Assembly: GCA_009835985.1 (NCBI GenBank)
Contig: VXWI01000011.1
Location: 11,483-75,482, forward strand
Source: Acidobacteriota bacterium
GTDB lineage: Bacteria > Acidobacteriota > Vicinamibacteria > Marinacidobacterales > Marinacidobacteraceae
Reading direction: 5' to 3'
DNA: 64,000 nucleotides
Shown: piece after piece, positions 1 through 64,000 of the stretch
How the letters are laid out: every line of letters starts with the position of its first letter
Position numbering within the stretch: position 1 is the first letter of the stretch
Position numbers and translations under genes: made by a program
The notes under the pieces: generated by a model
The model's input: only the letters and a program-made list of their open reading frames with translations
Databases searched by the model: none
What the model was told of the DNA's origin: nothing

Positions 1-778
1 ACAAGTAGAGCCCGTTGCTTTCGAAGACGATGCGACCGCCCTCACCTTCCACGACCGAGTGCTGCAGGATCCCTCCGGGGAGCGCAGGAGTGTCCCAACC
101 GTAGCGGACTTCGGCGCGGACTCCGGACGGGTATTCGAGTTCGAGGCGAGCGTGCCGCTCCGGCTCGCTTCCGCCGGGAAAGTCCGCCCGCACCGCCTCC
201 GGCTCGGTGCCGACGATGGCGCCGAGGAGCGCGACGAAATGGATGCCGCCTTCGAGCAGCGCGCCGTGGCCGACCCGCCAGTCGGACGGTTGCTGCCGGG
301 TGAGCTTCGACACGCGCACCCGGCGCAGCGGCCCGATTTCCGGGAGCCACCCCCCGAGACGGCCCAGGGACGGCTTGTAGAGGTAGTTCTCCGCAACCAT
401 CAACGACCCGGGCGGCCGTCCGGCCAGCGCGCGGCCGATCGCGTCGACTTCCGTGCGTGACTGCGCCATCGGCTTTTCCACGAGGACCGACTTGCCGGCT
501 TCAAGGGCGGCGACCGTCTGGGTGGCGTGGTATTCAAGCGGGGAGCAGATAGCGACCGCCGTGATGCCCGGACGCTCCAGGGCCTCCTCGAAACCAGCGA
601 GCGCCTCGCCGGAGAACCGCGCTGCGAGGGCCCGGGCCGACGCGGAGCTCCGGCTGGTGAACGCGAGCCGCGCATGCGGCGCCAGGTTGGCCGCGTGCAC
701 CCGGGCGATCCGGCCGCAACCGACGATGGCGACCGTGGGGAGGCCGGGGGCGGCGTCCGCGGCAGTTGCTCCGGTCAA
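1..778 (-). CDS. Gfo/Idh/MocA family NAD(P)-dependent oxidoreductase, truncated by the left window edge (C-terminus lies beyond position 1)
   Basis: Reverse-strand translation from TTG at 778-776 gives LTGATAADAAPGLPTVAIVGCGRIARVHAANL...AICSPLEYHATQTVAALEAGKSVLVEKPMAQS, i.e. a Rossmann GxGxxG motif plus the EKP motif typical of this family. The frame stays open to position 1. It is absent from the ORF track because there is no stop inside the window. Its start overlaps the GMC stop (TTGA). Confidence 0.6.
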   Translation of the reverse strand, partial: MTGATAADAAPGLPTVAIVGCGRIARVHAANLAPHARLAFTSRSSASARALAARFSGEALAGFEEALERPGITAVAICSPLEYHATQTVAALEAGKSVLVEKPMAQSRTEVDAIGRALAGRPPGSLMVAENYLYKPSLGRLGGWLPEIGPLRRVRVSKLTRQQPSDWRVGHGALLEGGIHFVALLGAIVGTEPEAVRADFPGGSEPERHARLELEYPSGVRAEVRYGWDTPALPGGILQHSVVEGEGGRIVFESNGLYL

Positions 779-2292
779 GACGTTCTCCGGTTCACGATTC
801 CGTCCGCGATGCGAAGGGCTCCCGCCGCAATTGTGAGGCTGGGGTTGACCCCGCCGGAAGCGGGAAAGGTGCTGCCGTCGGTGACGAAGAGGTTGTCGAG
901 TCCGCGCACCCGGCCCGCCGGGTCGAGTGGCGCGTTGTCCCCTCCGCTTCCCATCCGTAGCGTGCCCACCGCATGGGAGAACGACGCAATGGGCCAGACG
1001 TGGGTCGCGAGCGCGCCCGCCGCGCGGAGGATCTTCCGCGCCCGCCGCACGAGCAACTGCAACCGGTCGTGGTCGGCTCTCCGGTAGCGGTGCTCGACCC
1101 GAATCCGCTTCATCCCGAACGCGTCCCTGTCATCTCCCAGAAAGACCCGGTTGGCCGGGTCCGGTTCGTCCTCCGCGACGCACAGAAGATTCTGGAGCCG
1201 GTCCACGAGCGGCTTCGCGAGGAAGGCGCCGGCGACCTTTCCGGCGGCCCGGCGGACGACGCCGGCGTCCGGGGTGTAGATGTCCTGGATGACTCCGGCC
1301 GCGAGCCCGTCCCGGTCACGCGTCTCTTCATAGAAGTCGGTGAAACAGACCTGCTTGTGGAAGACCGCTTCCGGGTTCGTTCGGACGGGGAAGAGCCCGG
1401 CGACCACTGCGTTGCAGTGCCGCATGAGGTAGCGCCCGATGTGGGGTTCGTCCGGAGGCTCGCCGAGCCCGGACCTGAGGAGGATCGCCGGGCTGCCAAG
1501 CGCGCCGGCGGCGAGCACGAACAACGGGGCCTCGAAGGAAACGGTTTCGCCGGATTCCTGATCGACGCAGTCGGCGCTGACTACCTTCACACCGCGGGCC
1601 CGCAGGCTTGACACCACGATGCCGGCACGGACCACGAGTCCCTTCCGCTCGGCGCGGCGCAGGATGCCGGCGGCGTCGTTCTTGGCGTCGATGGCACAGG
1701 GGAAGCCGTCACAGGTGTTGCAGCGCACGCACTGCGGTTTGCCGGTCTCCGAGAAGTTGATGGCCAGCGGGATCGGGAACGGCTGGAAACCGAGACCTTC
1801 TCCGGATCGCCGGATGCGTTCGGCCGGCGCGGAGAACGGAATGGGAGGAAAGGGATACGGACCCGAGCGCGGGGGCTCGAGCGGATCGGCGCCCGCGGCG
1901 CCGTGGACACCGAGCAGTCGCTCTGCCTGCGTGTAGAAGGGCTCCAGGTCCCCATAGCCGATCGGCCAGCGGGCGAAGTCCGGGGGCCGGAGCCGGAGCG
2001 ATGCGCCGCCGTAGAACACCGACATCCCGCCGACCGTCTCGTTCATGGGGAGCGGGCGAAACCGGCGGTCCCCGAGTTGCCGCACCGAGAGGGGCGTCCT
2101 TCCCCGGTAGCGGAGGTCGCTCAGGATCGCCCGTGGGTTCCAGTCGCCTGCATCCCGATGCGGCCAGCGTCCCCGCTCGAGGACCAGTACCCGGGCCCCC
2201 GCCTCGGCAAGCCGATGGGCGGCGAGGGCTCCGCCGAGGCCGGACCCGATGACGACGGCGTCCCAGCCGGCGGCGTCGTCCGAGCGGGACAC
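775..2292 (-). CDS. GMC (glucose-methanol-choline) family FAD-dependent oxidoreductase
   Basis: 505-aa ORF. The N-terminal FAD fold is WDAVVIGSGLGGALAAHRLAEAGARVLVLERG. The C-terminal GMC signature is GLDNLFVTDGSTFPASGGVNPSLTIAAGALRIAD. Confidence 0.85.
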   Translation of the reverse strand: MSRSDDAAGWDAVVIGSGLGGALAAHRLAEAGARVLVLERGRWPHRDAGDWNPRAILSDLRYRGRTPLSVRQLGDRRFRPLPMNETVGGMSVFYGGASLRLRPPDFARWPIGYGDLEPFYTQAERLLGVHGAAGADPLEPPRSGPYPFPPIPFSAPAERIRRSGEGLGFQPFPIPLAINFSETGKPQCVRCNTCDGFPCAIDAKNDAAGILRRAERKGLVVRAGIVVSSLRARGVKVVSADCVDQESGETVSFEAPLFVLAAGALGSPAILLRSGLGEPPDEPHIGRYLMRHCNAVVAGLFPVRTNPEAVFHKQVCFTDFYEETRDRDGLAAGVIQDIYTPDAGVVRRAAGKVAGAFLAKPLVDRLQNLLCVAEDEPDPANRVFLGDDRDAFGMKRIRVEHRYRRADHDRLQLLVRRARKILRAAGALATHVWPIASFSHAVGTLRMGSGGDNAPLDPAGRVRGLDNLFVTDGSTFPASGGVNPSLTIAAGALRIADGIVNRRTS

Positions 2293-2308
2293 GGCCCGAA
2301 GGAGTCCG

Positions 2309-3112
2309 TTACCCGGCGGCGCCGGCCTCCACGAAGGCCGTTGCGGCGACCGCCAGGATCAGCACCCAGGCGCCGTAGTGGAAACCTTCGCGCCGGAAGG
2401 ATTCGACGCGGGGCAGGTCGGGCCGGAACTTCCCGGACATGTTCCGCTGGATGTAGGTCTTGTAGTACTCGACGAGGAAACGCTCGAGCCCCCCGTTCAT
2501 GTAGATCAGGACTCCGAGCGCGACGGGCTCACCGGGCGTCTGTAGCCAGAAAAAAAGCGGCGAGGCGACGGCAAGCGCAAGCCCGGAGCGGAAGAACTTG
2601 AGGGTGTGGAACCCCTCGAAGGGAGCGTCCTTCCAGGCGCCGCCTCCGGACACGAGCAGGCCGGTCAGGTAGGCGACGACGAGATAGGCCCAGAAACCGG
2701 TCACCGGTGTCCCGATGAAGAGCACCGCGATGACTCCGGAGACGAGCACTACGCCGGCCGCGATCCGGAGCGCCCGGCTCCTCACCGGGCGCCCGAGGAT
2801 CGTGAGCGCCGAGGGGACGAAGTATTTCTCCTGCGGCTCCTCGCGGAAGCAGCCCTTGTGGAGTTCGGTGAGGAAGCGCTCGAGCCCCATCACCAGGAAG
2901 AAGAGCTGGACCAGCCCCAGCTCCGCGACCCGTTCGCGGAGGACGGGAACCGCGAGCAGGAAGGCGAAGATGATCAGCGAGAAGAGGACGCTGCGCGGGA
3001 AGGTGCGCGGCTTGAAGCCCTCCCACGGCGAGTCCTTGAAACCGCCCCACAGCGACGTGTAGAGCCCGGACAGCGCGGAAACCAGGAACCCGCCCAGGAA
3101 CCCGGCGCTCAT
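2309..3112 (-). CDS. Hypothetical polytopic membrane protein with a two-fold internal duplication
   Basis: 267-aa ORF located 17 nt upstream of the GMC gene on the same strand. It has multiple hydrophobic helices. Two repeated modules are visible: SLWGGFKDSPWEGFKPRTF with LERFLTELHKG in the first half, and GGGAWKDAPFEGFHTLKFF with LERFLVEYYKT in the second half. Confidence 0.55.
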   Translation of the reverse strand: MSAGFLGGFLVSALSGLYTSLWGGFKDSPWEGFKPRTFPRSVLFSLIIFAFLLAVPVLRERVAELGLVQLFFLVMGLERFLTELHKGCFREEPQEKYFVPSALTILGRPVRSRALRIAAGVVLVSGVIAVLFIGTPVTGFWAYLVVAYLTGLLVSGGGAWKDAPFEGFHTLKFFRSGLALAVASPLFFWLQTPGEPVALGVLIYMNGGLERFLVEYYKTYIQRNMSGKFRPDLPRVESFRREGFHYGAWVLILAVAATAFVEAGAAG

Positions 3113-3140
3113 TCCGCGCTACCGGTCGCCGGGCCGCCCG

Positions 3141-5396
3141 TTAACGGAGGACGTCGAACTGGCGGGTGTACTTGACCGTCAGACTGCGGTTCTGGGGGCC
3201 GATCAGGACGTTGCCGAGTCCCTCGGTGTCGTTGTAGACGACGAACAGGCCGGTGCCGGCGGTGTTCAGCCAACTGAAACGGGCGTTGGTGGACCAGATG
3301 TCGGCGTCGTCGTTGTATTGGACGAGCGCCTGCAGGTAGATCAGCGGGGTGAAGTTGTACGCCACCCGGAACTGGCCGAGGTTCGCCACGAAGCTGCCTT
3401 CGGCCAACTGGATGTCGTTGTAGAGCCACGCCGCCGAGGTGATGAGGCGGGTTCCCCAGCGGTAGTTGATGGTGGTGTCCACCGTGTTCTGTTCCCCCGA
3501 CAGGAACCCGCCGTAGTCGATGGCTCCCGAATACGAGAGCGGCGCGGCGCGGTTCGTGTTCCAGCGCCAGCCCGCCTGCCAGTGCTTGTAGGTCCCGGGC
3601 GGGACCACGATCCCCTCCCGGATCTCGAACGGTTCCTCCAGCCCCTCGGTGATGAGGTTCATGGCCGGGCTGAAGTACCAGCCGTTCTCGAAGTCGAAGT
3701 GGTTGTCCACGTGCAGCCGGCTCGTCTCGAGGAAGCCGTCGAGCGTGCGGAAGCCGTTGTAGGTGATGTGCGGCCGCAACTCGCGGAAGGCGATGGGCAG
3801 TCCCTCGAAGATCTTCGGCCGGAAGTAGCTGAACCAGCCCCAGTCATAGCCTCGATAGGCCTTTCGGCGGAGGAAACCCACCTCCGGGTTGAAGTTGGCG
3901 GCGACTTCCGTGACGCCGGCCCACAGCCGGAGATCCCGGCGGAAGTACTCCCCGCGCGCCATGTAGGCGTACTCCCCGCCGTCGAGAAGTTCGTACCCCG
4001 GTGTCTCGGTCCGCGCCGCGAAACCGGTGAAGGTGAGGGTTTCGCCGATGCCGAGCCGCCCGTCGATGCCCCAGGTGCGGTTCCAGTCGTCCTCGGAGGC
4101 GGGGCCGCTGGTCCCCATCCGGTTCACGAACATGGCCCCGAGCGAAGACCGCTCCCCGAACTCGCGGCTCAGACTCATGACGCTGAAGTTGTTGGCCGCG
4201 ACCACCCCCGCGACCTCCTGGGTCTGCATGTTCAGGAAACCGAGGTTGTAGTCGCCGGCTTTCCCCGAGAGCCGGGCGCCGCCGAGGATGGGCACCGGCG
4301 CGCCCCCGGGCCCGATCCCGATCCGGCGGCTGAAGAAGAGATCCACCGAGCTTCCCTGGCCCATGGAGAAGTTGCCGGCGTTCTCGAGGAAGAAGGGCCG
4401 CTTCTCGGGGAAGAAGAGGTTGAACCGGGAAAGGTTGATCTGCTGGTCGTCCACCTCCACCTGGGCGAAATCGGTGTTGTAGGTGAGGTCCACGTTGAGG
4501 CTCGGGGTAAGGCCGACCTTGGCGTCCACTCCGAAATCGGCGTTGCTCTGGCCCTCCACCTCGACGGCGTAGTCGCGCCCGGCGGCGCCGAGCAGGTAGG
4601 GGGTGACCTGGAAGTTCCGGGGACTCCTCAGTTGGAGCCCATGGAGCTCGCCGGCCGAGGAGAGCCGATAGAGGTCATAGATGCGCGCCACCGGGGACCA
4701 GTAGTCCTCCTCGCGCTTCCGGCGGATGTTGCGGTGGAAGTTGATCCCCCAGGTCTGCGGGCTCGACCCGTAACGGAGGGTCCGCAGCGGGATCGCGAAC
4801 TCGGCCGACCAGCCTTCGTCGGTGACCTGGGTCGCCACCGTCCAGCTTGCGTCCCAGTTGACGTTGAAGCCGCCGCCGGAGCCGGTACGGGCGCGCATCT
4901 GGGGACCGCCCCCTCCGCCCCCGCCTCCGCCGCCGGCGTTGCTCAATTGCCCGTCGTACTCGAGTCCCGCCGGAGTGGTCCCGAAGACGAAGCCGTTCTG
5001 GAGGTCGTGGTAGGTGTCGAAGACGACGCGGAAGGAGTCGGTGTCGTCCAGGTTGGAATCGCGGCGCGCGTCGGTCGCGATGATCCCCGCGGGGTCGCTG
5101 TCGTAGAGCATGGCGCCGATGTAGACCGCCTCCTCGTCGAAGAGGATGCGGACCTCAGTCCGTTCCGTGGCAGGTTCGCCCTCGAAGGGATCCGCCTGCA
5201 CGAAGTCGGTCAGAGGCTCGGCCGCCGCCCAGACGTCCTCGTCAAGCCGGCCGTCGATCGCCGGCGCCTCGATGGTCGAGAACGCGCGGCCGATACGGAC
5301 GCCGGCCGCCGTCGTTTCGTCTTCCGCGCCGGTGACGGGAACCGCCCCGAGGAGGAGGCCGACGAGAACGAACGGGGGAAGAGCCGAAGAGCGCAT
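3141..5396 (-). CDS. Secreted DUF5916-like protein with an N-terminal carbohydrate-binding-family-9-like region (predicted outer-membrane/beta-rich)
   Basis: 751-aa ORF with an N-terminal signal peptide (MRSSALPPFVLVGLLLGAVPVTGAED). Aromatic/Gly-rich beta-strand-like composition runs throughout. A poly-Gly tract of 11 G is present. It lies 28 nt upstream of the membrane-protein gene on the same strand. The family name comes from recall and is not verified. Confidence 0.6.
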   Translation of the reverse strand: MRSSALPPFVLVGLLLGAVPVTGAEDETTAAGVRIGRAFSTIEAPAIDGRLDEDVWAAAEPLTDFVQADPFEGEPATERTEVRILFDEEAVYIGAMLYDSDPAGIIATDARRDSNLDDTDSFRVVFDTYHDLQNGFVFGTTPAGLEYDGQLSNAGGGGGGGGGGPQMRARTGSGGGFNVNWDASWTVATQVTDEGWSAEFAIPLRTLRYGSSPQTWGINFHRNIRRKREEDYWSPVARIYDLYRLSSAGELHGLQLRSPRNFQVTPYLLGAAGRDYAVEVEGQSNADFGVDAKVGLTPSLNVDLTYNTDFAQVEVDDQQINLSRFNLFFPEKRPFFLENAGNFSMGQGSSVDLFFSRRIGIGPGGAPVPILGGARLSGKAGDYNLGFLNMQTQEVAGVVAANNFSVMSLSREFGERSSLGAMFVNRMGTSGPASEDDWNRTWGIDGRLGIGETLTFTGFAARTETPGYELLDGGEYAYMARGEYFRRDLRLWAGVTEVAANFNPEVGFLRRKAYRGYDWGWFSYFRPKIFEGLPIAFRELRPHITYNGFRTLDGFLETSRLHVDNHFDFENGWYFSPAMNLITEGLEEPFEIREGIVVPPGTYKHWQAGWRWNTNRAAPLSYSGAIDYGGFLSGEQNTVDTTINYRWGTRLITSAAWLYNDIQLAEGSFVANLGQFRVAYNFTPLIYLQALVQYNDDADIWSTNARFSWLNTAGTGLFVVYNDTEGLGNVLIGPQNRSLTVKYTRQFDVLR

Positions 5397-5611
5397 AGCC
5401 GGTCAAATTTACCGCGCCGGGCGCCCTCGCGCACGCCTGGAAAACCGCGCCGCCGGGACGAGTCTGCCACGACGCGTGAGAGCCGCGGCACAAGCGACGA
5501 AAACACGGTGAAGACCCGCGGGAGACACCGTTTCCAGGCGGTCGCGGCGCCGGCCGCATGACATAGTTCGCGCCGCGCCGCCCGTCCCGCAGGAGAGGAG
5601 ATTTCCGGAAC

Positions 5612-6391
5612 ATGAACCAAAAGGCCCCGGCCAGCACCCGCGAACTGCTGGACTTCGCCACCGAGATTGCCTGGGAGGCCGGGCGCCTCATCATGAGCCA
5701 CTTCCAGGTGGGGGTGGGCGTCTCCACGAAACCGGACCGCACTCCGGTGACCGAGGCGGACATCGCCGGCGAGCGGCTGCTCCGGAAGCGCATCGAGGCG
5801 AAGTTCCCCGGCCACCGGATCCTCGGCGAGGAGGACGGCGAATCCGGTTCCGACCCCGCGCACCGGTGGATCCTCGATCCCATCGACGGCACCACCTCTT
5901 TCATCCACGGCGTACCGCTGTTCGGGATGCTCATCGGCCTCGAGATCAACGACGAGGCCGTGGTCGGCGTGTGCAACATTGCGGGACTCGGCGAGATGGT
6001 TACCGGGGGCGTGGGGGAGGGGGCCTTCTGGAACGGCCGTCCGGCGCAGGTCTCGAAGGTGACGGAGATGGCGAACGCCCTCGCCACCACCACCGATCCG
6101 GCGACCATCGGCCCCATCTGGGACGCGGTCGGCGCGAAGGGCGCGGTCCGCCGCACCTGGGGGGACGCCTTCGGCCATGCGCTCGTGTGCACCGGACGCT
6201 CCGAGATCGGCCTCGATCCCGAGATGAAGGCGTGGGACTCGAGCCCCTTCCTGCCGATCCTCGAAGAGGCGGGCGGCCGGTTCAGCGACTGGGACGGTAA
6301 CCGCACCATCCACGGTCCGAACGCGCTGAGCACGAATGGCGCCCTCCACGACGAGGTGCTGGAGCTCCTCGCCGAAGTCCGCGGGACGTAG
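5612..6391 (+). CDS. Inositol monophosphatase family protein (IMPase/SuhB/HisN-like)
   Basis: 259-aa ORF. A Shine-Dalgarno GGAGAGGAG lies upstream. Metal-binding motifs EEDGE, WILDPIDGTTSF and GAWD-like (KAWDSSP) are present. Confidence 0.85.
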   Translation: MNQKAPASTRELLDFATEIAWEAGRLIMSHFQVGVGVSTKPDRTPVTEADIAGERLLRKRIEAKFPGHRILGEEDGESGSDPAHRWILDPIDGTTSFIHGVPLFGMLIGLEINDEAVVGVCNIAGLGEMVTGGVGEGAFWNGRPAQVSKVTEMANALATTTDPATIGPIWDAVGAKGAVRRTWGDAFGHALVCTGRSEIGLDPEMKAWDSSPFLPILEEAGGRFSDWDGNRTIHGPNALSTNGALHDEVLELLAEVRGT

Positions 6392-6393
6392 AG

Positions 6394-6448
6394 GGGAGCG
6401 CCGGCCAGTCCTCCCGGTGGGGCCTTCCGACCGGGATCGCGCCGCCTG
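6394..6448 (+). repeat. Partial/variant copy of the same repeat family (type B)
   Basis: GGAGCGCCGGCCAGTCCTCCCGGTGGGGCCTTCCGACCGGGATCGCGCCGCC shares the GGAGCGCCGGCC head and the CAGTCCTCCCGGTGGGG block with the 26414 copy. It sits between the convergent IMPase and amidohydrolase genes. Confidence 0.4.
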
Positions 6449-7870
6449 CTACTGGCCGGCCTTCACCCGCGCCACGACCTCGCGGATCTGATCCGCGAAC
6501 CCGCGGGTCTTCTCCATCACCTCGTCCTCGTCCACGGTTGTGATCTCGCCGTCGCGCACGACGATCCGCCCGTTCACGAGCACGGTCCGGACATCGCTGC
6601 CACGCGTCACGTAGACGAGATGGGAGTAAGGGCGATAGAGCGGCGTCATCCCCGCGCGGCGGGTCTCCACCAGCACGATGTCGGCCTTCTTGCCGACCTC
6701 GAGCGAGCCGATGTCGTCCTGCTGGTTCAGCACCCGCGCGCCGTAGGTGGTGGCCATCCGGAAGACCGTCTCCGCCGGCAGCGAGGTCGGATCGCCGGTC
6801 GCGAACTTGTGAAGCTTCGCCGCCGTGTCCATTTCGCCGAACATGTCGAGGTCGTTGTTGCTCGCCGGGCTGTCGGTCCCGAGGCCTACCGGCACCCCGG
6901 CGGCCAGCAGCGCCTCCACCGGAGCCGCCCGGTCCGCTCCGAGTTTCATGTTGCTCTCCGGGTTGTGGGCCACCCCGGCGCCTCCCGCCGCGACCTTCCG
7001 GATGTCCTCTTCCGACATGTAGGTGCCGTGCGCGAGGACCGTCCCCGGCCGCAGCGCCCCGATGGAGTCCAGCGCGTCGATCGTTCGCATCCCGATCGCC
7101 GCCTCGATCCGCTCGTCCTCGTCGCGGGCTTCCACGACGTGGATCTGGAAGGGAGCGTCGTGGCGCTCCGCGACCTCGAAGGCGGCCCGGGTGGGCTCCA
7201 GGGGAGTGGTGTAGAGCGCGTGGGCGGCGGTGCCGGGGATCAGGAGCGGGTGGTCCCGGTACCGCTCCATGAAGACGTCCGCCTCGGCGAGCGATTCCTC
7301 CGGGGTCTCGAAATCGGGAGCAGGGAAGCCGATCACATTGGGCCCGACGACCGCGCGGATCCCGGCCTCGATCGTCGCCCGGGCCACCTCGTCCGGGAAG
7401 TAGTACATGTCCGTGAAGGTGGTCGTTCCGCTCTTCAGCATCTCGATGGAGGACAGGAGCGTTCCCCAGTAGACGAAGTCAGGGGCCACCAGTTCGGCTT
7501 CGGCCGGGAAGATGTTCTGTTCCAGCCAATCCATCAACGGCAGGTCGTCCGCGAGCCCGCGGAGCAGCGACATCGCGGCGTGCCCGTGGGTGTTGATGAG
7601 CCCGGGGATGACCAGTTGCCCGGTGGCGTCGAGGGTGGGAATCCCGGGCGGCCGGGGCGCCGCCCGGTCGAAGAGCCCGGCGATCCGGTCGCCCTCGACG
7701 AGTACCGCGCCGCCTTCGAGGATGGTCCCCGCCTCGTCCATGACCAACACCGTGCCGCCGTCGATCAGGAGGCGCTCGGCCGGCTGAACCTGCGGTGCCT
7801 CGGAGCCCGAGCACGCGGCCCCGGCAAGCGGCACGGCGAGCAGCAGGCTATGGGTGGGGATGGGGGTCAT
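6449..7870 (-). CDS. Amidohydrolase-family metal-dependent hydrolase/deaminase (MtaD/chlorohydrolase-like), predicted lipoprotein
   Basis: 473-aa ORF. The N-terminus has a lipobox (LAGAAC). The conserved TIM-barrel amidohydrolase pattern is present: PGLINTHGHAAMS ... HVVE ... HGTY ... GLGTDS. Confidence 0.8.
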   Translation of the reverse strand: MTPIPTHSLLLAVPLAGAACSGSEAPQVQPAERLLIDGGTVLVMDEAGTILEGGAVLVEGDRIAGLFDRAAPRPPGIPTLDATGQLVIPGLINTHGHAAMSLLRGLADDLPLMDWLEQNIFPAEAELVAPDFVYWGTLLSSIEMLKSGTTTFTDMYYFPDEVARATIEAGIRAVVGPNVIGFPAPDFETPEESLAEADVFMERYRDHPLLIPGTAAHALYTTPLEPTRAAFEVAERHDAPFQIHVVEARDEDERIEAAIGMRTIDALDSIGALRPGTVLAHGTYMSEEDIRKVAAGGAGVAHNPESNMKLGADRAAPVEALLAAGVPVGLGTDSPASNNDLDMFGEMDTAAKLHKFATGDPTSLPAETVFRMATTYGARVLNQQDDIGSLEVGKKADIVLVETRRAGMTPLYRPYSHLVYVTRGSDVRTVLVNGRIVVRDGEITTVDEDEVMEKTRGFADQIREVVARVKAGQ

Positions 7871-7909
7871 GGATCGGTCCCGGAAGGGTGCGAACCCTAG
7901 CAGTCGGCA

Positions 7910-8833
7910 CTACTCGATCGGGCGCAGTTCCTTCCAGCGCTCGATGAAGGCGACCGCGGCCTCGACGAAGGCTACGGTCCCCCGGCGGCCGCGCTCCACG
8001 CTCGATTCCTCGAGGTCGCGGACGCTCCAGACGCCGGTGTCGGTGATCTCCCGGGTAGAGGTGCCCTTGCCGGTCACCTCGGCCTTCAGGTTTTCGGCGA
8101 GGAATACCCGGAGCGCGGTGGGATCGCCCGCGACCACTTCTGGGACCATGCGCTCGAGGTGCTCCGGCATGGTGAGGGTGGCGGCCCGCGCCTTCGACAG
8201 GTCCACGAGATCGGGGATGAGGTAGAGCGAACTCGACGTCTCCCCGACGCCCCCGTGCCGGTCGAAGACGGGGTCTTCGGAGGAAGGCGCAGGCGTCTCC
8301 TGGCGGAACGGCGCCGCCGCCGCGCCCAGTTCGACGGCGATCCCCTCCGTCTCGTGGTTGATGCGGTCGGCGATGTACTGGGAGATGACGCGGTTGCCCC
8401 CGTGCGCGTTCAGGATCAGGAACCGCTTGAAGCCCTGCCGCATGAGGCTCTTCGCGGCCTCGAAATAGACCTGCTGGATCGTTTCCGCCGGCAGGCTGAC
8501 GGTTCCCGGAAACCCCAGGTGATACGCCGCGTTGCCCACGAACAGGATCGGCGCCACCAGCACGTCGGTGCGCTGGGCGACGAGCTTGGCGCGCTCCATC
8601 CCGTTCAGGAAATCGGTGCCGATGGGGAGGTGCGCCCCGTGCTGTTCCAGCGAGCCGACCGGCATGATGACCATGTCGGTGCGGGTGAGGAGGTCCTCGA
8701 CCTCGGTCCAGCTCATGTGCGGCAGGTAGTTCTTGACCTTCGTTTCTCCCCAGAGCGGATTCGTCTGGGCGCCGGCGGCGCTCGCCGCCAGGAGCGCCCC
8801 GATGATGGCAAGCGTGAACGTGTTCTTCGGCAT
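7910..8833 (-). CDS. Creatininase (creatinine amidohydrolase) family protein with signal peptide
   Basis: 307-aa ORF with a signal peptide (MPKNTFTLAIIGALLAASAAGAQT). The family core GSLEQHGAHLPIGTD and LNAHGGN is present. Confidence 0.8.
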   Translation of the reverse strand: MPKNTFTLAIIGALLAASAAGAQTNPLWGETKVKNYLPHMSWTEVEDLLTRTDMVIMPVGSLEQHGAHLPIGTDFLNGMERAKLVAQRTDVLVAPILFVGNAAYHLGFPGTVSLPAETIQQVYFEAAKSLMRQGFKRFLILNAHGGNRVISQYIADRINHETEGIAVELGAAAAPFRQETPAPSSEDPVFDRHGGVGETSSSLYLIPDLVDLSKARAATLTMPEHLERMVPEVVAGDPTALRVFLAENLKAEVTGKGTSTREITDTGVWSVRDLEESSVERGRRGTVAFVEAAVAFIERWKELRPIE

Positions 8834-8834
8834 G

Positions 8835-10505
8835 TCAGTGACTCCCTTCGGACTTGTTTGGGGTTCTTGAGGACCGGCTGTCGAAACGGCCGCGGCGCAG
8901 CCGGTTCAGCGCGGAAGCGATCTCGTAGCGGCGGGGGCGGGCCAGACGGCCGGGGTGAGCGCCGGCGCGTCCGTCGGCCGTCAGCGATTCGAGCCCCGCT
9001 TCGTTCAGCCGTTCATCGAGGACGTCGAGGAGTTCGCTGACCGGAAGCCCCGCACAGTCCCGGGAGGCAGCGGCCATGGCGTATCCGGCGGCCCGCGTCT
9101 GGCTCTCGTCAAAGAGCTGTTCCACCGCCCTCAGGTCCACCTCTTCCTCTCCGTAGAGGAGGAGGTCGCGGCGGGTGGCCCGGATCCGCGGAGTCCCCTT
9201 GCGGCCGGCCGGGTCGAAACTCCCGGGGTCGGGACAGCGCTCCCGCCCGTGGAAACCGGCGGCCTCGGCATCGGGAGACCGCCGCGTCGGATAGCGCGCG
9301 GCCACCTCGCGAGCCCGGGCGGTCACCTCGCGCGGCCGGTAGTCCGCCAGCTGGATCACGGTGTCCGCGGCGTCGAGATAGTCCCCGGAACCCCCCATGA
9401 CCAGGATGGTGGAGACCCGGTGCCGCTCGAAGAGTTCGCGCACCCGGTCCAGCAGCGCGACGATCGGTTCCGCCTCCCGCGCCACCAGGGCCTGCATCCG
9501 GGCATCCCGGATCATCAGGTTGGTGGCCGAGGTGTCCTCGTCCATCAGCAGGAGCCGGGACCCCGCTTCCAGCGCCTCGACGATGGAGGCCGCCTGGCTG
9601 GTGCTGCCGCTCGCGTTGTCGGTGGTGAACGCGGTGGTGGCCCGCCCGCCGGGAAGCTCCCGGATGAAGGGGCTCACGTCCACCGAGGACACCGCGCGTC
9701 CTTCCTCGGCGCGGATGGTCACCGCGTCCCCGCGGGTGACCACTAGCTCCCGCCCGTCGCCGGGGACGTGGGGGACCACCGACCGGGCCAGCGCCTGGAG
9801 CAGCGTGGACTTTCCGTGAAAGCCGCCGCCCACGATGAGCGTGACCCCTTCCGGGATGCCCATCCCGCGGATCTCCGGCGGGCCGCTCCCCGGGTGGAGC
9901 AGGGACAGGCTCACCCGGAGCGACGCCGGGCTCTCGAAGGGAACGACTCCATCGGTCAGAGGGCGTTCGCTGGCGCCGTGCGCGCGCGGCAGGATCGCCC
10001 CGTCGGGCACGAAGGCGGTGAGGCTCCGGGCTTCGAGCTGGGAGCGCAGGTGGTGCTGGTTCTCGACCGCGTTCACGAAGGACTCCGGCGCCCCCTCCGG
10101 AAGGCTCCGGAACACGAGTGCCCGCCCCGCGATTGCCGGAAGTTCACGGGTCAGCAGGTCGGCGGCCCGGTGGCCGAGGATCCGGCGCCCCGCCGCCGGC
10201 AGACCCACTTCCACCCGGGCTTCGACGAAACCGGCGCCGGACGGATCGCCGGAGATCCGGATCGCGGTGCGCTCGAGGATCTCCTGGCCGCCCGCATCGA
10301 TCCGGATCTGGCCGCTGTGGCCGGACCCCGCCGAGCTTCCCGATTGGGGAATCGCCCGGCCGAATCGACGGGCCAGGAAGTCGGCGAGGGCGGTCCGACG
10401 AGCCCGGTTGGAAGCGAGCGCAGCGGGAAAGCCGGCCGTCTCCCCATCCATCCGGACCCTCACCCGGGAGGGAGGGGCGAAGGGATCGCGGGCCACCCGG
10501 TCCAC
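8835..10505 (-). CDS. Predicted ATPase of the ABC class (PF09818-like)
   Basis: 556-aa ORF. The Walker A motif is GGGFHGKSTLLQAL and the Walker B-like motif is LLLMDEDTSATN. Its stop is 2 nt from the creatininase start. The true start is probably internal (MDGETAGF). Confidence 0.55.
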   Translation of the reverse strand: MDRVARDPFAPPSRVRVRMDGETAGFPAALASNRARRTALADFLARRFGRAIPQSGSSAGSGHSGQIRIDAGGQEILERTAIRISGDPSGAGFVEARVEVGLPAAGRRILGHRAADLLTRELPAIAGRALVFRSLPEGAPESFVNAVENQHHLRSQLEARSLTAFVPDGAILPRAHGASERPLTDGVVPFESPASLRVSLSLLHPGSGPPEIRGMGIPEGVTLIVGGGFHGKSTLLQALARSVVPHVPGDGRELVVTRGDAVTIRAEEGRAVSSVDVSPFIRELPGGRATTAFTTDNASGSTSQAASIVEALEAGSRLLLMDEDTSATNLMIRDARMQALVAREAEPIVALLDRVRELFERHRVSTILVMGGSGDYLDAADTVIQLADYRPREVTARAREVAARYPTRRSPDAEAAGFHGRERCPDPGSFDPAGRKGTPRIRATRRDLLLYGEEEVDLRAVEQLFDESQTRAAGYAMAAASRDCAGLPVSELLDVLDERLNEAGLESLTADGRAGAHPGRLARPRRYEIASALNRLRRGRFDSRSSRTPNKSEGSH

Positions 10506-10751
10506 GAAGACGGTGATGCCGTTCCCGAGGGACCACTCCCCTTCGAGATCCCGGTAGGCGGGGTAGCCGCGTCCATCCAGACGGCGGCAGGCGGCAGCCA
10601 GGCCCGGACCTCCTCGCGGGGCCTCCCGGCGCTCGCCGCTGCGCGAGGAGGGGCGGGCGCGGTACGCGGTGATGAGGCTTCTCCCTACCGTTTGAACCGA
10701 TCATAGTGGGCCGTCGGGCAGGCACGGCTGGAAGTACCATCGTCCGAGGCA

Positions 10752-11741
10752 ATGACATCCGAATCCAGGGGGCGTTCGTACTGGGCCGATCAGACCGGTG
10801 ATCTGCGCGCCCGGCTGGCCGCCGCGGTGCCGGCAGAGGAGTTGAGACGGCTCCATCAGCGGCGTCCCCTGCTGCACTTCCTCGTGCTGGGCTGGCAGGT
10901 TCTCCTCCTGGTCGGCGGCGGCGCGATCGCCTGGTGGGCCTCCGAGTGGTGGATCTGGCTACCGGCTTCCCTGGTCGTCGGGTTCACGGTCTTCAACTTC
11001 ACCGTGATGCTGCACGAGGTGGTGCACGAGCTGGTCTTCGGAGCCAGCGGACATCCCGGCTACCGGGTGCTGCGCCACCTCTACGCGTTCCCGAGCGGCA
11101 TTTCGGCGACCCAGTTCACCCGCTGGCACCTGGATCATCACGCCCAGCTCGGAGATGGGGAGGCCGATCCGAAACGGCACTGGCTGTCGCCGAAACGGAA
11201 CGCGCGCTGGTTCAAGGCGCTCTACCTGACCCCGGCGCTCATCCCGATCTACTTCCGGGCGGCGCGGAACGAGACGGCGAGCTATCCGGACGATGTCCGG
11301 AGCGCGATTACCCGGGAACGGAGGCTCACCGTGGCTGGCCACCTGGGGATCCTCGCCGTCCTCATCGCCGCCGGCGGATTCTTCGCGGCGTTCAAGGCCT
11401 ACCTGGTCCCGGTCTTCCTGGTGTTTCCGGTGGCCTTCACGGTGAACCGGCTGGGCCAGCACTACGACATCGAACCCGGCAACCCCGCGCTCTGGGGCAG
11501 CGTGCTCCGGCCCTCGCGGTTCTGGGACGTCGCGTTTCTCTGGTCGGCGTACCACCTCGAGCACCACTACTTCCCGCGTGTGCCGTTTTACAACCTGCGG
11601 GCGCTCCATTTCCTGCTCCAGCCCTTCTTCGATGAGATCGGGGCGCGTCCCACCGGCTACGGGCGGCTCCTCTGGCAGTGGTTCGTCCAAAACCGGGCGC
11701 CGCACACCGACTGGCGGAAGCCGGCCGAATCGGCGGTCTGA
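10752..11741 (+). CDS. Membrane fatty-acid desaturase family protein (di-iron, three His boxes)
   Basis: 329-aa ORF with His boxes HEVVHE, HLDHH and HLEHHYFP, and hydrophobic segments. Confidence 0.8.
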   Translation: MTSESRGRSYWADQTGDLRARLAAAVPAEELRRLHQRRPLLHFLVLGWQVLLLVGGGAIAWWASEWWIWLPASLVVGFTVFNFTVMLHEVVHELVFGASGHPGYRVLRHLYAFPSGISATQFTRWHLDHHAQLGDGEADPKRHWLSPKRNARWFKALYLTPALIPIYFRAARNETASYPDDVRSAITRERRLTVAGHLGILAVLIAAGGFFAAFKAYLVPVFLVFPVAFTVNRLGQHYDIEPGNPALWGSVLRPSRFWDVAFLWSAYHLEHHYFPRVPFYNLRALHFLLQPFFDEIGARPTGYGRLLWQWFVQNRAPHTDWRKPAESAV

Positions 11742-11770
11742 GCCGTCCGACCGTGGCAAAATCCGAGGCT

Positions 11771-12010
11771 ATGGCCAAGGGAGTCGTCAAGTGGTACGAC
11801 CGCCAGCGCGGCGAGGGATTCATCCAGCGGTTCGAGGGACCGGATGTCCACGTTCCCAGCAGCGCGCTGCTCGACCGGGAGCCGGGGTTCCTGATCGAGG
11901 GTCAGGCGGTGGAGTTCGAGCTGCTGACGATTCCCGGCGGCTTCCGGGCGCGGCGCGTGCGGGTGGTGGACCGGGGGTCGCCCCGGGAAATGAAGCCGTC
12001 CTCGGAATAG
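11771..12010 (+). CDS. Cold-shock domain protein (CspA family)
   Basis: An internal ATG within ORF 11678..12010 gives MAKGVVKWYDRQRGEGFIQRFEGPDVHVPSSAL...GQAVEFEL. This carries RNP1-like (RGEGFI) and RNP2-like (DVHVP) motifs. It starts 30 nt after the desaturase stop. Confidence 0.7.
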   Translation: MAKGVVKWYDRQRGEGFIQRFEGPDVHVPSSALLDREPGFLIEGQAVEFELLTIPGGFRARRVRVVDRGSPREMKPSSE

Positions 12011-12101
12011 GGAGAACTGGCCGGCGTTCCAGGTCCCGGGACCCGGCGAAGCGCGGTTTGGGCGCCCCGCCGGTCAGCCCGCCCGGGACTGAATCGCGGT
12101 G

Positions 12102-12440
12102 CTAGAACCGCTCGAGAGCGTCGGCTTCGGTGTCGGTGATCGTCAGGATCTGGTTGAAACCGCTGATCTTGAAGACTTCCAGAATGTGCTCCTTCATCTC
12201 GCAGAGCACCAGCTTGCCCTTCACCCCGGCCAACCGCTTGGCGAGGATCAGCAGGACGCGCATCCCCGTCGAGTTGATGTAATCCAGCCCACCGAAATTC
12301 ATCACCACCTGGGTCGCGCCCTCCGGCCCGATGGCGTGCGCCATCACCGCCTGCTCGAACTCGCTGCTCGTGCGGGTGTCGATGCGCCCCTGGGGCGACA
12401 GCACGAGAACTCCGTTCTTCGTTTCATCCGTCAGGTTCAT
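12102..12440 (-). CDS. STAS-domain anti-sigma-factor antagonist (RsbV/SpoIIAA-like)
   Basis: An internal ATG gives the 112-aa MNLTDETKNGVLVLSPQGRIDTRTSSEFEQAVM...LVLCEMKEHILEVFKISGFNQILTI. The conserved phospho-Ser region of STAS proteins is present. Its start overlaps the upstream kinase stop (ATGA). Confidence 0.75.
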   Translation of the reverse strand: MNLTDETKNGVLVLSPQGRIDTRTSSEFEQAVMAHAIGPEGATQVVMNFGGLDYINSTGMRVLLILAKRLAGVKGKLVLCEMKEHILEVFKISGFNQILTITDTEADALERF

Positions 12441-12913
12441 TGAGCTTCCTCCTGGTCGCCGGCTGTTAGCGACCGGGTCAGGGTGATCCGGTTTCGATCC
12501 TTGATCCGTTCGTAGTTGGTGGTGGTCATGAGGGACTGAACGAGAAAAACACCGAGTCCCCCGATCGGCCTCTCCTCGAGGGGAAGGGTCGTGTCGGGGA
12601 CCGGCGCCTCGTGAAACGGGTCGAATGGTATCCCGTGATCCTCGATTTCGATGTGAAAGGTCCCGTCCGCGATCGTGGCCCACATGTGAATGTGGGCGTG
12701 TTCGAGTTCGCGGGTTCCATACTTGATGATGTTGGTGACCAGTTCGTCCACCGAGAGCGTGATCCGCTGGGTCTGGAGCGGCGACACGCCATGTTTCTCC
12801 GCGAACTCCTCGAGCGCTACGAGCATCTCGCTGAGTTCGCCCAGGTCCTTGTCCAGCTTGCAGGAGAAGGCCGGAGCCTTCGACTTGCGTCCAGGGCCGC
12901 GCCTCGGTGCCAT
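12437..12913 (-). CDS. Anti-sigma regulatory factor, Ser/Thr protein kinase (RsbW/SpoIIAB-like HATPase_c)
   Basis: 158-aa ORF with N-box-like ELVTNIIKYG and G-box GGLGVFLVQSL. It is translationally coupled to the STAS gene. Confidence 0.7.
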   Translation of the reverse strand: MAPRRGPGRKSKAPAFSCKLDKDLGELSEMLVALEEFAEKHGVSPLQTQRITLSVDELVTNIIKYGTRELEHAHIHMWATIADGTFHIEIEDHGIPFDPFHEAPVPDTTLPLEERPIGGLGVFLVQSLMTTTNYERIKDRNRITLTRSLTAGDQEEAQ

Positions 12914-13060
12914 CGGGGAGTCAACTTTAGCAGCCCGTGATGAAACCCACGCCCTCCGGGAAACCGGCCGGAATCTCGGTAGCCGCGGCGCGCGACGGAG
13001 GAATACTGGGCGTTTGCCGGGCGAAACGCAACACGCAAAGGCGGGTTCCGCCGCGGTCCG

Positions 13061-13981
13061 TCACGCCCCGTGGTTTGGGGATCGCACGTCTCCGAGGGGG
13101 GCGGGACCGCCGGAGGGTTCCACATCCAGCATCGAGATCTTGACGCTGACCTCCAGGTCCTGCTGGGCGGCTCCCCGGAAGGTGCCGCGGGTGGGAGGAA
13201 CGTCGCGATAGTCCCGCCCGCTCGCGACCCGTACGTGATGTCGCGGAGAGACCGTGTTGTTCGTGGGGTCGGCGCCCACCCAGCCGAGGCCCGGAAGGAG
13301 GCACTCGATCCAGGCGTGGCTGGCCTGCGCCATGACCTGCTCCCTCCCCTTGTGCACCGGGAAGAGGTATCCGGAGACGTACTGGGCCGGAATCCCCCAG
13401 CCCCGCACGATGGCGAGCATGATGTGGGAAAAGTCCTGGCAGACACCGCTTTCCGCCGCCAGGGCGTCGTCGATCGGGGAGTCCACCCGGGTTCGTCCCC
13501 GCTCGAAGCCGAGTGCTTCGTGAATGCGGGCGGTCAGGTCGCGAACGGACGCGAGGGGCGTTTTGCCCCGCTCGATCCCGTTCCGGGCGACGAAGGCGTC
13601 GAGCGCGGCGGTCGGCCGGGTCAGCGGCGTGGGGTTGAGCAGATGCCAGGTCGCCGGCGTGTGCAGGTCGTCCAGATCGTCCCAGGCTGCCCCCCTGGTT
13701 TCATCGGGGTCGCTGGCGTGCAGGCCCACGAGGGACCGGGAGGTGACCGTCAGTTGTTCGTGTTCGCCGGGGACGTCGAAGAAATGCACCGCGTTCCCGA
13801 AGCAGTCCTCGTAACTGCCGAGTTCGGCGCCGGGGTCGGTGTGGATCTGGAAGGACCTGAGATGCTGGGAAGCGTCGCTGCGGGGTTCGAGGTAGAGCGT
13901 GACGACGGCTTCCCGGATCGGTTCCGAATACCGGAACCGGGTCATGTGTTCGATGCGGTAGAGGGTGTCTTCGGTGGTCAC
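13061..13981 (-). CDS. Transglutaminase-like protein (Bact_transglu_N plus transglutaminase core)
   Basis: 306-aa ORF. The Cys-His-Asp triad context is GVCQDFSH ... HAWIE ... ADPTNN. It is the third gene of the ATP-grasp/alpha-E/TGase triad. Confidence 0.85.
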   Translation of the reverse strand: MTTEDTLYRIEHMTRFRYSEPIREAVVTLYLEPRSDASQHLRSFQIHTDPGAELGSYEDCFGNAVHFFDVPGEHEQLTVTSRSLVGLHASDPDETRGAAWDDLDDLHTPATWHLLNPTPLTRPTAALDAFVARNGIERGKTPLASVRDLTARIHEALGFERGRTRVDSPIDDALAAESGVCQDFSHIMLAIVRGWGIPAQYVSGYLFPVHKGREQVMAQASHAWIECLLPGLGWVGADPTNNTVSPRHHVRVASGRDYRDVPPTRGTFRGAAQQDLEVSVKISMLDVEPSGGPAPLGDVRSPNHGA

Positions 13982-14002
13982 GTGGGTGGTGTGCGCGGGC
14001 CC

Positions 14003-14977
14003 TTATCGGCCCGGGAGCGCCTGGTCCGCGGGATAGAAGATGTAGCGGCGGTAGAGCTCGTCGTGGAGTCCGCGGGCGAGCCGCCGCACCTCGGCGAGCG
14101 TCCCCCCGAGATCCTCCCGGTCCTGGGACCCGTAAACGAGCAGCGCCCGCAGCTGACCGGCGATCCGGTGCGCGGCCTGCAAGGGGTGGCGGGCGCCGCC
14201 GGCCGGGTCGATGCGGCCCAGGCCGTTCCGGATCTCCTCGGCGGCGAAGCGGAGGGTGTGGGGTGATTCCGGCTCGTGGATCAGGAAGGTCATCACCTTC
14301 CAGGGGTCGATCTCGGGCGTGTAGTGGCGGCAGTAGGGCTCGAAGCTGGCGCAACTGCGGAGCAGGAGCGACCAGTCCAGATCGGTGTCTTCGTCGTCGA
14401 GGGCCGGCAGGTAGTTTTCGAGGATCTCGGTGGTGACCTGGATGCGCTCCATGAACCGCCCGAGCCGGATGAAGTCCCACGCGAGTCCGTGCCGGAGCCC
14501 GTTATCGGTCACCCCCCGGAAGAGGTAGATCTGCGCCGACGTCTCCTTGTAGAAGTTCTCGGGCTCCTTGTTCCAGAAGAAGTGCAGTTGCGTGTCGCGG
14601 AGCGAGAGGTAGGTCCGGTTGAGCTGACTCCACATCTCCTGGGTGATCTCCTGCCGCGCCTGCCGGGCGTTCTCCCGCGACATGGCCCACAGGGACACCA
14701 TCGAGCCGGGGTTGTCCTGCTCGAAACTCATGAAGTCCGCGAGCGTGTAGGCATCGGCGAGCAGGAAGGGGTCCTCGTGTTGATCGCCGTAGAGCGGATC
14801 GCCTCCGGGTGGCGTGACCTTGAGGCTGTGGAAGAGCCGCGTCCAGCCGGCCGCTACCTGGGCGGAGGTGTTGTCGGTCACCGAGCGCACCTGAACGCCG
14901 AGGAGCCGGATGGTCTGGTCCGACCGCTCCAGGTAGCGGCTCATCCAGTAGAGGTTGTCGGCGACGCGGGCAAGCAT
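14003..14977 (-). CDS. Alpha-E domain protein (PF04168-like)
   Basis: The C-terminal 324 aa of the long spurious ORF 14003..16192 begin with MLARVADNLYWMSRYLERSDQTIRLL, the canonical alpha-E N-terminus. The ATG sits 2 nt after the ATP-grasp stop (TGAtcATG). Confidence 0.85.
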   Translation of the reverse strand: MLARVADNLYWMSRYLERSDQTIRLLGVQVRSVTDNTSAQVAAGWTRLFHSLKVTPPGGDPLYGDQHEDPFLLADAYTLADFMSFEQDNPGSMVSLWAMSRENARQARQEITQEMWSQLNRTYLSLRDTQLHFFWNKEPENFYKETSAQIYLFRGVTDNGLRHGLAWDFIRLGRFMERIQVTTEILENYLPALDDEDTDLDWSLLLRSCASFEPYCRHYTPEIDPWKVMTFLIHEPESPHTLRFAAEEIRNGLGRIDPAGGARHPLQAAHRIAGQLRALLVYGSQDREDLGGTLAEVRRLARGLHDELYRRYIFYPADQALPGR

Positions 14978-14979
14978 GA

Positions 14980-16482
14980 TCAGCCGTCCGTTTCCGCCGG
15001 GGTCCCGTCTGCCTCCGGCACGTCCACGATCCAGGCGTCCTTGGAGCCGCCCCCCTGGCTGGAATTCACCACCAGGCTGCCCTTCTTGAGGGCGACCCGG
15101 CAGAGGCCGCCGGGGACGATCTCGGTGCGCTCCGACTGCAGGATGAACGGCCGGAGGTCCACGTGCCGCGGCTCGATGTGGGAGCCGACGAGACAGGGCG
15201 CCCGGGACAGGGCGAGCGTCGGCTGGGAGATGTAGTTGTCCGGGTCCTCCCGGAGCGCCGCCGCGAATTCCTTCCGCTCGGTCTTGGAGGCGTGGGGACC
15301 CACCAGCATCCCGTAACCGCCGGACTCGCCCACCATCTTCACGACCAGCTTGTCGAGGTTGGCGAGGGTGTAGGCCAGTCCCTCGCGCTCGCGGCAGAGC
15401 GTGGTCGGGATGGGCTTGATGAGCGATTCCTCGCCCAGGTAGTACTTGATGATGCGCGGCACGTAGGCATAGACGGCCTTGTCGTCGGCCACGCCGGTCC
15501 CGGGGGCGTTCGCGATCACCACCCGGCCCGCCCGGTAGGCGTGGAAGAGCCCGGGCACCCCGAGAACGGAGTCGTCGCGGAAGGTGACCGGGTCGATGAA
15601 GTCGTCGTCGATGCGCCGGTAGATCACGTCCACCTGCCGCAGCCCGCCTGTCGTGCGCATGTACACGCGCCGGTTGTGGACGAGCAGGTCGCGCCCCTCG
15701 ACGAGTTCGATGCCCATCTGGCGGGCCAGGAAGGCGTGCTCGTAGTAGGCCGAGTTGTAGACGCCGGGGGTGAGCAGGACGATGCTCGGATCGCCCACCT
15801 GCGGCGGCGCGAGCGACAGGAGCGTCTCGAGCAGCAGCCGGCTGTAGTGCTCCACGTCCCGGACCCGGGAACGCCGGAAGAGCCGCGGCATGCTGCGCTT
15901 GATGGCATCCCGGCAGGCGAGCATGTAGCTGACGCCGGACGGCACGCGGAGGTTGTCCTCGAGCACGGCGAACCCGTCGTGGGTGCGCACGAGATCGGTG
16001 CCGCACACCGAGACGTAGGCGCCGTGGGGGACCTCGACGCCGCGCATCTCGATCCGGTAGTGCTTGTTGCCGTAGACCAGTTCGGCGGGAATCACCCCGT
16101 CGCGGATGATGTGGCCCTGGTGGTAGATGTCGTGGAGGAACAGGTTGAGCGCCCGGAGCCGCTGTTCCAGCCCCCGGGCCACGTCGTCCCACTCGTCGCC
16201 GCGCACGATGCGGGGGAGGCAGTCGATCGGGAAGACGCGCTCGATGGTCTGCTCGTCGCCGTAGACGGTGAAGGTGATTCCCTCGTGAAGGAACGAGCGC
16301 GTGACCCGCTCCTGAATCTGCCGCAGGTCATCCGGCGGCGTCTCCCGGATGGTCTCGAAGAAATCGGCGCAGTGCCGGCGCGGGGATCCCCCGTCGTCGA
16401 ACATCTCGTCGTAGAACGTCGAGTTGTGGTCGTACTGGCGGAACGCGGGCGCGGCGGTGGGTTGCGCGCTGGTGTTGGTCAT
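14980..16482 (-). CDS. Circularly permuted ATP-grasp type 2 protein (PF14403-like)
   Basis: 500-aa ORF. Conserved blocks are YDHNSTFYDEMF, VIANAPGTGVADDKAVYAYVP and LVVKMVGESGGYGMLVGP. Confidence 0.85.
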   Translation of the reverse strand: MTNTSAQPTAAPAFRQYDHNSTFYDEMFDDGGSPRRHCADFFETIRETPPDDLRQIQERVTRSFLHEGITFTVYGDEQTIERVFPIDCLPRIVRGDEWDDVARGLEQRLRALNLFLHDIYHQGHIIRDGVIPAELVYGNKHYRIEMRGVEVPHGAYVSVCGTDLVRTHDGFAVLEDNLRVPSGVSYMLACRDAIKRSMPRLFRRSRVRDVEHYSRLLLETLLSLAPPQVGDPSIVLLTPGVYNSAYYEHAFLARQMGIELVEGRDLLVHNRRVYMRTTGGLRQVDVIYRRIDDDFIDPVTFRDDSVLGVPGLFHAYRAGRVVIANAPGTGVADDKAVYAYVPRIIKYYLGEESLIKPIPTTLCREREGLAYTLANLDKLVVKMVGESGGYGMLVGPHASKTERKEFAAALREDPDNYISQPTLALSRAPCLVGSHIEPRHVDLRPFILQSERTEIVPGGLCRVALKKGSLVVNSSQGGGSKDAWIVDVPEADGTPAETDG

Positions 16483-16539
16483 TAGGGCTGCCGCATCGGA
16501 GTCTTGTGCGCCGGACCGGGACCGACGTTCATCTGCTGA

Positions 16540-17844
16540 TCAGGCCGACTTCGGGAGGCCGTTCCGCGCGACGTCCTCGTACACATTACAGAAGTAGTCG
16601 AGTTCGGCCATGGTCGTGTAGAGGTTCGGGGTGATCCGGAGTCCCTGGAACTCCTCGTGCATGATGGGAGTGACGATGATGTGGTGCTTCTCCCAGAAGT
16701 AGTCGCGGAGCCGGGGCGGTTCGACCGTCGTCAGGTTGATGTTGCCGATGGCGCAGCTCAACCTGGGGTTCTTCGAGGTGTGGAGTTCGGTATTCGGGAG
16801 TGCTGACAGGCGATCGGCCCAGGTGTCCTTCAGATAACGGAGCCGGGCCTCCTTGTTCTTCGCTCCCACCGTGTTGTGAAAGGTGATCGCCTCTCCGACC
16901 GCCACGAAGTTGGCGGCGGGATGGGTGCCGATCTCCTCGTACTTGCGGATGTCCTCGTCCATGCGCTCGGGGGCCGGCATCATAGGCCAGATCTTCGGGA
17001 TCTTGTCCTTCTTCACGTAGAGCATCCCGGTGCCCTTGGGGGCGAGGAGCCACTTGTGGAGGCTGGTGCCGAAGTAGTCGCAGCCGATGTCCTCGAGCTT
17101 GAAGTCGAACTGGGCGAACGAGTGCGCTCCGTCCACCATGACCTCGATGCCGCGCTCGCGGGCCACGTCGCAGACGGCCTTCACCGGCAGGATCTGGCCG
17201 GTGAGGTTGATCTGGTGGGACATCAGGATGATCCGGGTCCTGTCGGTGATGGCGTTCCTGAATCCCTCCACGACCTCTTCGTCGGTCTCCGCCGGGGTCG
17301 GGATCTGGATGAACTTGAGATCGATGCCCTCGCGGCGCACCCGCTGGCGGATGGTGGTGAGCATCCGCCCGTAGTCCTGGGTGGTGGTGAGGATCTCGTC
17401 GCCCGACTGGAGATCGAGGCCGAGAAGCAGGATTTCCATCGCTTCGGAGGTGTTCCGGACCAGCGCCACCTCCTCGGGATCGCACCCGAACACCACCGCG
17501 AGCCGTTGGCGGACGTTCTCCTTCCGGGGCTGAAGGATCTGCCACATCGTGTAGACGGGGGCCTCTTCGGATTCCCAGATGTAGCGGACGAACGCCTCGG
17601 TGACCATCCGGGGTGAAGGGCAGACCCCGCCGTTGTTCAGGTTGATGATCGAGCGCGTGACGCTGAACGCCTGCTGGATCTCGCTCCAGAAGTTCTCGTC
17701 ACGGGCAAGGTCTTCCGGGCTCGACCCCCCTGTCCGTTGCGCCGCGGCCTCGACTTTCCGGATCGTTTCCGGTCCGAAGAGGGTGGTGACGAGCGCGGCG
17801 CCGCCCGCTTCGCCTACCGAACTGAGAAACCGCCTGCGCCGCAT
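16540..17844 (-). CDS. Aminotransferase class V-fold PLP enzyme (isopenicillin-N-epimerase/cysteine-desulfurase-like) with twin-arginine signal
   Basis: An internal ATG in ORF 16540..18063 gives MRRRRFLSSVGEAGGAALVTTLFG (Tat motif). The PLP-Lys region is GTSLHKWLLAPKGTGMLYV. It lies 58 nt upstream of the ATP-grasp gene. Confidence 0.8.
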   Translation of the reverse strand: MRRRRFLSSVGEAGGAALVTTLFGPETIRKVEAAAQRTGGSSPEDLARDENFWSEIQQAFSVTRSIINLNNGGVCPSPRMVTEAFVRYIWESEEAPVYTMWQILQPRKENVRQRLAVVFGCDPEEVALVRNTSEAMEILLLGLDLQSGDEILTTTQDYGRMLTTIRQRVRREGIDLKFIQIPTPAETDEEVVEGFRNAITDRTRIILMSHQINLTGQILPVKAVCDVARERGIEVMVDGAHSFAQFDFKLEDIGCDYFGTSLHKWLLAPKGTGMLYVKKDKIPKIWPMMPAPERMDEDIRKYEEIGTHPAANFVAVGEAITFHNTVGAKNKEARLRYLKDTWADRLSALPNTELHTSKNPRLSCAIGNINLTTVEPPRLRDYFWEKHHIIVTPIMHEEFQGLRITPNLYTTMAELDYFCNVYEDVARNGLPKSA

Positions 17845-17973
17845 CGATGGTCCACTCCTTGAAGCCGAAAGCGGGATCCCGCCGCTTGCCGGACGAGCCC
17901 CTGAAGCCGGAGGAATGTACCACTCCGGCCGGGCCCGGAGCCCCGGTCGCGGCGCGGTTCGCCGGCCCGGAGC

Positions 17974-19530
17974 GTGCGGATTCAATACCATCCCGCGATG
18001 CTCGAAGCACTGTCCGACCTGCTGCGCCGGATGCCCCCGATCTTCGATACGACCGTGGGCCACCTGGTGATCGCGCTGGGCGTCCTGGTGGCCGCCTTCG
18101 GTTTCGCGCTGTTGGTGGTCATCCTACTCCGCCGGGTTCTCTTCCGGCTGGGTCTCAGGGAGCGGATCGCGTCGCGGGTCGCCGGCGGGGTGCGGCTGGC
18201 GCTCGGCCCCGAACGGGCCTCCCAGCAGGACGTCGACGCGATCGCGGGCCGGATCGTCTTCTGGGGGCTCCTGATCCTGGTCGTGGCGGGAGTCGCGTCG
18301 GTCGTGGACCTCTCCGCGGTCGGAGGCATCGGCGGAACGCTGCTGGGCCGGATCATGGGGATGGTCGCCCAGTTGGGACGGGCCCTCGTCCTGCTCCTCG
18401 CGGCCTGGTTCCTGGCCGCGGTGCTCCGCCGCGCGGTGCGGGTGTCCCTCGAGGCGGCCGGCGTGGACGAGCGGCTCGACCGGGGGACCGAGCGGCCGCC
18501 GGGGCGGATCTCGCACGCGGTTCCCGAGATCGTCTACTGGGTTGTCCTGCTCCTGTTCCTGCCGCCGATCCTGGCGGCGCTCGATCTCGAGGGCGTGCTG
18601 CTTCCGATCGAGACGGTGGTGAACCAGGTCATCACCTTCCTGCCGAATGTGCTCGGCGCCATCATCATCTTCCTCGTCGGGTGGTTCATCGCCCGGATCG
18701 CAAAGGCGGTGGTGACGAACCTGCTCGCCGCGGTGGGGCTCGACCGGGCGGCGGAACGGCTCGGTCTGCGGCGGATCCTGGGCTCGCGGACTCCGTCGGC
18801 GCTGCTCGGGGGGATCACCTACCTGTTGGTGCTGTTCCCGGTGATCCTGACCGGGCTCGACCGTTTGAGCCTCGACGTGATCACGCGGCCGGCGAGCGAC
18901 ATGCTCGGGCGGGTCTTCAGCGCGCTGCCGCTCCTGCTGGTCGCCGTGGCGCTCCTCCTCACCGCTTACGTGGTGGGACGCGTCATCGCGAACCTGACCC
19001 GCGACCTCCTGCGGCAGGCCGGCTTCGATCACGTCCTGACCCGGATCGGGCTGACCAGCACCGCGGCGGCCGACGACCACACCGCCTCGAACGTGGTGCG
19101 GGTGATCGTGCTCGCGCTCATCATGCTGTTCGCGAGCATCGAGGCGGCGAGCCTGGTGGGCTTCGACAACGCGGCGGGGCTGCTCACCCGGCTCCTCCAG
19201 TTCACCGGCCAGTTCCTCCTGGGCGTCGTGTTCCTCGGCTTCGGGGTCTTCCTCGCGAACCTGTCGGCGCGGGCCATCAGCGCCAGCCGGGTTCCGCAGG
19301 CCCGGCTCCTCGCGCTGGCGGCGCGGGTCGGCATCCTGCTGTTCACGGCCGCGGTGGGACTCCGCCAGATGGGCATCGCCAACGAGATCATCGAGCTGGC
19401 GTTCGGCATCGTGCTGGGCGCGGTGGCGGTCGCGTTCGCGGTGGCCTTCGGCCTCGGCGGCCGGGACGCCGCGGCCCGGCAGATCGAGCGGTGGCAGTCG
19501 CGGATTTCGGACGACGACCGAGATGGGTAG
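17974..19530 (+). CDS. Polytopic membrane protein with repeated conserved-TM-helix modules (mechanosensitive-channel-associated TM_helix-like)
   Basis: 518-aa ORF. Four or more repeated units have the pattern hydrophobic helix, LGR/LTR, helix. The C-terminus is acidic. The family assignment comes from recall of PF05552 and the start is uncertain. Confidence 0.5.
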   Translation: MRIQYHPAMLEALSDLLRRMPPIFDTTVGHLVIALGVLVAAFGFALLVVILLRRVLFRLGLRERIASRVAGGVRLALGPERASQQDVDAIAGRIVFWGLLILVVAGVASVVDLSAVGGIGGTLLGRIMGMVAQLGRALVLLLAAWFLAAVLRRAVRVSLEAAGVDERLDRGTERPPGRISHAVPEIVYWVVLLLFLPPILAALDLEGVLLPIETVVNQVITFLPNVLGAIIIFLVGWFIARIAKAVVTNLLAAVGLDRAAERLGLRRILGSRTPSALLGGITYLLVLFPVILTGLDRLSLDVITRPASDMLGRVFSALPLLLVAVALLLTAYVVGRVIANLTRDLLRQAGFDHVLTRIGLTSTAAADDHTASNVVRVIVLALIMLFASIEAASLVGFDNAAGLLTRLLQFTGQFLLGVVFLGFGVFLANLSARAISASRVPQARLLALAARVGILLFTAAVGLRQMGIANEIIELAFGIVLGAVAVAFAVAFGLGGRDAAARQIERWQSRISDDDRDG

Positions 19531-21583
19531 TCCGCCGGGGAGCTTTTCCTGGCGCGGCCGGGACATCCGCCGCGCCGCAGTCATCGGCTCGGGTCAGATC
19601 GGACCCGACATCGCGCTTCACCTGGTCAAGACCCTCTCTCCCCGTGGAGTGGAGACGGTGGTGCTGGACATCGCGCACGCCGCTCTCGAGTCCGGTCGCC
19701 GGAAGATGTTCGGGAAGATCGACAAGGGGGTCCGCTCGGGCGCGTTCCGTGATTCCCAGGCCGAGCGGATGCGCGGCTCCGTTCGGTTCACGGGCGACTA
19801 CGGTGAGCTCGCCGGGGTGGACCTGGTCATCGAGGCGGCCTCCGAGAACCTGGCCATCAAGCGTCGGATCTTCCGGTCGGTCGAGGAGCTGGCAGGTCCC
19901 GGGGCGGTGCTGCTGTCGAACTCCTCCCACATCGAGCCGGCGCGCATCTTCTCCGAGCTCGCCGAACCGGGCCGCGCGGCGGTCGCGCACTACTTCTTCC
20001 CGGCGGAGCGCAACCCGGTCGTGGAGATCGTCGCCGCCGAACCCGCCCGCGGCCTCGTGCCGTGGCTGCTCGGGTTCTACGAGGAGATCGGCAAGGTGCC
20101 GGTGGCCGTCGAGAGCCGGTTCGGGCACGCCCTGAATCCGATCTTCGAGGGGATGTTCCTCGCGGCGGCGCTTGCGGTCGAAGAGGGGCTCGGGACCTCG
20201 AAGGAGGTGGACGACGTCGCCCGCCGGGCGCTCCGCCTCGGGATCGGACCGTTCACCGCCATGAACCTCACCGGCGGCAACCCGATCACCTACGAGGGGT
20301 TCTCCGAGATGCACGCGCGTCTCCACCCCTGGTTCCGAGTCCCGCGGCTGCTCGAGGAGGCGGTGGCGGAGGAGGGTCCCACCGGACGGGTGTGGGACGT
20401 GCCCGGCCGCGGTGAAGAGGTCGCCGTTCCGGAAGGGCGCCGGAAACGCATCGAGGAAAGGATCACCGCCGCGTATCTGGGACTGGCCGCCTGGACCGCC
20501 GCGGAGGGAGCGATCTCGGTGCCGGACCTGGACATGTCCTGCCACCTCGCCCTCGCGGTCGTGCACCCCTTCGGGCTCATGCGGAAGCTGGGAGCCACCC
20601 GGGTTTCGGAACTCCTCGCCTCCTACCGGGAGCGGGAGCCGGACTTCTTCGACCCGGCCGGGTTCGCCGGGCGGCTCCCCGAATGGACGTCCCGGCCGGT
20701 CGTCCGGGTAGGCCGGCGCGACGTTGCCGCGGCGGCGGGCGCGGTGGCGGTGCTGACCATCCGCCGGCCCGAGGTGCTCGGCGCGCTGGACGAGGAGGTC
20801 TTCCGGGAATTGGACGCCCACCTCGCCGACGTGGCGGCGGACAACCGGATCCTCGGGATGGTGATCACCGGCTTCGGGGTGAAGGCGTTCGTCTCGGGCG
20901 CCGACGTGCGGACGCTGGCCCGGATCGGCAGCCCGGAAGACGGAGAGCGGCTGTCCCGCGCCTCGCACGAGGTGCTGAACCGGATCGCGGCACTCCCGAA
21001 GCCCGTCGTCTGCGCCCTGAACGGGATGGCGGTCGGCGGCGGCAACGAGCTTGCCATGGCCTGCCATGCCCGCATCGGCCGGGAGGGACTCCGGGTGCTC
21101 GCGATGCAGCCGGAGCCGAACCTGGGCATCATCCCGGGCGCCGGCGGCACCCAGCGGCTGCCCCGCCTCATCGGCGTGGAGGCCGCCTGGGAGATCCTAC
21201 GGACCGGACGGCCGGTCTCGGCGGGGGAGGCGCTCGAACTCGGGCTCGTCAGCGAGCTGGTCCCGGGCGAGCGCCTGAGGGAGCGGGCGGTCGAGGTGGT
21301 CGCCGAGGCCGCACGGGGTGAACGCGTTCTGCCGGCGATGCCTTCCGGACCGATCCCCGCGCCGGAGACGTGTCCGGACGTGGACCTCGGCCACCTCTCC
21401 CGCGCCGTGGACGGCTTCATCCGGCGGGCGGTCCGCGAGGGGGCCGCGATGGATCTCGCTGACGGACTGGAGCACGAGATACGGCTCTTCGGCGAGGGCT
21501 GCGCGCTCGAGGACATGCGGATCGGGGTCCGGAACTTCATCGACAACGGCCCCCGGACCCCGGCAACCTTCGTCCATCGCTGA
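19523..21583 (+). CDS. Fused 3-hydroxyacyl-CoA dehydrogenase (N-terminal) / enoyl-CoA hydratase (C-terminal) protein
   Basis: 686-aa ORF. The N-terminal Rossmann motif is AAVIGSGQIGPDIA. The C-terminal crotonase motif is KPVVCALNGMAVGGGNELAMACH. Confidence 0.85.
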   Translation: MGSPPGSFSWRGRDIRRAAVIGSGQIGPDIALHLVKTLSPRGVETVVLDIAHAALESGRRKMFGKIDKGVRSGAFRDSQAERMRGSVRFTGDYGELAGVDLVIEAASENLAIKRRIFRSVEELAGPGAVLLSNSSHIEPARIFSELAEPGRAAVAHYFFPAERNPVVEIVAAEPARGLVPWLLGFYEEIGKVPVAVESRFGHALNPIFEGMFLAAALAVEEGLGTSKEVDDVARRALRLGIGPFTAMNLTGGNPITYEGFSEMHARLHPWFRVPRLLEEAVAEEGPTGRVWDVPGRGEEVAVPEGRRKRIEERITAAYLGLAAWTAAEGAISVPDLDMSCHLALAVVHPFGLMRKLGATRVSELLASYREREPDFFDPAGFAGRLPEWTSRPVVRVGRRDVAAAAGAVAVLTIRRPEVLGALDEEVFRELDAHLADVAADNRILGMVITGFGVKAFVSGADVRTLARIGSPEDGERLSRASHEVLNRIAALPKPVVCALNGMAVGGGNELAMACHARIGREGLRVLAMQPEPNLGIIPGAGGTQRLPRLIGVEAAWEILRTGRPVSAGEALELGLVSELVPGERLRERAVEVVAEAARGERVLPAMPSGPIPAPETCPDVDLGHLSRAVDGFIRRAVREGAAMDLADGLEHEIRLFGEGCALEDMRIGVRNFIDNGPRTPATFVHR

Positions 21584-21585
21584 TC

Positions 21586-21640
21586 GGAGCGCCGGCCTCC
21601 GGCCGGCATCGCGGCCAACGGCCGCGAAACGCGCGTTGCC
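21586..21640 (+). repeat. REP/MITE-like palindromic extragenic repeat, copy (type A)
   Basis: GGAGCGCCGGCCTCCGGCCGGCATCGCGGCCAACGGCCGCGAAACGCGCGTTGCC lies immediately 3' of the HAD/ECH fusion gene. The core is an imperfect palindrome, GCCGGCC-TCC-GGCCGGC. Confidence 0.6.
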
Positions 21641-21658
21641 CAGCCCCGGCGTCTCCTC

Positions 21659-22582
21659 CTACTTCCCCAGTCCGTCCCAGATCTCGTTCATGCCGAGCTG
21701 GTAGGCGAGCTGGCGTAGCGAGTCCGTTGTCTTCAGGTCGAGGAGGATTCCTCTGGCGCGACGCTGTTCTTCGACGGCGGCGGCTTCCTGCCCCGGATAG
21801 TCGATCCGGGCGCGCCGCAGTTGAGATAGCCGCTCCACCATCCGGTTGCGGAAGCCGGCCCAGGGAGCGAACGCCCGGATCCGAAAGGCGAGGAACAACT
21901 GCCCGGTCCCACCGTGCACGGGTTCGGGCCGGGGCTCCGCGGTGAATTCCGCCGGGAGCGCGGCACCTCCAAGACTCACCAGGAACTCGAGCGCCAACGC
22001 GAGCGCCAGATCCCGGTCGCCGCCATCGGCGAAACGAAGATTCAGGACGAGCGGCGCGGCGGTTTCCGCGGTCGGAACCGCGATGCCGAGGGCCACCGGG
22101 TGGGCAGCGGCGGGAGGGGCGCCGGGCTCGGGGTGCTTCGGATCGCCGGCGATCGCGATGCCGGCCATCTGGTGGGGGAGCGCCAGAGCGGCCGCGTATC
22201 CCGCCGAGCCCAGACGGTTGCCGCGACGCACCGCAGTGCTGCCGACGCCGTGCCGGTTCGCGCCGCCGATGGCCTCGGTCATCGCCCGGCGGCCGACGGC
22301 GGGCCCCGGTCCGTTGTCGCCGTCGAGTACCGCCGTCCCGCCCGAGGAGGCCACCAGCTTCATCTCCGGCGCGGTTTTCACGTGCCGGGTGGAGAGCTTC
22401 CCGGCCAGATCGGGCAGCCAGGCGACCCCGTCGGCGTCGTCGCCCGCGAGACTGGCCGCCACCATCGCATCCGCCGTCTGCGACGCCAGTTCGGGCGCTA
22501 GACGAACGCGCTTCAGCGCTTCCCGGACGAAGAAATGGAGCTGCCCGTGCCGGACCCGGAGTGGCAGTCCTTCGCCGCTCAC
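21659..22582 (-). CDS. Ldh_2 family (malate/L-lactate/L-sulfolactate dehydrogenase-like) oxidoreductase
   Basis: This is the C-terminal part of the long ORF 21659..23698. It contains GDDADGVAWLPDLAGKL and RHGVGSTAVRRGNRLGSAGYAA...MAGIAIAGDPKHPEPGAPPAAAHPVALGIAVP, the conserved Ldh_2 core. A GTG start overlaps the NSS stop (GTGA). The start is uncertain. Confidence 0.55.
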   Translation of the reverse strand: MSGEGLPLRVRHGQLHFFVREALKRVRLAPELASQTADAMVAASLAGDDADGVAWLPDLAGKLSTRHVKTAPEMKLVASSGGTAVLDGDNGPGPAVGRRAMTEAIGGANRHGVGSTAVRRGNRLGSAGYAAALALPHQMAGIAIAGDPKHPEPGAPPAAAHPVALGIAVPTAETAAPLVLNLRFADGGDRDLALALALEFLVSLGGAALPAEFTAEPRPEPVHGGTGQLFLAFRIRAFAPWAGFRNRMVERLSQLRRARIDYPGQEAAAVEEQRRARGILLDLKTTDSLRQLAYQLGMNEIWDGLGK

Positions 22583-23880
22583 GAGAAGAGCTCCCGCAGC
22601 GTCCCGCTCCAGCCCCAGAACAGGACGACCACGATGGCCGCGGGGATGACCCAGCGGATCCAGAAGAGCCAGAGCCCGCCGAGCGGTTTCGCCGAGCCCC
22701 GGCTCGCCTCGGCGAGCGCCCGGCCCCGGGAGACGAAGAACCCGAGGCCGATCAGGGTGAGCGCCGAGCCGATGGGCTGCATGGTCGAGCCCCAGATCAG
22801 GTCGCTCCAGCCCAGGTAGTCGGAACTCACCATTGAAGGCAGCGCCAGCGGAATCTGGAGGGCGACCGCGACCCCCACCACCGTCCGCCGGCTCCAGCCG
22901 GTCCACGGGACCGCCGAGTTGACGATGACCTCGAGGGCGGCGAGGGCCGAAAGGAAGGCGGCCAGGAAGAGGGCCAGGAAGAAGACCGGGCCGAAGAACT
23001 CGCCGCCGGGCATCGCGGCGAAGACGCGGGGCAGGGTGAAGAAGACGAGCGGCGGGCCCGAGGCCGGCTCCACGCCGAGGGCGAAGGCCGCCGGCAGCAC
23101 CGCGAGCCCGCCCAGGATGGCCGCGCCCGAATCTCCGAAGATCGTGGTGCCGGACAAGCGGCGCAGGTTGGCGTTCGAGGGCAGGTAGCTGCCGTAGGCG
23201 AGGAAGAAGGTCCCGCCGAGCGAGAGGCTGAAGAACGCCTGCCCGAGGGCGGCCAGGAATGTCTCGGCGCTCACGCTTCCGAGATCGGGCCAGAGGAGGT
23301 AGCGAACGCCCTCGGAAGCGCCCGGCAGCGTGACCGACCGGACGGCGACGATGACCAGGCCGATCGCGACGAGCGGCATGGCGATTCGGGACAGGCGCTC
23401 GACGCCGCGCCGCACGCCGAATGCGGCCACCAGACCCATCGCCCCGAAGACGAGCACGGTGAGGCTGAGATTCAGCCCCGTCATGCCACCGAAGTTCCGG
23501 GCGTAGAACGCCTCGGGCTCCACCACCACGCCCCCGAGCGCGGCGTAGAAGAGGACCTGGGCCACCACCACCGTGTAGTACGAGCAGGCCATGAACACGG
23601 TCAGGAAGAGCAGGCCGCCGATGAAGCGGCCGCCGGGCATCCCGATGCTGGTGAAGGCGCCGCCGGGGCCCGCGCGGGTCAGCCGTCCCAGGCTCCACTC
23701 GGCGATCAGCGCCGGGGCGCCGAGCAGCAGGACGAAGGCGACGTAGATGGCGACGAAGGCCCCACCGCCGTACTGCCCCGCCATATAGGGGAAGCGCCAG
23801 ACGTTCGCGAGGCCGACCGCGACCCCGATAAGCGTCATCGCGGTCCCGAAGCGGGTCCCGAAGCGCTCGCTAACGCTCAT
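22579..23880 (-). CDS. Sodium-dependent transporter, neurotransmitter:sodium symporter (NSS/SNF) family
   Basis: 433-aa ORF with the NSS signature GLANVWRFPY and 11-12 hydrophobic helices. Confidence 0.85.
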   Translation of the reverse strand: MSVSERFGTRFGTAMTLIGVAVGLANVWRFPYMAGQYGGGAFVAIYVAFVLLLGAPALIAEWSLGRLTRAGPGGAFTSIGMPGGRFIGGLLFLTVFMACSYYTVVVAQVLFYAALGGVVVEPEAFYARNFGGMTGLNLSLTVLVFGAMGLVAAFGVRRGVERLSRIAMPLVAIGLVIVAVRSVTLPGASEGVRYLLWPDLGSVSAETFLAALGQAFFSLSLGGTFFLAYGSYLPSNANLRRLSGTTIFGDSGAAILGGLAVLPAAFALGVEPASGPPLVFFTLPRVFAAMPGGEFFGPVFFLALFLAAFLSALAALEVIVNSAVPWTGWSRRTVVGVAVALQIPLALPSMVSSDYLGWSDLIWGSTMQPIGSALTLIGLGFFVSRGRALAEASRGSAKPLGGLWLFWIRWVIPAAIVVVLFWGWSGTLRELFS

Positions 23881-23890
23881 CGGTCGTTCC

Positions 23891-24613
23891 CTACGGGAGA
23901 TAGTCGCGGGCGTTCAGGGCCTGCCCGGTGATACCTGCCGATTCCGGAGAGGCGAGGTGGACGAAGACCTCCGCGATCTCCTCGGGGGTCGGCAGCGTGA
24001 GCGGGTCTTCGGCCGGATAGGCGGCGGCCCGCATCGGGGTGCGGGTCGCTCCCGGATTGACGCTGTTCACCCGGACCCCGGTGTCCGCAAGTTCCGCGGC
24101 GAGCGTCTGCGTGAACCCCTCGAGACCGAACTTGGACACCGCGTAGGGCCCCCAGTTGGGCTTGCCGATGCGCCCGACGGTCGAGCTGACATTGATGATG
24201 GAGGCGGTCTCCCGCTCGAGGAAGGCTGGAAGGAGCGGCTTCGTCACGTAGAGGAGGCCCGCCGTGTTGATCCGCAGCGTCTCCGCCCAGACCTCCGGAT
24301 CCTGCTCGATGATGGGCGCCCGCACTCCCAGGACCGAGGCGTTGTTCACCAGCACCGAGAGGTCGGGGAAACGGCCGAGCGCGGCGCGCGTCATCGCTGC
24401 CGCGGAGCCCGGGTTCCCCACGTCCGACGCGGCGTACCCGGTCCGCCCCGGGTGAGCCGCTTCGAGTTCGCCGGCGGTCTCCCGGAGGCGCTCCTCGCCG
24501 CGCGCCGTGAGGAACACCCGCGCTCCTTCCCGCAGGAAGACCCTGGCGAGGCCGCGCCCGATCCCGGAAGAGGCGCCCGTGATGAGCGCCGCGACGCCGT
24601 CGAGCCGTCTCAC
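23891..24613 (-). CDS. Short-chain dehydrogenase/reductase (SDR)
   Basis: A GTG start gives VRRLDGVAALITGASSGIGRGLA (TGxxxGIG). The catalytic region is YAVSKFG-like (GPYAVSKFGLEG). The GTG overlaps the ccmD stop (GTGA). Confidence 0.75.
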   Translation of the reverse strand: MRRLDGVAALITGASSGIGRGLARVFLREGARVFLTARGEERLRETAGELEAAHPGRTGYAASDVGNPGSAAAMTRAALGRFPDLSVLVNNASVLGVRAPIIEQDPEVWAETLRINTAGLLYVTKPLLPAFLERETASIINVSSTVGRIGKPNWGPYAVSKFGLEGFTQTLAAELADTGVRVNSVNPGATRTPMRAAAYPAEDPLTLPTPEEIAEVFVHLASPESAGITGQALNARDYLP

Positions 24614-24753
24614 GGGTCGCTTGCTCGGGCTTCGTTGGCCGCGAGACGGGCGCGTTCGCGCCGGAGCCTGCGTTCGAGCAGCCCGAGCCGGACCACGTAC
24701 GCCCCGAGCAGCACGAAGAAGGCGGTGTAGCCCGCGGACAGCCAATCGTTCAT
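24610..24753 (-). CDS. ccmD: Heme exporter protein D (CcmD)-like small membrane protein
   Basis: The 47-aa MNDWLSAGYTAFFVLLGAYVVRLGLLERRLRRERARLAANEARASDP is the C-terminal end of the spurious ORF 24610..26358. Its ATG overlaps the ccmC stop (ATGA). Confidence 0.55.
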   Translation of the reverse strand: MNDWLSAGYTAFFVLLGAYVVRLGLLERRLRRERARLAANEARASDP

Positions 24754-25484
24754 GCCGCCTCCGCGAGCCGGCGCTGGCGAAGCGCTTCGACCGAACGGGC
24801 TTCCCGCTCCAGCTCCATCCGCCACTGGAAGAGCCAGACGAAAAGGAAGGTGAAGGCGGCGAGGCAGAGAAGCAGCGCGACCCACATGTCGGGGTGGAGC
24901 CCCGAGTCCGGCCCGCCCATGATCACGGGCGCCGGATGCTGGGTGCGCCACCAGCGGATCGAGAAGTAGACGATCGGGACGTCCGCGCCGCCCAAGATGC
25001 CGAGGACCGCTGCCAGGTTCGCCCGCCGGGTGGGGTCGTCCACGTAGCCCCGGAGCAGGAGGTAGCCGACGTAGATCAGCCAGAGAACGAAGGCCGTGGT
25101 CAGCCGCGCGTCCCAGGTCCACCAGATCCCCCACGCCGGCTTGGCCCAGATGATCCCCATCGCGAGTCCGGTGGTGGCGAAGAGCGTGCCGATCTCGGCG
25201 CTGGCGAGCGCCGCCATGTCGTAGCGCGGATTGCGGGTGCGAAGCCAGGCGATGCTTGCCCCGGCGACGAGCAGGAAAGCGGCGAAGGCGAGCCACCACG
25301 ACGCAATATGGAAGTAGAAGAGCCGCTGCAGGTCGCCCATCGTGAGCTCGGTGGGCGCATAGAAGAAGACCGCCCAGAGGGACACCACGAGGCCCAGGGC
25401 GGCCGGCGCCGCCCACCACCCGCCACGCTGCGGCGCGCCACCGTTCCTGACTCCCGGGCCGTTGCCGGGTGTTTCGCTGCTCAT
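24750..25484 (-). CDS. ccmC: Heme exporter protein C (CcmC), WWD-domain cytochrome c biogenesis protein
   Basis: 244-aa ORF with the Trp-rich WWD motif WAKPAWGIWWTWDARLTTAF and 6 TM helices. Confidence 0.8.
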   Translation of the reverse strand: MSSETPGNGPGVRNGGAPQRGGWWAAPAALGLVVSLWAVFFYAPTELTMGDLQRLFYFHIASWWLAFAAFLLVAGASIAWLRTRNPRYDMAALASAEIGTLFATTGLAMGIIWAKPAWGIWWTWDARLTTAFVLWLIYVGYLLLRGYVDDPTRRANLAAVLGILGGADVPIVYFSIRWWRTQHPAPVIMGGPDSGLHPDMWVALLLCLAAFTFLFVWLFQWRMELEREARSVEALRQRRLAEAA

Positions 25485-25530
25485 TCTCTCGGTTGGAATC
25501 GGCTCGGCCCGCCAGGACTATACTCGGCGA

Positions 25531-26370
25531 ATGCGTTCGTTTCCCTTCATTCCGCGCTCTGCCGTGCTGCTCCTGGCCGTGGCTTTGGTGGCCGCCGGGT
25601 CGGCTATCGCCCAGGAACTCCCCGGTTCCGCCGACACCGCCCGCGACCGGCTGAACACCTCCCCCCGCCACGGCGAGTGGGTCTCGGTGCCGGCGCCGGG
25701 CGGTGACGTCGTCGAGTCCTGGATCGTCTATCCCGAACGTTCGGACCCGGCCCCGGTGGTGGTGGTCATCCACGAGATCTTCGGGCTCACCGACTGGATT
25801 CGGGCGGTGGCGGACGAAATGGCCTCCCAGGGTTTCGTCGCGATCGCGCCCGACCTGTTGACCGGCAAGGGGCCGGACGGGGGACGGACCGATTCGGTGG
25901 ACAACGACGGGGCGCGGGCGCTGATCCGGGAACTCGACCGCGACGAGGTTCACACCCGGCTGAAGGCGGTGGCGGACTGGGCCACCGCGCTTCCCGCCGC
26001 CCGCGATTCCTACGGGGTGGTGGGCTTTTGCTGGGGCGGGCGCACGAGCTTCACCTTCGCCACCCACGATCCGGAGCTCGGCGCCGCGATCGTGTACTAC
26101 GGGACCTCCCCGGACAATGAGGCGCTCGCTTCCGTCGAGGCGCCCGTGCTCGGGCTCTACGGCGAGGACGACGCGCGCGTGAACGAGACGATTCCGCCGG
26201 CGCAGGAACGGATGGAGGAACTCGGGAAGCACTTCCAGGTCGAGATCTTCGACGGCGCGGGGCACGGGTTCCTGCGCGCCCAGGACGGCCGCGAGGGACG
26301 GAACCTGACGGCGTCCTCGCAGGCCTGGCCGATGACGGTCCGGTTCTTCCGGGAACATCTGGGTTCCTGA
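25531..26370 (+). CDS. Dienelactone hydrolase family protein, secreted
   Basis: An internal ATG gives the signal peptide MRSFPFIPRSAVLLLAVALVAAGSAIAQ. The alpha/beta hydrolase nucleophile motif is GVVGFCWGG, and the His region is GAGHGF. Confidence 0.8.
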   Translation: MRSFPFIPRSAVLLLAVALVAAGSAIAQELPGSADTARDRLNTSPRHGEWVSVPAPGGDVVESWIVYPERSDPAPVVVVIHEIFGLTDWIRAVADEMASQGFVAIAPDLLTGKGPDGGRTDSVDNDGARALIRELDRDEVHTRLKAVADWATALPAARDSYGVVGFCWGGRTSFTFATHDPELGAAIVYYGTSPDNEALASVEAPVLGLYGEDDARVNETIPPAQERMEELGKHFQVEIFDGAGHGFLRAQDGREGRNLTASSQAWPMTVRFFREHLGS

Positions 26371-26413
26371 AGGCTGTTGCCGCGCCCGCCCAGCGGACCA
26401 GCGTGAACGCCTC

Positions 26414-26510
26414 GGAGCGCCGGCCTCTGGCCGGCATCGCCCCAGTCCTCCCGGTGGGGGCGCGCAGCGAGGCGAAACCGCACTCCCGCGACGCGTTCTG
26501 ACGGCGCGTA
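26414..26510 (+). repeat. REP/MITE-like repeat copy (type B variant with CCAGTCCTCCCGGTGGGG insert)
   Basis: GGAGCGCCGGCCTCTGGCCGGCATCGCCCCAGTCCTCCCGGTGGGGGCGCGCAGCGAGGCGAAACCGCAC. Confidence 0.5.
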
Positions 26511-26520
26511 CGTAACCAGG

Positions 26521-26580
26521 GACGGCGCCGGCTTCCGGCCGGCATCGCCGGCCGCGGGGCGGCGAAACGCCCTTACGGGT
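26521..26580 (+). repeat. REP/MITE-like repeat copy (type A)
   Basis: GACGGCGCCGGCTTCCGGCCGGCATCGCCGGCCGCGGGGCGGCGAAACGCCCTTACGGG abuts the stop of the GWxTD-like gene. Confidence 0.6.
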
Positions 26581-28002
26581 TCACCGGACCAGCGTGAACG
26601 CCTTCCGCGTTTCGTAGACCTGCTCGCCGTAGAGGACCCGGATTCCGAGTTCGTAGCGCCCCGGCGCGAACTCGCCCAACTCGATCTCCGCATTGGCGGC
26701 AGCCTGCCGCGTACTGGTGGGGAGCGCCTCGGGACGGACGAAACCGGTATCCCGTCCCTCCCGGCTCAGGGTGTACTCGGCCACGATCTCCGGTAACTCC
26801 CCGTCGTCCACGCGTTCCCCCGGGTAGAAGAAATAGAACGCGCCGAGCGTCTCGTCCTGCCGGAACACCGCTGTCGAGCGGGGCTCGAAGTGGGTGCGCC
26901 CGAATTGGAAGGCGCGTCCGGGAACGCGGCCGCTGTACTCCTGCATGGTGGTGTCGCCGTAGAGGACCACTGAGGAGAACCCGGGCTCCGCTTCGGGAAA
27001 GGCCGGCGTCTCGACGTCCAGCCGGGCGGTGCCGAAGGCGTCCGACTGCTCGTCCACGACGCCGAGCAGCAGTCGGTGCCGGCCCGGGGGGAGCACCAGC
27101 GAGGCCTCGAAACGGACGGGGCCTTCCGCGGACCGGATCTCGGTGTGCGCCGTTTCCAGCCGGTAGGTCGCGGTTCCCGGGCTTTCCGCCTCGGCGGACG
27201 CGGTCTTGGCGAACAGGGACGCCGCCAACTGTCCGTCCGTTCCGGGGGCGAGCGCAGCGGCGGGAGTCTCGAAGAGCAGCGCGACGTAGGTTGCCCGGTC
27301 GTCCACCCGGAAGTAGGCCGGCGTGACCCGGAAGGAGAACCCGTCCCCGGCCGGACCGTCGCCGCTCAGTCCGGCGAGCACGCGCCGGGCTCGGTCCGAT
27401 CCTCCCGCCGGGAGGTTCGGGATCACGAGCCGCCCCTCCCCGTCGCGTTCGAAGCCGATCTCCGGCCGGGCGATGAGACGCCGCCTCATCTCTTCGAGGC
27501 TCTGGTCAACGGCGGTGCGGTTCTCGAGGAAGAGCTGGCCGTCCTCGTCCCGGTAGTAGAGCGCTTCCAGTGTGTCTGCAAGGCCGTTTTCCGGATCGGG
27601 AGGGAAGGCCCAGAGGAGTCCTTCCGGAGTCTCCTCGGTAGCGGGCTGGGGCAGGGCCTGCACCGGCATGCCGAGCAGCACGAAGACCCGGGCCCGGTCG
27701 TCCCCGCCGTAGCCGCCGTCCTCCGAGAAGTTCGAGTCGGCGAGCCGCACCCGCGCCAGATAGAGGTCGAGGGTTTCGTTCTGGGGACTGGACGGGTCCG
27801 GATCCCGGCGCATCCAGAAGAGACGCCGGAAGGCCTCCCGGTCGCCGTGCGTCATCGCCTCGATGGAGGCGCGGCGCTCCTCCTGGGTCATCAGGAAGGA
27901 CTCCAGCCAGCCCAGTTCGGTGTCCGTGGGCCGGTCCCGTCCCTGGGCGAGAGAGGCCGCCGGGACAGTCAACAGCAGGACGGCAAGCAGGACAATCGGC
28001 AC
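26581..28002 (-). CDS. Secreted GWxTD-domain-like protein
   Basis: 473-aa ORF with a signal peptide (MPIVLLAVLLLTVPAASLAQG). The N-terminal block FWMRRDPDPSSPQNETLDLYLARVRLADSNF...GGYGGDDRARVFVLLGMP resembles the GWxTD domain, with the GWxTD core degenerate. The family assignment comes from recall. Confidence 0.55.
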   Translation of the reverse strand: MPIVLLAVLLLTVPAASLAQGRDRPTDTELGWLESFLMTQEERRASIEAMTHGDREAFRRLFWMRRDPDPSSPQNETLDLYLARVRLADSNFSEDGGYGGDDRARVFVLLGMPVQALPQPATEETPEGLLWAFPPDPENGLADTLEALYYRDEDGQLFLENRTAVDQSLEEMRRRLIARPEIGFERDGEGRLVIPNLPAGGSDRARRVLAGLSGDGPAGDGFSFRVTPAYFRVDDRATYVALLFETPAAALAPGTDGQLAASLFAKTASAEAESPGTATYRLETAHTEIRSAEGPVRFEASLVLPPGRHRLLLGVVDEQSDAFGTARLDVETPAFPEAEPGFSSVVLYGDTTMQEYSGRVPGRAFQFGRTHFEPRSTAVFRQDETLGAFYFFYPGERVDDGELPEIVAEYTLSREGRDTGFVRPEALPTSTRQAAANAEIELGEFAPGRYELGIRVLYGEQVYETRKAFTLVR

Positions 28003-28045
28003 GACGGAAACCTAGCGCGAAGACGCGTCGGGACACCTCCGGCTC

Positions 28046-28474
28046 GTGATCGTCCCGGACGTCAATCTGCTGGTTTACACCTGCAGCGAGGACGCGTTCT
28101 TCCACGACCGGGCAAAGGCGTGGTGGGGAGCGTCGCTCTCCGGGACGGAAGCGGTGGGACTCGCCTGGAGCGTCATGCCTGGCTTTGCGCGGGTGGTGTC
28201 GAATCGCCGGATGCTGACCGTCCCGGTTGGGGTCGAGCCGGCGCTATACCGCTGCCGGAAGTGGCTCACCCAACCGCAGGTCCACGTCCTGTTGCCCGGG
28301 CCAGATCGCCTGGATGTCCTGGCTGACCTGCTCCGGGGACCCACAGCTGTTTCGGCGCTGGCGCCAGAAGCCCACCTCGCGGCTCTCGCGATCGAACATC
28401 AGGCAGAGTTGAACTCAACCGATTCGGATTCCGCTCGTTTCTCCGGATTGCGCTGGCGAAACCCGGTCGCGTGA
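28046..28474 (+). CDS. vapC: PIN-domain ribonuclease toxin (VapC family)
   Basis: 142-aa ORF with a GTG start. The conserved acidic residues are MIVPDVNLLVY (Asp5) and the C-terminal AELNSTDSDSARFSGLRWRNP. Confidence 0.75.
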   Translation: MIVPDVNLLVYTCSEDAFFHDRAKAWWGASLSGTEAVGLAWSVMPGFARVVSNRRMLTVPVGVEPALYRCRKWLTQPQVHVLLPGPDRLDVLADLLRGPTAVSALAPEAHLAALAIEHQAELNSTDSDSARFSGLRWRNPVA

Positions 28475-28961
28475 CGGACTGCGTACCCCCCTCGGGGCCA
28501 CCGGTCGTGAGGTCCGTCGATGGGTGCGCGGGGCGCTCCAGGAAGTCGAAGTCCTCCTGGCAGCACCAGCAGGGTCCCGGGAGGTGCGAGGTGATGTTGC
28601 AGGTGAAGCAGAAGTAATAGGGCTCGACCGCTTTCCCGTCCTGGATCGTGTAGAGGCGGATGATCTTGCCGAGCCCGTCCTCCTCCCAGAGCGCAACCTC
28701 CAGCGGATGCCTGTGCACCCGCTCGTCGGTGAGGATTTCGCCCCGCAGGTCCGTGGGGTCCAGCCGGTGGATCGTGCCGTCCGGTGATTCGATCCCGAGC
28801 TGCTCGCCGAAGCTGCAGTCCGCCGCCGGTCCCGGTTCCCCGTCCTTGAGGCAGACCGCGCGGCCGGAGACGATGATCTCGCGTCCGTTCCAGGCGGCTC
28901 TCGTGACGGCGGGGGCGGCCATCAGGAAAAGCGTCGCACGGAGCGCATCGCGTCGGTGCAT
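28266..28961 (-). CDS. Hypothetical Cys-rich secreted protein, 3' end uncertain
   Basis: An internal ATG in ORF 28266..29045 gives MHRRDALRATLFLMAAPAVTRAAW followed by a region with high GC3 and protein-like composition (KIIRLYTIQDGKAVEPYYFCFTCNITSHLPGPCWCCQEDFDF). The last ~70 codons overlap vapC antisense and look low-complexity. Confidence 0.4.
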   Translation of the reverse strand: MHRRDALRATLFLMAAPAVTRAAWNGREIIVSGRAVCLKDGEPGPAADCSFGEQLGIESPDGTIHRLDPTDLRGEILTDERVHRHPLEVALWEEDGLGKIIRLYTIQDGKAVEPYYFCFTCNITSHLPGPCWCCQEDFDFLERPAHPSTDLTTGGPEGGTQSVTRPGFASAIRRNERNPNRLSSTLPDVRSREPRGGLLAPAPKQLWVPGAGQPGHPGDLARATGRGPAVG

Positions 28962-29045
28962 GGGACTGTGGAGATTAGCAGGGGACCCTGGGTCGTGCTG
29001 CCCCCGGACCTGCTGGACGGACGAACCGGAGTGAAGGAGTCGCAT

Positions 29046-29318
29046 TTGACGGGGGACCCCCGGAGGCTAATTAATGGGTCTCCCAATTCGGTCTCGCCTG
29101 AACTACAGGCAGACCCAAAGGAGGACTACTGCGGTATGACCCAGCGCAATCCGTCGGTTCGACGGCGCGATCTGGTTGTTGGGTTTGCCGCCGTCCGCCG
29201 CAAGGCGGGTTCTCCGCTGCGTTCATGGGCAGATCCAGTCCCTCCGGTTGACCGGTTGCGCGACTGCATCTGTCCGTAGCGCCTCCCCACAGGCGCGTTC
29301 ACCCAAAAGGAGACGGGT
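29046..29318 (+). promoter_or_regulatory. Long 5' leader/promoter region of the TonB-dependent receptor operon
   Basis: 273-nt intergenic segment of locally lower GC (GGCTAATTAATGGGTCTCCCAATTCGG). Two strong SD sequences are present: AAAGGAGG before the small ORF and AAGGAGA before the receptor ATG. Confidence 0.35.
29127..29279 (+). CDS. Possible small ORF (50 aa) in the 5' leader of the TonB-dependent receptor
   Basis: An ATG lies 11 nt downstream of a strong Shine-Dalgarno AAAGGAGG. It encodes MTQRNPSVRRRDLVVGFAAVRRKAGSPLRSWADPVPPVDRLRDCICP. No homology is recognised. Confidence 0.2.
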   Translation, partial: YCGMTQRNPSVRRRDLVVGFAAVRRKAGSPLRSWADPVPPVDRLRDCICP

Positions 29319-32171
29319 ATGAATTTCGGCAACTGCACCGGGACGAGGTCCCTGGCGATGCTGTTCGCAGCGCTGCTCGCGGGTATGGCCGCCACGGCGG
29401 CCGCCCAGGAAGCCGGCGTGTACGGCACGGTGAGCGACTCCACCGGCGATGCCCTGCCCGGGGTGACCATCACGGTCACCAACGCGGAGACCGGGCTCCA
29501 GCGAATCGCCACCTCGGGAGGCGACGGGCAGTACCAGGTGCCCTCGCTGCCGGTCGGCACCTACTCGGTGGCGGCGAGCCTCCAGGGGTTCCAGACGCTC
29601 ACCAACGAGGGCCTGCGGCTCCAGGTGGCGCAGCAGGTGACGCTCAACATCTCGCTGGAACTGGCCGGAGTCGAGGAGGCGGTCACCGTCACCGCGACGG
29701 CTCCCCTGATCGAGTCGCGCCAGGCGGATTTCTCCACCATCATCACCGAGGAGCAGGTCGAGGTCCTGCCCATGCAGGGTCGGAAGTGGCTTGATCTCGC
29801 GACCCTGAGCCCCGCCACCAGCCAGGACGCGATCCGCGGCGTCTTCTACAACAACGTCAACATCGGCGCCGGGGTCACCTTCTACTCGAACGGCTTCTAC
29901 GTGGACGGGGTCAGCAACAACTGGCAGCAGCAGGGCGAGCCGCGGCAGGATTTCCCCCAGGAAGGCATCGCCGAGTTCAAGGTCCAGGCGTTCAACGCCA
30001 GCGCCGAGTTCGGTTTCGCACAGGGTGGCTACCTGAACGTGGTCACCAAGAGCGGCACGAACCGGATCAGCGGCAGCGCCTTCGAGTTCTTCCGCACGAA
30101 GGCGCTCAACTCCAAGACGGTGCTCCAGGACGAGAAGCCCGACTTCTCCCGCCACCAGTTCGGCGGGTCGCTCGGGGGCCCGATCGTCGAGGACAAGGCG
30201 CACTTCTACGTCTCCGCCGAGTACACCGACGAATCCTCCTTCTTCACCGTCAACACCGGTGGGGCGTTTCCGTCCGAGGAGGGCACCTTCGAGAAGCCGG
30301 ACTGGAACTTCATGGGGTTCGCGCGCCTCGACGCAGCCATAGGCGACGACCATCGCCTGTTCGTGCGGTATGCGCACCACAACAACGAGCTGACCCACCG
30401 CGGCTCCGGCGGCATCCGGGCGGCTAGCAGCGGCTTCAGCTTCGGGGCCCCACGGCACTCACTGGTGCTGGGCGAGACCTGGTTCCTGAGCCCCAACACG
30501 TTCAACGACTTCCGCGTCCAGGTGGCGCACGCGACCTACATCGGCTGGCCTCCCGGACACCAGAAGTGGAGCGCCTCCGGCGAGTTCCCCGCCGAGCGCG
30601 TGGATGTCGGGCCGCTCATCAACCGGCCCAGCCTTCGCACCGGCTCCCAGTCGGCGTTCCTGGGGCCGGAACTCCACATCCAGGTCAAGAACGACATCTC
30701 CCACTACGTTGGGGGCCACGAGCTGAAGTTCGGTGTGGACCTCACGTTCATCGACTGGGAACCGGACAACGTTGGCGTCGCCGAAGAGTGGTGGTTCTCC
30801 TCCGACGCGCCGTACGACCCGAACGACCCGTCCACCCACCCCGACCGGTTCCGGCAGCGGCTTCTGCCCCGCTATGACGATTTCGAGAACACGGAGCACT
30901 CCTTCTACATCAGCGACACCTGGATCGTGAATCCCCGGCTCACGCTGAACCTCGGTCTGCGGTACGACCTGCAGCAGGGCGTCTGGAACGAGAACCTGCT
31001 CGAGGAAACGGTGCCCGAGATCCTGGTCCGGGACCGGGTCGTGCGCCCGGCCGGCCGGCTCGATCCGTCCCTCTTCCCGTTCTACGACAACAGCACCCGC
31101 GGGGACAACGACAACTTCGGCCCCCGGCTGGGACTCGTGTGGGACCCGACTGGCGACGGCCGGCAGTCCGTGCGGGCCGCCTGGGGCGTCTTCTACAACC
31201 GCTACCGCGCCAACGGCGCCCCGCGCGCCGAGCGGAATCCGGAGGACCTGCTGGTCGTGATCCAAAACCCCAGCTATCCCGATCCCTATGAGGGGCAGGA
31301 TCCCTTCGAGGTTGCCCGCTCCCAGCGGAACTATTCCATCCAGGGCAACGAGAACCGGACGCCCTACACCAACCAGTACAGCCTGGGCTACACCGTCCAG
31401 CTCGGAGACGACCTGAGCGTGAGCGTGGACGGCATCGCGGCGGACGGCTTCAACCAGCACACCCAGATCGACTTCAACTACCCGTTGACGCCGGGAGGGG
31501 ACCGGCCCTACGCCCCCATCGGCCGCGTCACCGCGGGTATGACGGACGGCGAAATGAAGTACCGCGCACTGTCAGCGAGAGTGACGAAGCGGCTCGCGAA
31601 CAACTGGCAGATGCTCGGTTCCTACACGCTCGCCGACGTGCAGGCCGACAACGAGCGCTTTCCCGCGGACCACTTCAACCGCGGCGCCGACTACGGGCAC
31701 GTGCCCGCCGACCGGCGTCACCGGCTGACGGTCAGCGGTCTCGCGATGCTCCCCGGAGGCATCAACCTGAGCGGCATCGTTCGGTACCAGAGCGCCCTGC
31801 CGTTCGACGTCACGGCGGGGAGCGACCTGAACGGGGACGGCATCGGCGGCGACCGGCCGCCGGGGATCAATCTCCGGGACGGCTGCCGGGACCTCGACCT
31901 GAACGCCGCGAACGCCTACCGGGCCGCGAACGGACTGTCGACCGTCTCCTCGGTCGAGTGTCCCGCCTACGCCACCGTGGACGTGCTGGCGGCGAAGGAG
32001 TTCGGTTTCGGCGACAACGCCTACGTCGAGGCCATCTTCCAGGTGTTCAACCTGCTGAACCGCGCCAACTACTTCCCTCCGAACGGGAACCTCCGTTCCG
32101 GAGGCTTCGGGATGTCGACGCAGGTTTCCGAGGCCCGGCAGATCGAGCTGGCGCTCCGGATCCGGTTCTAG
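29319..32171 (+). CDS. TonB-dependent outer-membrane receptor with N-terminal carboxypeptidase-regulatory-like domain
   Basis: 950-aa ORF with a signal peptide. The CarboxypepD_reg block is YGTVSDSTGDALPGVTITVTNAETGLQRIATSGGDGQYQVPSLPVGTYSV. A plug region follows. The C-terminal beta-barrel ends in ...LALRIRF. Confidence 0.85.
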   Translation: MNFGNCTGTRSLAMLFAALLAGMAATAAAQEAGVYGTVSDSTGDALPGVTITVTNAETGLQRIATSGGDGQYQVPSLPVGTYSVAASLQGFQTLTNEGLRLQVAQQVTLNISLELAGVEEAVTVTATAPLIESRQADFSTIITEEQVEVLPMQGRKWLDLATLSPATSQDAIRGVFYNNVNIGAGVTFYSNGFYVDGVSNNWQQQGEPRQDFPQEGIAEFKVQAFNASAEFGFAQGGYLNVVTKSGTNRISGSAFEFFRTKALNSKTVLQDEKPDFSRHQFGGSLGGPIVEDKAHFYVSAEYTDESSFFTVNTGGAFPSEEGTFEKPDWNFMGFARLDAAIGDDHRLFVRYAHHNNELTHRGSGGIRAASSGFSFGAPRHSLVLGETWFLSPNTFNDFRVQVAHATYIGWPPGHQKWSASGEFPAERVDVGPLINRPSLRTGSQSAFLGPELHIQVKNDISHYVGGHELKFGVDLTFIDWEPDNVGVAEEWWFSSDAPYDPNDPSTHPDRFRQRLLPRYDDFENTEHSFYISDTWIVNPRLTLNLGLRYDLQQGVWNENLLEETVPEILVRDRVVRPAGRLDPSLFPFYDNSTRGDNDNFGPRLGLVWDPTGDGRQSVRAAWGVFYNRYRANGAPRAERNPEDLLVVIQNPSYPDPYEGQDPFEVARSQRNYSIQGNENRTPYTNQYSLGYTVQLGDDLSVSVDGIAADGFNQHTQIDFNYPLTPGGDRPYAPIGRVTAGMTDGEMKYRALSARVTKRLANNWQMLGSYTLADVQADNERFPADHFNRGADYGHVPADRRHRLTVSGLAMLPGGINLSGIVRYQSALPFDVTAGSDLNGDGIGGDRPPGINLRDGCRDLDLNAANAYRAANGLSTVSSVECPAYATVDVLAAKEFGFGDNAYVEAIFQVFNLLNRANYFPPNGNLRSGGFGMSTQVSEARQIELALRIRF

Positions 32172-32181
32172 GGACAACCCG

Positions 32182-32215
32182 GCCGGCGCCGCCGCCCCTG
32201 GTGGTGGCGGCGCCG
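32182..32215 (+). terminator. GC-rich stem-loop after the TonB-dependent receptor gene (candidate intrinsic terminator)
   Basis: CCGGCGCCGCCGCC-CCTGGTGGT-GGCGGCGCCGG forms an inverted repeat 11 nt after the TAG stop. No strong U-tract follows. Confidence 0.35.
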
Positions 32216-32305
32216 GTCTGAACCGACACTCTCGGGGAGGGCACCCCACGTCACCCCGTCCACAGATCGCGGAGGCAGCAAGTCTCCGCTCACGGGAGAT
32301 CCACC

Positions 32306-32830
32306 ATGAAGACGACCGGTCGGCTGACCTTCCTCTCGTTGCTCGTGGCCGGCGCGGCGCTCGCGCTGGTCGCCTGTACCGCCCCGCCTCCCATGGAAGA
32401 GGAGGACGAGGGCACGCTCATCACCGGAGTCTGGGCCTTCGTGTCGGAGACGAACACCGAGACCGGGGAACTCGTGCGGGACGACTCGACCTGGAGCGGG
32501 ATCTGGGTCTTCACGAACGGCTACCACTGCCTCGCCCGCATGGACAACAACCGGACCGCGCGTTCGGCCGCCGAGCTCGCCGAGCTCACGCCCGAGGAAC
32601 AGGTGGCGCACTACCAGCAACTCCTCAACTACTCCGGGACCGCCGGCACCTACCAGGTCGAGGGGGACACCCTCCTGCGCCAGTGGGACGTCAGCCTGGG
32701 GCCGGACATCATCGGGCTCGAGTCGGTCGCGAAGGTCCGGGTGGAAGGCGACCGGATGTTCGTGGACCTGCCGCGGCGCAGCGAGGAGTCGGGGCCCGCG
32801 GTCCAGGTGATCTATCGTCGGCTCGAGTAA
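32306..32830 (+). CDS. Hypothetical lipoprotein
   Basis: 174-aa ORF with a lipobox (LALVAC). It sits between the TonB receptor and the BNR gene. Confidence 0.6.
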   Translation: MKTTGRLTFLSLLVAGAALALVACTAPPPMEEEDEGTLITGVWAFVSETNTETGELVRDDSTWSGIWVFTNGYHCLARMDNNRTARSAAELAELTPEEQVAHYQQLLNYSGTAGTYQVEGDTLLRQWDVSLGPDIIGLESVAKVRVEGDRMFVDLPRRSEESGPAVQVIYRRLE

Positions 32831-32876
32831 CGCGAACGCTCGGCCCCGATCGTCCCTTCCGCAGAAAGGAGCAAAG

Positions 32877-35800
32877 ATGAAAACCACCACCCGGCTGCTC
32901 GCCTTGACCCTCCTGGTTGCCCCGGCCGCGGCCGGCGCCCAGAACGACGTCTACGACCCCGCCACCTACCAGGCCCTCAAGTACCGGATGATCGGGCCCC
33001 ACAAGGGCTCCCGGGTCACTGCGGTGGCGGGCATCGCCGAGCAGCCCTGGACCTACTTCATGGGCACGAACGGCGGCGGCCTCTGGAAGACCACCGACGC
33101 GGGCGAGAGCTGGGTGAACGTCTCGGACGGCTACTACACCTCGAGTTCCATCGGCGCGATCGACGTGGCGGACTCCGACCCGAGCATCGTCTATGTGGGA
33201 AGCGGTTCGACCGCCATCCGGGGCAACGTCTCCCCGGGGGACGGGATGTACAAGTCCACGGACGGCGGAGAGAGCTGGACCCACGTCGGACTCCGCGACG
33301 CCGGACAGATCGGCCGGGTGATCATCCATCCGCAGAACCCGGACATCGTCCACGCGGCGGTGCTCGGCCACGCCTTCGGGCCCAACGACATGCGCGGGGT
33401 CTTCCGGACCACCGATGGCGGCGCCACCTGGGAGAAGGTTCTCTACGTCAGCGAACGGACCGGCACGAACGAAATCGCCATGGACCCCTCGAACCCGGAC
33501 GTGCTCTACGCGACCATGTGGACCGCGGAGCGGAAGCCCTGGACCATGATCTCGGGCAGCGAGGAAGGCGGGATCTACAAGACGACGGACGGCGGGGATA
33601 CCTGGACGGAACTCACGAACGGCCTGCCCACGGGGATGATCGGGCGGACCGGGATCTCGGTCTCCGGCGCGAATCCGAACCGGGTGTGGGCGCTCGTCGA
33701 GGCGCGGGACGGCGGCGTCTATCGCTCGGACGACGCCGGTGCGTCCTTCCAGCTCATCAACGACGACCGGGAGCTCCAGAACCGGCCCTGGTACTACATG
33801 CACATCTACGCCGATCCGGTCGATGTGGACCGGGTCTACGTGGTGAGCCGCTTCTTCCACCGCTCGGACGACGCCGGCGAGACCTTCGACCTCATCGCCA
33901 CGCCGCACGGCGACAACCACGACCTCTGGGTCAATCCGGGCAACAACCAGATCATGGTCCAGGGGAACGACGGCGGCGCGAACGTCTCCTGGAACGGGGG
34001 ACGCACCTGGTCGAGCCAGTTGAACCAGCCGACTTCCGAGATGTACCGGGTGAGCGTGGACCACCAGTTCCCCTACCGGGTCTACGGCTCGGCGCAGGAC
34101 ACCTGGGAGGTGATTTCGGTGCCGAGCCGGTCCGCCCACTACGGGATGCGCCTCCAGCTCCAGCACTGGGACGGCGTCGGCGGCATGGAAGGCGGGGTCG
34201 CGGTCATCCGGCCCGACAACCCGAACATCGTCTTCGCCGGGAGCACCAGCGGGGCGATCACCCGCTTCGACCGCGCCACCGGCCAGATCCGCCCGATCAA
34301 GGCCTATCCGGAGGTCGGCGGGATGCCGGCGAAACATCTCCGCTACCGCTTCCAGCGGACGGCGCCGATCATTCTCTCGCCGCACGACCCGAACGTGCTC
34401 TACCACGCGTCGCACGTGGTCCACCGCTCCACGAACGAGGGCCAGACCTGGGAGGTCATCAGCCCCGACCTGACCACCGCCGATCCCGAGAGGATCGGTA
34501 CCTGGGGCGGCCCCATCACCCGCGAGGTCACGAGCGAGGAGGTCTACTGCACCATCTTCGCGCTCGCCGAATCGAAGCACCTGCCGGGGGTGCTCTGGGC
34601 CGGCACCGACGACGGACTCGTCCACATCTCGCGGGACGGCGGCGAGAACTGGACGAACATCACTCCGCCGGACATGCCGGACTCCGGGACGGTGAACATC
34701 CTGGAGGTCTCGCCGCACACCGCGGGACGCGCCTTCATCTCGGTGGTCCGTTTCCGCCTCGACGACTTCCGGCCCTACGTCTTCCGCACCGACGACTTCG
34801 GGGAGAGCTGGACGCTGCTCACCGACGGGACGAACGGGATCCCCGCCGACCAGTGGGTGCGGGCGGTGCGGGAGGACCCCGACCGGAAAGGGCTTCTCTA
34901 CGCCGCCACCGAGTACGGCGTGTTCGTCTCCTTCGACGACGGCGCGCACTGGCAGTCGCTCCAGCTCAACTTCCCGGTGGCCCCCGTCACCGACCTGGTC
35001 GTCCACGAGAAGGACCTGGTGCTCTCGACGAAGGGCCGTTCCTTCTGGATCCTCGACGACCTGTCTCCGCTCCACCAGTTGACGGATGAGGTGGCGGGCT
35101 CGGCGGCGCACCTCTTCGCGCCGCGGGACGCCCACCGGGTCAGGACCGCGGAGGAGGAAGCGGTGGACGAGTACGTGGGCGGCTGGCGGTCGGTTGCGAA
35201 CCCCCGCGACCTCTACGGGGGCGCGCGCATCACCCGCGACCGGCAGGGCACCGACGCCCCGAACGGCGCCACGATCTACACGTGGTTCGCCGAGGCCCCG
35301 GCGGGCGAGGTGACCCTTGAAGTCCTCAATGCAGCCGGCGAGGTCATCCGGCGCTTTTCCAGCGAGGACGATCCCAAGGATGCTTCCGTGATCGCCCGGC
35401 CGGAGGCGCCCTTCTTCAAGGAGGAGAGCACCTTCTTCAATGCGGGGTTGAACCGTTTCGTGTGGGATCTCAGGCATCCGCCAGCGCTCGGCGGCGCCCC
35501 GCTCGGGCCGCTGGTTGTCCCGGGGACGTACCGGATTCGGGTCTCGACCGGGGATTGGAGCGGGACGCAGCCGATCGAGGTTCTCCGCGACCCTCGCGTC
35601 ACCACCACGGCCGGGGAGTTCCAGAGCCAGTTCGACCTGCTCCTGAGGCTTCGGGACCGGATCACCGATCTCCACCGGGCGGTGGCGGAGATCCGGGAGC
35701 TACGCGAGGGGGCGTCGGCGTCCGTCGCGGAACGGCTCACCCGCATCGAACGGGAACTCGTGCCGCTACCCGAGGACTACGACCGCGAAGATCAGGACTA

Positions 35801-35963
35801 CGCCCCCAAGCTGATCCAGCAACTCGACCTGCTCTACGGGTACGTCGAAGGAGCGGATTCGGAGCCGACCGATTCCGCGTTCGAGCGGTTCGATGACCTG
35901 GACCCCATCCTCAGCGGCCTCCTGGAGGAGCTCCGCGGGGTGGCGGAATCCGTCGGGAACTGA
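32877..35963 (+). CDS. Secreted BNR/sortilin (Vps10)-like repeat protein
   Basis: 1028-aa ORF with a signal peptide. Many BNR-like repeats are present (WKTTDAGESW, YKSTDGGESWTHV, FRTTDGGATWEKV, YKTTDGGDTWTEL, HRSDDAGETF, ISRDGGENWTNI). Confidence 0.8.
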   Translation: MKTTTRLLALTLLVAPAAAGAQNDVYDPATYQALKYRMIGPHKGSRVTAVAGIAEQPWTYFMGTNGGGLWKTTDAGESWVNVSDGYYTSSSIGAIDVADSDPSIVYVGSGSTAIRGNVSPGDGMYKSTDGGESWTHVGLRDAGQIGRVIIHPQNPDIVHAAVLGHAFGPNDMRGVFRTTDGGATWEKVLYVSERTGTNEIAMDPSNPDVLYATMWTAERKPWTMISGSEEGGIYKTTDGGDTWTELTNGLPTGMIGRTGISVSGANPNRVWALVEARDGGVYRSDDAGASFQLINDDRELQNRPWYYMHIYADPVDVDRVYVVSRFFHRSDDAGETFDLIATPHGDNHDLWVNPGNNQIMVQGNDGGANVSWNGGRTWSSQLNQPTSEMYRVSVDHQFPYRVYGSAQDTWEVISVPSRSAHYGMRLQLQHWDGVGGMEGGVAVIRPDNPNIVFAGSTSGAITRFDRATGQIRPIKAYPEVGGMPAKHLRYRFQRTAPIILSPHDPNVLYHASHVVHRSTNEGQTWEVISPDLTTADPERIGTWGGPITREVTSEEVYCTIFALAESKHLPGVLWAGTDDGLVHISRDGGENWTNITPPDMPDSGTVNILEVSPHTAGRAFISVVRFRLDDFRPYVFRTDDFGESWTLLTDGTNGIPADQWVRAVREDPDRKGLLYAATEYGVFVSFDDGAHWQSLQLNFPVAPVTDLVVHEKDLVLSTKGRSFWILDDLSPLHQLTDEVAGSAAHLFAPRDAHRVRTAEEEAVDEYVGGWRSVANPRDLYGGARITRDRQGTDAPNGATIYTWFAEAPAGEVTLEVLNAAGEVIRRFSSEDDPKDASVIARPEAPFFKEESTFFNAGLNRFVWDLRHPPALGGAPLGPLVVPGTYRIRVSTGDWSGTQPIEVLRDPRVTTTAGEFQSQFDLLLRLRDRITDLHRAVAEIRELREGASASVAERLTRIERELVPLPEDYDREDQDYAPKLIQQLDLLYGYVEGADSEPTDSAFERFDDLDPILSGLLEELRGVAESVGN

Positions 35964-35987
35964 GCCGGAAACGGAAGGGAGTTCGTC

Positions 35988-38900
35988 ATGCGTGCGAAGC
36001 GCACTGCCTGGATCGTGGGGCCGCTCGCGGCGCTCACCCTGCTCTACTCCGCCCCGGCGGGGCGGGCGCAGCAGGAACAGTCCCTCGCCGGACTCGAGGA
36101 CGTCTTTGCCCCCGGGGTATTCCTCGAGGACCGGAACGGTGACGGCGTGGTGGACTTCATCAACACCCGGATCGTGCTCCCGGCCGATCCGGCGCCCGAG
36201 GAGGTGGCTGCCGCCGCCAACATCGCGGGCCGGCTCGGTTTCGAGTCCTCCGCCTTCACTCCGGGTCTGGCGGTCCTCGACTCGGACATCGCCCCCGGGG
36301 CGGAGTCTCCGCCGCTCTTCCTGGTGGGCCGGTCGAACCGCTGGGTCCGGCAGCTCGAGGAGCAGGGCCGGATTCGACTGGACGCTCTGACCGCAGGCCA
36401 GGGTCTCTTCGCCATCGTCGCTTCCCCGTTCGGCGGTGCTGACGCGGTGGTGGTGGCCGGCGCCGACCCGGCCGGGACCCTCTACGCCGCGAACGCGGCG
36501 TCCGCCCGGCTGCCCTACCTCTGGCAGCTCCGGAGCGACACGATCTCCTCGGTGATGGACGACGTCGAGGAGTTCCTCGGCGAGAGCCGGGTGGACGTGA
36601 ACGGGGTCCGGGCCACCGAGGCGGTCTACGAGGACGGCCGGGAGCAGGTGAGCCGCCTCGTCATGGCGCTCGACGTGGTGGATCCGGGGAACGCCGCCGA
36701 GGTGCTCGACGAGCTCGCCGCCGACCACCGGGTGGGACAGGCGCGGTTCACCGACCGGCGGGCGGTGCGGCTCAACTACTACGGCGCGGGCGCCCTCGAC
36801 TTCCAGCTTCCGGACGGCAACGGAGTGGTGGTGGACCGGTTCGGGCCGCCCTACAAGAGCCGCTTCCCGGAAAACCCGTGGCAGCCGAAGGCCGCGCCAC
36901 TGAACCTGACGAAGCTCTACACGACGGATGGCCTCCTCGGCGACTCGCGCGGCGACGACATGATCCCGGACGAGTCGGAGACGGTGCTCGTGATCAGCGC
37001 CGGGGCCGGCCCGGTGCTGGGCGCGGTGGATCTCGCCGCCCGCATCGGGCTCGAGACCACCGGCCTGACGCTCCCGATCGCCTTTGTGGAGGGGGACATC
37101 GAGGATCCCTCGGTGCTGCCGAACCCCGTGCTGATCGGCCCCGGCGACCTGGTGGCGTCGCTTCCGGCCGGCAGGGCGCTCGACCCCGGCGAGGGAGTCG
37201 TGGAGATCGTTCCCGGCGCTTTCGGAGACTCCCCGGCGGTGCGTGTCCGGGGCGGTGACGCCCCCGGGCTCGACGCCGCGGCGTCCTACCTCGCGGGTCG
37301 GTTGCCCTCGCTCTGGGAGACCCGCCGCGGCGAAGTGGACTTCACCGCCATCGAAGAGGACGCGCGGGCCTTCCTGCGCTCGCGATCGAGCGCCGGCCAG
37401 GCGGCGCGGGCGCTCGTTCACCTCGACGACCTGACCGAACTGTGGTCCGGCGGCGACGTCACCTCGCTGGAGGTGGAGGTCTTCCTCGAGGAAGCGAGCG
37501 CGGAAGTGGGAGCCTTCCTCGAGGCGCGGCTGCGGGAGGCGACGGGTGTCCCGGAAGTCTCGGTCACCGCGGCTTCACGCTACGGACCGGTCACCGTCTT
37601 CGACGAGGAGCTCGACCTGGGCTGGGAGGTGGACGAGCTGCGGGAGCGGTTCGCCGCCGATGTCGTGTCGCGGGTCGGCGCCGGCGACCGGGTGGAGGTC
37701 GAGATCCTGGTCAGCGAGCCGCCGGATCTGCGCATGCGGCTACAGGAGGAGTTCGAGGCCGCGCTGCGGGATGCCGGGGCCGCGGAGACCCGGGTGCGCG
37801 TCATCTGCGCCTACAAGCAGGGGTTCAGTTGGCTCGCCGACTACGTGCTCCCGGCGGTTCGCGAGCGAGGCGTCGGCCGGATCACGGTCCGGTTCCCGAC
37901 CGCGCACTATCCGGCGAACGAGCGCTGGTACGGGCAGGACATCCGCTGGCTCCAGGAGATCTTCCCGATCGACTGGATCCTCGCGCGCGAACTGGACATC
38001 GACGTCGACGACACCGAGTTCGTGAAGGTGGACGAGGGGCCGGTCGAGTACGCGGTGGAGGTCACGGACGACGTGGGACGGGTGCTGCACACGGACCGCT
38101 TCGCCCCGCGCTTCACGACGCGCGAGTACTTCCCCCACGTCCCGACGGCGAAGATCCACTACACGACGGGCGGGCTCCGGGCGACCGTGAACGGCGAGGA
38201 GGTGGCCGACGTCCACGTCCGCACCGACCCGGAACGGCTCTGGGACTACTACCAGTTCGACGCGCAGCCACGGATGTTCGACTACGCCCGGGAGTACACC
38301 CGCGGGGACCTGAGCCTGAAGAACCAGCCCTTCTTCCGGGACTTCTTCTGGGACATCAAGATGAGCGAGCCGGACTTCCTGCTGGACCTCGACGAGGAAC
38401 GGATCTCCTCGATGGACTCGCTCCACGAGGACCTCACCTTCAACACGATCGATTTCTGGGGCATCTTCAGCGGCCAGGAGTCGGGCAGTCGGGCGGTCGC
38501 TCCCGGACGGCTCATGCCCATGATCCATCCGACGCGGGAGGGCCCGCCCGAGGTGCGCGTCACCTTCCTCGGGAACGCGGTGCCGCACCCCGAGATCGCG
38601 ATGAAGTGGACCACCCGGGCCGGCGCGACCGTCGAGCGGCGGATCGGTCTGACGGAACTGGACGTCTCGGCCCCCCGCGTCACCTCGGTGACGGTGCGGG
38701 CGGGCGCCGCAGGCGCGGCGCGGCTTACCGCGAGCGTGGATTCCGGGGACTTCGAGACCGCCCGGATCGTGGGACGGATGGTCGAGGGGCTTGGTGCGAT
38801 GCAGGCCGCGGGGGGGCTCCGGACGGCGCTCGGCTACGCCCGGCTTGACCAGCTCGTCGTCGCGGCCCGAATCGGGAACGCGGTGATCGAGGAGGGGCTG

Positions 38901-40148
38901 CGGCCGGTGGACGCCGCGCTCCTGCCGCAGCCCGGCGCCTTCGAGACCATCGAGCCGACGCCCGGCGAGCGGTTCGTCACCTGGGACCACGTGATCGGCC
39001 CCGATGAGCTCGAGCACGAGCTGATCCCGCGCCTCCAGACGTTCCCCGAGTTCAACGCCTACATCGCGGGACGCACCTACCGGGGCCGCAACGTCTGGGC
39101 GATGGACGTGATGCTGCCGCACGAGGCGGAACTGTTCTCCCAGGCGAAGATGAGCGCCCTCAAGCCCGTTCTCTTCATCACCACCCGCCAGCACTCGAAC
39201 GAGGTTTCCGCGACCAGCGGGGTGATGCGCTTCATGGAGCTGCTGGGCACCGATCCCGACTACCGGAAGTACCTGGAGCGGATCAACATCGTCTACCACC
39301 CGATCGAGAACCCGGACGGCGCCGCGAACCACTACGAGTTCCACAAGCTCCGGCCCACCTTCATCCTGCACGGCGGTTACTGGAGTTCGGTGGCGCGGGA
39401 CGTCAGCGCCTACATCTGGGACGACGATCCACTGCTGCCGGAGGCGCTGGTGCGGCGCCAGCTCTACTACCGCTGGCTCCCGGACGTGTACATGAATCCC
39501 CACGGATATCCGAGCCACGAGTGGGTACACCAGTTCGCGGGTTACAAGGTGCCCTGGTTCCTCGCCTTCTGGATCCCCCGCGGCTACCACATCAACCTCC
39601 ATCACATCGACGACCCGAACTACCCCGACCACAAGCCGGTGGGCGCCGAGTTGCGGGAGCGGATCATCGAGGAGGTCCAGGGCATCGCCGATATCCGCGC
39701 CGCCAACGAGCGGCTGATCCATCGCTTCGAGAAGTACGCGCGGCGCTACCAGCCCGACCCGTTCCGGCTGGAGATCTACGACGGGATGAACATCCTGTTC
39801 GACCACTCCTACTCCTTCCAGGAAGGCGGCGCGTTCAGCGACGAGATCTACGTGAGCTCGATGTGGAAGCGGCCCGACCCGAACGGGAGCATGTTCATCG
39901 AGCGCTACCCGCAGATCACCGTGCTCGACCTCGGCTGCGACATGCCGGACGAGACCGCCGGTCCCGAGTGGATGGACAAGATCGCCGCCCGCGGCCAGTT
40001 CGGCTACCTGATGTCGGTGGTGAAGCTCATGTACGAGAGCGACTGGGAGGTCCAGCGCTTCGAGGAGGACTTCATCGACGGCGTGCGGCTGTCGCTCTTC
40101 CGGCCGCGGCCGGTCAAGGCAGCGCGGCGCGCGCAGTTCGCGAACTAG
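35988..40148 (+). CDS. Large secreted protein with C-terminal M14 zinc-carboxypeptidase-like domain
   Basis: 1386-aa ORF with a signal peptide (MRAKRTAWIVGPLAALTLLYSAPAGRAQ). The C-terminal region carries HSNEVSATSG (HxxE zinc site) and NIVYHPIENPDG (NPDG), typical of the M14 family. The N-terminal ~1000 aa are unassigned. Confidence 0.7.
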   Translation: MRAKRTAWIVGPLAALTLLYSAPAGRAQQEQSLAGLEDVFAPGVFLEDRNGDGVVDFINTRIVLPADPAPEEVAAAANIAGRLGFESSAFTPGLAVLDSDIAPGAESPPLFLVGRSNRWVRQLEEQGRIRLDALTAGQGLFAIVASPFGGADAVVVAGADPAGTLYAANAASARLPYLWQLRSDTISSVMDDVEEFLGESRVDVNGVRATEAVYEDGREQVSRLVMALDVVDPGNAAEVLDELAADHRVGQARFTDRRAVRLNYYGAGALDFQLPDGNGVVVDRFGPPYKSRFPENPWQPKAAPLNLTKLYTTDGLLGDSRGDDMIPDESETVLVISAGAGPVLGAVDLAARIGLETTGLTLPIAFVEGDIEDPSVLPNPVLIGPGDLVASLPAGRALDPGEGVVEIVPGAFGDSPAVRVRGGDAPGLDAAASYLAGRLPSLWETRRGEVDFTAIEEDARAFLRSRSSAGQAARALVHLDDLTELWSGGDVTSLEVEVFLEEASAEVGAFLEARLREATGVPEVSVTAASRYGPVTVFDEELDLGWEVDELRERFAADVVSRVGAGDRVEVEILVSEPPDLRMRLQEEFEAALRDAGAAETRVRVICAYKQGFSWLADYVLPAVRERGVGRITVRFPTAHYPANERWYGQDIRWLQEIFPIDWILARELDIDVDDTEFVKVDEGPVEYAVEVTDDVGRVLHTDRFAPRFTTREYFPHVPTAKIHYTTGGLRATVNGEEVADVHVRTDPERLWDYYQFDAQPRMFDYAREYTRGDLSLKNQPFFRDFFWDIKMSEPDFLLDLDEERISSMDSLHEDLTFNTIDFWGIFSGQESGSRAVAPGRLMPMIHPTREGPPEVRVTFLGNAVPHPEIAMKWTTRAGATVERRIGLTELDVSAPRVTSVTVRAGAAGAARLTASVDSGDFETARIVGRMVEGLGAMQAAGGLRTALGYARLDQLVVAARIGNAVIEEGLRPVDAALLPQPGAFETIEPTPGERFVTWDHVIGPDELEHELIPRLQTFPEFNAYIAGRTYRGRNVWAMDVMLPHEAELFSQAKMSALKPVLFITTRQHSNEVSATSGVMRFMELLGTDPDYRKYLERINIVYHPIENPDGAANHYEFHKLRPTFILHGGYWSSVARDVSAYIWDDDPLLPEALVRRQLYYRWLPDVYMNPHGYPSHEWVHQFAGYKVPWFLAFWIPRGYHINLHHIDDPNYPDHKPVGAELRERIIEEVQGIADIRAANERLIHRFEKYARRYQPDPFRLEIYDGMNILFDHSYSFQEGGAFSDEIYVSSMWKRPDPNGSMFIERYPQITVLDLGCDMPDETAGPEWMDKIAARGQFGYLMSVVKLMYESDWEVQRFEEDFIDGVRLSLFRPRPVKAARRAQFAN

Positions 40149-40179
40149 AGGACGGCACCATCGTCTTCCGACCGGAGGA

Positions 40180-41622
40180 ATGACCATGCGGGTATTGGCC
40201 CTGTTCTTCGTCCTGCTCCTCAGCGCGGCCCCGGCGGTCGCCCAGGAGAGCCCCGACTCGCCGGTGCAGGCGGGCATCACCCTGCTGGACACCTGGATCC
40301 AGACGCAGATGGAGTTCGGCGGTCTGCCGGGGTTGGTGATCGGGATCGTCCACGACCAGGAACCGGTGTGGGTGAAGGCCTACGGCCACGCCTCGCTGGA
40401 TCCCCCGGTTCCGATGAGCGCGGACTCCATCTTCCGGATCGCCTCCCACTCGAAGCTCTTCACCGCGATCACGGTGTTGCGGGCCCGCGACGCCGGAAGA
40501 CTCCGCCTCGACGACCCGGTCACCGAGCACCTGCCGTGGTTCGACATCCGGAACCGGCATCCGGAGGCGCGGCCGGTCACCGTCCGCCACCTGCTGACGC
40601 ACACCGCGGGGCTGCCGCGCGAGTCCATCCACCCGGCCTGGACCGACTTCGAGTTCCCGGAAGTGGAGGCCCTGCGGGACACGGTCTCGGATCAGGAGAC
40701 CACCTACGGCACCGAGACCAAGTGGAAGTACTCGAACCTCGGGTTCACCCTCGCCGGCATGGTGGCCGAAGCCGCCGCCGGCGACTCCTTCGCCGACCTC
40801 CTGACCGATGGGATCCTGAAGCCGCTGGGGATGGACTCGACCAGCGTCGGCCCGGTCCCCGCGGACCAGCGCGACCGGCTCGCGACGGGTTACGGCCGCC
40901 GGATGCCCGATGGCCCCCGCGAGGTCTTCCCCTTCGTGGATGCCCGGTCGTTCGACCCGGCGACCGGCCTCTCCTCCACGGTCCCCGACATGCTCCGCTT
41001 CCTCTCCTGGCAGATGCGGGTCCGCGACCGCCGCAGCGAGGAGGTCCTCGCCAGCAACACCCTGCTCGAGATGCAGCGGGTCCACTGGCTCCATACGTCG
41101 TGGAACAGCGGTTGGGGCCTCGGCTTCTCGGTGCGCCACACCGAAGACCGCGACCTGGTCGGCCACGGCGGCGGGTATCCCGGCTACCGCACCCAGACGC
41201 AGCTCAGCCCGGAGGAGAAGATCGGCGTCGTCGTCTTCACGAACGGTGGTGACGGCAATCCCGGCCGGTACCTCGACAAGGCCTTCGAATGGGTTGCCCC
41301 CGCGCTTGCCGCCGCCCGCACCGAAAAGGAGAAACCGGCGGTCTGGTCCTCCGACTGGGACATCTACCTCGGGACCTACCGGAGGCGCAGCGGGGACACC
41401 GCCGTGCTCCGCCAGGAGAACGACCTGGTGGTCCTGTCACCCCTCTCCGAGGATCCGAGCGGTTCGCAGGGAGTGTTGCGGCCGACCGACACGCCTCACG
41501 TCTTCCGGCTGGAGAGCGACGGCTACGGCGCTCACGGGGAGCTCGTGCGTTTCGAGGTGAACGACGCGGGCGAGGTCACCCGGATCTTCGTCGGGGTGAA
41601 CTACTCCCGCCGGGTGCGGTAG
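40180..41622 (+). CDS. Beta-lactamase-family serine hydrolase (class C beta-lactamase/DD-peptidase-related), secreted
   Basis: 480-aa ORF with a signal peptide. The SxxK motif is IASHSKLFTA and the YxN-like motif is KYSNLG. Confidence 0.85.
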   Translation: MTMRVLALFFVLLLSAAPAVAQESPDSPVQAGITLLDTWIQTQMEFGGLPGLVIGIVHDQEPVWVKAYGHASLDPPVPMSADSIFRIASHSKLFTAITVLRARDAGRLRLDDPVTEHLPWFDIRNRHPEARPVTVRHLLTHTAGLPRESIHPAWTDFEFPEVEALRDTVSDQETTYGTETKWKYSNLGFTLAGMVAEAAAGDSFADLLTDGILKPLGMDSTSVGPVPADQRDRLATGYGRRMPDGPREVFPFVDARSFDPATGLSSTVPDMLRFLSWQMRVRDRRSEEVLASNTLLEMQRVHWLHTSWNSGWGLGFSVRHTEDRDLVGHGGGYPGYRTQTQLSPEEKIGVVVFTNGGDGNPGRYLDKAFEWVAPALAAARTEKEKPAVWSSDWDIYLGTYRRRSGDTAVLRQENDLVVLSPLSEDPSGSQGVLRPTDTPHVFRLESDGYGAHGELVRFEVNDAGEVTRIFVGVNYSRRVR

Positions 41623-41734
41623 GGCGAGGCCCTCGCGATCGGGCCGGCGCCACGGCGGTACGGCCCGCCCGACGACATGACAAGAGGTTGTCCGATTCAA
41701 CCATGCAAATCAAGCATTACGATAAGCTATCTGC

Positions 41735-42910
41735 ATGGATTACGTGCCGCGCCGCCTGACCGGCGAGATCGAGGCGGAGCTTCGCCGACAGGCGGCCGTG
41801 GCGCTGCTGGGGCCGCGCCAGTCAGGGAAGACGACTCTCGCGCGCCGGATTGCCGAGGGCCGCGACGCCGTGTATCTGGATCTCGAGCTGACCGAGGACC
41901 GCCGGCGCCTGGAGGACGTGGCCGGTTTCGTCGGCGCCCACGAAGATCGCCTCGTGGTGCTCGACGAGATTCACCGGACGCCCGAGCTGTTTCCCGAGCT
42001 GCGCGGCCACATTGACGAGGGGCGGCGGAAAGGAAAGGGAACCGGGCGGTTCCTGGTGTTGGGGTCGGCCTCCGCCTCGCTGCTCCGACAGTCGGAGAGC
42101 CTGGCCGGTCGGATCGCGTACGTCGATCTCGGCCCGCTCGACGTGCTCGAGGTCGGTTCCGATGCGGAAGCCGTGACGCGACTTTGGGTGCGGGGCGGGT
42201 TGCCACCCAGCTTCCTCGCGGGAAGCGATGAGGAGAGCCTGCGGTTTCGGCGGGACCTGATCCGCGCCTATCTCGAGCGCGATTTCCTCCAGTTCCGGCC
42301 GCGGGCGCCGGCGCTGCTGCTGGAGCGGCTGTGGATCATGCTGGCGCACAGTCAGGGCGGAACGCTGAATCTGGCGCGGCTGGCGGGCAGCCTGATGCTG
42401 AGCACGAAAACGGTCAACGCCTACCTTGACCTCCTCGAGGGGATGCTGCTCCTGCGGCGGCTTCGACCGCGGCACGCGAACGTGAAAAAGCGGCTGGTGA
42501 GGACACCGAAGGTCTACATCCGGGACAGCGGACTGACGCACGCCCTGCTCGGGCTTGGCGACTTCCACGCTCTGGCGGCCCACCCGGTCGTCGGGACGAG
42601 CTGGGAGGGTTTCGTCATCGAGACGCTGCTGACCACGGCGCCGTGGATGACGCTGCCCTCTTACTACCGGACCTCCAACGGTGCGGAGGTGGATCTGGTC
42701 CTCGATCTGCCCGGACGCCGCGATCCGTGGGCCATCGAGATCAAGCGCGGCTCGGCTCCGAAGATCTCCCGCGGGTTCGGCAACGCTTGCGCCGACCTCG
42801 GAGCCGAGCGGGCGTTTGTCGTGCACGGCGGCGCGCACCGGTACCCCGTCGGGGACGGCGTGGAAGCGATCGGCCTGCCGGAGATGGCGGCATTGCTGAG
42901 GGACTGGTGA
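41735..42910 (+). CDS. AAA-family ATPase (AAA_14 plus DUF4143)
   Basis: 391-aa ORF with Walker A GPRQSGKTTL and Walker B LVVLDEIH. It is preceded by an AT-richer intergenic region. Confidence 0.85.
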   Translation: MDYVPRRLTGEIEAELRRQAAVALLGPRQSGKTTLARRIAEGRDAVYLDLELTEDRRRLEDVAGFVGAHEDRLVVLDEIHRTPELFPELRGHIDEGRRKGKGTGRFLVLGSASASLLRQSESLAGRIAYVDLGPLDVLEVGSDAEAVTRLWVRGGLPPSFLAGSDEESLRFRRDLIRAYLERDFLQFRPRAPALLLERLWIMLAHSQGGTLNLARLAGSLMLSTKTVNAYLDLLEGMLLLRRLRPRHANVKKRLVRTPKVYIRDSGLTHALLGLGDFHALAAHPVVGTSWEGFVIETLLTTAPWMTLPSYYRTSNGAEVDLVLDLPGRRDPWAIEIKRGSAPKISRGFGNACADLGAERAFVVHGGAHRYPVGDGVEAIGLPEMAALLRDW

Positions 42911-42916
42911 TTCGAC

Positions 42917-43498
42917 ATGGCTTCCAGACTCGACCGGTACTTCCAGCACACCAGGACCTGGCGGACGGAGAAGCAGCGGCTTCGGGCAATCCTGCTGGAC
43001 TTCCCGCTCACCGAAGAACTGAAGTGGCGGCAGCCCTGCTACGTGTTTGAGGGCGCGAACGTGGTCATCGTCGGCGGATTCAAGCAGACGGTGGACCTTG
43101 GCTTCTTCAAGGGCGCGTTGCTCGACAATCCCCATGGTCTGCTCGTTCCGCCGGGGCCGCACTCACAGGCGTCCCGTCAACTGCGGTTCACGAGCGTCGA
43201 GGAGATCGAGGAGAAGGAACCGATCATCAGGGCGACCATCGAAAACGCCATCGAGGTGGAACGGGCCGGCCTGAGGGTGGACTTCAAACAGAAGCACGAG
43301 TTGGAGCTGGTGGCGGAACTCCTCGCAAAGATGGAGGCGGCCCCCGAGTTCAAGGCCGCCTTCGAGGCGCTGACCCCGGGGCGGCAGCGGGGATACAACC
43401 TCTTCTTCGGCGCGGCGAAGCAATCGAAGACGCGGGCGGCCCGGATCGAGAAGCACGCGGCGCGCATCTTTGAGGGCAAGGGCATGCACGACCGGTAG
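42917..43498 (+). CDS. YdeI/OmpD-associated family (DUF1801-like) protein
   Basis: 193-aa ORF. The C-terminal AAFEALTPGRQRGYNLFFGAAKQSKTRAARIEK block is characteristic of the YdeI family. The assignment comes from recall. Confidence 0.55.
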   Translation: MASRLDRYFQHTRTWRTEKQRLRAILLDFPLTEELKWRQPCYVFEGANVVIVGGFKQTVDLGFFKGALLDNPHGLLVPPGPHSQASRQLRFTSVEEIEEKEPIIRATIENAIEVERAGLRVDFKQKHELELVAELLAKMEAAPEFKAAFEALTPGRQRGYNLFFGAAKQSKTRAARIEKHAARIFEGKGMHDR

Positions 43499-43509
43499 TC
43501 GGTCGGTCG

Positions 43510-43577
43510 GTCTTGCCCGAATGCGCGTTTTCGCCGCCCTTCGGGCGTCGATGCCGGCCGGAGGCCGGCGCTCCAAG
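43510..43577 (-). repeat. REP/MITE-like repeat copy (type A, reverse orientation)
   Basis: The reverse complement reads GGAGCGCCGGCCTCCGGCCGGCATCGACGCCCGAAGGGCGGCGAAAACGCGCATTCGGGC. It sits between the convergent YdeI-like and ERG4/24 genes. Confidence 0.6.
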
Positions 43578-43589
43578 CCTGGTGGTCCC

Positions 43590-44672
43590 TCAGTAAACGC
43601 GTGGAACGATGCGCCATGGCACCGCCGCGCGGTACTGCTCCCAGAGCGGACCGTACTTCGCGGCGCAGCGCCGGTCATCGTCGCGCTCCCGCGGGACGAG
43701 CAGCGCCAGGTAATAGAGCGGGTAGAGCCACGGGCCGAGCATTCCCGGCCGTCCCAGGGCGAGCGCCAGACCCACGGCCATCAGGATCTCGCCCAGATAG
43801 TTCACATGGCGTGAGAGGCCCCAGAAGCCGCTGACCAGCAACCGGCGTTCGCCATCCCCGAGGGCGCGCGGCCGGAGTGCCAGGAACGCCCGTTCGGGGT
43901 CGCGCTTGAAGTGGAACTTCTGGAGGTTCGCGCCGCGCGAGAGCGTCCAGCCGGCGAAGAAGAGGGTGGCGGAGGCGACCAGAAGCCACGCTGGCGCGTG
44001 CGGGTCGGGGAGGTCCGCCACCGACCAGAGGCCCACCGCATAGAAGTACGGATACCAGGCGAGGCATCCCCAGACCAGCTTGAACCCCAGGCGCTCGGCG
44101 AAGAGGTCGTAGGTGTAGAGATGGACGCGCTCGAAGACGAGGTAGTCGCACACGAACCAGGTGAAGAGCGCGACGTGGAGCGCGACGCCCGGGGAGGGGG
44201 CATCCGGGTGGGTGAGGACGTGGTGTGCCGCGAACGAGAGCAGGTTCAGCTCCAGCAGGACCGCGCCCGCCAGGTAGAGAAACATCTTGGCGTCGGCGCG
44301 GCCGCCGAACGGCTGCGGGTTGACCCGGCGGCCGAGATAGAGGTCCCGGAGCAGGTTGCCCCCGGCCCCGGGCGCGGTCAGCACCACCGCGGCGGAGACC
44401 AGGAGCCCGAGGGTCATGGCGCCCGCCGCGCCCGGCCAGCGGTGCTGCCAGAGCCAGTCCCACGGCATGACGCCGCTCCAGCCCGCGGCGAACCAGGCCC
44501 CGAGGGTGACGATGAACACCAGCGGGCCGTTGAGGCGATAGCGCAGTCGTTTGCCGCGCTTCCCGTCACGCACGTAACCCGCGACCCGGCGCGCCGGCAG
44601 CACGAGGTGCAGCGCGAAGATTCCGGCGAACACGGCCCAGGGCGCGAAGAACCCGATCAGCAGACCGGTCAT
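43590..44672 (-). CDS. ERG4/ERG24 family sterol-reductase homolog (membrane NADPH-dependent C=C reductase)
   Basis: 360-aa polytopic ORF. Both family signatures are present: GNLLRDLYLGRRVNPQ (sig 1-like) and LLVPRERDDDRRCAAKYGPLWEQY (sig 2), plus GFWGLSRHVNYLGE. Confidence 0.75.
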   Translation of the reverse strand: MTGLLIGFFAPWAVFAGIFALHLVLPARRVAGYVRDGKRGKRLRYRLNGPLVFIVTLGAWFAAGWSGVMPWDWLWQHRWPGAAGAMTLGLLVSAAVVLTAPGAGGNLLRDLYLGRRVNPQPFGGRADAKMFLYLAGAVLLELNLLSFAAHHVLTHPDAPSPGVALHVALFTWFVCDYLVFERVHLYTYDLFAERLGFKLVWGCLAWYPYFYAVGLWSVADLPDPHAPAWLLVASATLFFAGWTLSRGANLQKFHFKRDPERAFLALRPRALGDGERRLLVSGFWGLSRHVNYLGEILMAVGLALALGRPGMLGPWLYPLYYLALLVPRERDDDRRCAAKYGPLWEQYRAAVPWRIVPRVY

Positions 44673-45463
44673 CCCAGGTGCTTCGTGCTCTTCGCGATGA
44701 GCCGGATCGCGGTCCGGCGGGGCAGGAATCGCCCGACGAGCTGGTGTGCGAACCGGTTGATCCTTCCGGGAACGATGCGCGGGCCCGTACCCAGGGCGGC
44801 GAGGGTCTGCCGAACCGCCTCGTCCGCCGACAGCATGCCCGGGACCTCGCGCCCGAACCGCGCCTGGTAGCCCGGGGTGGGCACCGCGCCCGAGACGCAG
44901 GCGGCAACGTCGATACCGTGCGGGGTCAGCTCGTACCAGAGACCCTCGGCGAAGATCGTGTTGAACGCCTTGCTGGCCGCGTAAACCGCAATGTGGGGCG
45001 AGCCCTGCAGTCCGGACAGCGAGGACATGAGCACCACCGCCCCCCGGCCACGCTTCTTCATGGCCGGCGCCAGCGCCCGCACGAGGCGCAGCGGTCCGCG
45101 CACGTTGACGTCCACCGCCGCCTAGATCGCGTCCTCGTCATGGCCGAGGAACGGGCCCATCGGCACGAACGCCGCGTTGTAGACGAGCACCCCGAGGTCG
45201 AGGCCGCGGGTGGCTTCCTCCAGGCCTCCGGGGAAGCCGGGGTCGGAGAGATCGAGTTCGAGGCAGCGCACCTCGACCCCGTGGTCCGCGGCGAGCCGCC
45301 CCCCGATCTCCTCCAGGATCCGGCCGCGCCGCGCCACCAGAACCACGTTCATGCCCCGCGCGGCGAGCGCCGCCGCGAACGCCTCCCCGAGGCCCTCCGA
45401 GGCGCCCGCCACCACGGCCCACTTCCCGTAGCGGTCCGGGAAGGAGTCCATGGGCGGCCGCAC
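44669..45463 (-). pseudogene. SDR-family oxidoreductase interrupted by a single in-frame TAG (two track ORFs 45122..45463 and 44669..45115 in the same frame)
   Basis: The N-terminal half is WAVVAGASEGLGEAFA...LVYNAAFVP. The frame then continues ...GHDEDAI-TAG-AAVDVNVRGPLRLVRALAPAM...AVYAASKAF. It overlaps the ERG4/ERG24 start (ATGA). Confidence 0.6.
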
Positions 45464-45464
45464 C

Positions 45465-46067
45465 TCAGCGGCTGAGCAGGATTCGCAGTCCCAGCGCGCC
45501 GAGGACGGCCGCCGCGCCGCGGTCGATCCAGGTCTTGGCCCGCAGGTAGCGTCCGGCGACCGCCTCGGTGTTCAGGCAGAAGGCGAGGGCCGTATAGAAC
45601 GAGAGTTCGATCAGGAGGTGGTTCACGGCGATCACCACGCTGTTCACGGCGCCCAGGCCGCCCGGGAAGATCGCGATAAGGACCGCCGCCGCGAAGAGGA
45701 CCGCTTTCGGATTGAAGACGTTGATGAAGAGGCCCTGGCGGAAGGCGCGGTGCGCCGGCTCCGGCAGCGCGCCCGCGGGAGCCGAGGCCCCCCGCCACAT
45801 GCGGTAGGCGACGTAGAGGAGATAGATCGCCCCGGCGACGCGGGCGCCCGTGTACGCCGCGGGGAACACCTCGAAGACCGCCGCGAAACCGACGAGCGCC
45901 ATCAGCGTCCAGGTCGCCGCCATCAGGCCGAGGCCGCAGCCGACGGCGATTCCGGCCCGCCGTCCGCCGCTCAGGTTGGTCTGGACGGCGACCAGGAGCG
46001 CCGGCCCGGGGCTGAACATCGCCACCAGCAGGGTGACGTTGAAGGCGGCGAGCTGCGCCAGCGTCAT
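45465..46067 (-). CDS. LysE/RhtB family amino-acid exporter
   Basis: 200-aa ORF with 6 TM helices and the N-terminal motif LLVAMFSPGPALL. Confidence 0.85.
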   Translation of the reverse strand: MTLAQLAAFNVTLLVAMFSPGPALLVAVQTNLSGGRRAGIAVGCGLGLMAATWTLMALVGFAAVFEVFPAAYTGARVAGAIYLLYVAYRMWRGASAPAGALPEPAHRAFRQGLFINVFNPKAVLFAAAVLIAIFPGGLGAVNSVVIAVNHLLIELSFYTALAFCLNTEAVAGRYLRAKTWIDRGAAAVLGALGLRILLSR

Positions 46068-46124
46068 GGCGTCCTACGGTATCGCGGCGGCTGGGAAACC
46101 GGGACGCGGCGGTAGGCTGCGGGG

Positions 46125-46622
46125 ATGTCGTACGAAGCCCTGATCGCCCTCCTCGACTACCACTACTGGGCCCGGGACCGGTTGCTCGCCACCGTCGCGC
46201 GGATCCCTCCTCTCGACTTCCACCGCGACCTCGGCAACAGCTTCGGGTCCATCCGCGGCACCCTCGTCCACCTCGTCTCGGCCGAGTGGATCTGGTGCTC
46301 GCGCTGGGAGGGGCAGGGGCCGAGCGCGCACCTGGCGCCAGAGGACTTCGGGACCGTCCAGGACATCCGGACCCGCTGGGAGGAAGAAGAAGGGCGGGTG
46401 CGGGACTTCGTCCGCGGGCTCGGCCCGGAGGGAATCGGCCGCGAGATCGAGTATGCGGCCCTCGGCGGCGCCCCGGCGCGCTCGGTGTTCTGGGAGATGC
46501 TGCAACACGTGGTGAACCACGCCAGCTACCACCGGGGGCAGGTGACGACCATGCTCCGCCAGCTCGGCGCGGAACCGCCGCCGAGTCAGGACCTGATCAC
46601 GTTCTACCGGGCGCGGGGCTGA
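46125..46622 (+). CDS. DinB/YfiT-like metal-dependent hydrolase family protein
   Basis: 165-aa ORF with YHYWARDRLL, HLVSAEWIW and HVVNHASYHRGQV. Confidence 0.8.
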   Translation: MSYEALIALLDYHYWARDRLLATVARIPPLDFHRDLGNSFGSIRGTLVHLVSAEWIWCSRWEGQGPSAHLAPEDFGTVQDIRTRWEEEEGRVRDFVRGLGPEGIGREIEYAALGGAPARSVFWEMLQHVVNHASYHRGQVTTMLRQLGAEPPPSQDLITFYRARG

Positions 46623-46652
46623 GTTCGGCCGCTATCGTTTCGCCGCTCCGGG

Positions 46653-47582
46653 ATGACGAACGATTCGAGTGCGGCAGGGATGCGGTGGCGGCATCGGTTC
46701 ACGATCCTGACGGCGCTCTCCACCCTCGTGTTGATGGGCTGGGGCGCCTTCGTGACCAGCATCGAGGCGGGCCTCGCCGTCCCGGACTGGCCCTCGTCCT
46801 ACGACTCCTACGACCCGTTCAATCCCTGGCCCGGGTGGTGGCGGGTCACGCCGCTGCTGGCCGAGCACGGCCACCGCCTGCTCGGGATGCTGGTGGGATT
46901 CCTGACCACCATCCTCGCGGTCTGGACGTGGTTCGCCGAGTCCCGCCGCTGGCTCCGCTGGCTGGCCGTCGGGGCACTGGCCCTTGTGTCGTTCCAGGGT
47001 TTGCTGGGCGGCCTGCGGGTGGTGTGGCTGTCGCTCGACCTGGCCGTGGTCCACGCCGCGACGGCGCAGCTCTTCCTCGGGCTGGTCGTGGCGCTGGCGG
47101 TCTTTACCTCGAAGTCGTGGCTGGCCCTCGACGCCGCGAGGGACGGTCCCCGCGACAACCGCCTCTGGCGGCTCTCGCTCACCGTCCCCACCGCCGTCTG
47201 GCTCCAGATCATCCTCGGCGCCCTGCTCCGCCACCCCGGGACCGGCATCCATCCGTGGCTCGTCGGATTCCATGTGGGCGGCGCCGTCCTGGTGGCCGCC
47301 GCGGTGGCCGCCTTTCTGCTCCGCGTCTGGAAGGGGTTTCGGCAGTCGCGGGTGTTGTACCGGGGGTCGTGGGTCCTCGCCGGCATCGTGGACCTGCAAC
47401 TGATCCTGGGCCTGACCGCGTACCTCGTCACCCTCGATGACGCCGGGATGCTGCAGCCGAGCAACCTGCAGGTGGTGGTGAACACCTCGCACGCGGTGAT
47501 CGGGGCGCTGCTGATGGCGGGCGCCGTGCTGGCCGTACTCGGCACCCACCGCTGGGGCCGGAACCCGGCCACCTCGGGCTGA
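46653..47582 (+). CDS. ctaA: Heme A synthase (CtaA/COX15 family)
   Basis: 309-aa polytopic ORF with WGAFVTSIEAGLAVPDWP and conserved His residues in the helices. It is adjacent to ctaB. Confidence 0.7.
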   Translation: MTNDSSAAGMRWRHRFTILTALSTLVLMGWGAFVTSIEAGLAVPDWPSSYDSYDPFNPWPGWWRVTPLLAEHGHRLLGMLVGFLTTILAVWTWFAESRRWLRWLAVGALALVSFQGLLGGLRVVWLSLDLAVVHAATAQLFLGLVVALAVFTSKSWLALDAARDGPRDNRLWRLSLTVPTAVWLQIILGALLRHPGTGIHPWLVGFHVGGAVLVAAAVAAFLLRVWKGFRQSRVLYRGSWVLAGIVDLQLILGLTAYLVTLDDAGMLQPSNLQVVVNTSHAVIGALLMAGAVLAVLGTHRWGRNPATSG

Positions 47583-47585
47583 CTT

Positions 47586-48452
47586 GTGCGACCGAATCTC
47601 ACTCCCTACCTCGAACTCACGAAGCCCGAGATCGCGCTGGTCGTGGCCCTCTCGTCGGGGGGAGGGTTCGTGCTGGCGCCCGCGGAGTTCTTCGGCTGGA
47701 GCCGGCTCGTCCTGCTGCTCCTCGGCGTCACGCTCGCCAGCGGGGGCGCCGGCGCCCTGAACCACTGGGTCGAACGCGAGGAGGACGCCGGCATGCGCCG
47801 GACGCGGGGGCGCCCGCTGCCGTCGGGCCGCCTGGCGCCGGGAGCGGCGCTCGGTAGCGGGATCGGGCTCGCGGCGGCGGGGACCGGGGTGCTCGGAGTG
47901 GCCGTCAACCCGTTGACCGCAAGCCTCACGCTCCTGACCGTCCTCCTCTACGTCTTCGTTTACACGCCCCTGAAGCGCCGGACCCACTGGAACACCCTCG
48001 TCGGCACGGTCCCCGGTGCCCTGCCGGCGCTCTGCGGCTGGACCGCGGCCACCGGGTCCGTCGGCTGGGGCGGCGTCGCGATGTTCTCGATCCTCGTCAC
48101 CTGGCAGATGGCCCACTTCTTGCCGCTCGCCTGGATGTACCGCGAGGACTACGTGCAGGGAGGCTTCGTGATGCTCCCGGCGGTGGATCCCGCGGGACGC
48201 TCGACGGTGCGCCAGACCCTGTTGTTCACCGTCCTGCTCGCCGCGCTGAGCCTTTGGCCCGTCGCGCTGTCGCTGGCGGGATGGATCTACTTCGTCGGCG
48301 CCGCCGCGCTGGCGATCTGGTTCATGACCGCCGCCGCCGAGTTCCGGTGGAGCCGGGGGAAGCCCGACGCGCGGCGGGTGCTGAAGGCGTCCATCGCCTA
48401 CGTGCCCGCCCTGATCGCGGTCCTGGTGCTGGACCGGGCGGTCCTGGGCTGA
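47586..48452 (+). CDS. ctaB: Protoheme IX farnesyltransferase (heme O synthase, CtaB/CyoE/COX10)
   Basis: 288-aa UbiA-fold ORF with LNHWVEREEDAGMRRTRGRPLPSG and YTPLKRRT. Confidence 0.85.
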   Translation: MRPNLTPYLELTKPEIALVVALSSGGGFVLAPAEFFGWSRLVLLLLGVTLASGGAGALNHWVEREEDAGMRRTRGRPLPSGRLAPGAALGSGIGLAAAGTGVLGVAVNPLTASLTLLTVLLYVFVYTPLKRRTHWNTLVGTVPGALPALCGWTAATGSVGWGGVAMFSILVTWQMAHFLPLAWMYREDYVQGGFVMLPAVDPAGRSTVRQTLLFTVLLAALSLWPVALSLAGWIYFVGAAALAIWFMTAAAEFRWSRGKPDARRVLKASIAYVPALIAVLVLDRAVLG

Positions 48453-48458
48453 TCGGAG

Positions 48459-49193
48459 CTAGCTCGCTTCCGCCGTCACCGCGTCCGCCATCTCACCCAG
48501 CGTAAAGAAGACGAAGTCGAGCCGCGGCATGGCGGCGACCTTGGCGGTCGCGCCCCAGCCTCCGCCCTCCGAGAGCCGCTGCCGGTCGATCCAGGCGCTT
48601 GCGAGGCCGAACCGGTTCGCGGGGACGTGGTCGTGGTGGAGGCTCTGCGCGGTGTGGAGGACATCCCCCCGCTCCAGCCCGAAGTCGGACTTGAGGTGGT
48701 CGATCAGGTACTCGAAGTTCGCGTCCGACGGCTTGTAGGAGCCGATGTCCTCGGCGGTGTAGAACGCGTCGAACTCGACGCCGAGCTTGCGGGCGGAGGC
48801 GGCGATGCCGTCCCGGTGGACGTTCGAGAGGATCACGAGACGGAAATGGCGTTTCAGGACCTTGAGGGCGGCCGCGCTGTCGGGGAACGCCGGCCAGCGG
48901 GGCACGGAGCTCCCGAAACCGGCGTCGAGTTCCCGGTCCGTCCGCAGTCCGAAGCTCCCCGCCAGGTCCCGATGCACGCGGGCGAGGAGATCCGGGTAGG
49001 CAAGGTCCGGAGTGGCGTGCTCGTGCTGCCCCTCGAAGCGCGCGAAGGCGCGGAGGGCCTCGCCGCGCGTGAGTCCCGCGGCGCCGTTCGACCGGATGAC
49101 CGGCTGCAGCGCCTCCCAGATCCCCGCCTCCCAGTCGATCAGGGTCCCGTAGCAGTCGAAGGTGAGGACCCGGTAGTCGGTCAGGCGCGCCAT
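48459..49193 (-). CDS. HAD-superfamily hydrolase, haloacid dehalogenase type II-like
   Basis: An internal ATG gives MARLTDYRVLTFDCYGTLIDWE (DxYGT motif). Further motifs are ILSNVH and SYKPSDANF. Confidence 0.8.
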   Translation of the reverse strand: MARLTDYRVLTFDCYGTLIDWEAGIWEALQPVIRSNGAAGLTRGEALRAFARFEGQHEHATPDLAYPDLLARVHRDLAGSFGLRTDRELDAGFGSSVPRWPAFPDSAAALKVLKRHFRLVILSNVHRDGIAASARKLGVEFDAFYTAEDIGSYKPSDANFEYLIDHLKSDFGLERGDVLHTAQSLHHDHVPANRFGLASAWIDRQRLSEGGGWGATAKVAAMPRLDFVFFTLGEMADAVTAEAS

Positions 49194-49269
49194 TTCGTCG
49201 TCCCCGATGGTCCCGAACGTCGCCGTGGCGGGGATTGTTCCGTTCGAGGGGCTGGGCCGGAAGACTCGT

Positions 49270-50472
49270 TCAGGAGACGAGTCGCCGCGGCAGCGTGGGG
49301 TTGAGGTGCATGACGAGGTCGTAGACCGAAGCGCCGGAAGCCGCGCTCGCGTCCTCGGGCCGCGAACCGTCCCGCCAGTCGAAATAGGTGGCGACGTCAC
49401 CCGCCTCCACGGTCTTTTCCGGGCCGATCTCGACGATCGTGTGGCTTGCGGACACGCTGGCGATGATGGGGTACCGGGTTCCTCCGATGCGTACCCAGCC
49501 CCCCTGCGCCGCTACCCGCGGCACCCCGTCGACGTGACCCGCCGGGATGGTGGCGATCCAGACGTTCCGCTCTGCCCGGTAAGCCGCCTCGTACCCGGCG
49601 GTGTCGCCTTCTCGCAGGTGTTTCACGAGCGCCACCCGCGCCTTCAGGCTCATGGACGGCCGCAGGTCGAGCAGACCCAGCTCGCGGAACCTTTGGGTCG
49701 AGTACTGACCGAAGAGCGCCATGCCGGGCCGGACCGCATCGAGGTATGCCGGTGGATTGTCGAACAGGCCGTAGCTCGAAGCCGCGTGCCGCTGGCCGAT
49801 GGCAACACCGCCCGCGGCGAGCGTGTCCTCGACCTGCCGGAATCGCCGCAGTTGGAGCTTTTCGAACTCGGGATCCTCGTTCAGCGTAGTCATCGTGCCG
49901 GCGAGGTTCACTCCGTCGCGTCCGGCGAGGTCGGCGATCAGTCCGGGTGCATGCCGGTAAGGGATGCCGACCCGGCCCATCCCGGTGTCCACGCACACCT
50001 GCACCGGGACCGCTGCCTGCCGCCGGGCCGCCAGCCGGTCCAGCGCGTCGCCCACCTCCGTATAGACCATTGGCGTGACGTCACGCATCACGGCCTCTTC
50101 CAGGTCTCGCTCATCGAAGGGACCCATCAGCAGGACCGGTTTGACGATTCCGGCCTCGCGGAGCTCGAGGGCCTCGCTCAGCTTTACCACCGCCATGCCG
50201 ATCACGCCGGCCTCGGATTCGAGGATCCGGGCCATGTGGAGCAGGCCCATGCCGTAGGCGTTGTTCTTGATGACGGCCAGGATGGGACGGCCCTCGACGA
50301 GGCGGCTCACTTCCCGGACGTTGTGCCGCACGTGGTCCGGCCGGATCTCGATCCAGGGGTCGAAACTGGAATGCCGCACGGAGGTCTGAGCCGCGGCGCG
50401 GGCGTTTGCGGCCCATCCCAGCGCCGCGGGCGCCAGCGCTGACCGCAACACGGTGCGTCGGGAGAACTTCAT
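49270..50472 (-). CDS. Alanine racemase-family PLP enzyme with twin-arginine signal (periplasmic, broad-spectrum-racemase-like)
   Basis: An internal ATG gives MKFSRRTVLRSALAPAALGWAANARAAAQ. The PLP-Lys block is AVIKNNAYGMG. The C-terminal Alr domain is conserved. Confidence 0.8.
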   Translation of the reverse strand: MKFSRRTVLRSALAPAALGWAANARAAAQTSVRHSSFDPWIEIRPDHVRHNVREVSRLVEGRPILAVIKNNAYGMGLLHMARILESEAGVIGMAVVKLSEALELREAGIVKPVLLMGPFDERDLEEAVMRDVTPMVYTEVGDALDRLAARRQAAVPVQVCVDTGMGRVGIPYRHAPGLIADLAGRDGVNLAGTMTTLNEDPEFEKLQLRRFRQVEDTLAAGGVAIGQRHAASSYGLFDNPPAYLDAVRPGMALFGQYSTQRFRELGLLDLRPSMSLKARVALVKHLREGDTAGYEAAYRAERNVWIATIPAGHVDGVPRVAAQGGWVRIGGTRYPIIASVSASHTIVEIGPEKTVEAGDVATYFDWRDGSRPEDASAASGASVYDLVMHLNPTLPRRLVS

Positions 50473-50564
50473 GGCGGCAACTCTATGGACTCGCGGACGG
50501 ACCGACCAACGCCTTGCACCGGGATAATCCGCGCCACCGGGGCGAACCCCCGTGGACGTGACCC

Positions 50565-51986
50565 TTGCCTGACCGAACCCTGAGCGGCCGCCCACGGCTC
50601 AGGCCGGTCCTCGCGCCGCTGCAGGTCGGCTCGCTGGCGCTCGGCTGCGTCATCGGCTTCGGCTGTTTCATCCTCGCCGGCGACTTCCTCGAGACCGCCG
50701 GACCGCTCGGCGCGGCGCTGGGTATTGCGCTCGGCGGGCTGGCGATGGTCGTGATCGCGCGGAGTTACGGCCTCATGGTCCGCACCTTTCCGGTGGCGGG
50801 GGCCGAGTTCGCCTACGCCTACCGGGCCGCCGGCCGGCATCACGCGGTGATCTGCGGCTGGTTCCTTGCCCTCGGCTATCTGAGCATCGTGCCGCTCAAC
50901 GCGACCGCGCTCACCGTCCTCGGCAGGTTCCTCGCACCGGAGGTGTTCGCCCGCGGACGCCTCTACACGGTCGCCGGCTTCGAGGTGTTCGCGGGGGAGG
51001 TCGCCCTCGCGGCGTTCGCGGTGATCCTGGTCGCGTTTCTTCACTCCAGGGGCGTCGAAGGGGTCGGGAGGGCGCAGGCGGTCCTGACCGGCGTCATGGT
51101 GACGGCGGTGGCGCTGGTGGGCATCGGCGCGTTCACCGGTCCTGGCGCCAGCGTGGCCAACTGGGAGCCCTGGTTCGCACCCGGCCGGTCCGCCTGGACC
51201 GGCATCCTGGCGATGCTCGCGATCTCGCCCTGGCTCTACGTCGGCTTCGACACCCTGCCGCAGGCCGCCGAGGAGTTCGCGTTCCCGGCCGGCAAGGCGT
51301 TTCGGCTGATGGCGGTGGCGATTCTGGCCGGCGCCGGGATGTACGTGATCGTGCTGCTGGCCACCGGGGTGGTCCTGCCGTGGCGCGAGCTGGTGGCCGG
51401 CGAGTCCGTCTGGGCGACCGGCGCCACGGTGCGGGCGAGCCTGGGGACGGCGGGAGTGGCCATCCTGAGCGTCGCCGTCGTCACGGCGATCTTCACCGGC
51501 ATCAACGGCTTCTTCATGGCGAGCAGCCGCCTCCTGTTCAGCATGGGGCGGGCGCGGTTGCTGCCGGCGTGGTTCGGGAGCATCGACCCGGCCCGCGGCA
51601 CGCCGCGCAACGCACTGGCGTTCACCGGGGCGGTTTCGCTGCTCGCCCCCTGGTTCGGCCGCGAGGTCATCGTCTGGGTGGTGGACATGGCGGCGGTCGG
51701 CACCGCCTGCGGCTACCTGTACACCTGCCTGGCGGCGTTCTCGGTGACGCGCCGCCCGCGGGCGCGGGTGGAAGCGGTGCTCGGCGCGCTCCTGTCGGCC
51801 GGGTTCCTGATCCTCCTGTGCGTCCCCGGGATGCCCGGCTTCATGGCGCCGCCCTCCTGGATCGCCCTGGGCGGCTGGATCGCGCTCGGCGCGCTGTTCT
51901 ACTTCCGGCGCGCCCGGGAGTTCGCGGCGATCCCCGATTCCGAGCTGGACGGACTGATCCTCGGGGCTTCGCGGGCCCGCCCGTAG
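50565..51986 (+). CDS. APC-family amino-acid permease
   Basis: 473-aa ORF with 12 TM helices. It is divergent from the racemase gene. The start may lie downstream of the annotated Met. Confidence 0.75.
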   Translation: MPDRTLSGRPRLRPVLAPLQVGSLALGCVIGFGCFILAGDFLETAGPLGAALGIALGGLAMVVIARSYGLMVRTFPVAGAEFAYAYRAAGRHHAVICGWFLALGYLSIVPLNATALTVLGRFLAPEVFARGRLYTVAGFEVFAGEVALAAFAVILVAFLHSRGVEGVGRAQAVLTGVMVTAVALVGIGAFTGPGASVANWEPWFAPGRSAWTGILAMLAISPWLYVGFDTLPQAAEEFAFPAGKAFRLMAVAILAGAGMYVIVLLATGVVLPWRELVAGESVWATGATVRASLGTAGVAILSVAVVTAIFTGINGFFMASSRLLFSMGRARLLPAWFGSIDPARGTPRNALAFTGAVSLLAPWFGREVIVWVVDMAAVGTACGYLYTCLAAFSVTRRPRARVEAVLGALLSAGFLILLCVPGMPGFMAPPSWIALGGWIALGALFYFRRAREFAAIPDSELDGLILGASRARP

Positions 51987-51999
51987 CGGGCTTCGCGGG

Positions 52000-53325
52000 T
52001 CAGTTGGCCGCGTCGATCGCCTGATAGACCAGCGCGCGGAACTTCGCGTGGTCGTCCAGGCCTCCAGAGGGGATCAACTGCGCCAGGTAGACGACGACCA
52101 GTTCTTCCTGCGGGTCCACCCAGTAGCTCGAGTGGTAGGCCCCGCCCCACCCGTAGAGGCCCTCCGAGCCGGGCACGCCGTGCGCGCCCATGTCCTCCAC
52201 CACCCGGAAGCCGAGCCCGAATCCGACGCCCCGTTCCGCGCCGAACACCGCGCTGGCGTCGTTCAGGTCCCGGACCAGCAGCCCGCCGAGGTGGTCCACC
52301 GTCATGAGCTCGACGCTCTTCGGCGAGAGGATGCGGGCGTCGCCGAGCGTGCCGCCGTTCAGCAGCATCTGGAGGAACCGCCCGTAGTCCGAGGCTGTCG
52401 AGAGGAGGCCGGCGCCCCCCGAGAAGCTCGTCCGCGGCCCGTCCACGTACGCCCCCTGTCCCACCATGCCGCCGGGGTCGGGAGCGCGCGTGAAGCCGCC
52501 CTCGCCGGCTGAATACACGACGGTCAGGCGGTCGCGCTTGTCGGGCGGGAGGTAGAAGTGGGTGTCCGCCATCCCGAGCGGCTCGAAGATGCGGGTCCGG
52601 AGGAACTCGTCGAGTGCCGTCCCCGAGGCGACCTCGACGACCGCCCCCAGGATGTCGGTCGCGTAGCCGTAGACCCAGTAGTCGCCGGGGTGGGCTTCGA
52701 AGGGCAGGGACGCCATGCGGCGCACCGTTTCGCGGATCGGTTCCTCCCGGTGCGCGAAGTACCAGCCGGTGATGTCCGCTTCCACCCATTCGGCGGCCGC
52801 GGTCCCGCCCCCGTAGGTGATCCCCGCGGTGTGGGTGAGCAGGTGGCGGATGGTGACCGGCTGCCGCGCGGGCACCACGTCGTAGGTTCCGTCGGGGTTG
52901 GTGCGGGCGACCGTGGTCTCGAGGTATTCGGGGAGGTGGCGGCCGACGGGGTCCGAGATGAGGAGCCGGCCCTCCTCCTGCAGCATCATGATGGCCACGC
53001 TCACGACCGCCTTGGTCTGGGAAGCGATCCGGAAGATGTCGTCGGTCTCGAGCGGGTCATCGGCCTCCCGGTCCCGGTAGCCGAACGCCTTGAGGTACAG
53101 GATCTCCTCGCGGCCGGCGACGAGCGCCACCGCGCCGGGCAGAGCGCCGGACTCGACGTAGTCCTCGAGGGCGGCGTCGAGCCGGGCCAGCCGGTCGCGG
53201 TTCAGGCCCGAGGAGGTGTCCGGGGGCGGCGCGCCGCCGCACGCGCCGGCGAGGATCGCGGCAAGCAGGGGAGCGCCGAGCGGGCTGCCGTGCCGGATCG
53301 CGGGGTTGTCGTTGATGGTTCGCAT
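52000..53325 (-). CDS. Beta-lactamase-family serine hydrolase, lipoprotein
   Basis: 441-aa ORF with a lipobox (LAGAC). The SxxK motif is IASQTKAV and the YxN-like motif is YGYATDILG. Confidence 0.85.
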
Positions 53326-53402
53326 GACCTTCTCCCGAGGGCACGGATCATGGCACCGCCGGCGGGCGCCTCGGAAGGCCTGCGGTATCGTCCGACGCCG
53401 TC

Positions 53403-54140
53403 ATGTCCGGCTGGTCGCGGAGGCGGTTCCTGGAGCGCGGATCGGCCGCGGCTGCGATCGCCGCCGTCTGGGGATGCGCGCCGGAAGAGCGGACGGACGC
53501 GGAGACCTCGCCGCCCGTGCCGGAGCCCTCGGCCAGCCCGGCGCCGCTCACCGGCCCCCGCCGCCGCCTCGCGGAGCCCGGCCCGATGATCCCGCCCTGT
53601 CCGGCGATCCTGCTCACCGTGAATGGCCGGCCCGGCGACCCGGACGAGATCTCGGTGCTCTGGACGTTCGTCGTGAACGGAAACCCGCCCCAGATCGGGG
53701 TGAGCGCGGGGTTCGAGCACCAGGCGCGGGAACTCCTCGAACTCCACGACGAGTTCGTTCTGAACGTCCCGGTGGCCTCCATGATCGAGGCGTTCGACAC
53801 GGTGGACATGAACTCCAGCCGGGTCGCCGACAAGTTCGAACTCTCGGGCCTGACGCGGGGTGCGGCGTCCGTAGTCGCCGCCCCCACCGTGGAGGAATCC
53901 CCCATCCATTGCGAGTGCCGCACGATCGCTTCGCTCGAAGTGCCCCCCGTCCGGAAGCTCTTCATCGCGGAAGTGGTGGCGACGACCGCTGTCGAGGGAG
54001 CGGTTGACGACGGCGGCCGCCTGATCGTGCCCGACGTGGACTTCTTCGGGATGACCGCCGGGAGCGGCGAGCACTACACGGTGGGCCGCCGGGTGGGCAA
54101 CATCGGGATGACGGTCGGCCGGAGCGACATCAAGTACTGA
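53403..54140 (+). CDS. Flavin-reductase-like FMN-binding domain protein with Tat signal and lipobox
   Basis: 245-aa ORF starting MSGWSRRRFLERGSAAAAIAAVWGCA. The split-barrel flavin reductase-like core is ILLTVNGRPGDPDEISVLWTFVVNGNPPQIGVSAG. Confidence 0.55.
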   Translation: MSGWSRRRFLERGSAAAAIAAVWGCAPEERTDAETSPPVPEPSASPAPLTGPRRRLAEPGPMIPPCPAILLTVNGRPGDPDEISVLWTFVVNGNPPQIGVSAGFEHQARELLELHDEFVLNVPVASMIEAFDTVDMNSSRVADKFELSGLTRGAASVVAAPTVEESPIHCECRTIASLEVPPVRKLFIAEVVATTAVEGAVDDGGRLIVPDVDFFGMTAGSGEHYTVGRRVGNIGMTVGRSDIKY

Positions 54141-54147
54141 CCGCGTG

Positions 54148-54170
54148 GCGCGGATCAGTCGCGCCAGGGA
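54148..54170 (+). terminator. Candidate stem-loop terminator after the flavin-reductase-like gene
   Basis: GTGGCGCG-GATCAGT-CGCGCCAG is an imperfect inverted repeat 8 nt after the stop. Confidence 0.25.
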
Positions 54171-54206
54171 TTCACCAACAGGAAATCCATATCTTGGAAG
54201 TCCCCT

Positions 54207-54521
54207 TCACCTGAGGTCGATCGGCCGTGCGAGGGATCGGTCGCGCCCAATCTCAAGCTCCGTCTCGCGCAATGGTGAAGCGCGAAGGAAGTCGACGAGT
54301 TCGGTTCCGGTCCTCGCCGCCGCGCGCCCGACCTCGGATTCCAGCAATTCCCGCAGACGGGATGCGCCACGTTCATCCTCACGGAGCGTCCTGGCCACGG
54401 ATCGCAGCAGGGAGGCATCCTCGAGGGGAACCGAAACCTCGACGCGAGTGATCCCGCGCGCCGAGGCACGGAGGCGGCGGACGCGTGGGATTGGGGCGTG
54501 GTCCTGACGGGTGTCGGCCAT
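54207..54521 (-). CDS. Hypothetical small protein; N-terminal region resembles DUF3018/MazE-like antitoxins
   Basis: An internal ATG in ORF 54207..54677 gives MADTRQDHAPIPRVRRLRASARGITRVEVSVPLEDASLL. This fits an R-x-R-x-R...G-x-x-V-x-V-P-x-D pattern. Confidence 0.25.
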   Translation of the reverse strand: MADTRQDHAPIPRVRRLRASARGITRVEVSVPLEDASLLRSVARTLREDERGASRLRELLESEVGRAAARTGTELVDFLRASPLRETELEIGRDRSLARPIDLR

Positions 54522-54622
54522 GTTGCCGGAACTATCGCCGATGCTCAGGCCGTGCGAAAGCCGGACTGCGCCCGACTGCCTACGCGGGCTCTCCGACCCG
54601 AAGCGGAGAGGAAACCGCAGGG

Positions 54623-55723
54623 CTATGGAGTCCAGGCTTCGGCCCGCTCCAGGAACACCGTGGGATTGGCCAGCCACTCCGCGAAACCGATGCTCCGATC
54701 GTCGGTCAGGTAGTTCACCTTGTCGTCGAGGCAGGCGAGCAGCGCTTCATCGCCCTGATCGAGCGTGAATCCGCCGAGGTCGACCAGGGTGTCGACGGCG
54801 GTCACCACGAGAACGCCGGCCCACATCGCTTCGAGCGTGCTGTTCGCAATCTTGTCTCCGGCCAGGGCGTCCACCTGGCCGTGGGCCAACGCCTCGGGCT
54901 GTGCCGTCTGGACGGTGTCGGTGCCGAAGAACACGACCTGCGGAAGCTCGGGCGACGGGGGTTCCAGATGCATGCGGTCCGCGAGATTCGGCGAGGATCC
55001 GCTCGCGGCGATCCGGTAGGCGTCGCTGCCGTCGGCCACCTCGATGCCGCCGGGAGTGGTGATCCGGGTCCCTGCGAGCACCACGCCGTCTTCGTCAATG
55101 AGCCCGACGATCTGGAGAAAGCGGGCCTCGTTGGTGGTTTCCGCCGAAACGCCGACCCGGTGGTCGCCCGTCAGATCGCTGTATTCGGCGAGCGTGCCGG
55201 CATCGGTCGCGCGGACGAGCAGCGAGTGGCCGAACTCGACGTGCCCGGACGTGAACGAGATCGCCGGCGTCCCGGATGCATCGAGCGTCCGCTCCTCGAG
55301 GATGGTGATGCCGCCGCCCACGACGTCGTACTCGGGGGTGGACGGAAGCAGCCAGATCCCGGGCCAGACATCGATGCCGCGGCGATCGAAGGCCAACCCG
55401 GCGCCCTCCATGGCTTCGAGGGCGTTCAGCAGATCGGCCTCGTAGCCGAGGTGCTCGTCGAAGGCTTCGGCGCCCGAATCCGGGCTCGCGCTGTAACTGA
55501 CCGGCTCGAAGTGAGCGAAGAACCCGTACTCCAGAATCCGGCCTTCCTCGGTGCAACGGGCCTCCATCGGGTCCGGTGCCGGGGGCGGAGCCGGGCTCGG
55601 AGGCGGGACGGTCGGCGATGGAGCGTTCGAGCCGCTGTCACAGCCAGCGACCGCGGCAGCGAGGCCGAATGCGGCAAGGCGCCGGAAACGCGGCCCGCGC
55701 TGCGCGCGCTCACGAATGAACAT
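54623..55723 (-). CDS. Periplasmic substrate-binding lipoprotein (SBP family 3-like)
   Basis: An internal ATG gives MFIRERAQRGPRFRRLAAFGLAAAVAGCDSG (lipobox). A Pro-rich linker follows, then an alpha/beta domain with GQVDALAGDKIAN. Confidence 0.5.
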   Translation of the reverse strand: MFIRERAQRGPRFRRLAAFGLAAAVAGCDSGSNAPSPTVPPPSPAPPPAPDPMEARCTEEGRILEYGFFAHFEPVSYSASPDSGAEAFDEHLGYEADLLNALEAMEGAGLAFDRRGIDVWPGIWLLPSTPEYDVVGGGITILEERTLDASGTPAISFTSGHVEFGHSLLVRATDAGTLAEYSDLTGDHRVGVSAETTNEARFLQIVGLIDEDGVVLAGTRITTPGGIEVADGSDAYRIAASGSSPNLADRMHLEPPSPELPQVVFFGTDTVQTAQPEALAHGQVDALAGDKIANSTLEAMWAGVLVVTAVDTLVDLGGFTLDQGDEALLACLDDKVNYLTDDRSIGFAEWLANPTVFLERAEAWTP

Positions 55724-55825
55724 CGTTTCGACCCTCCCCAGGTGCGGCCCGCGCCGTGAGGACCCAGCCGGGTCCTCCATCACCGCAGCGTCATGAACTG
55801 AGTCTACCCGCGTCAAGCGGCGCGC

Positions 55826-57208
55826 CTACCCAGGCTCTCCGGCCCGGCGGGTCCGCGGATCGGACGCGAAGAAGCCGACCGACTTCCACGAGACCAGCAG
55901 CAGTGCGGCGGCGAAGGCGGTCAGCACCAGGCCCGGCATCCATACCGCCCCGGCGGCGACCCACAGCGGCAGCGTCGTGAGGATGGCGATCTCGACCAAG
56001 GCGATGGGGAGGTACGCCACACCGTAGTCGTCCAGCGTGCCGGACCTCCGCCGGGGATCCACCACGCGGAGCAGCGCGATCCCCATCCCGACCACGCCGG
56101 TGGCCCAACCGAAGGTGAACAGGCCCCGCTCGAACCAGTAGTTGCGGAAGGTCCGGCGGGCGATCCACCAGGTGATGAGGGCCGCGTGGGCGAAACCGAA
56201 CACGGACATCACGAGGATGGGCGCCGCGTACGCCGCCACCGTCGAGAGCGGGATCGAGGCCACCCCGAAGGCCACCAGGAAGTCCGAGACGGAGGACCCG
56301 ATGCGCGCCATCGTGGCCCGGTCCACGTTCCGGCCGACGCCCAGCCGGTTGAGCGCGCCCTGGAGCAGCGCGCCGGCGATGACCGCGAGCGCGAACATGG
56401 GGAGGGCGGTGAAGAGGCCTCCTGCCGACCCGAGGGCCCAGCTTGCGGCGTGGGCGGCGCCGTAGGCGAGCAGGACGAGCCCGAAGTGCCAGGACAGGGT
56501 GTCGAGGGCTAGCGGGCTGACGGTCTCCTTCACCGCGTCCCGCGCGTTTTCCGGTGCGATCAGGCCCCGCCGCTGGTCTTCGGGAAGCTCCTGCGGGCTT
56601 GAGACCAGGCGGGTCCAGCCCGCCCGGGTGGCGAGGTTGATCGCGGCGACGCCCCCGAACACCGCCGCCAGCAGTCCGATGGTCGCGAAGGTGTATCCGA
56701 CCGGGGGGGCGTCCGGATAACCCTGTTCGGCGAGCACGGACCCGATGGCGGTTGCGGTGCCGTGGCCGCCGACGAAGCCGCCGGGAAGCATCAGGGCGAA
56801 CGGTCCGCCCACCTCCGGGAACAAGGGAATCAGGACCGCGCCGGCGAAGAGGAGCGCGAGGCCGAACTGACCCACCCAGGCCGAGAGGTTGTAGAAGAAG
56901 GTGTCTCCGACGTCGCGGAGCATTTGCCGGAAGCGCGGCGCGTTCGGGCGCCAGCCCATGAAGAGGGTGCCGAAGAGCACCACGATCAGTTCGCCCGGGT
57001 AGCGGCCCATCACCGGGGCGCCGGACGCGTCCCGGGCGAAGGGCAGGAGATCCAGGCCCTCGGGTCCCGCGGCGAGCCCGATGAGCCCGGCGAGGATCGG
57101 CGTGGGCAGGAAGATGGCCTGGAAGAGCCGCACCCAGGTACGCAGGAGGTGGGCGACGACGAGGAGCCCGGAAATCAGGGCGAAGTCGAGGAGGACGTCG
57201 GTCGCCAT
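55826..57208 (-). CDS. gltS: Sodium/glutamate symporter (GltS/ESS family)
   Basis: 460-aa polytopic ORF with the typical GltS N-terminus (LLDFALISGLLVVAHLLR) and two inverted repeats of hydrophobic helices. Confidence 0.8.
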   Translation of the reverse strand: MATDVLLDFALISGLLVVAHLLRTWVRLFQAIFLPTPILAGLIGLAAGPEGLDLLPFARDASGAPVMGRYPGELIVVLFGTLFMGWRPNAPRFRQMLRDVGDTFFYNLSAWVGQFGLALLFAGAVLIPLFPEVGGPFALMLPGGFVGGHGTATAIGSVLAEQGYPDAPPVGYTFATIGLLAAVFGGVAAINLATRAGWTRLVSSPQELPEDQRRGLIAPENARDAVKETVSPLALDTLSWHFGLVLLAYGAAHAASWALGSAGGLFTALPMFALAVIAGALLQGALNRLGVGRNVDRATMARIGSSVSDFLVAFGVASIPLSTVAAYAAPILVMSVFGFAHAALITWWIARRTFRNYWFERGLFTFGWATGVVGMGIALLRVVDPRRRSGTLDDYGVAYLPIALVEIAILTTLPLWVAAGAVWMPGLVLTAFAAALLLVSWKSVGFFASDPRTRRAGEPG

Positions 57209-57221
57209 CGCCTCGCTCTGC

Positions 57222-58496
57222 TCAGTACCCGAGCAGGTTCGGCAGGAAGAGCACCACGCCCGGCAGGAACGCGATGACGAGGGTGAGCGCCAGCATGAGC
57301 GCCAGGTAGGGCCAGAGCGGGCGGGCGACCTTCGCCGGCTCGACCCCTCCCACCGAGCACGCCACCAGGAGGCTCACCCCCACGGGCGGCAGGAAGACGG
57401 AGATTCCCTGGGTCGCCACGATGACGGCGCCGAAGTGCACGGGGTCGATCCCGAGTTGTCGCGCGATGGGCAGCAGGATCGGGGTCAGCATGACGACCGC
57501 CGGCACGCCCTCGAGAATGGCGCCGAGCGGCAGGAACACCAGGATCGTGAGGATGAGGAAGCCGGCCGCGCCGCCGCCCATCCCCACGACGGAGGACGCG
57601 AGCGCCTGGGGCACTTCCTCGACCGCGAGGACCCAGCCCAGGAGGCGCGCGGCGCCCACCACGAAGAGCACCATCCCCGAGACCACGGCAGTCTGGACGA
57701 CCTTGTCCCAGAGTCCCCGGGCGGTCAGCGACCGGTAGACCGGCCCGGCCAGGAGCAGCGCGTAGGCGACGGCTACGGCGGCCGCCTCGGTGGGGGTGAA
57801 GAGGCCGAAGCGGATCCCGCCCAGGATGACCACGATCATGAAGAGCGGGAGCACGGCATCGATTCCCGCGTGCCGGACCTCCGCGAAGGAGGCCCGCTCC
57901 TGGGCCGGCCATCCCTGCCGCCGCGCCTGCCACCCGATCTGCACCATCAGGCCCGCGGCGATGAGGAGGGCGGGCGCGATGGAGGCCACGAACAGGGCGC
58001 CGATGGAGACGCCCCCGATGACGCCGTAGATGACCATCACGATGGCCGGCGGAATCAGGATCCCCATGCCGCACGCCGCCGAGACGATCGCGGTGGAGCG
58101 CTCCCGGCTGTATCCGTTCGCGGTGAGCTGGGGCACCATGATGCCCCCGATGGCGGCCGCGTCCGCGGACGTGGAGCCCGAGACGCCCGAGAAGAACATC
58201 TCGGCCATGATGACCACCTGCCCGAGCCCTCCCGGGAGGTGCCCGACGAGGGAGCGCGCGAGCGTCACCAGCCGGCGGCTGATCCCGCCGACGTCCATCA
58301 GGAAGCCGGCCAGGATGAAGAGCGGCACCGCGAGCATCGGGAAGGAGTCCATCCCCGCGACGATCTGCTGCGGGATGAGGACGAGGGGGAGGTCCGCGGC
58401 CAGGATGGCGATGACGGCGGCGGTGGCGAGCGCGAAGCCGATGGGCACCGCGGCGAGCACCAGCGCGCCGAAGGCGCCGAGCAGCAGGCCGCCCAT
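57222..58496 (-). CDS. dctM: TRAP transporter large permease (DctM)
   Basis: An internal ATG gives MGGLLLGAFGALVLAAVPIGFALATAAVIA. It is translationally coupled to dctQ (TGATG). Confidence 0.85.
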   Translation of the reverse strand: MGGLLLGAFGALVLAAVPIGFALATAAVIAILAADLPLVLIPQQIVAGMDSFPMLAVPLFILAGFLMDVGGISRRLVTLARSLVGHLPGGLGQVVIMAEMFFSGVSGSTSADAAAIGGIMVPQLTANGYSRERSTAIVSAACGMGILIPPAIVMVIYGVIGGVSIGALFVASIAPALLIAAGLMVQIGWQARRQGWPAQERASFAEVRHAGIDAVLPLFMIVVILGGIRFGLFTPTEAAAVAVAYALLLAGPVYRSLTARGLWDKVVQTAVVSGMVLFVVGAARLLGWVLAVEEVPQALASSVVGMGGGAAGFLILTILVFLPLGAILEGVPAVVMLTPILLPIARQLGIDPVHFGAVIVATQGISVFLPPVGVSLLVACSVGGVEPAKVARPLWPYLALMLALTLVIAFLPGVVLFLPNLLGY

Positions 58497-58963
58497 CAGC
58501 CGTTCTCCTCGCCGCGGCCCGCTCCACCGGCGAGCAGGTGGATCGCCATCAGCAGCCCCGATACCGGCGCCGCGGCATAGACGAGCGCGACGGGCAGGTT
58601 CAGCGCCGCGGAGCGCTCGGCCAGGGTGAGATCCATGAGGGCGATTCCGGTGCCGACGAGCAGGAGCGACAACGCCAGCACGACCGCCCAGGCGGTGCGC
58701 TCCACGGCGCGCCGCACCGGCGGCGCCAGTTTCTTCGTCACCTGGTCGAACCCGAAGTGGGCCCGGTGCTCCACCGCGAGCGAGGCCCCGAGCAGCGACA
58801 CCCAGATGAAGGCGAAGCGCGAGAGCTCCTCGCTCCAGGGGTTCGGGGTGGCGAAGAGGTAGCGCATCAGCACCTGGAGGAGGACCACGGCGCACACCGC
58901 GATGACCAGCGCCCCCGCGGCGCAGGTCTCGGCCGCGACGAGGACCCGGTTGAGGCGCTTCAT
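58496..58963 (-). CDS. dctQ: TRAP transporter small permease (DctQ)
   Basis: 155-aa ORF with 4 TM helices. Its start overlaps the dctP stop (ATGA). Confidence 0.7.
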   Translation of the reverse strand: MKRLNRVLVAAETCAAGALVIAVCAVVLLQVLMRYLFATPNPWSEELSRFAFIWVSLLGASLAVEHRAHFGFDQVTKKLAPPVRRAVERTAWAVVLALSLLLVGTGIALMDLTLAERSAALNLPVALVYAAAPVSGLLMAIHLLAGGAGRGEENG

Positions 58964-60144
58964 TGGTCGCGCCGTTCCCGGCTGGATGGGGGCGATGAGG
59001 GCGATTGCGCGGGTGCGTTTCGCGTCGCTCCGCTCCGCGATGCCGGCCGGGAGGCCGGCGCTCCGACCTCGGCTGGGGTGCGCTCCGCCGCTTCCACCAG
59101 TCTGGCGATCAGCGCTTCGCCGTCCGGCAGTCGGGCGGCCAGCTCGTCCCAGATGCGTGGCCGGACCGCAGGGGTGAACGGCGCGAGGTCCGGGCGCGAG
59201 ATCTCCACGTCGTTTGTACGCATCTCGGCGATCGCCTCCGCCTCCATCCGGCGGGCGACCTCGGACTGGTAGGCGAGCGCGTCCGCCGCCGAGCGGTCAA
59301 CGAACTCCCGGATGTCCGGGGGCAGCGACCGATAGAACGGCTCGTTCACGAGCAGCGTGATCGGGTTGTAGGTGATGGAGGTGAAGCTGTAGAACTTCGC
59401 CACCTCGTAAAGCCGGCTGCTCACGAACCCGACGGCGTTCGCCTCCCCGCCGTCGATCACCCCCTGCTGGAGCGCCGAGTAGACCTCGCCGTAGTTCATC
59501 GGGGTCGCCTGGACGCCCAGCGCCGAATAGGCCGCGAGATAGGTCGCGTTCTGGAGGACCCGCAGCTTGAGGCCGGCGAGGTCCGGGGGCGCCTCGACCG
59601 GTCCGCGGCGGTTGTAGACGTGGCGGAACCCGTAGTCGAGGAACCCGAGTGCGCGGACCCCGGTGCGCTCGAGGAGGAGGTCCCGCCACCAGTCCCCGGC
59701 GGGGCCCTGCATCACCCGGAGCCCGTGGTCCCGCGTCTCGAAGAGGTACGGGAGATCGAACACCTGGGTCTCGGGCACCCAGCCGGAGAGCACGGGGGTG
59801 CCGGTGATCGCCACCTGCACCGCGCCGGCCTGGATCTGCTCGAAGGCCACCCGCTCGCCGCCGAGCTGTCCCGACGGATAGATGACGACCCGGAACCGCC
59901 CGCCGGTGCGCTCGTGCATGAGGTCCCGGAAACGCTCCGCCATGAGGTGGTACTCCGAGGTGGTCGAGAGGACGTGGGAGAACCGGACGGTCCACGTGGA
60001 TGGGTCCGGCGCGGGGCCCGTGCACGACAGCGTGAGGAGCGCCGCCAGCTGGACTGTGGTGAGGCCGGGCCACGGAGGTGCTTCTCGCTCCGCCACAGGC
60101 CGTCGGCCCACTGCCCCAGCTGCCGGTCGCTCGGATTCTTTCAT
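58960..60144 (-). CDS. dctP: TRAP transporter substrate-binding protein (DctP); start uncertain; the last ~40 codons are encoded by an inserted repeat element
   Basis: The DctP core is RFSHVLSTTSEYHLMAERF...GTPVLSGWVPETQVFDLPYLF...LKLRV. The C-terminal tail ERTPAEVGAPASRPASRSGATRNAPAQSPSSPPSSRERRDQ coincides with the repeat copy at 59000..59072. Confidence 0.7.
   Translation of the reverse strand: MKESERPAAGAVGRRPVAEREAPPWPGLTTVQLAALLTLSCTGPAPDPSTWTVRFSHVLSTTSEYHLMAERFRDLMHERTGGRFRVVIYPSGQLGGERVAFEQIQAGAVQVAITGTPVLSGWVPETQVFDLPYLFETRDHGLRVMQGPAGDWWRDLLLERTGVRALGFLDYGFRHVYNRRGPVEAPPDLAGLKLRVLQNATYLAAYSALGVQATPMNYGEVYSALQQGVIDGGEANAVGFVSSRLYEVAKFYSFTSITYNPITLLVNEPFYRSLPPDIREFVDRSAADALAYQSEVARRMEAEAIAEMRTNDVEISRPDLAPFTPAVRPRIWDELAARLPDGEALIARLVEAAERTPAEVGAPASRPASRSGATRNAPAQSPSSPPSSRERRDQ
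59000..59072 (-). repeat. REP/MITE-like repeat copy (type A, reverse orientation) inside the dctP 3' end
   Basis: The reverse complement reads GGAGCGCCGGCCTCCCGGCCGGCATCGCGGAGCGGAGCGACGCGAAACGCACCCGCGCAATCGCC. Confidence 0.6.
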
Positions 60145-60437
60145 CGACTCCGCCCTTCCGACGGCCCTCCCGGCAGACGGTCCTGCGTCGGAGGCGGCGA
60201 GTCCGCGTCCCGCGAGTACCCCATCATCCGAGCCACCAGGTAGACCACCGCGGATCCGCCCCCCAGAAATAAGACCGCCACCCAGTCCGGAATCCCGAGG
60301 TATCGAGCCAAGGCCATGCCGAGCACCACCACGCCGGCCACGAGGAGCGGAGGGGGCCGGCGGATCCGACTCACGTGGCCGCTATCCGCTTTGTGGGCGT
60401 CGGCTTCAGGCACCCCAGATGGTCTGGCCGGCGTCAA
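60141..60437 (-). CDS. Possible small membrane protein
   Basis: 98-aa ORF between the SDR and dctP genes with one or two hydrophobic helices (LLVAGVVVLGMALARYLGIPDWVAVLFLGGGSAVVYLVA). No homology is recognised. Confidence 0.2.
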   Translation of the reverse strand: MTPARPSGVPEADAHKADSGHVSRIRRPPPLLVAGVVVLGMALARYLGIPDWVAVLFLGGGSAVVYLVARMMGYSRDADSPPPTQDRLPGGPSEGRSR

Positions 60438-61170
60438 TGAACAGGCTGGCGCCGGTCACGAGACGCGTCTCGTCGTTCGACGCGAGGTACACCACGGCCG
60501 CCACCAGGTCGTCGGGGACGCCGATCTCCCCGAGCGGGATGCGGGCGAGCCGGCGCCGCCGGAAGTCGTCCCGGGCGATGTCGGCCCGGTTCATGTCGGT
60601 CTCGATCAGCCCCGGGGCGATGGCGTTCACGCGGATCCGGTGCGGCGCGAGCTCCAGCGCGAGCTGCTTGGTGAGCATCTCGACGCCGGCCTTCGACACG
60701 CAGTAGTGCGTGAGGTTCGGGGCGGCCACCGCCTGTCCGGCGGAGGACACGTTGACGATCGCGCCCGCCGTCCCGTCCTGGATCATGCGCCGGGCGGCCG
60801 CCTGGCCGACCAGGAAGTAGCCCTTCAGGTTGACGTCCAGGATGGCGTCCCACTCCTCCTCGGTGATCTCGAGGAGGGGCGTCCGCTTCAGCACCCCGGC
60901 GTTGTTCACGAGGATGTCGAGGCCGCCCAGGAAGCCGTGGGCCTCGGCGACGATCCGTTCCACGTCCGCCCCGGCGTCGGTGGAGCCCTGGACGGCGACC
61001 GCGCGGCGTCCCAGCGTCTCGATCTCGCGGACGGCGCTCTCGGCGTCCGCGCGACTGCCGCGGTAGCCCACCGCTACGTCCGCCCCCTCGCGGGCGAGTC
61101 CGAGCGCGATGCCCCGGCCGATGCTGCGGGAGCCGCCGGTGACGAGGGCTCGCTTGCCTTCAAGACGCAT
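60406..61170 (-). CDS. Short-chain dehydrogenase/reductase (FabG/glucose-1-dehydrogenase-like)
   Basis: 254-aa ORF with the TGGSRSIGRGIA Rossmann motif, NNAG, and the catalytic YCVSKAGVEMLTK. Confidence 0.85.
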   Translation of the reverse strand: MRLEGKRALVTGGSRSIGRGIALGLAREGADVAVGYRGSRADAESAVREIETLGRRAVAVQGSTDAGADVERIVAEAHGFLGGLDILVNNAGVLKRTPLLEITEEEWDAILDVNLKGYFLVGQAAARRMIQDGTAGAIVNVSSAGQAVAAPNLTHYCVSKAGVEMLTKQLALELAPHRIRVNAIAPGLIETDMNRADIARDDFRRRRLARIPLGEIGVPDDLVAAVVYLASNDETRLVTGASLFIDAGQTIWGA

Positions 61171-61283
61171 GGGGGATCGGTGGCCCCACCGCCGGGGCCG
61201 CCGGGCGGACTAACGTAAGCGGGCGGGCCGTGATTTGCAATGCGGCCGGGCCGGGTCCTCCGCGCGTCGCGGAGCGTTTCCCT

Positions 61284-62567
61284 TTACCGCGCGCCGATCG
61301 CCGCGAGCCCGGCCTCGAGTCGCCGTTCGGCCTCCGCGTCGCCGGCGAACCGGAGCAGCCCGCGCCGGAGCAGCCGTGCCGCTTCGGCGGGGTTTCCGCC
61401 CTCCCGGAAGACGCGGGCCACCATCAGATGACGCTCCGGGTCCCGGGGCGCCTCGATCAGGAACCGCTGGGCCGCCCTGAGCGCCAGCCCGAACTCCCGG
61501 TTCCGGAGCGCGTGGTTCACGAACGCGGCCGCCGCGGAGACGTCGTCGGGCCGCAGCTCGGCGGCGGCGAGCAGCCGCGTGGACTCGGCGTCCACCGCGT
61601 TGCGGCGCTCGAACTCGGCGAACAGCGGCCCCGCTTCCTCCGCCCTTCCGGCCCGGCTGAGCAACTGGGCGAGACGGAAGCGCGCCTCGTTGAGCGCGTC
61701 ATCCGCGGCGAGCGCCCGGCGAAACGCCTCCTCGGCTTCCTGCCGCCGTCCGGCATCCTGGTGGGCCCGGCCCAGCGCGAGTCGGGCCAGCGCGTTGTCC
61801 GGCTCGGCCGCGAGCACCCGCTCGAGGATCGGGAGCGCCTCCGGCGACCGCCCGAGCTTCACCAGGATCCGGGCCAGCCGCAGCGCCGCCGGCCCGCTGG
61901 GGCCGGTCGCGTCCACCAAGCGACGAAGGATCTCGAGCGCTTCGCTCCCCTGGCCGTTGCTGTCGAGGAGCTCGGCCCGGAGCAGGAGCGCCGGCGGACT
62001 CTCCGGGTTCCCGCGTAGCAGCGCGTCCGTCACCGCGGCGGCTTCGTCGAAACGGCTGGACCGGGCCAGGATCACGGCCCGCGCGTAGGCCGCCCGCGGG
62101 TCCGAGGGGTGGCGTTCGAACCGGGCCAGCGCGCGCTCGTCGGCATGGAGCTCCATGAACAGCCTGCCGGCCTCGACGTCCGCGAGGGAGTCCTCCGGCG
62201 GCCTCGTCCGCGCTCCGCGCTCGAAGGCCTCCAGCGCGTCGAGCGGCCGAAAACCACGCCGCAGCAGGACGCCGGCCGCGATCCAGCCGTCGGAACCGAG
62301 TGCGCCGGCGCTTTGGAAGACCGCTTCGACGACCTCGGGATGCGGCGCGGCGCCGCGGGCCAGGGTCCACAGGACCTCCCGTCCCGCGGAGGACTCCGGA
62401 TCGGCGGCGAAGCTCTCGACGAGCGGCGGGATGGCCGCCGCGGCCTCGCCGCCGGCCAGCGCGCGGCGCGCCTCGGCGAGCGGCTGCCCGGCCGCGGACC
62501 GCGGGCCAGGCGCAAACCCGGCAACCAACAAGAAACCCCATGCCGTCAAGAGGGGCGCCCGACACAT
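61284..62567 (-). CDS. Secreted tetratricopeptide (TPR) repeat protein
   Basis: An internal ATG in the long ORF 61284..63989 gives the signal peptide MCRAPLLTAWGFLLVAGFAPGPRSAAG followed by about 8 Ala/Leu/Arg-rich TPR-like helical hairpins. The upstream part of the 901-aa ORF is antisense to the M28 gene. Confidence 0.65.
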   Translation of the reverse strand: MCRAPLLTAWGFLLVAGFAPGPRSAAGQPLAEARRALAGGEAAAAIPPLVESFAADPESSAGREVLWTLARGAAPHPEVVEAVFQSAGALGSDGWIAAGVLLRRGFRPLDALEAFERGARTRPPEDSLADVEAGRLFMELHADERALARFERHPSDPRAAYARAVILARSSRFDEAAAVTDALLRGNPESPPALLLRAELLDSNGQGSEALEILRRLVDATGPSGPAALRLARILVKLGRSPEALPILERVLAAEPDNALARLALGRAHQDAGRRQEAEEAFRRALAADDALNEARFRLAQLLSRAGRAEEAGPLFAEFERRNAVDAESTRLLAAAELRPDDVSAAAAFVNHALRNREFGLALRAAQRFLIEAPRDPERHLMVARVFREGGNPAEAARLLRRGLLRFAGDAEAERRLEAGLAAIGAR

Positions 62568-62603
62568 TTTGTTCGATGACCCGGCACAGAATACTCTCCG
62601 CCG

Positions 62604-64000
62604 ATGCGGGACTGGCTGCGGTGCTCGAGGAGGCGCGCGGTTCACGCGGCTGTCGTCGGTTCGCTCGTTTTCCTCTCCGTCCAGGCGGCGGCGCAAGAGG
62701 AAGGCGGGCCGGCTTTCCCCTCCGACGACCCGGTGATCCGCGCGATCTGGGAGGAGGGTGTCGAGCGCTCCCAGGTGATGGAACTCGGCCACGTGATGAT
62801 GGACGTGATCGGCCCGCGCCTGACGGGCTCGCCGGGGATGGCCGCCGCCAACGACTGGGCGCTCGAGAAGTTCGAGGAGTGGGGCATCGAGGCGTATCGG
62901 GAGCAGTACGGCACCTGGCGGGGATGGGAGCGGGGGATCAGCCACATCGATCTCATCTCGCCGCGGGTCCGGACGCTCGAGGGGATGGCGGCCGCCTGGA
63001 GCCCGGCCACCGACGGGCCGGTCGAGGCGGGGGTGGTGATCCTCGCCGACGCGGACACGCCGGAGGCGTTGGCGGCGTGGCTCCCCGAAGCGCGCGGCAA
63101 GTTCGTGCTGGTCTCGCCGCCGGTGGCGAGCTGCCGCCCGCGGGACAACCTCGAGTGGTTCGCCCGGCCCGCGACGCTCGCCCGCATGGCCGGGGAACAG
63201 GAGCGCCTGGTCGAGGACTGGGGGAACCGCTACGCGAGCGCGGGCATCGAGCGGCGCCGGCTGCCGGAAGCGCTGGACGCCGCCGGGGCGGCCGGGATCG
63301 TCCGCTCGGAGTGGTCCGGGGGCTGGGGCGCCATCAGGGTCTTCGGGACCAGCATGGAGCGCACCCCGGTCCTGGACCTGAGCTGCGAGGCCTACGGGCT
63401 TGTCTTCCGGTTGGCCGAGAACGGCCAGGAGCCGGTGCTGCGGGTGGACGCGCAGGCCGAGTTCCTCGGCGAGGTGCCGGTCTTCACTGCCTTCGGGAAG
63501 ATTCCGGGCACCGCGGAACCCGAGGAGTTCGTGATCCTCGGGGGCCACTACGACTCCTGGGACGGTTCGTCCGGAGCGCTCGACAACGGCACCGGCGCGG
63601 TCGCCATCATGGAGGCGATGCGCATCCTGAAGGCGTCGGTCCCGAACCCTCGCCGCACCATCCTCGGCGCGCTGTGGAACGGCGAGGAGCAGGGCCTGAA
63701 CGGCTCCCGCGCCTTCGTCGAGGACCACCCCGAGATCCTCGATCGCATCCACACGGTGTTCAACATCGATCACGGGACCGGGCCGGTCACCTTCATCCCC
63801 ATGCAGGGTTTCGCGGGGGCCGCCGGCCGGTTCGGCGAGTGGCTGGCGCAGATCCCGAGCGAGTTGTCGGATCTGGTGACGCTGGAGATTCCGGGGATGC
63901 CGGAAGCGGGCGGAACGGACCACGCATCCTTCCTCTGTGCCGGGGTGCCGGCGTTCAGCTTCCACGTGGGGGATGGCCGGGGCGGCCACCTCCCCATGGG
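62604..64000 (+). CDS. M28-family metallopeptidase (aminopeptidase-like), truncated by the right window edge
   Basis: The frame is open from ATG 62604 to the window end and is not in the ORF track. The signal-like N-terminus is RRRAVHAAVVGSLVFLSVQAAAQ. M28 metal-ligand motifs are ILGGHYDSW, DNGTGAVAIMEA, WNGEEQGLNGS and FNIDHGTG. Confidence 0.75.
   Translation, partial: MRDWLRCSRRRAVHAAVVGSLVFLSVQAAAQEEGGPAFPSDDPVIRAIWEEGVERSQVMELGHVMMDVIGPRLTGSPGMAAANDWALEKFEEWGIEAYREQYGTWRGWERGISHIDLISPRVRTLEGMAAAWSPATDGPVEAGVVILADADTPEALAAWLPEARGKFVLVSPPVASCRPRDNLEWFARPATLARMAGEQERLVEDWGNRYASAGIERRRLPEALDAAGAAGIVRSEWSGGWGAIRVFGTSMERTPVLDLSCEAYGLVFRLAENGQEPVLRVDAQAEFLGEVPVFTAFGKIPGTAEPEEFVILGGHYDSWDGSSGALDNGTGAVAIMEAMRILKASVPNPRRTILGALWNGEEQGLNGSRAFVEDHPEILDRIHTVFNIDHGTGPVTFIPMQGFAGAAGRFGEWLAQIPSELSDLVTLEIPGMPEAGGTDHASFLCAGVPAFSFHVGDGRGGHLPM

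What the first reader, a model, noticed from the sequence alone, without database searches (positions are those of the whole stretch)
12102..17844. Tat-signal aminotransferase, then circularly permuted ATP-grasp / alpha-E / transglutaminase-like triad, then an orphan RsbW-RsbV partner-switching pair
Seen in sequence: five co-directional genes with near-zero spacing carry the hallmark motifs of the CP_ATPgrasp_2, alpha-E (MLARVADNLYWMSRYLERS) and transglutaminase-like (Cys/His/Asp) families. The ATP-grasp and alpha-E genes are translationally coupled (TGAtcATG).

Established knowledge: this triad is a widespread but functionally uncharacterised predicted peptide-ligation/modification system (comparative-genomics predictions of amidoligase systems).

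Unusual here:
- It is preceded by a class-V PLP enzyme that carries a twin-arginine export signal (MRRRRFLSS), so the PLP enzyme is predicted to act outside the cytoplasm.
- It is followed 147 nt later, on the same strand, by a HATPase anti-sigma kinase (RsbW-like) overlapping an STAS antagonist (RsbV-like).
- No PP2C phosphatase or sigma factor is nearby.

Inference: the partner-switch pair may sense or regulate the product of the ligase system. That would be an undescribed regulatory coupling.
Basis: partly seen in the sequence, partly recalled or inferred. Interest (0 to 1): 0.7.

Follow-up and report, generated by a model that had tools for sequence, protein, structure and literature searches.

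The report
Partner-switch regulators wired to an amidoligase operon
A six-gene operon in a marine acidobacterial symbiont joins the long-mysterious ATP-grasp/alpha-E/transglutaminase "peptide-ligase" system to an anti-sigma-type kinase and its antagonist, and the same link recurs in at least four phyla, next to nitrogen-related genes, so it gives a testable lead on how this uncharacterised enzyme system is controlled.

Summary
Six co-directional minus-strand genes (12102-17844) encode a Tat-motif PvdN-like PLP enzyme, CP ATP-grasp, alpha-E, transglutaminase-like protein, RsbW-like kinase and STAS antagonist. All Pfam hits are strong. The 64-kb window has no PP2C phosphatase or sigma factor.

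The RsbW/STAS adjacency is not chance.
- All 18 linked loci fall in one ATP-grasp clade (27 of 91 sequences, NJ bootstrap 100/100). That clade spans Acidobacteriota, Gammaproteobacteria, Gemmatimonadota and Chloroflexota, with four gene orders.
- Nine of nine sampled RsbW homologues (69-38% identity) abut alpha-E or the transglutaminase gene.
- Outside the window's lineage the pair always comes with a REC-PP2C phosphatase, a LivJ-like periplasmic binding protein and a TorS-like histidine kinase. The pair here is therefore a trimmed five-gene module, not a true orphan.
- That module also sits beside ammonium-transporter genes, which matches published nitrogen-limitation induction of the triad.
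- The module also occurs widely without the triad.

Linkage of the PLP enzyme is confined to one order with general synteny, so it cannot be judged. Tat-exported PLP enzymes have precedent (PvdN, PtaA).

Best reading: a sigma-less, nitrogen-linked partner switch dedicated to the amidoligase system. The direct target is inferred. This is a new variant of known kinds.

The parts
16540..17844 (-). PvdN-like class-V-fold PLP enzyme (434 aa), first gene of the cluster
   Evidence: Pfam Aminotran_5, 2.5e-39. Best NCBIfam hit is PvdN at 148 bits, far below its 650-bit cutoff. Best solved structure is PvdN 5i90, E 7e-30 over the full length, with the HKW lysine motif aligned. dN/dS is 0.10-0.19 within the lineage.
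17740..17844 (-). Putative twin-arginine (Tat) signal peptide, residues 1-35: MRRRRFLSS, a weakly hydrophobic stretch, then VEAAA|Q
   Evidence: The motif M[RL]RR[RSN]FL and the following stretch are conserved in 8 orthologues. The cleavage site is inferred. No Tat predictor was available.
14980..16482 (-). Circularly permuted ATP-grasp amidoligase (500 aa)
   Evidence: CP_ATPgrasp_2, 1e-160. PDB 3n6x, E 1e-163. It belongs to a clade of 27 of 91 sequences with 100/100 NJ bootstrap.
14003..14977 (-). Alpha-E protein (324 aa); its ATG lies 2 nt after the ATP-grasp stop codon
   Evidence: Pfam Alpha-E, 1.4e-69. The junction reads TGAtcATG. The AF2 model has pLDDT 86 and is all-helical.
13061..13981 (-). 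Transglutaminase-like cysteine peptidase-fold protein (306 aa)
   Evidence: Bact_transglu_N plus Transglut_core. Cys181/His222/Asp238 are invariant in 77 homologues.
12914..13060 (-). 147-nt spacer between the transglutaminase and RsbW genes, specific to this species (-4 to +26 nt in relatives)
   Evidence: Gap table. No promoter-like or terminator-like site in the spacer. No stable fold, z = +1.66. No Rfam match.
12437..12913 (-). RsbW-like GHKL serine kinase / anti-sigma-type partner-switching protein (158 aa)
   Evidence: HATPase_c_2, 1.4e-24. The N-box DELVTN, G1 DxGxxF[DN]P and G2 IGGLG are conserved across 16 cassette homologues. dN/dS is 0.25-0.47.
12102..12440 (-). STAS-domain antagonist (112 aa); its start overlaps the RsbW stop (ATGA)
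   Evidence: STAS, 7.5e-18. TIGR00377, 77 bits, above its cutoff. The phosphorylatable Ser57 (YINSTG) is invariant in 16 homologues. It is among the most constrained genes of the cluster, with dN/dS 0.09-0.19.

Best explanation
The six genes form one operon-like unit in a marine Acidobacteriota symbiont lineage (Vicinamibacteria, Ca. Marinacidobacterales).

Its core is the ATP-grasp / alpha-E / transglutaminase amidoligase system, the 'Anbu-operon' type without Anbu.

The RsbW-like kinase and STAS protein are the output end of a sigma-less partner-switching pathway dedicated to that system and tied to nitrogen status.

In the fuller cassettes of other phyla the inferred pathway runs as follows:
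1. A LivJ-like periplasmic binding protein and a TorS-like histidine kinase sense an external nitrogenous ligand.
2. They phosphorylate a REC-PP2C phosphatase.
3. The phosphatase dephosphorylates STAS-Ser57-P.
4. Free STAS captures RsbW.
5. RsbW releases its partner.

I infer that this partner is the ATP-grasp/alpha-E enzyme pair, so the ATP-consuming ligase would be gated post-translationally. In the window's lineage the sensor half is not encoded in cis. Input must then come from an unlinked phosphatase, or from the ATP/ADP dependence of the RsbW-STAS equilibrium.

Shown: gene content, motifs, conserved linkage, co-diversification, and association with ammonium-transporter genes.
Inferred: the signal, the direction of control and the direct target.
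For: Triad-centred sample:
- Among the 80 species-representative loci closest to the window's ATP-grasp, RsbW/STAS lies within +-10 kb in 7.
- All 7 fall in one ATP-grasp clade: 7 of 17 versus 0 of 63 elsewhere, Fisher p = 6e-6.
- With loci from the other searches added, that clade holds 27 of 91 sequences, 18 of them linked, with bootstrap 100/100.

Gene orders found in linked loci:
- AT-grasp-alphaE-TG-RsbW-STAS in Acidobacteriota.
- grasp-alphaE-RsbW-STAS-RECPP2C-PBP-HK in Gammaproteobacteria (L013) and in L096-L099.
- (Amt-)STAS-RECPP2C-RsbW-PBP-HK-grasp-alphaE in Dehalococcoidia (Amt present in L036 only).
- HK-PBP-RECPP2C divergent from RsbW-STAS, then Amt-grasp-alphaE-TG, in Gemmatimonadota.

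RsbW-centred sample:
- Nine of nine homologues, from 69% down to 38% identity, directly abut alpha-E or the transglutaminase gene.
- Gene gaps run from -17 to about 30 nt, including alpha-E stop and RsbW start abutting with 0 nt.

Age and constraint:
- The ATP-grasp and RsbW trees have matching major groups.
- Protein identities are low (RsbW 27-47%), so the link is old rather than a recent transfer.
- All six genes are under purifying selection in the window's lineage, and STAS is among the most constrained.
- Kinase boxes and the STAS serine are intact.

No sigma factor occurs in any cassette or in the window.

Nitrogen theme:
- Amt genes are adjacent to the module or to the ATP-grasp gene in L021, L026, L029, L030, L032, L036, L102, L104, L180 and L181.
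- The triad is NtrC/sigma54-dependent in B. cenocepacia (PMC5491218).
- It is induced by nitrogen starvation in P. putida (cited in PMC5666114 and PMC6376114).
- It co-varies with urea-metabolism domains in marine metagenomes (PMC3597751).
Against: - The same kind of module is widespread without the triad. 78 of 80 metagenomic RsbW homologues at 32-46% identity have no ATP-grasp or alpha-E nearby, although many of those contigs are short.
- L102, L180 and L181 carry the full five-gene module without ATP-grasp/alpha-E.
- Nine of 27 members of the linked ATP-grasp clade lack the pair, including L012, a close relative that kept the PLP enzyme and the triad. The pair is therefore dispensable.
- No protein-protein interaction was tested or could be tested here.
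- Piasecka et al. detected no specific interactions of Anbu with the other operon proteins (PMC6376114).
- The window's lineage has no cis phosphatase, so the pathway there is incomplete as seen.
- The trees are neighbour-joining only. RsbW is short and its tree is weakly resolved.
Confidence: 0.55

Rival explanations
1. Classical anti-sigma circuit. RsbW sequesters a sigma factor encoded elsewhere. The amidoligase operon is simply one member, or the home, of that nitrogen-stress regulon. Control is transcriptional and there is no contact with the enzymes.
For: RsbW/SpoIIAB homologues are best known as anti-sigma factors, and NCBIfam's nearest models are RsbW and SpoIIAB. Some partner switches act on unlinked sigma factors, for example in Chlamydia and Shewanella (review PMC8256260). 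The module also stands next to other genes such as Amt, or alone. That fits a general regulator better than an enzyme-specific one.
Against: No sigma factor gene occurs in the window or in any of 18 linked cassettes across at least four phyla. Sigma-directed pairs usually carry their sigma gene in the operon (established knowledge for sigB and spoIIA). The tight coupling of alpha-E and RsbW genes is more typical of interacting products.
Confidence: 0.25
2. No functional coupling. The pair sits by the triad through inherited synteny or en-bloc horizontal transfer among marine symbionts.
For: Within the window's order the entire neighbourhood is syntenic, from the MscS-like channel and FadB through to CSD, the desaturase and the ABC_ATPase. 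Adjacency there proves little. The linked ATP-grasp clade mixes phyla, mostly sponge or coral MAGs by record name, which suggests transfer. L012 lost the pair without losing the triad.
Against: The linkage survives four different gene orders and deep divergence (RsbW 27-47% identity, alpha-E 34-41%). Enrichment is 7 of 17 versus 0 of 63, p = 6e-6. The pair is under purifying selection.
Confidence: 0.08
3. The STAS protein or RsbW is a substrate of the ligase/transglutaminase. This would be peptide or amino-acid tagging of a signalling protein, following the protein-tagging idea proposed for this triad, rather than regulation of the triad.
For: Iyer et al. 2009, as summarised in PMC5666114 and PMC6376114, proposed protein tagging for this system. 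STAS is among the most conserved genes in the cluster.
Against: No data point to it. Cassettes without the transglutaminase gene keep the pair. The conserved STAS serine and the kinase boxes are fully explained by ordinary partner switching.
Confidence: 0.05
4. The Tat-exported PLP enzyme belongs to the same pathway. It would tailor, in the periplasm, an exported product of the cytoplasmic amidoligase, as PvdN tailors the gamma-linked glutamate of pyoverdine.
For: It is co-directional, with a 37-69 nt gap to the ATP-grasp gene in all seven genomes of the order that were examined, including L012, which lost RsbW/STAS. PvdN is its best match and acts on a glutamyl amide (PMC6206403). It is under strong purifying selection.
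Against: It is absent from every triad locus outside this order (78 of 80 loci) and from all other linked cassettes. The whole neighbourhood is syntenic in the order, so adjacency is uninformative. No exporter gene lies in the cluster.
Confidence: 0.3

Closest known systems
Anbu-operon-type amidoligase system (circularly permuted ATP-grasp, Alpha-E, transglutaminase-like, with or without the Anbu peptidase; Iyer et al. 2009, as cited in PMC5666114 and PMC6376114)
   Same: Same three families in the same order, grasp then alpha-E then transglutaminase, tightly spaced. The nitrogen-related context agrees with published nitrogen-limitation induction (PMC5491218, PMC6376114).
   Different: No Anbu gene in the window. 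The cluster is extended by a Tat-motif PLP enzyme upstream and a partner-switching pair downstream. In the literature I could search, control is described at the transcript level only (NtrC/sigma54 dependence, induction under nitrogen limitation), not as a partner switch.
RsbV-RsbW / SpoIIAA-SpoIIAB partner switching (Bacillus)
   Same: A HATPase_c_2 kinase with N, G1 and G2 boxes, and a STAS antagonist with the conserved phospho-serine. The genes overlap.
   Different: No sigma factor gene in the operon or window. No PP2C in cis in this lineage. The scores lie far below the RsbW and SpoIIAB equivalog cutoffs, so this is a different subfamily.
Two-component-fed partner switches with REC-PP2C phosphatases (B. 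cereus RsbK-RsbY; Pseudomonas RssB/RssC) and sigma-less switches (Bordetella BtrUVW, Vibrio SypE/SypA; review PMC8256260). The first two names rest on my own knowledge and on the NCBIfam RssB hit.
   Same: In relatives of this locus the pair comes with a REC-PP2C whose best NCBIfam match is Pseudomonas RssB, plus a histidine kinase. Outputs other than an operon-encoded sigma factor have precedent.
   Different: The sensor is a LivJ-like periplasmic binding protein with a TorS/PgtB-like kinase. The neighbours are an amidoligase system and/or an ammonium transporter. Neither pairing was found in the literature searched.
PvdN / PtaA, Tat-exported periplasmic PLP enzymes of pyoverdine tailoring (PMC6206403)
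   Same: Class-V fold, with PvdN the best match over the full length. Twin-arginine N-terminus.
   Different: Only 148 bits against the 650-bit PvdN cutoff, so it is not an orthologue. There is no pyoverdine cluster. Export was not tested.
TorT-TorS type sensing (periplasmic binding protein plus histidine kinase); applies to the relatives only
   Same: The kinase of the module has a TorS_sensor_domain hit or TorS/PgtB-like matches, and it is translationally coupled to a binding-protein gene.
   Different: The binding protein belongs to Peripla_BP_6 (LivJ-like), not the TorT family. The ligand is unknown. These genes are absent from the window.

Membership tests
CP ATP-grasp / Alpha-E / transglutaminase amidoligase system | Circularly permuted ATP-grasp protein | tested here: met
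   PF14403, 1e-160, matched across the full profile. PDB 3n6x, 1e-163.
CP ATP-grasp / Alpha-E / transglutaminase amidoligase system | Alpha-E protein with the conserved N-terminal ER motif, encoded directly after the ATP-grasp gene | tested here: met
   PF04168, 1.4e-69. R14, Y15 and R18 of SRYLER are invariant in 32 homologues and E17 is nearly invariant. The gap to the ATP-grasp gene is 2 nt.
CP ATP-grasp / Alpha-E / transglutaminase amidoligase system | Transglutaminase-like protein with a Cys-His-Asp triad | tested here: met
   PF08379 plus PF01841. C181/H222/D238 are invariant in 77 sequences.
CP ATP-grasp / Alpha-E / transglutaminase amidoligase system | Anbu (proteasome-beta-like) peptidase as fourth gene (frequent, not obligatory) | tested here: not met
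   No proteasome-family gene appears among the called genes within +-10 kb or in the Pfam scans of the rest of the window.
CP ATP-grasp / Alpha-E / transglutaminase amidoligase system | Amide-bond-forming activity and its substrate | not testable with these tools
   Only ATP hydrolysis by a Yersinia homologue has been reported (PMC6376114).
RsbW/RsbV-type partner-switching module | GHKL serine kinase (HATPase_c_2) with N, G1 and G2 boxes | tested here: met
   PF13581, 1.4e-24. The motifs are conserved in 16 homologues.
RsbW/RsbV-type partner-switching module | Single-domain STAS antagonist with a phosphorylatable Ser/Thr | tested here: met
   TIGR00377, 77 bits against a 53-bit cutoff. Ser57 is invariant.
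RsbW/RsbV-type partner-switching module | Cognate PP2C phosphatase | tested here: not met
   None in the 64-kb window. A REC-PP2C is adjacent in all linked loci outside this lineage. The top 120 REC-PP2C homologues included none on this lineage's contigs.
RsbW/RsbV-type partner-switching module | Sigma factor as the sequestered partner | tested here: not met
   No sigma-factor family in the window or in any cassette. An unlinked sigma factor cannot be excluded.
RsbW/RsbV-type partner-switching module | Kinase phosphorylates STAS; the partners exchange | not testable with these tools
   Needs biochemistry or complex prediction.
Tat-exported PLP enzyme (PvdN-like) | Twin-arginine signal (S/T-R-R-x-F-L-K type) followed by a mildly hydrophobic stretch and an AxA site | tested here: inconclusive
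   The RRRRFLSS motif is conserved in 8 orthologues, and VEAAA follows. The hydrophobic stretch holds a Glu in some orthologues. No TatP or SignalP was available.
Tat-exported PLP enzyme (PvdN-like) | Membership of the PvdN equivalog | tested here: not met
   NF051467 scores 148 bits against a 650-bit cutoff. PvdN is still the best PDB match.

The most novel reading that the evidence does not exclude
An RsbW-type 'anti-sigma' kinase has been recruited to bind and gate a metabolic enzyme complex, the ATP-grasp/alpha-E amidoligase, instead of a sigma factor. It would act as the output of a periplasmic nitrogen-ligand sensing pathway (binding protein, histidine kinase, REC-PP2C, STAS). In sister cassettes the same switch may control ammonium transporters in place of, or beside, PII/GlnK. 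That would be a sigma-independent, post-translational nitrogen-control circuit. It would also be the first regulatory handle on the uncharacterised Anbu-type amidoligase system.
Probability: 0.3. Interest if true: 0.8.

Novelty: new variant of a known kind. Interest (0 to 1): 0.62.

Why it matters
The ATP-grasp/alpha-E/transglutaminase (Anbu-operon) system is one of the most widespread bacterial gene clusters with no known product. Fifteen years of structural and biochemical work have not found its substrate (PMC5666114, PMC6376114).

A conserved, dedicated signalling module next to it supplies concrete experiments:
- which ligand the binding protein recognises;
- whether RsbW binds alpha-E or the ATP-grasp protein;
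- whether phosphorylation of the STAS protein tracks nitrogen supply.

The association with ammonium-transporter genes ties the system more firmly to nitrogen economy. It also adds a case to the growing list of partner switches that work without a sigma factor. All three partners occur in abundant, uncultured sponge and coral symbionts, where nitrogen recycling is central to the symbiosis.

Tried and rejected
- The 147-nt spacer before RsbW. It has no promoter-like or terminator-like site and no stable RNA fold (z = +1.66, 193 of 200 shuffles fold at least as well). It has no Rfam hit at E <= 1. It is species-specific and unexplained.
- Finding the missing phosphatase. tblastn of three REC-PP2C/binding-protein/kinase sets against the window found nothing. 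I also matched 'longest contig' sizes of REC-PP2C homologues to this lineage's contigs and found none among the top 120. The family has more than 8000 close members, so this is uninformative.
- Defence-system reading. PADLOC gave only generic cysteine-desulfurase-like hits (SspA/DndA) for the PLP enzyme. The restriction-modification genes next to L097 and L098 are insertions that are absent from L099. Rejected.
- Chance adjacency. Rejected by the multi-phylum recurrence.
- PLP-enzyme linkage outside the order. No hit in 78 of 80 triad loci.
- Iyer et al. 2009 (PMC3268129) could not be read. Whether that paper lists this neighbourhood is unchecked.
- My crude GC3-based ORF caller mis-called some regions, for example the Amt gene upstream of the ATP-grasp gene in Gemmatimonadota, which was recovered by tblastn.

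Full report
**What is in the window**

The region 12102-17844 holds six co-directional genes on the minus strand.

| Gene | Coordinates | Length | Pfam hit |
|---|---|---|---|
| PLP enzyme (AT) | 16540-17844 | 434 aa | Aminotran_5, 2.5e-39 |
| CP ATP-grasp | 14980-16482 | 500 aa | CP_ATPgrasp_2, 1e-160 |
| Alpha-E | 14003-14977 | 324 aa | Alpha-E, 1.4e-69 |
| Transglutaminase-like (TG) | 13061-13981 | 306 aa | Bact_transglu_N + Transglut_core |
| RsbW-like kinase | 12437-12913 | 158 aa | HATPase_c_2, 1.4e-24 |
| STAS protein | 12102-12440 | 112 aa | STAS, 7.5e-18 |

- The STAS protein passes the NCBIfam anti-sigma-factor-antagonist cutoff.
- Gene gaps are 57, 2 (TGAtcATG), 21, 147 and -4 nt (ATGA overlap).
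- The transglutaminase Cys181/His222/Asp238 triad is invariant in 77 homologues.
- The kinase N, G1 and G2 boxes and the STAS Ser57 are conserved in 16 cassette homologues.
- The cluster is bounded by a divergent MscS-like channel gene and a convergent cold-shock gene.

No PP2C phosphatase, sigma factor, Amt gene or module-type binding protein or kinase occurs anywhere in the 64 kb.

**Whose genome**

The identical ATP-grasp protein is found on at least 18 contigs, 10 of them shown. By record names they are mostly sponge-metagenome MAGs. The nearest named relatives are Ca. Marinacidobacterium and a Vicinamibacteria MAG, both Acidobacteriota.

**The PLP enzyme**

- Its best NCBIfam and PDB matches are PvdN: 148 bits, far below the 650-bit cutoff, and 5i90 at E 7e-30 over the full length.
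- The N-terminus M[RL]RR[RSN]FL, followed by a mildly hydrophobic stretch and VEAA, is conserved in eight orthologues.
- PvdN and PtaA are proven Tat-exported, PLP-loaded periplasmic enzymes (PMC6206403). A Tat-exported class-V enzyme therefore has precedent.
- The gene accompanies the triad only inside the order Ca. Marinacidobacterales. It is found in L011, L012, L091-L095 and L100, and in none of the 78 other triad loci.
- In that order the whole neighbourhood is syntenic, so functional linkage cannot be judged from position.

**Is the RsbW/STAS adjacency meaningful?**

I ran three independent tests.

(a) *Triad-centred test.*
- I took the 80 GTDB species-representative loci with the closest ATP-grasp proteins. 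The triad itself is almost always intact.
- A detectable RsbW/STAS pair lies within +-10 kb in seven loci: L011, L013, L026, L030, L032, L036 and L054.
- All seven belong to a single ATP-grasp clade: 7 of 17 versus 0 of 63 elsewhere, Fisher p = 6e-6.
- With the loci from test (b) added, that clade has 27 of 91 sequences, 18 of them linked. Its NJ bootstrap support is 100/100.

(b) *RsbW-centred test.*
- I looked up the contexts of nine homologues of the window's RsbW, from 69% down to 38% identity.
- All nine directly follow the alpha-E or transglutaminase gene.
- Five are the same six-gene arrangement in the same order, with transglutaminase-to-RsbW gaps of -4 to 26 nt.
- Four show grasp-alphaE-RsbW-STAS-(REC-PP2C)-(Peripla_BP_6)-(HAMP-HisKA-HATPase_c kinase), with gaps of -11 to 30 nt downstream of alpha-E.

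(c) *Negative control.*
- A metagenome scan with an RsbW alignment returned 80 homologues at 32-46% identity from soil, gut, rumen and other habitats.
- Only L100, from the same lineage, had ATP-grasp and alpha-E. L109 had a transglutaminase fragment next to STAS-PP2C-RsbW-PBP.
- RsbW-type modules in general are therefore not tied to the triad.
- In an NJ tree the triad-linked RsbWs fall into two groups. A main group has a few unlinked members (L102, L103, L105), and the Dehalococcoidia group is separate.

**The fuller module**

Outside the window's lineage, the pair comes in every linked locus with three further genes:
- a REC-SpoIIE phosphatase, whose best NCBIfam match is Pseudomonas RssB;
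- a Peripla_BP_6 binding protein, distantly LivJ-like;
- a HAMP histidine kinase with TorS/PgtB-like sensor similarity.

Four gene orders occur:
- Acidobacteriota: AT-grasp-alphaE-TG-RsbW-STAS.
- Gammaproteobacteria (Ca. Azophilus, L013) and the unassigned L096-L099: grasp-alphaE-RsbW-STAS-PP2C-PBP-HK.
- Dehalococcoidia: (Amt-)STAS-PP2C-RsbW-PBP-HK-grasp-alphaE. Amt is present in L036 only.
- Gemmatimonadota: HK-PBP-PP2C divergent from RsbW-STAS, followed by Amt-grasp-alphaE-TG.

Further points:
- The major groups of the ATP-grasp and RsbW trees match.
- Identities are low (RsbW 27-47%, alpha-E 34-41%). The association is therefore old and has been maintained through rearrangement.
- L012 nests inside the acidobacterial group but lacks the pair, which points to a secondary loss.
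- The window's 'orphan' pair is best read as a trimmed version of the five-gene module.
- It is still under purifying selection. dN/dS is 0.09-0.19 for STAS and 0.25-0.47 for RsbW. dS is near saturation, so these values are approximate.

**Nitrogen link**

- The five-gene module also occurs without the triad. In two Gammaproteobacteria it is followed directly by an ammonium transporter gene (L180, L181).
- Amt lies immediately upstream of the ATP-grasp gene in five Gemmatimonadota loci. It lies upstream of STAS in L036, between RsbW and STAS in L104, and after the kinase in L102.
- Published work agrees:
  - The triad is strongly NtrC/sigma54-dependent in B. cenocepacia (PMC5491218).
  - Anbu operon genes rise under nitrogen starvation in P. 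putida (cited in PMC5666114 and PMC6376114).
  - The domains co-vary with urea-metabolism domains in marine metagenomes (PMC3597751).
- The biochemical function of the triad is still unknown. Only ATP hydrolysis by the ATP-grasp protein has been shown (PMC6376114).

**Mechanism proposed**

- Shown: the components, the intact catalytic and phospho-acceptor motifs, operon-like spacing, conserved linkage, and the Amt association.
- Inferred pathway: a periplasmic nitrogenous ligand is sensed by the binding protein and kinase. The REC-PP2C is then activated and dephosphorylates STAS-Ser57-P. STAS sequesters RsbW, and RsbW releases its partner.
- No cassette carries a sigma factor, and alpha-E and RsbW genes are often translationally coupled. 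I therefore favour the ATP-grasp/alpha-E enzyme as that partner. The main rival is an unlinked sigma factor.
- In the window's lineage the input must come in trans, or from the ATP/ADP sensitivity of RsbW-type kinases (established for the Bacillus systems; my own knowledge).
- Sigma-less or non-canonical partner switches are known, for example BtrUVW and SypE/SypA (PMC8256260).

**Novelty**

Searches combining partner switching, STAS or anti-sigma antagonists with ATP-grasp or ammonium transporter found nothing relevant. The founding comparative paper (Iyer 2009) could not be read. I rate this a new variant of known kinds: known amidoligase triad, known partner switch, new and conserved coupling.

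**Dead ends**

- Alpha-E fold search.
- Spacer analyses.
- PADLOC.
- Search for the missing phosphatase.

Noticed in passing
L011-L100, ATP-grasp tree: The window's ATP-grasp belongs to a clade with 100% bootstrap support. The clade mixes Acidobacteriota, Gamma- and Alphaproteobacteria, Bacteroidota, Gemmatimonadota, Chloroflexota and Bacteriovoracales. By record names most are sponge, coral or marine MAGs. This looks like habitat-linked horizontal spread of the whole triad.
   Followed up: partly
L180 7194-14364; L181 7160-14101; L104 424-3153: The five-gene partner-switch module (RsbW-STAS-REC-PP2C-binding protein-histidine kinase) sits directly next to an ammonium transporter gene, and no PII gene was called next to Amt in L180 or L181. 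The REC-PP2C has more than 8000 close homologues, so this undescribed Amt-linked module may be very common in marine Gammaproteobacteria.
   Followed up: partly
L021, L026, L029, L030, L032, about 8430-9900 (+): In Gemmatimonadota an Amt gene immediately precedes grasp-alphaE-TG on the same strand, even in the two loci without RsbW/STAS. This is a direct operon-level tie between the triad and ammonium uptake.
   Followed up: partly
L002 14616-18852 and L004 14567-18803, against window about 12010-12100: Strains with the identical ATP-grasp protein carry a four-gene insertion (CNNM/CorC, MgtE, MgtE_N, MscS-like) between the STAS gene and the cold-shock gene. The window lacks it. The six-gene cluster stays intact.
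   Followed up: no
window 12914-13060: The 147-nt spacer between the transglutaminase and RsbW genes is peculiar to this species; relatives have -4 to 26 nt. It has no recognisable promoter, terminator, RNA family or stable fold.
   Followed up: yes
window 43590-44672 (-): An ERG4/ERG24 sterol-reductase-family protein (1e-47) in an acidobacterial symbiont. A LysE exporter and DinB-family genes are neighbours.
   Followed up: no
window 29319-41622 (+): A run of large predicted envelope or secreted proteins: a TonB-dependent/OMP_b-brl_4 receptor (950 aa), a Sortilin/BNR protein (1028 aa), a 1386-aa protein with Peptidase_M14 and S-layer-like parts, and a beta-lactamase-family protein. A second beta-lactamase-family gene lies at 52000-53325.
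   Followed up: no
window 2309-3112 (-), 26581-28002 (-), 28266-29045 (-), 32306-32830 (+), 54623-55816 (-): High-GC3 ORFs of 174-473 aa with no Pfam hit at 1e-5.
   Followed up: no
L098 10844-12036; L005 12480-13486: In L098 the REC-PP2C is called as two ORFs (REC 175 aa plus SpoIIE 221 aa). In L005 no transglutaminase gene is called between alpha-E and RsbW. These may be frameshifts or assembly errors in the MAGs.
   Followed up: no
L097 2999-6187; L098 1-7227: Restriction-modification and PIN genes lie just upstream of the cassette in two related genomes but not in L099. They look like an island inserted at that spot, not part of the system.
   Followed up: partly

Follow-up and report, generated by a model that had tools for sequence, protein, structure and literature searches.

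A family of two-hairpin repeats scattered between genes of Acidobacteria, with probable affinity to REP elements

Repeat copies in the window

The window, i.e. the whole stretch of 64,000 nucleotides of an acidobacterial contig analysed here, contains five intact copies of a repeat and a sixth, decayed one (Table 1). A preliminary description had placed a family of palindromic repeats at six positions, and all six hold the sequence it described. The covariance model R1, run over the window with filters off, gave five matches of 44-70 bits, the next best reaching 16 bits. A four-copy nhmmer profile also gave five matches in the window (E 3e-14 to 3e-8), the remainder being no better than E 0.3. 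The 26-nt core GGAGCGCCGGCCTCCGGCCGGCATCG, searched with up to 3 mismatches allowed, was found three times in the window with at most 1 mismatch each, for an expectation of 0.00 and none in dinucleotide shuffles. The partial copy reported at the left of the window is present too, decayed and chimeric and missed by R1.

Table 1. Positions of the repeat copies, of the direct repeats flanking two clusters and of the mini-module (window coordinates unless a related locus is named)
Feature	Position	Strand	Remarks
Copy A	21578-21636	+	short form; R1 69.3 bits
Copy B	26406-26510	+	long form, ~99 nt from head at 26414; R1 44-53 bits
Copy C	26512-26574	+	immediately after B, same orientation; R1 52.1 bits
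Copy D	43522-43582	-	own locus of the preliminary description; R1 69.9 bits
Copy E	59011-59072	-	R1 67 bits; dctP-dctQ junction; hairpin 2 with tandem G.A/A.G internal loop
Copy F	6394-6448	+	decayed chimera; below R1 detection
19-nt direct repeat CGGACCAGCGTGAACGCCT, left copy	26394-26412	+	abuts head of B
19-nt direct repeat CGGACCAGCGTGAACGCCT, right copy	26585-26603	+	within 3' end of gene 26581-28002 (-)
15-nt direct repeats	L041 6155-6169, 6269-6283		around a 99-nt copy
Mini-module	26442-26459		in copy B
Mini-module	6405-6420		in copy F
Mini-module	L099 4563-4578
Mini-module	L024 6668-6683
Mini-module	L039 430-445
Mini-module	L071 1328-1343
Mini-module	L019 7847-7862
Mini-module	L125		P0128 tail

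The genomic context was established with a GC3-based gene caller and Pfam checks. Convergent genes flank copies A, B+C, D and F, and four of the five intact copies are intergenic; the earlier placing between convergent genes does not apply to copy E, which occupies the dctP-dctQ junction and is read through by the dctP open reading frame (ORF). Copy A, composed of the head GGAGC, hairpin 1 (21591-21607), hairpin 2 (CGCGGCC-AAC-GGCCGCG) and the tail CGAAAC, begins immediately past the stop codon of a fadB-like gene (19523-21583), the next gene being convergent. The hairpin 2 of copy B carries a nested 18-nt module, CCAGTCCTCCCGGTGGGG, and is followed by a 3' extension ending CTGACGGCGCG, and copy C has a changed head (GGACGGCGCC) and a U.G pair within hairpin 1. 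This is the only direct doublet in the window, where no inverted dimer is found. Copy D (head, hairpin 1, hairpin 2 CGCCC-GAA-GGGCG and tail CGAAAAC) takes up most of the 91-nt gap between the convergent genes 42917-43498 (+) and 43590-44672 (-). Copy F, in a 57-nt gap between convergent genes, consists of the head GGAGCGCCGG, the mini-module CCAGTCCTCCCGGTGG within the former hairpin 1, and then GGCCTTCCGACCGGGATCG.

Shortly past the end of the window, the contig has two more copies, which brings the count to 7-8 in ~83 kb; a genome would have several hundred copies if this density holds elsewhere. Since the G+C content of the window is ~70%, hairpin folding energies alone are unremarkable (z-scores of -1 to -2.3), and the case for a repeat family is one of repetition and covariation, not of energy.

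In the window, a short-chain dehydrogenase gene (44669-45571, -) is split into ORFs of 148 and 109 aa, whereas in a second sample with the same flanking proteins (L108, L109) it is a single ORF of 260 aa; the split results from a frameshift, from a polymorphic stop or from an error of assembly.

Anatomy of the repeat unit

Alignment A1, of 54 copies that all differ and come from the window or from related genomes, gives a constant order of the unit, namely head GGAGC, hairpin 1 (GCCGGCC-TCC-GGCCGGC), linker AU, hairpin 2 and tail CGAAAC. The preliminary description had a GC-rich spacer followed by another sequence block; the spacer is the second hairpin, the conserved tail is CGAAAC, and the GGCG preceding the tail is the 3' arm of that hairpin. 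Hairpin 1 has a perfect stem of 7 bp and a loop of 3-4 nt, is paired in 100% of cells in the 54 copies with three covarying pairs, and folds as DNA and as RNA. It is near-invariant, and the changes that do occur are two-sided (GGCC/GGCC to GGTC/GACC; GCC/GGC to AGCC/GGCT). Hairpin 2, which opens with CG and closes with CG, is represented by 39 distinct sequences, every one of which folds. For the whole structure, 96.1% of the pair cells are standard and two-sided changes are seen in 8 of the 15 pairs, values that none of 500 shuffles reached; when the partner was shifted by 1-3 columns, pairing fell to 23-37%.

The unit is also asymmetric between strands. Tetraloops are of the G..A type in 13 cases out of 15 and never T..C, and triloops of the G.A type in 11 out of 24 and never T.C (0/24). 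One class of hairpin 2, copy E included, has a conserved tandem G.A/A.G internal loop, and tandem G.A fills 37 cells of the large alignment against 2 for C.T. Together, the loop bias and the tandem G.A excess indicate that one strand is the folded strand. The ratio of G.U to A.C, used as a test for the RNA strand, was 6:1 in the seed set and 16:12 in the large alignment, and does not discriminate. Two further pairings, head GGAG to loop CUCC and 5' flank to tail, were rejected as inconsistent across subfamilies.

Long forms measure ~99 nt from the head, extending ~45 nt beyond CGAAAC to end near GA(C/T)GGCGC (copy B; L041). In the large alignment, subfamilies are distinguished by the heads GGAA, GGAC, GGAT and GGTG (the window copies have GGAG, except C with GGAC), the stems GGTC/GACC or GGC/GCC, the loops TCCA or TTCA and the linkers ACCG or ACAG. 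The ends of the monomer are unlike (GGAGC... and ...CGAAAC), and it has two internal palindromes and no terminal inverted repeats.

A mini-module of 16-18 nt, CCAGTYCTCCCGGTGG(GG), was found only within repeat copies and in either orientation, sitting in the hairpin 2 loop (B, L099, L024) or in hairpin 1 (F, L039). At dctP-dctQ, it is present in some filled alleles and absent from others. It looks like a second, smaller insertion aimed at the hairpins of the repeat.

Distribution, arrangement and change at orthologous sites

The family, proposed from copies in the window, is repeated well beyond it. A degenerate-core scan of species-representative genomes returned at least 106 loci and, among the matches listed, R1 recognised 130 copies in the first 100 sources and 15 in the remainder. 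All 49 loci with at least 40 bits, among the matches listed, are titled Acidobacteria, Acidobacteriota or Vicinamibacteria, and similarity between the window and those loci is confined to the repeat (90-96% over ~50 nt). At least 12 Acidobacteriota genomes at species level, the window's own and 11 others, share the 26-nt head. The scan matches in Azoarcus, Streptomyces and other scattered genomes are the bare palindrome and have no R1 score. Viral contigs gave only seven pattern matches, the best of 39 bits, and with the repeat hardly present there a phage feature was rejected. Rfam at gathering threshold gave no match in the whole window. To our knowledge, this family, whose copies are dispersed among the genes of sponge- and soil-type Acidobacteria, has not been described before.

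Related repeats were seen in two further genomes. Only in an uncultured Acidobacteriota (CAWCLU01, L094) do relatives have a GTAG head (GTAGCGCCGGGCTTCAGCCCGGCA); these repeats, at 579-657 and 2648-2706 of the locus (GTGTAGCGCCGGGCTTCAGCCCGGCACTG...), are near-identical to the Smal2 REP, so canonical GTAG REPs seem to exist in Acidobacteriota too. In the Planctomycetota MAG CANIXE01 (L052 4124-4367; L007 1080-1198), a related head GGGAGCGCCGGCC(T/G)CC(A/T)GGCCGGCATCGGT forms a tandem array of 84-85-nt period and an inverted pair, with neither the second hairpin nor CGAAAC.

Over all loci, the repeat-bearing regions comprise 28 co-directional, 19 convergent and 3 divergent ones, the co-directional regions being all-sense in 16 cases, all-antisense in 8 and of both kinds in 4. 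In four loci (L063, L058, L006, L022), antisense copies between co-directional genes score 69-75 bits, and Pfam confirms seven of the eight genes flanking them. In many copies the head lies 0-13 nt past a same-strand stop codon, and some copies lie just 5' of start codons. The regions with both orientations, at least 15 in number, are all arranged plus-then-minus, i.e. tail-to-tail with the heads outward, and these dimers fold as one long hairpin with 26-bp inverted termini, their halves having unlike second hairpins and in many cases belonging to different subtypes. The period of tandem arrays is 85-121 nt. Monomers and direct doublets make up the majority of copies and all five intact ones of the window.

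No U tract of an intrinsic terminator follows the hairpins on either strand, the tail being CGAAAC(G/C)C, and a terminator consensus scan called no repeat copy. In a consensus scan of window positions 18000-30000, no sigma-70-like promoter was found, and since all ten weak terminator-like sites fall inside called coding regions, canonical intrinsic terminators appear to be absent from gene ends there. Copy orientation showed no relation to the GC skew measured locally, to GC3 skew or to the net gene strand of a locus, a noisy measure.

Some copies flank small cassettes with toxin-antitoxin-like pairs (L088 5493-6780, L001 6841-7946, L102 3100-3810): in one pair a VapB-like RHH protein accompanies one of 223 aa, which matches no family and shows a PD-(D/E)xK-like EVK motif, and others are MNT nucleotidyltransferase/HEPN pairs.

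Insertion polymorphism was found, and copy number varies at orthologous sites. One orthologous gene is preceded by 1, 3 and 4 copies of different subtypes in three genomes whose flanks are 88-92% identical, and a relative has four copies upstream of dctP against one in its orthologue. Between two genomes that are 95.7% identical and share an array, one orthologous copy has changed from GTC/GAC to GTA/TAC with pairing kept.

A clean series of filled and empty sites exists at dctP-dctQ. Copy E, which is sense to both genes, forms an in-frame, translated tail (GAPASRPASRSGATRN) on the dctP ORF, and this ORF stops at the ATGA that begins dctQ (58960-58963). Among the 120 best DctP homologues (74-91% identity), seven besides that of the window have an in-frame C-terminal repeat tail and at least 72 have none. 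The empty site is an ATGA stop/start overlap, and filled sites carry ~100-120 nt inserted just upstream of the ATGA. One lineage has the mini-module lodged within the copy without loss of the reading frame, and in a further relative the copies lie on the other side of the ATGA. The DctP ORF of the window (58960-60144, -; 394 aa) exceeds most homologues by ~40-45 aa, since its frame continues across copy E as far as the ATGA of dctQ. Eight alleles that differ in length all keep the frame through the repeat open, suggesting that translational coupling is under selection.

Flanking direct repeats were found at 2 of 94 clusters, of 15 and 19 nt, the other 92 being without target duplication; at four dimers examined, none was seen. 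Those of 19 nt bracket the B+C doublet and duplicate the 3' end of the gene at 26581-28002 (-), and those of 15 nt contain the ATGA overlap of the flanking genes. Each bracketing repeat duplicates a gene end and leaves both flanking genes intact.

Origin of the repeats and relation to known systems

The copies are dispersed and structured; they are strand-specific, form tail-to-tail clusters, vary in number and are polymorphic for presence. REP, BIME and REPIN elements are high-copy, extragenic and hairpin-forming, occur in both orientations and in clusters, and vary at orthologous sites (PMC2817692, PMC3733652), and it is from these properties that we read the family as a REP-like repeat with a variant head. 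We consider it somewhat probable that this is a REP/BIME-like, non-autonomous extragenic repeat family, specific to an Acidobacteriota clade (Vicinamibacteria and relatives) and probably mobilised by a RAYT/TIRYT-type HUH Y1 enzyme. The invariant head and hairpin (GGAGC-GCCGGCC-TCC-GGCCGGC-AUCG) would be the recognition site of a sequence-specific enzyme acting in trans, and the 26-nt head, frozen across species, argues for a sequence-reading partner protein. Of the second hairpin, only the ability to pair would be required; CGAAAC comes after it and, in long forms, another ~45 nt. The repeat would fold and be copied as single-stranded DNA of one strand; the strand-specific fold is kept in antisense copies, an argument that it matters in single-stranded DNA and not only in mRNA. 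As with GTAG-headed REPs, the mobiliser would most likely be an HUH Y1 transposase of RAYT/TIRYT type with a single gene elsewhere in the genome, and the absence of target duplication at 92 of 94 clusters, which is expected of Y1 enzymes, supports the REP-like reading. Copies may survive at the least harmful places, i.e. past stop codons, between convergent genes and at operon junctions, where the two GC-rich hairpins, like those of E. coli REPs, would probably also serve transcripts as a 3' barrier or stabiliser.

Several observations stand against this reading. E. coli TnpA-REP requires both GTAG and a mismatch in the stem (PMC3333891), whereas the head here is GGAG or GGAA in place of GT(A/G)G and the stem of hairpin 1 is perfect over 7 bp. 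The perfect direct repeats of 15 and 19 nt at two clusters are not the product of a peel-and-paste Y1 enzyme. Orientation relative to local GC skew, a noisy measure, lacks the lagging-strand bias expected of Y1 enzymes, and the 2:1 sense bias and the few divergent regions are also compatible with a role at the RNA level. Moreover, the cognate RAYT that had been proposed was not found: neither it nor any Y1 transposase was detected in the window, in the rest of the contig or in the related loci (0.87 Mb in pieces, a small share of the genomes), either by tblastn with the RayT of E. coli as query or by searching all six-frame ORFs with an HMM built from 60 enterobacterial RayT sequences, probes that are enterobacterial only and hence distant. 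The best RayT HMM matches were discarded as non-coding frames or a sigma factor. Pfam and NCBIfam revealed no transposase among the ORFs between repeat pairs, and one distant YhbQ probe found no YhbQ-like GIY-YIG nuclease ORF in the same sequence. The mobilising enzyme is thus one that we infer.

The repeat could instead be an RNA element selected by the host and not spread by a transposase, its hairpins serving as a terminator that lacks a U tract, as a barrier to 3' exonucleases or as the site of an RNA-binding protein. The many heads placed 0-13 nt past a same-strand stop codon, the predominance of convergent over divergent regions (19 against 3) and of all-sense over all-antisense co-directional ones (16 against 8), the GNRA-type tetraloops with tandem G.A, and the lack of canonical terminators at nearby gene ends are all in agreement with it. 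So is the position of copy E between a binding-protein gene and permease genes, the classic REP position known from malE-malF. However, one third of the co-directional regions have only antisense copies, intact and high-scoring, some copies lie just 5' of start codons, neither strand has a U tract, and wobble asymmetry is absent (G.U 16 against A.C 12). Furthermore, termination does not need an invariant 26-nt sequence, and copy number changes fast at orthologous sites. We therefore regard this explanation as rather unlikely for the family, though a terminator or stabiliser role at the RNA level may well be a secondary function.

We also hold it unlikely, but worth stating, that the repeat is not a RAYT client at all, that the head and hairpin 1 are the handle of an undescribed enzyme or RNA-binding protein common to Vicinamibacteria-like Acidobacteria, that hairpin 2 with CGAAAC is a functional module, e.g. 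the main route by which mRNA 3' ends are formed or protected in these genomes poor in U tracts, and that the 15-19-nt duplications trace an insertion process unlike Y1 and DDE. A REP-like repeat could also be paired with a partner other than Y1, either another sequence-specific enzyme of single-stranded DNA, such as the GIY-YIG nuclease Ssn of the NTS/CGTC-type hairpin repeats, or an undescribed one. A head that is not GTAG, the failure to find a RAYT in the window, the rest of the contig and 0.87 Mb of related loci, and the existence of a second enzyme family that pairs with hairpin repeats (PMC11893778) are in its favour. Nevertheless, the one distant probe found no YhbQ-like GIY-YIG ORF, the repeat is without the CGTC tag, and its head and stem are nearest to GTAG REPs (PMC2817692), which together make such a partner quite improbable.

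The preliminary description offered a REP or a MITE family, of which the REP part is retained and the MITE part is not, because monomers lack terminal inverted repeats and target duplication is missing at 92 of 94 clusters. A classical MITE, moved by a DDE transposase acting on terminal inverted repeats, would make the tail-to-tail dimer the true element and the monomers its halves. The dimers do have 26-bp inverted termini, and two clusters are flanked by direct repeats of 15 and 19 nt, but these differ in length, most copies (all five in the window among them) are monomers or direct doublets, dimer halves are unlike in hairpin 2 and often in subtype, and no transposase ORF lies between any pair; we judge this origin very improbable. 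A small self-cleaving ribozyme (HDV- or hammerhead-like, as a hairpin with CGAAAC after it might suggest) or another structured ncRNA gene has a next to negligible probability, for despite strong covariation and a weak Rfam match of copy D to HDV-F-prausnitzii (RF02682; 21.2 bits, E ~0.03, for a gathering score of 44), the alignment deletes P2, P3 and L3 (24 model positions reduced to 2 nt) and thus leaves no active site, other copies match no ribozyme family at E up to 10, and antisense and arrayed copies are unlike a gene.

Other identities were discarded on sequence grounds. In Rfam E-value scans of copies B/C and D, the only matches were the HDV-like one, of 21 bits, and naRNA4, of 17 bits; the HDV-like alignment is without the nested double pseudoknot, its catalytic core being deleted, and the CUGAUGA of the hammerhead is absent. 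An integron attC would have an RYYYAAC/GTTRRRY pair, which is not there, and although the tail GAAAC recalls a CRISPR repeat, the 'spacers' of the arrays are themselves repeated.

Read as REP-like, the family extends REP-type repeats, which together with their domesticated transposases are well studied in gamma-proteobacteria and hardly elsewhere, to a poorly known and mostly uncultured Acidobacteriota clade. It offers a natural experiment in which hairpin 1 is frozen across at least 12 species and hairpin 2 varies provided that it pairs, and a frozen hairpin beside a freely varying one separates reading by a partner enzyme from mere folding. In practice, the repeats break assemblies and lengthen annotated ORFs, as in the DctP tail, and they are a possible marker of the clade in metagenomes.

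Among known systems, the NTS/SRM repeats, which have hundreds of copies, act as single-stranded DNA and are paired with the Ssn GIY-YIG nuclease, are likewise oriented hairpins with non-palindromic conserved flanks, clustered around genes (PMC11893778). Their tag and sequence differ from those of the acidobacterial repeat, and one distant probe found no Ssn-like gene in the sequence searched here; if the partner is not a RAYT, the family would represent a third repeat-enzyme pairing after RAYT and Ssn. For a unit in two parts, the double palindromic TIRs of TIRtrons are a precedent; in them a degenerate GTAG unit is joined to an unrelated stem-loop, and they reach hundreds of copies in P. putida and P. 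fluorescens (PMC3733652). A distinct TIRYT group exists in Acidobacteria, one member of which has a repeat family (PMC3733652), but those species are Acidobacteriia and not Vicinamibacteria, and no TIRYT gene was found in the sequence searched here. With the REPINs of Pseudomonas fluorescens, the tail-to-tail dimers share inverted units with outer heads, a spacer, one long hairpin and compensatory pairing (PMC3116915, PMC3337134), whereas the acidobacterial halves are usually of different subtypes and monomers and direct arrays are as common as dimers.

The closest parallels are with REP/BIME elements and their RAYT (TnpA-REP). REPs are extragenic and number over 100 per genome, and the acidobacterial repeat, largely extragenic in the window, probably reaches such numbers too; both lie mostly at gene 3' ends, both form monomers, dimers, arrays and heterologous inverted pairs, and both vary in copy number at a locus and occasionally enter ORF ends (PMC2817692, PMC3333891, PMC3733652). 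GTAG REPs, for which Acidobacteriota were not listed in 2013 (PMC3733652), differ in having GT(A/G)G where the acidobacterial head is GGAG or GGAA, in lacking the added sequence-variable second hairpin and CGAAAC tail, and in their RAYT, none having been found beside the acidobacterial repeat in the 0.87 Mb searched; in E. coli REPs, the stem has the mismatch needed by TnpA-REP, whereas the acidobacterial stem 1 is perfect (PMC3333891). With the Smal2 REP of Stenotrophomonas maltophilia (GGTAGCGCCGGGCCATGCCCGGCG; Nunvar et al. 2010, PMC2817692), the nearest single example, the repeat has in common a head G(G/T)A(G/A) placed directly 5' of CGCCGG..CCGGC.
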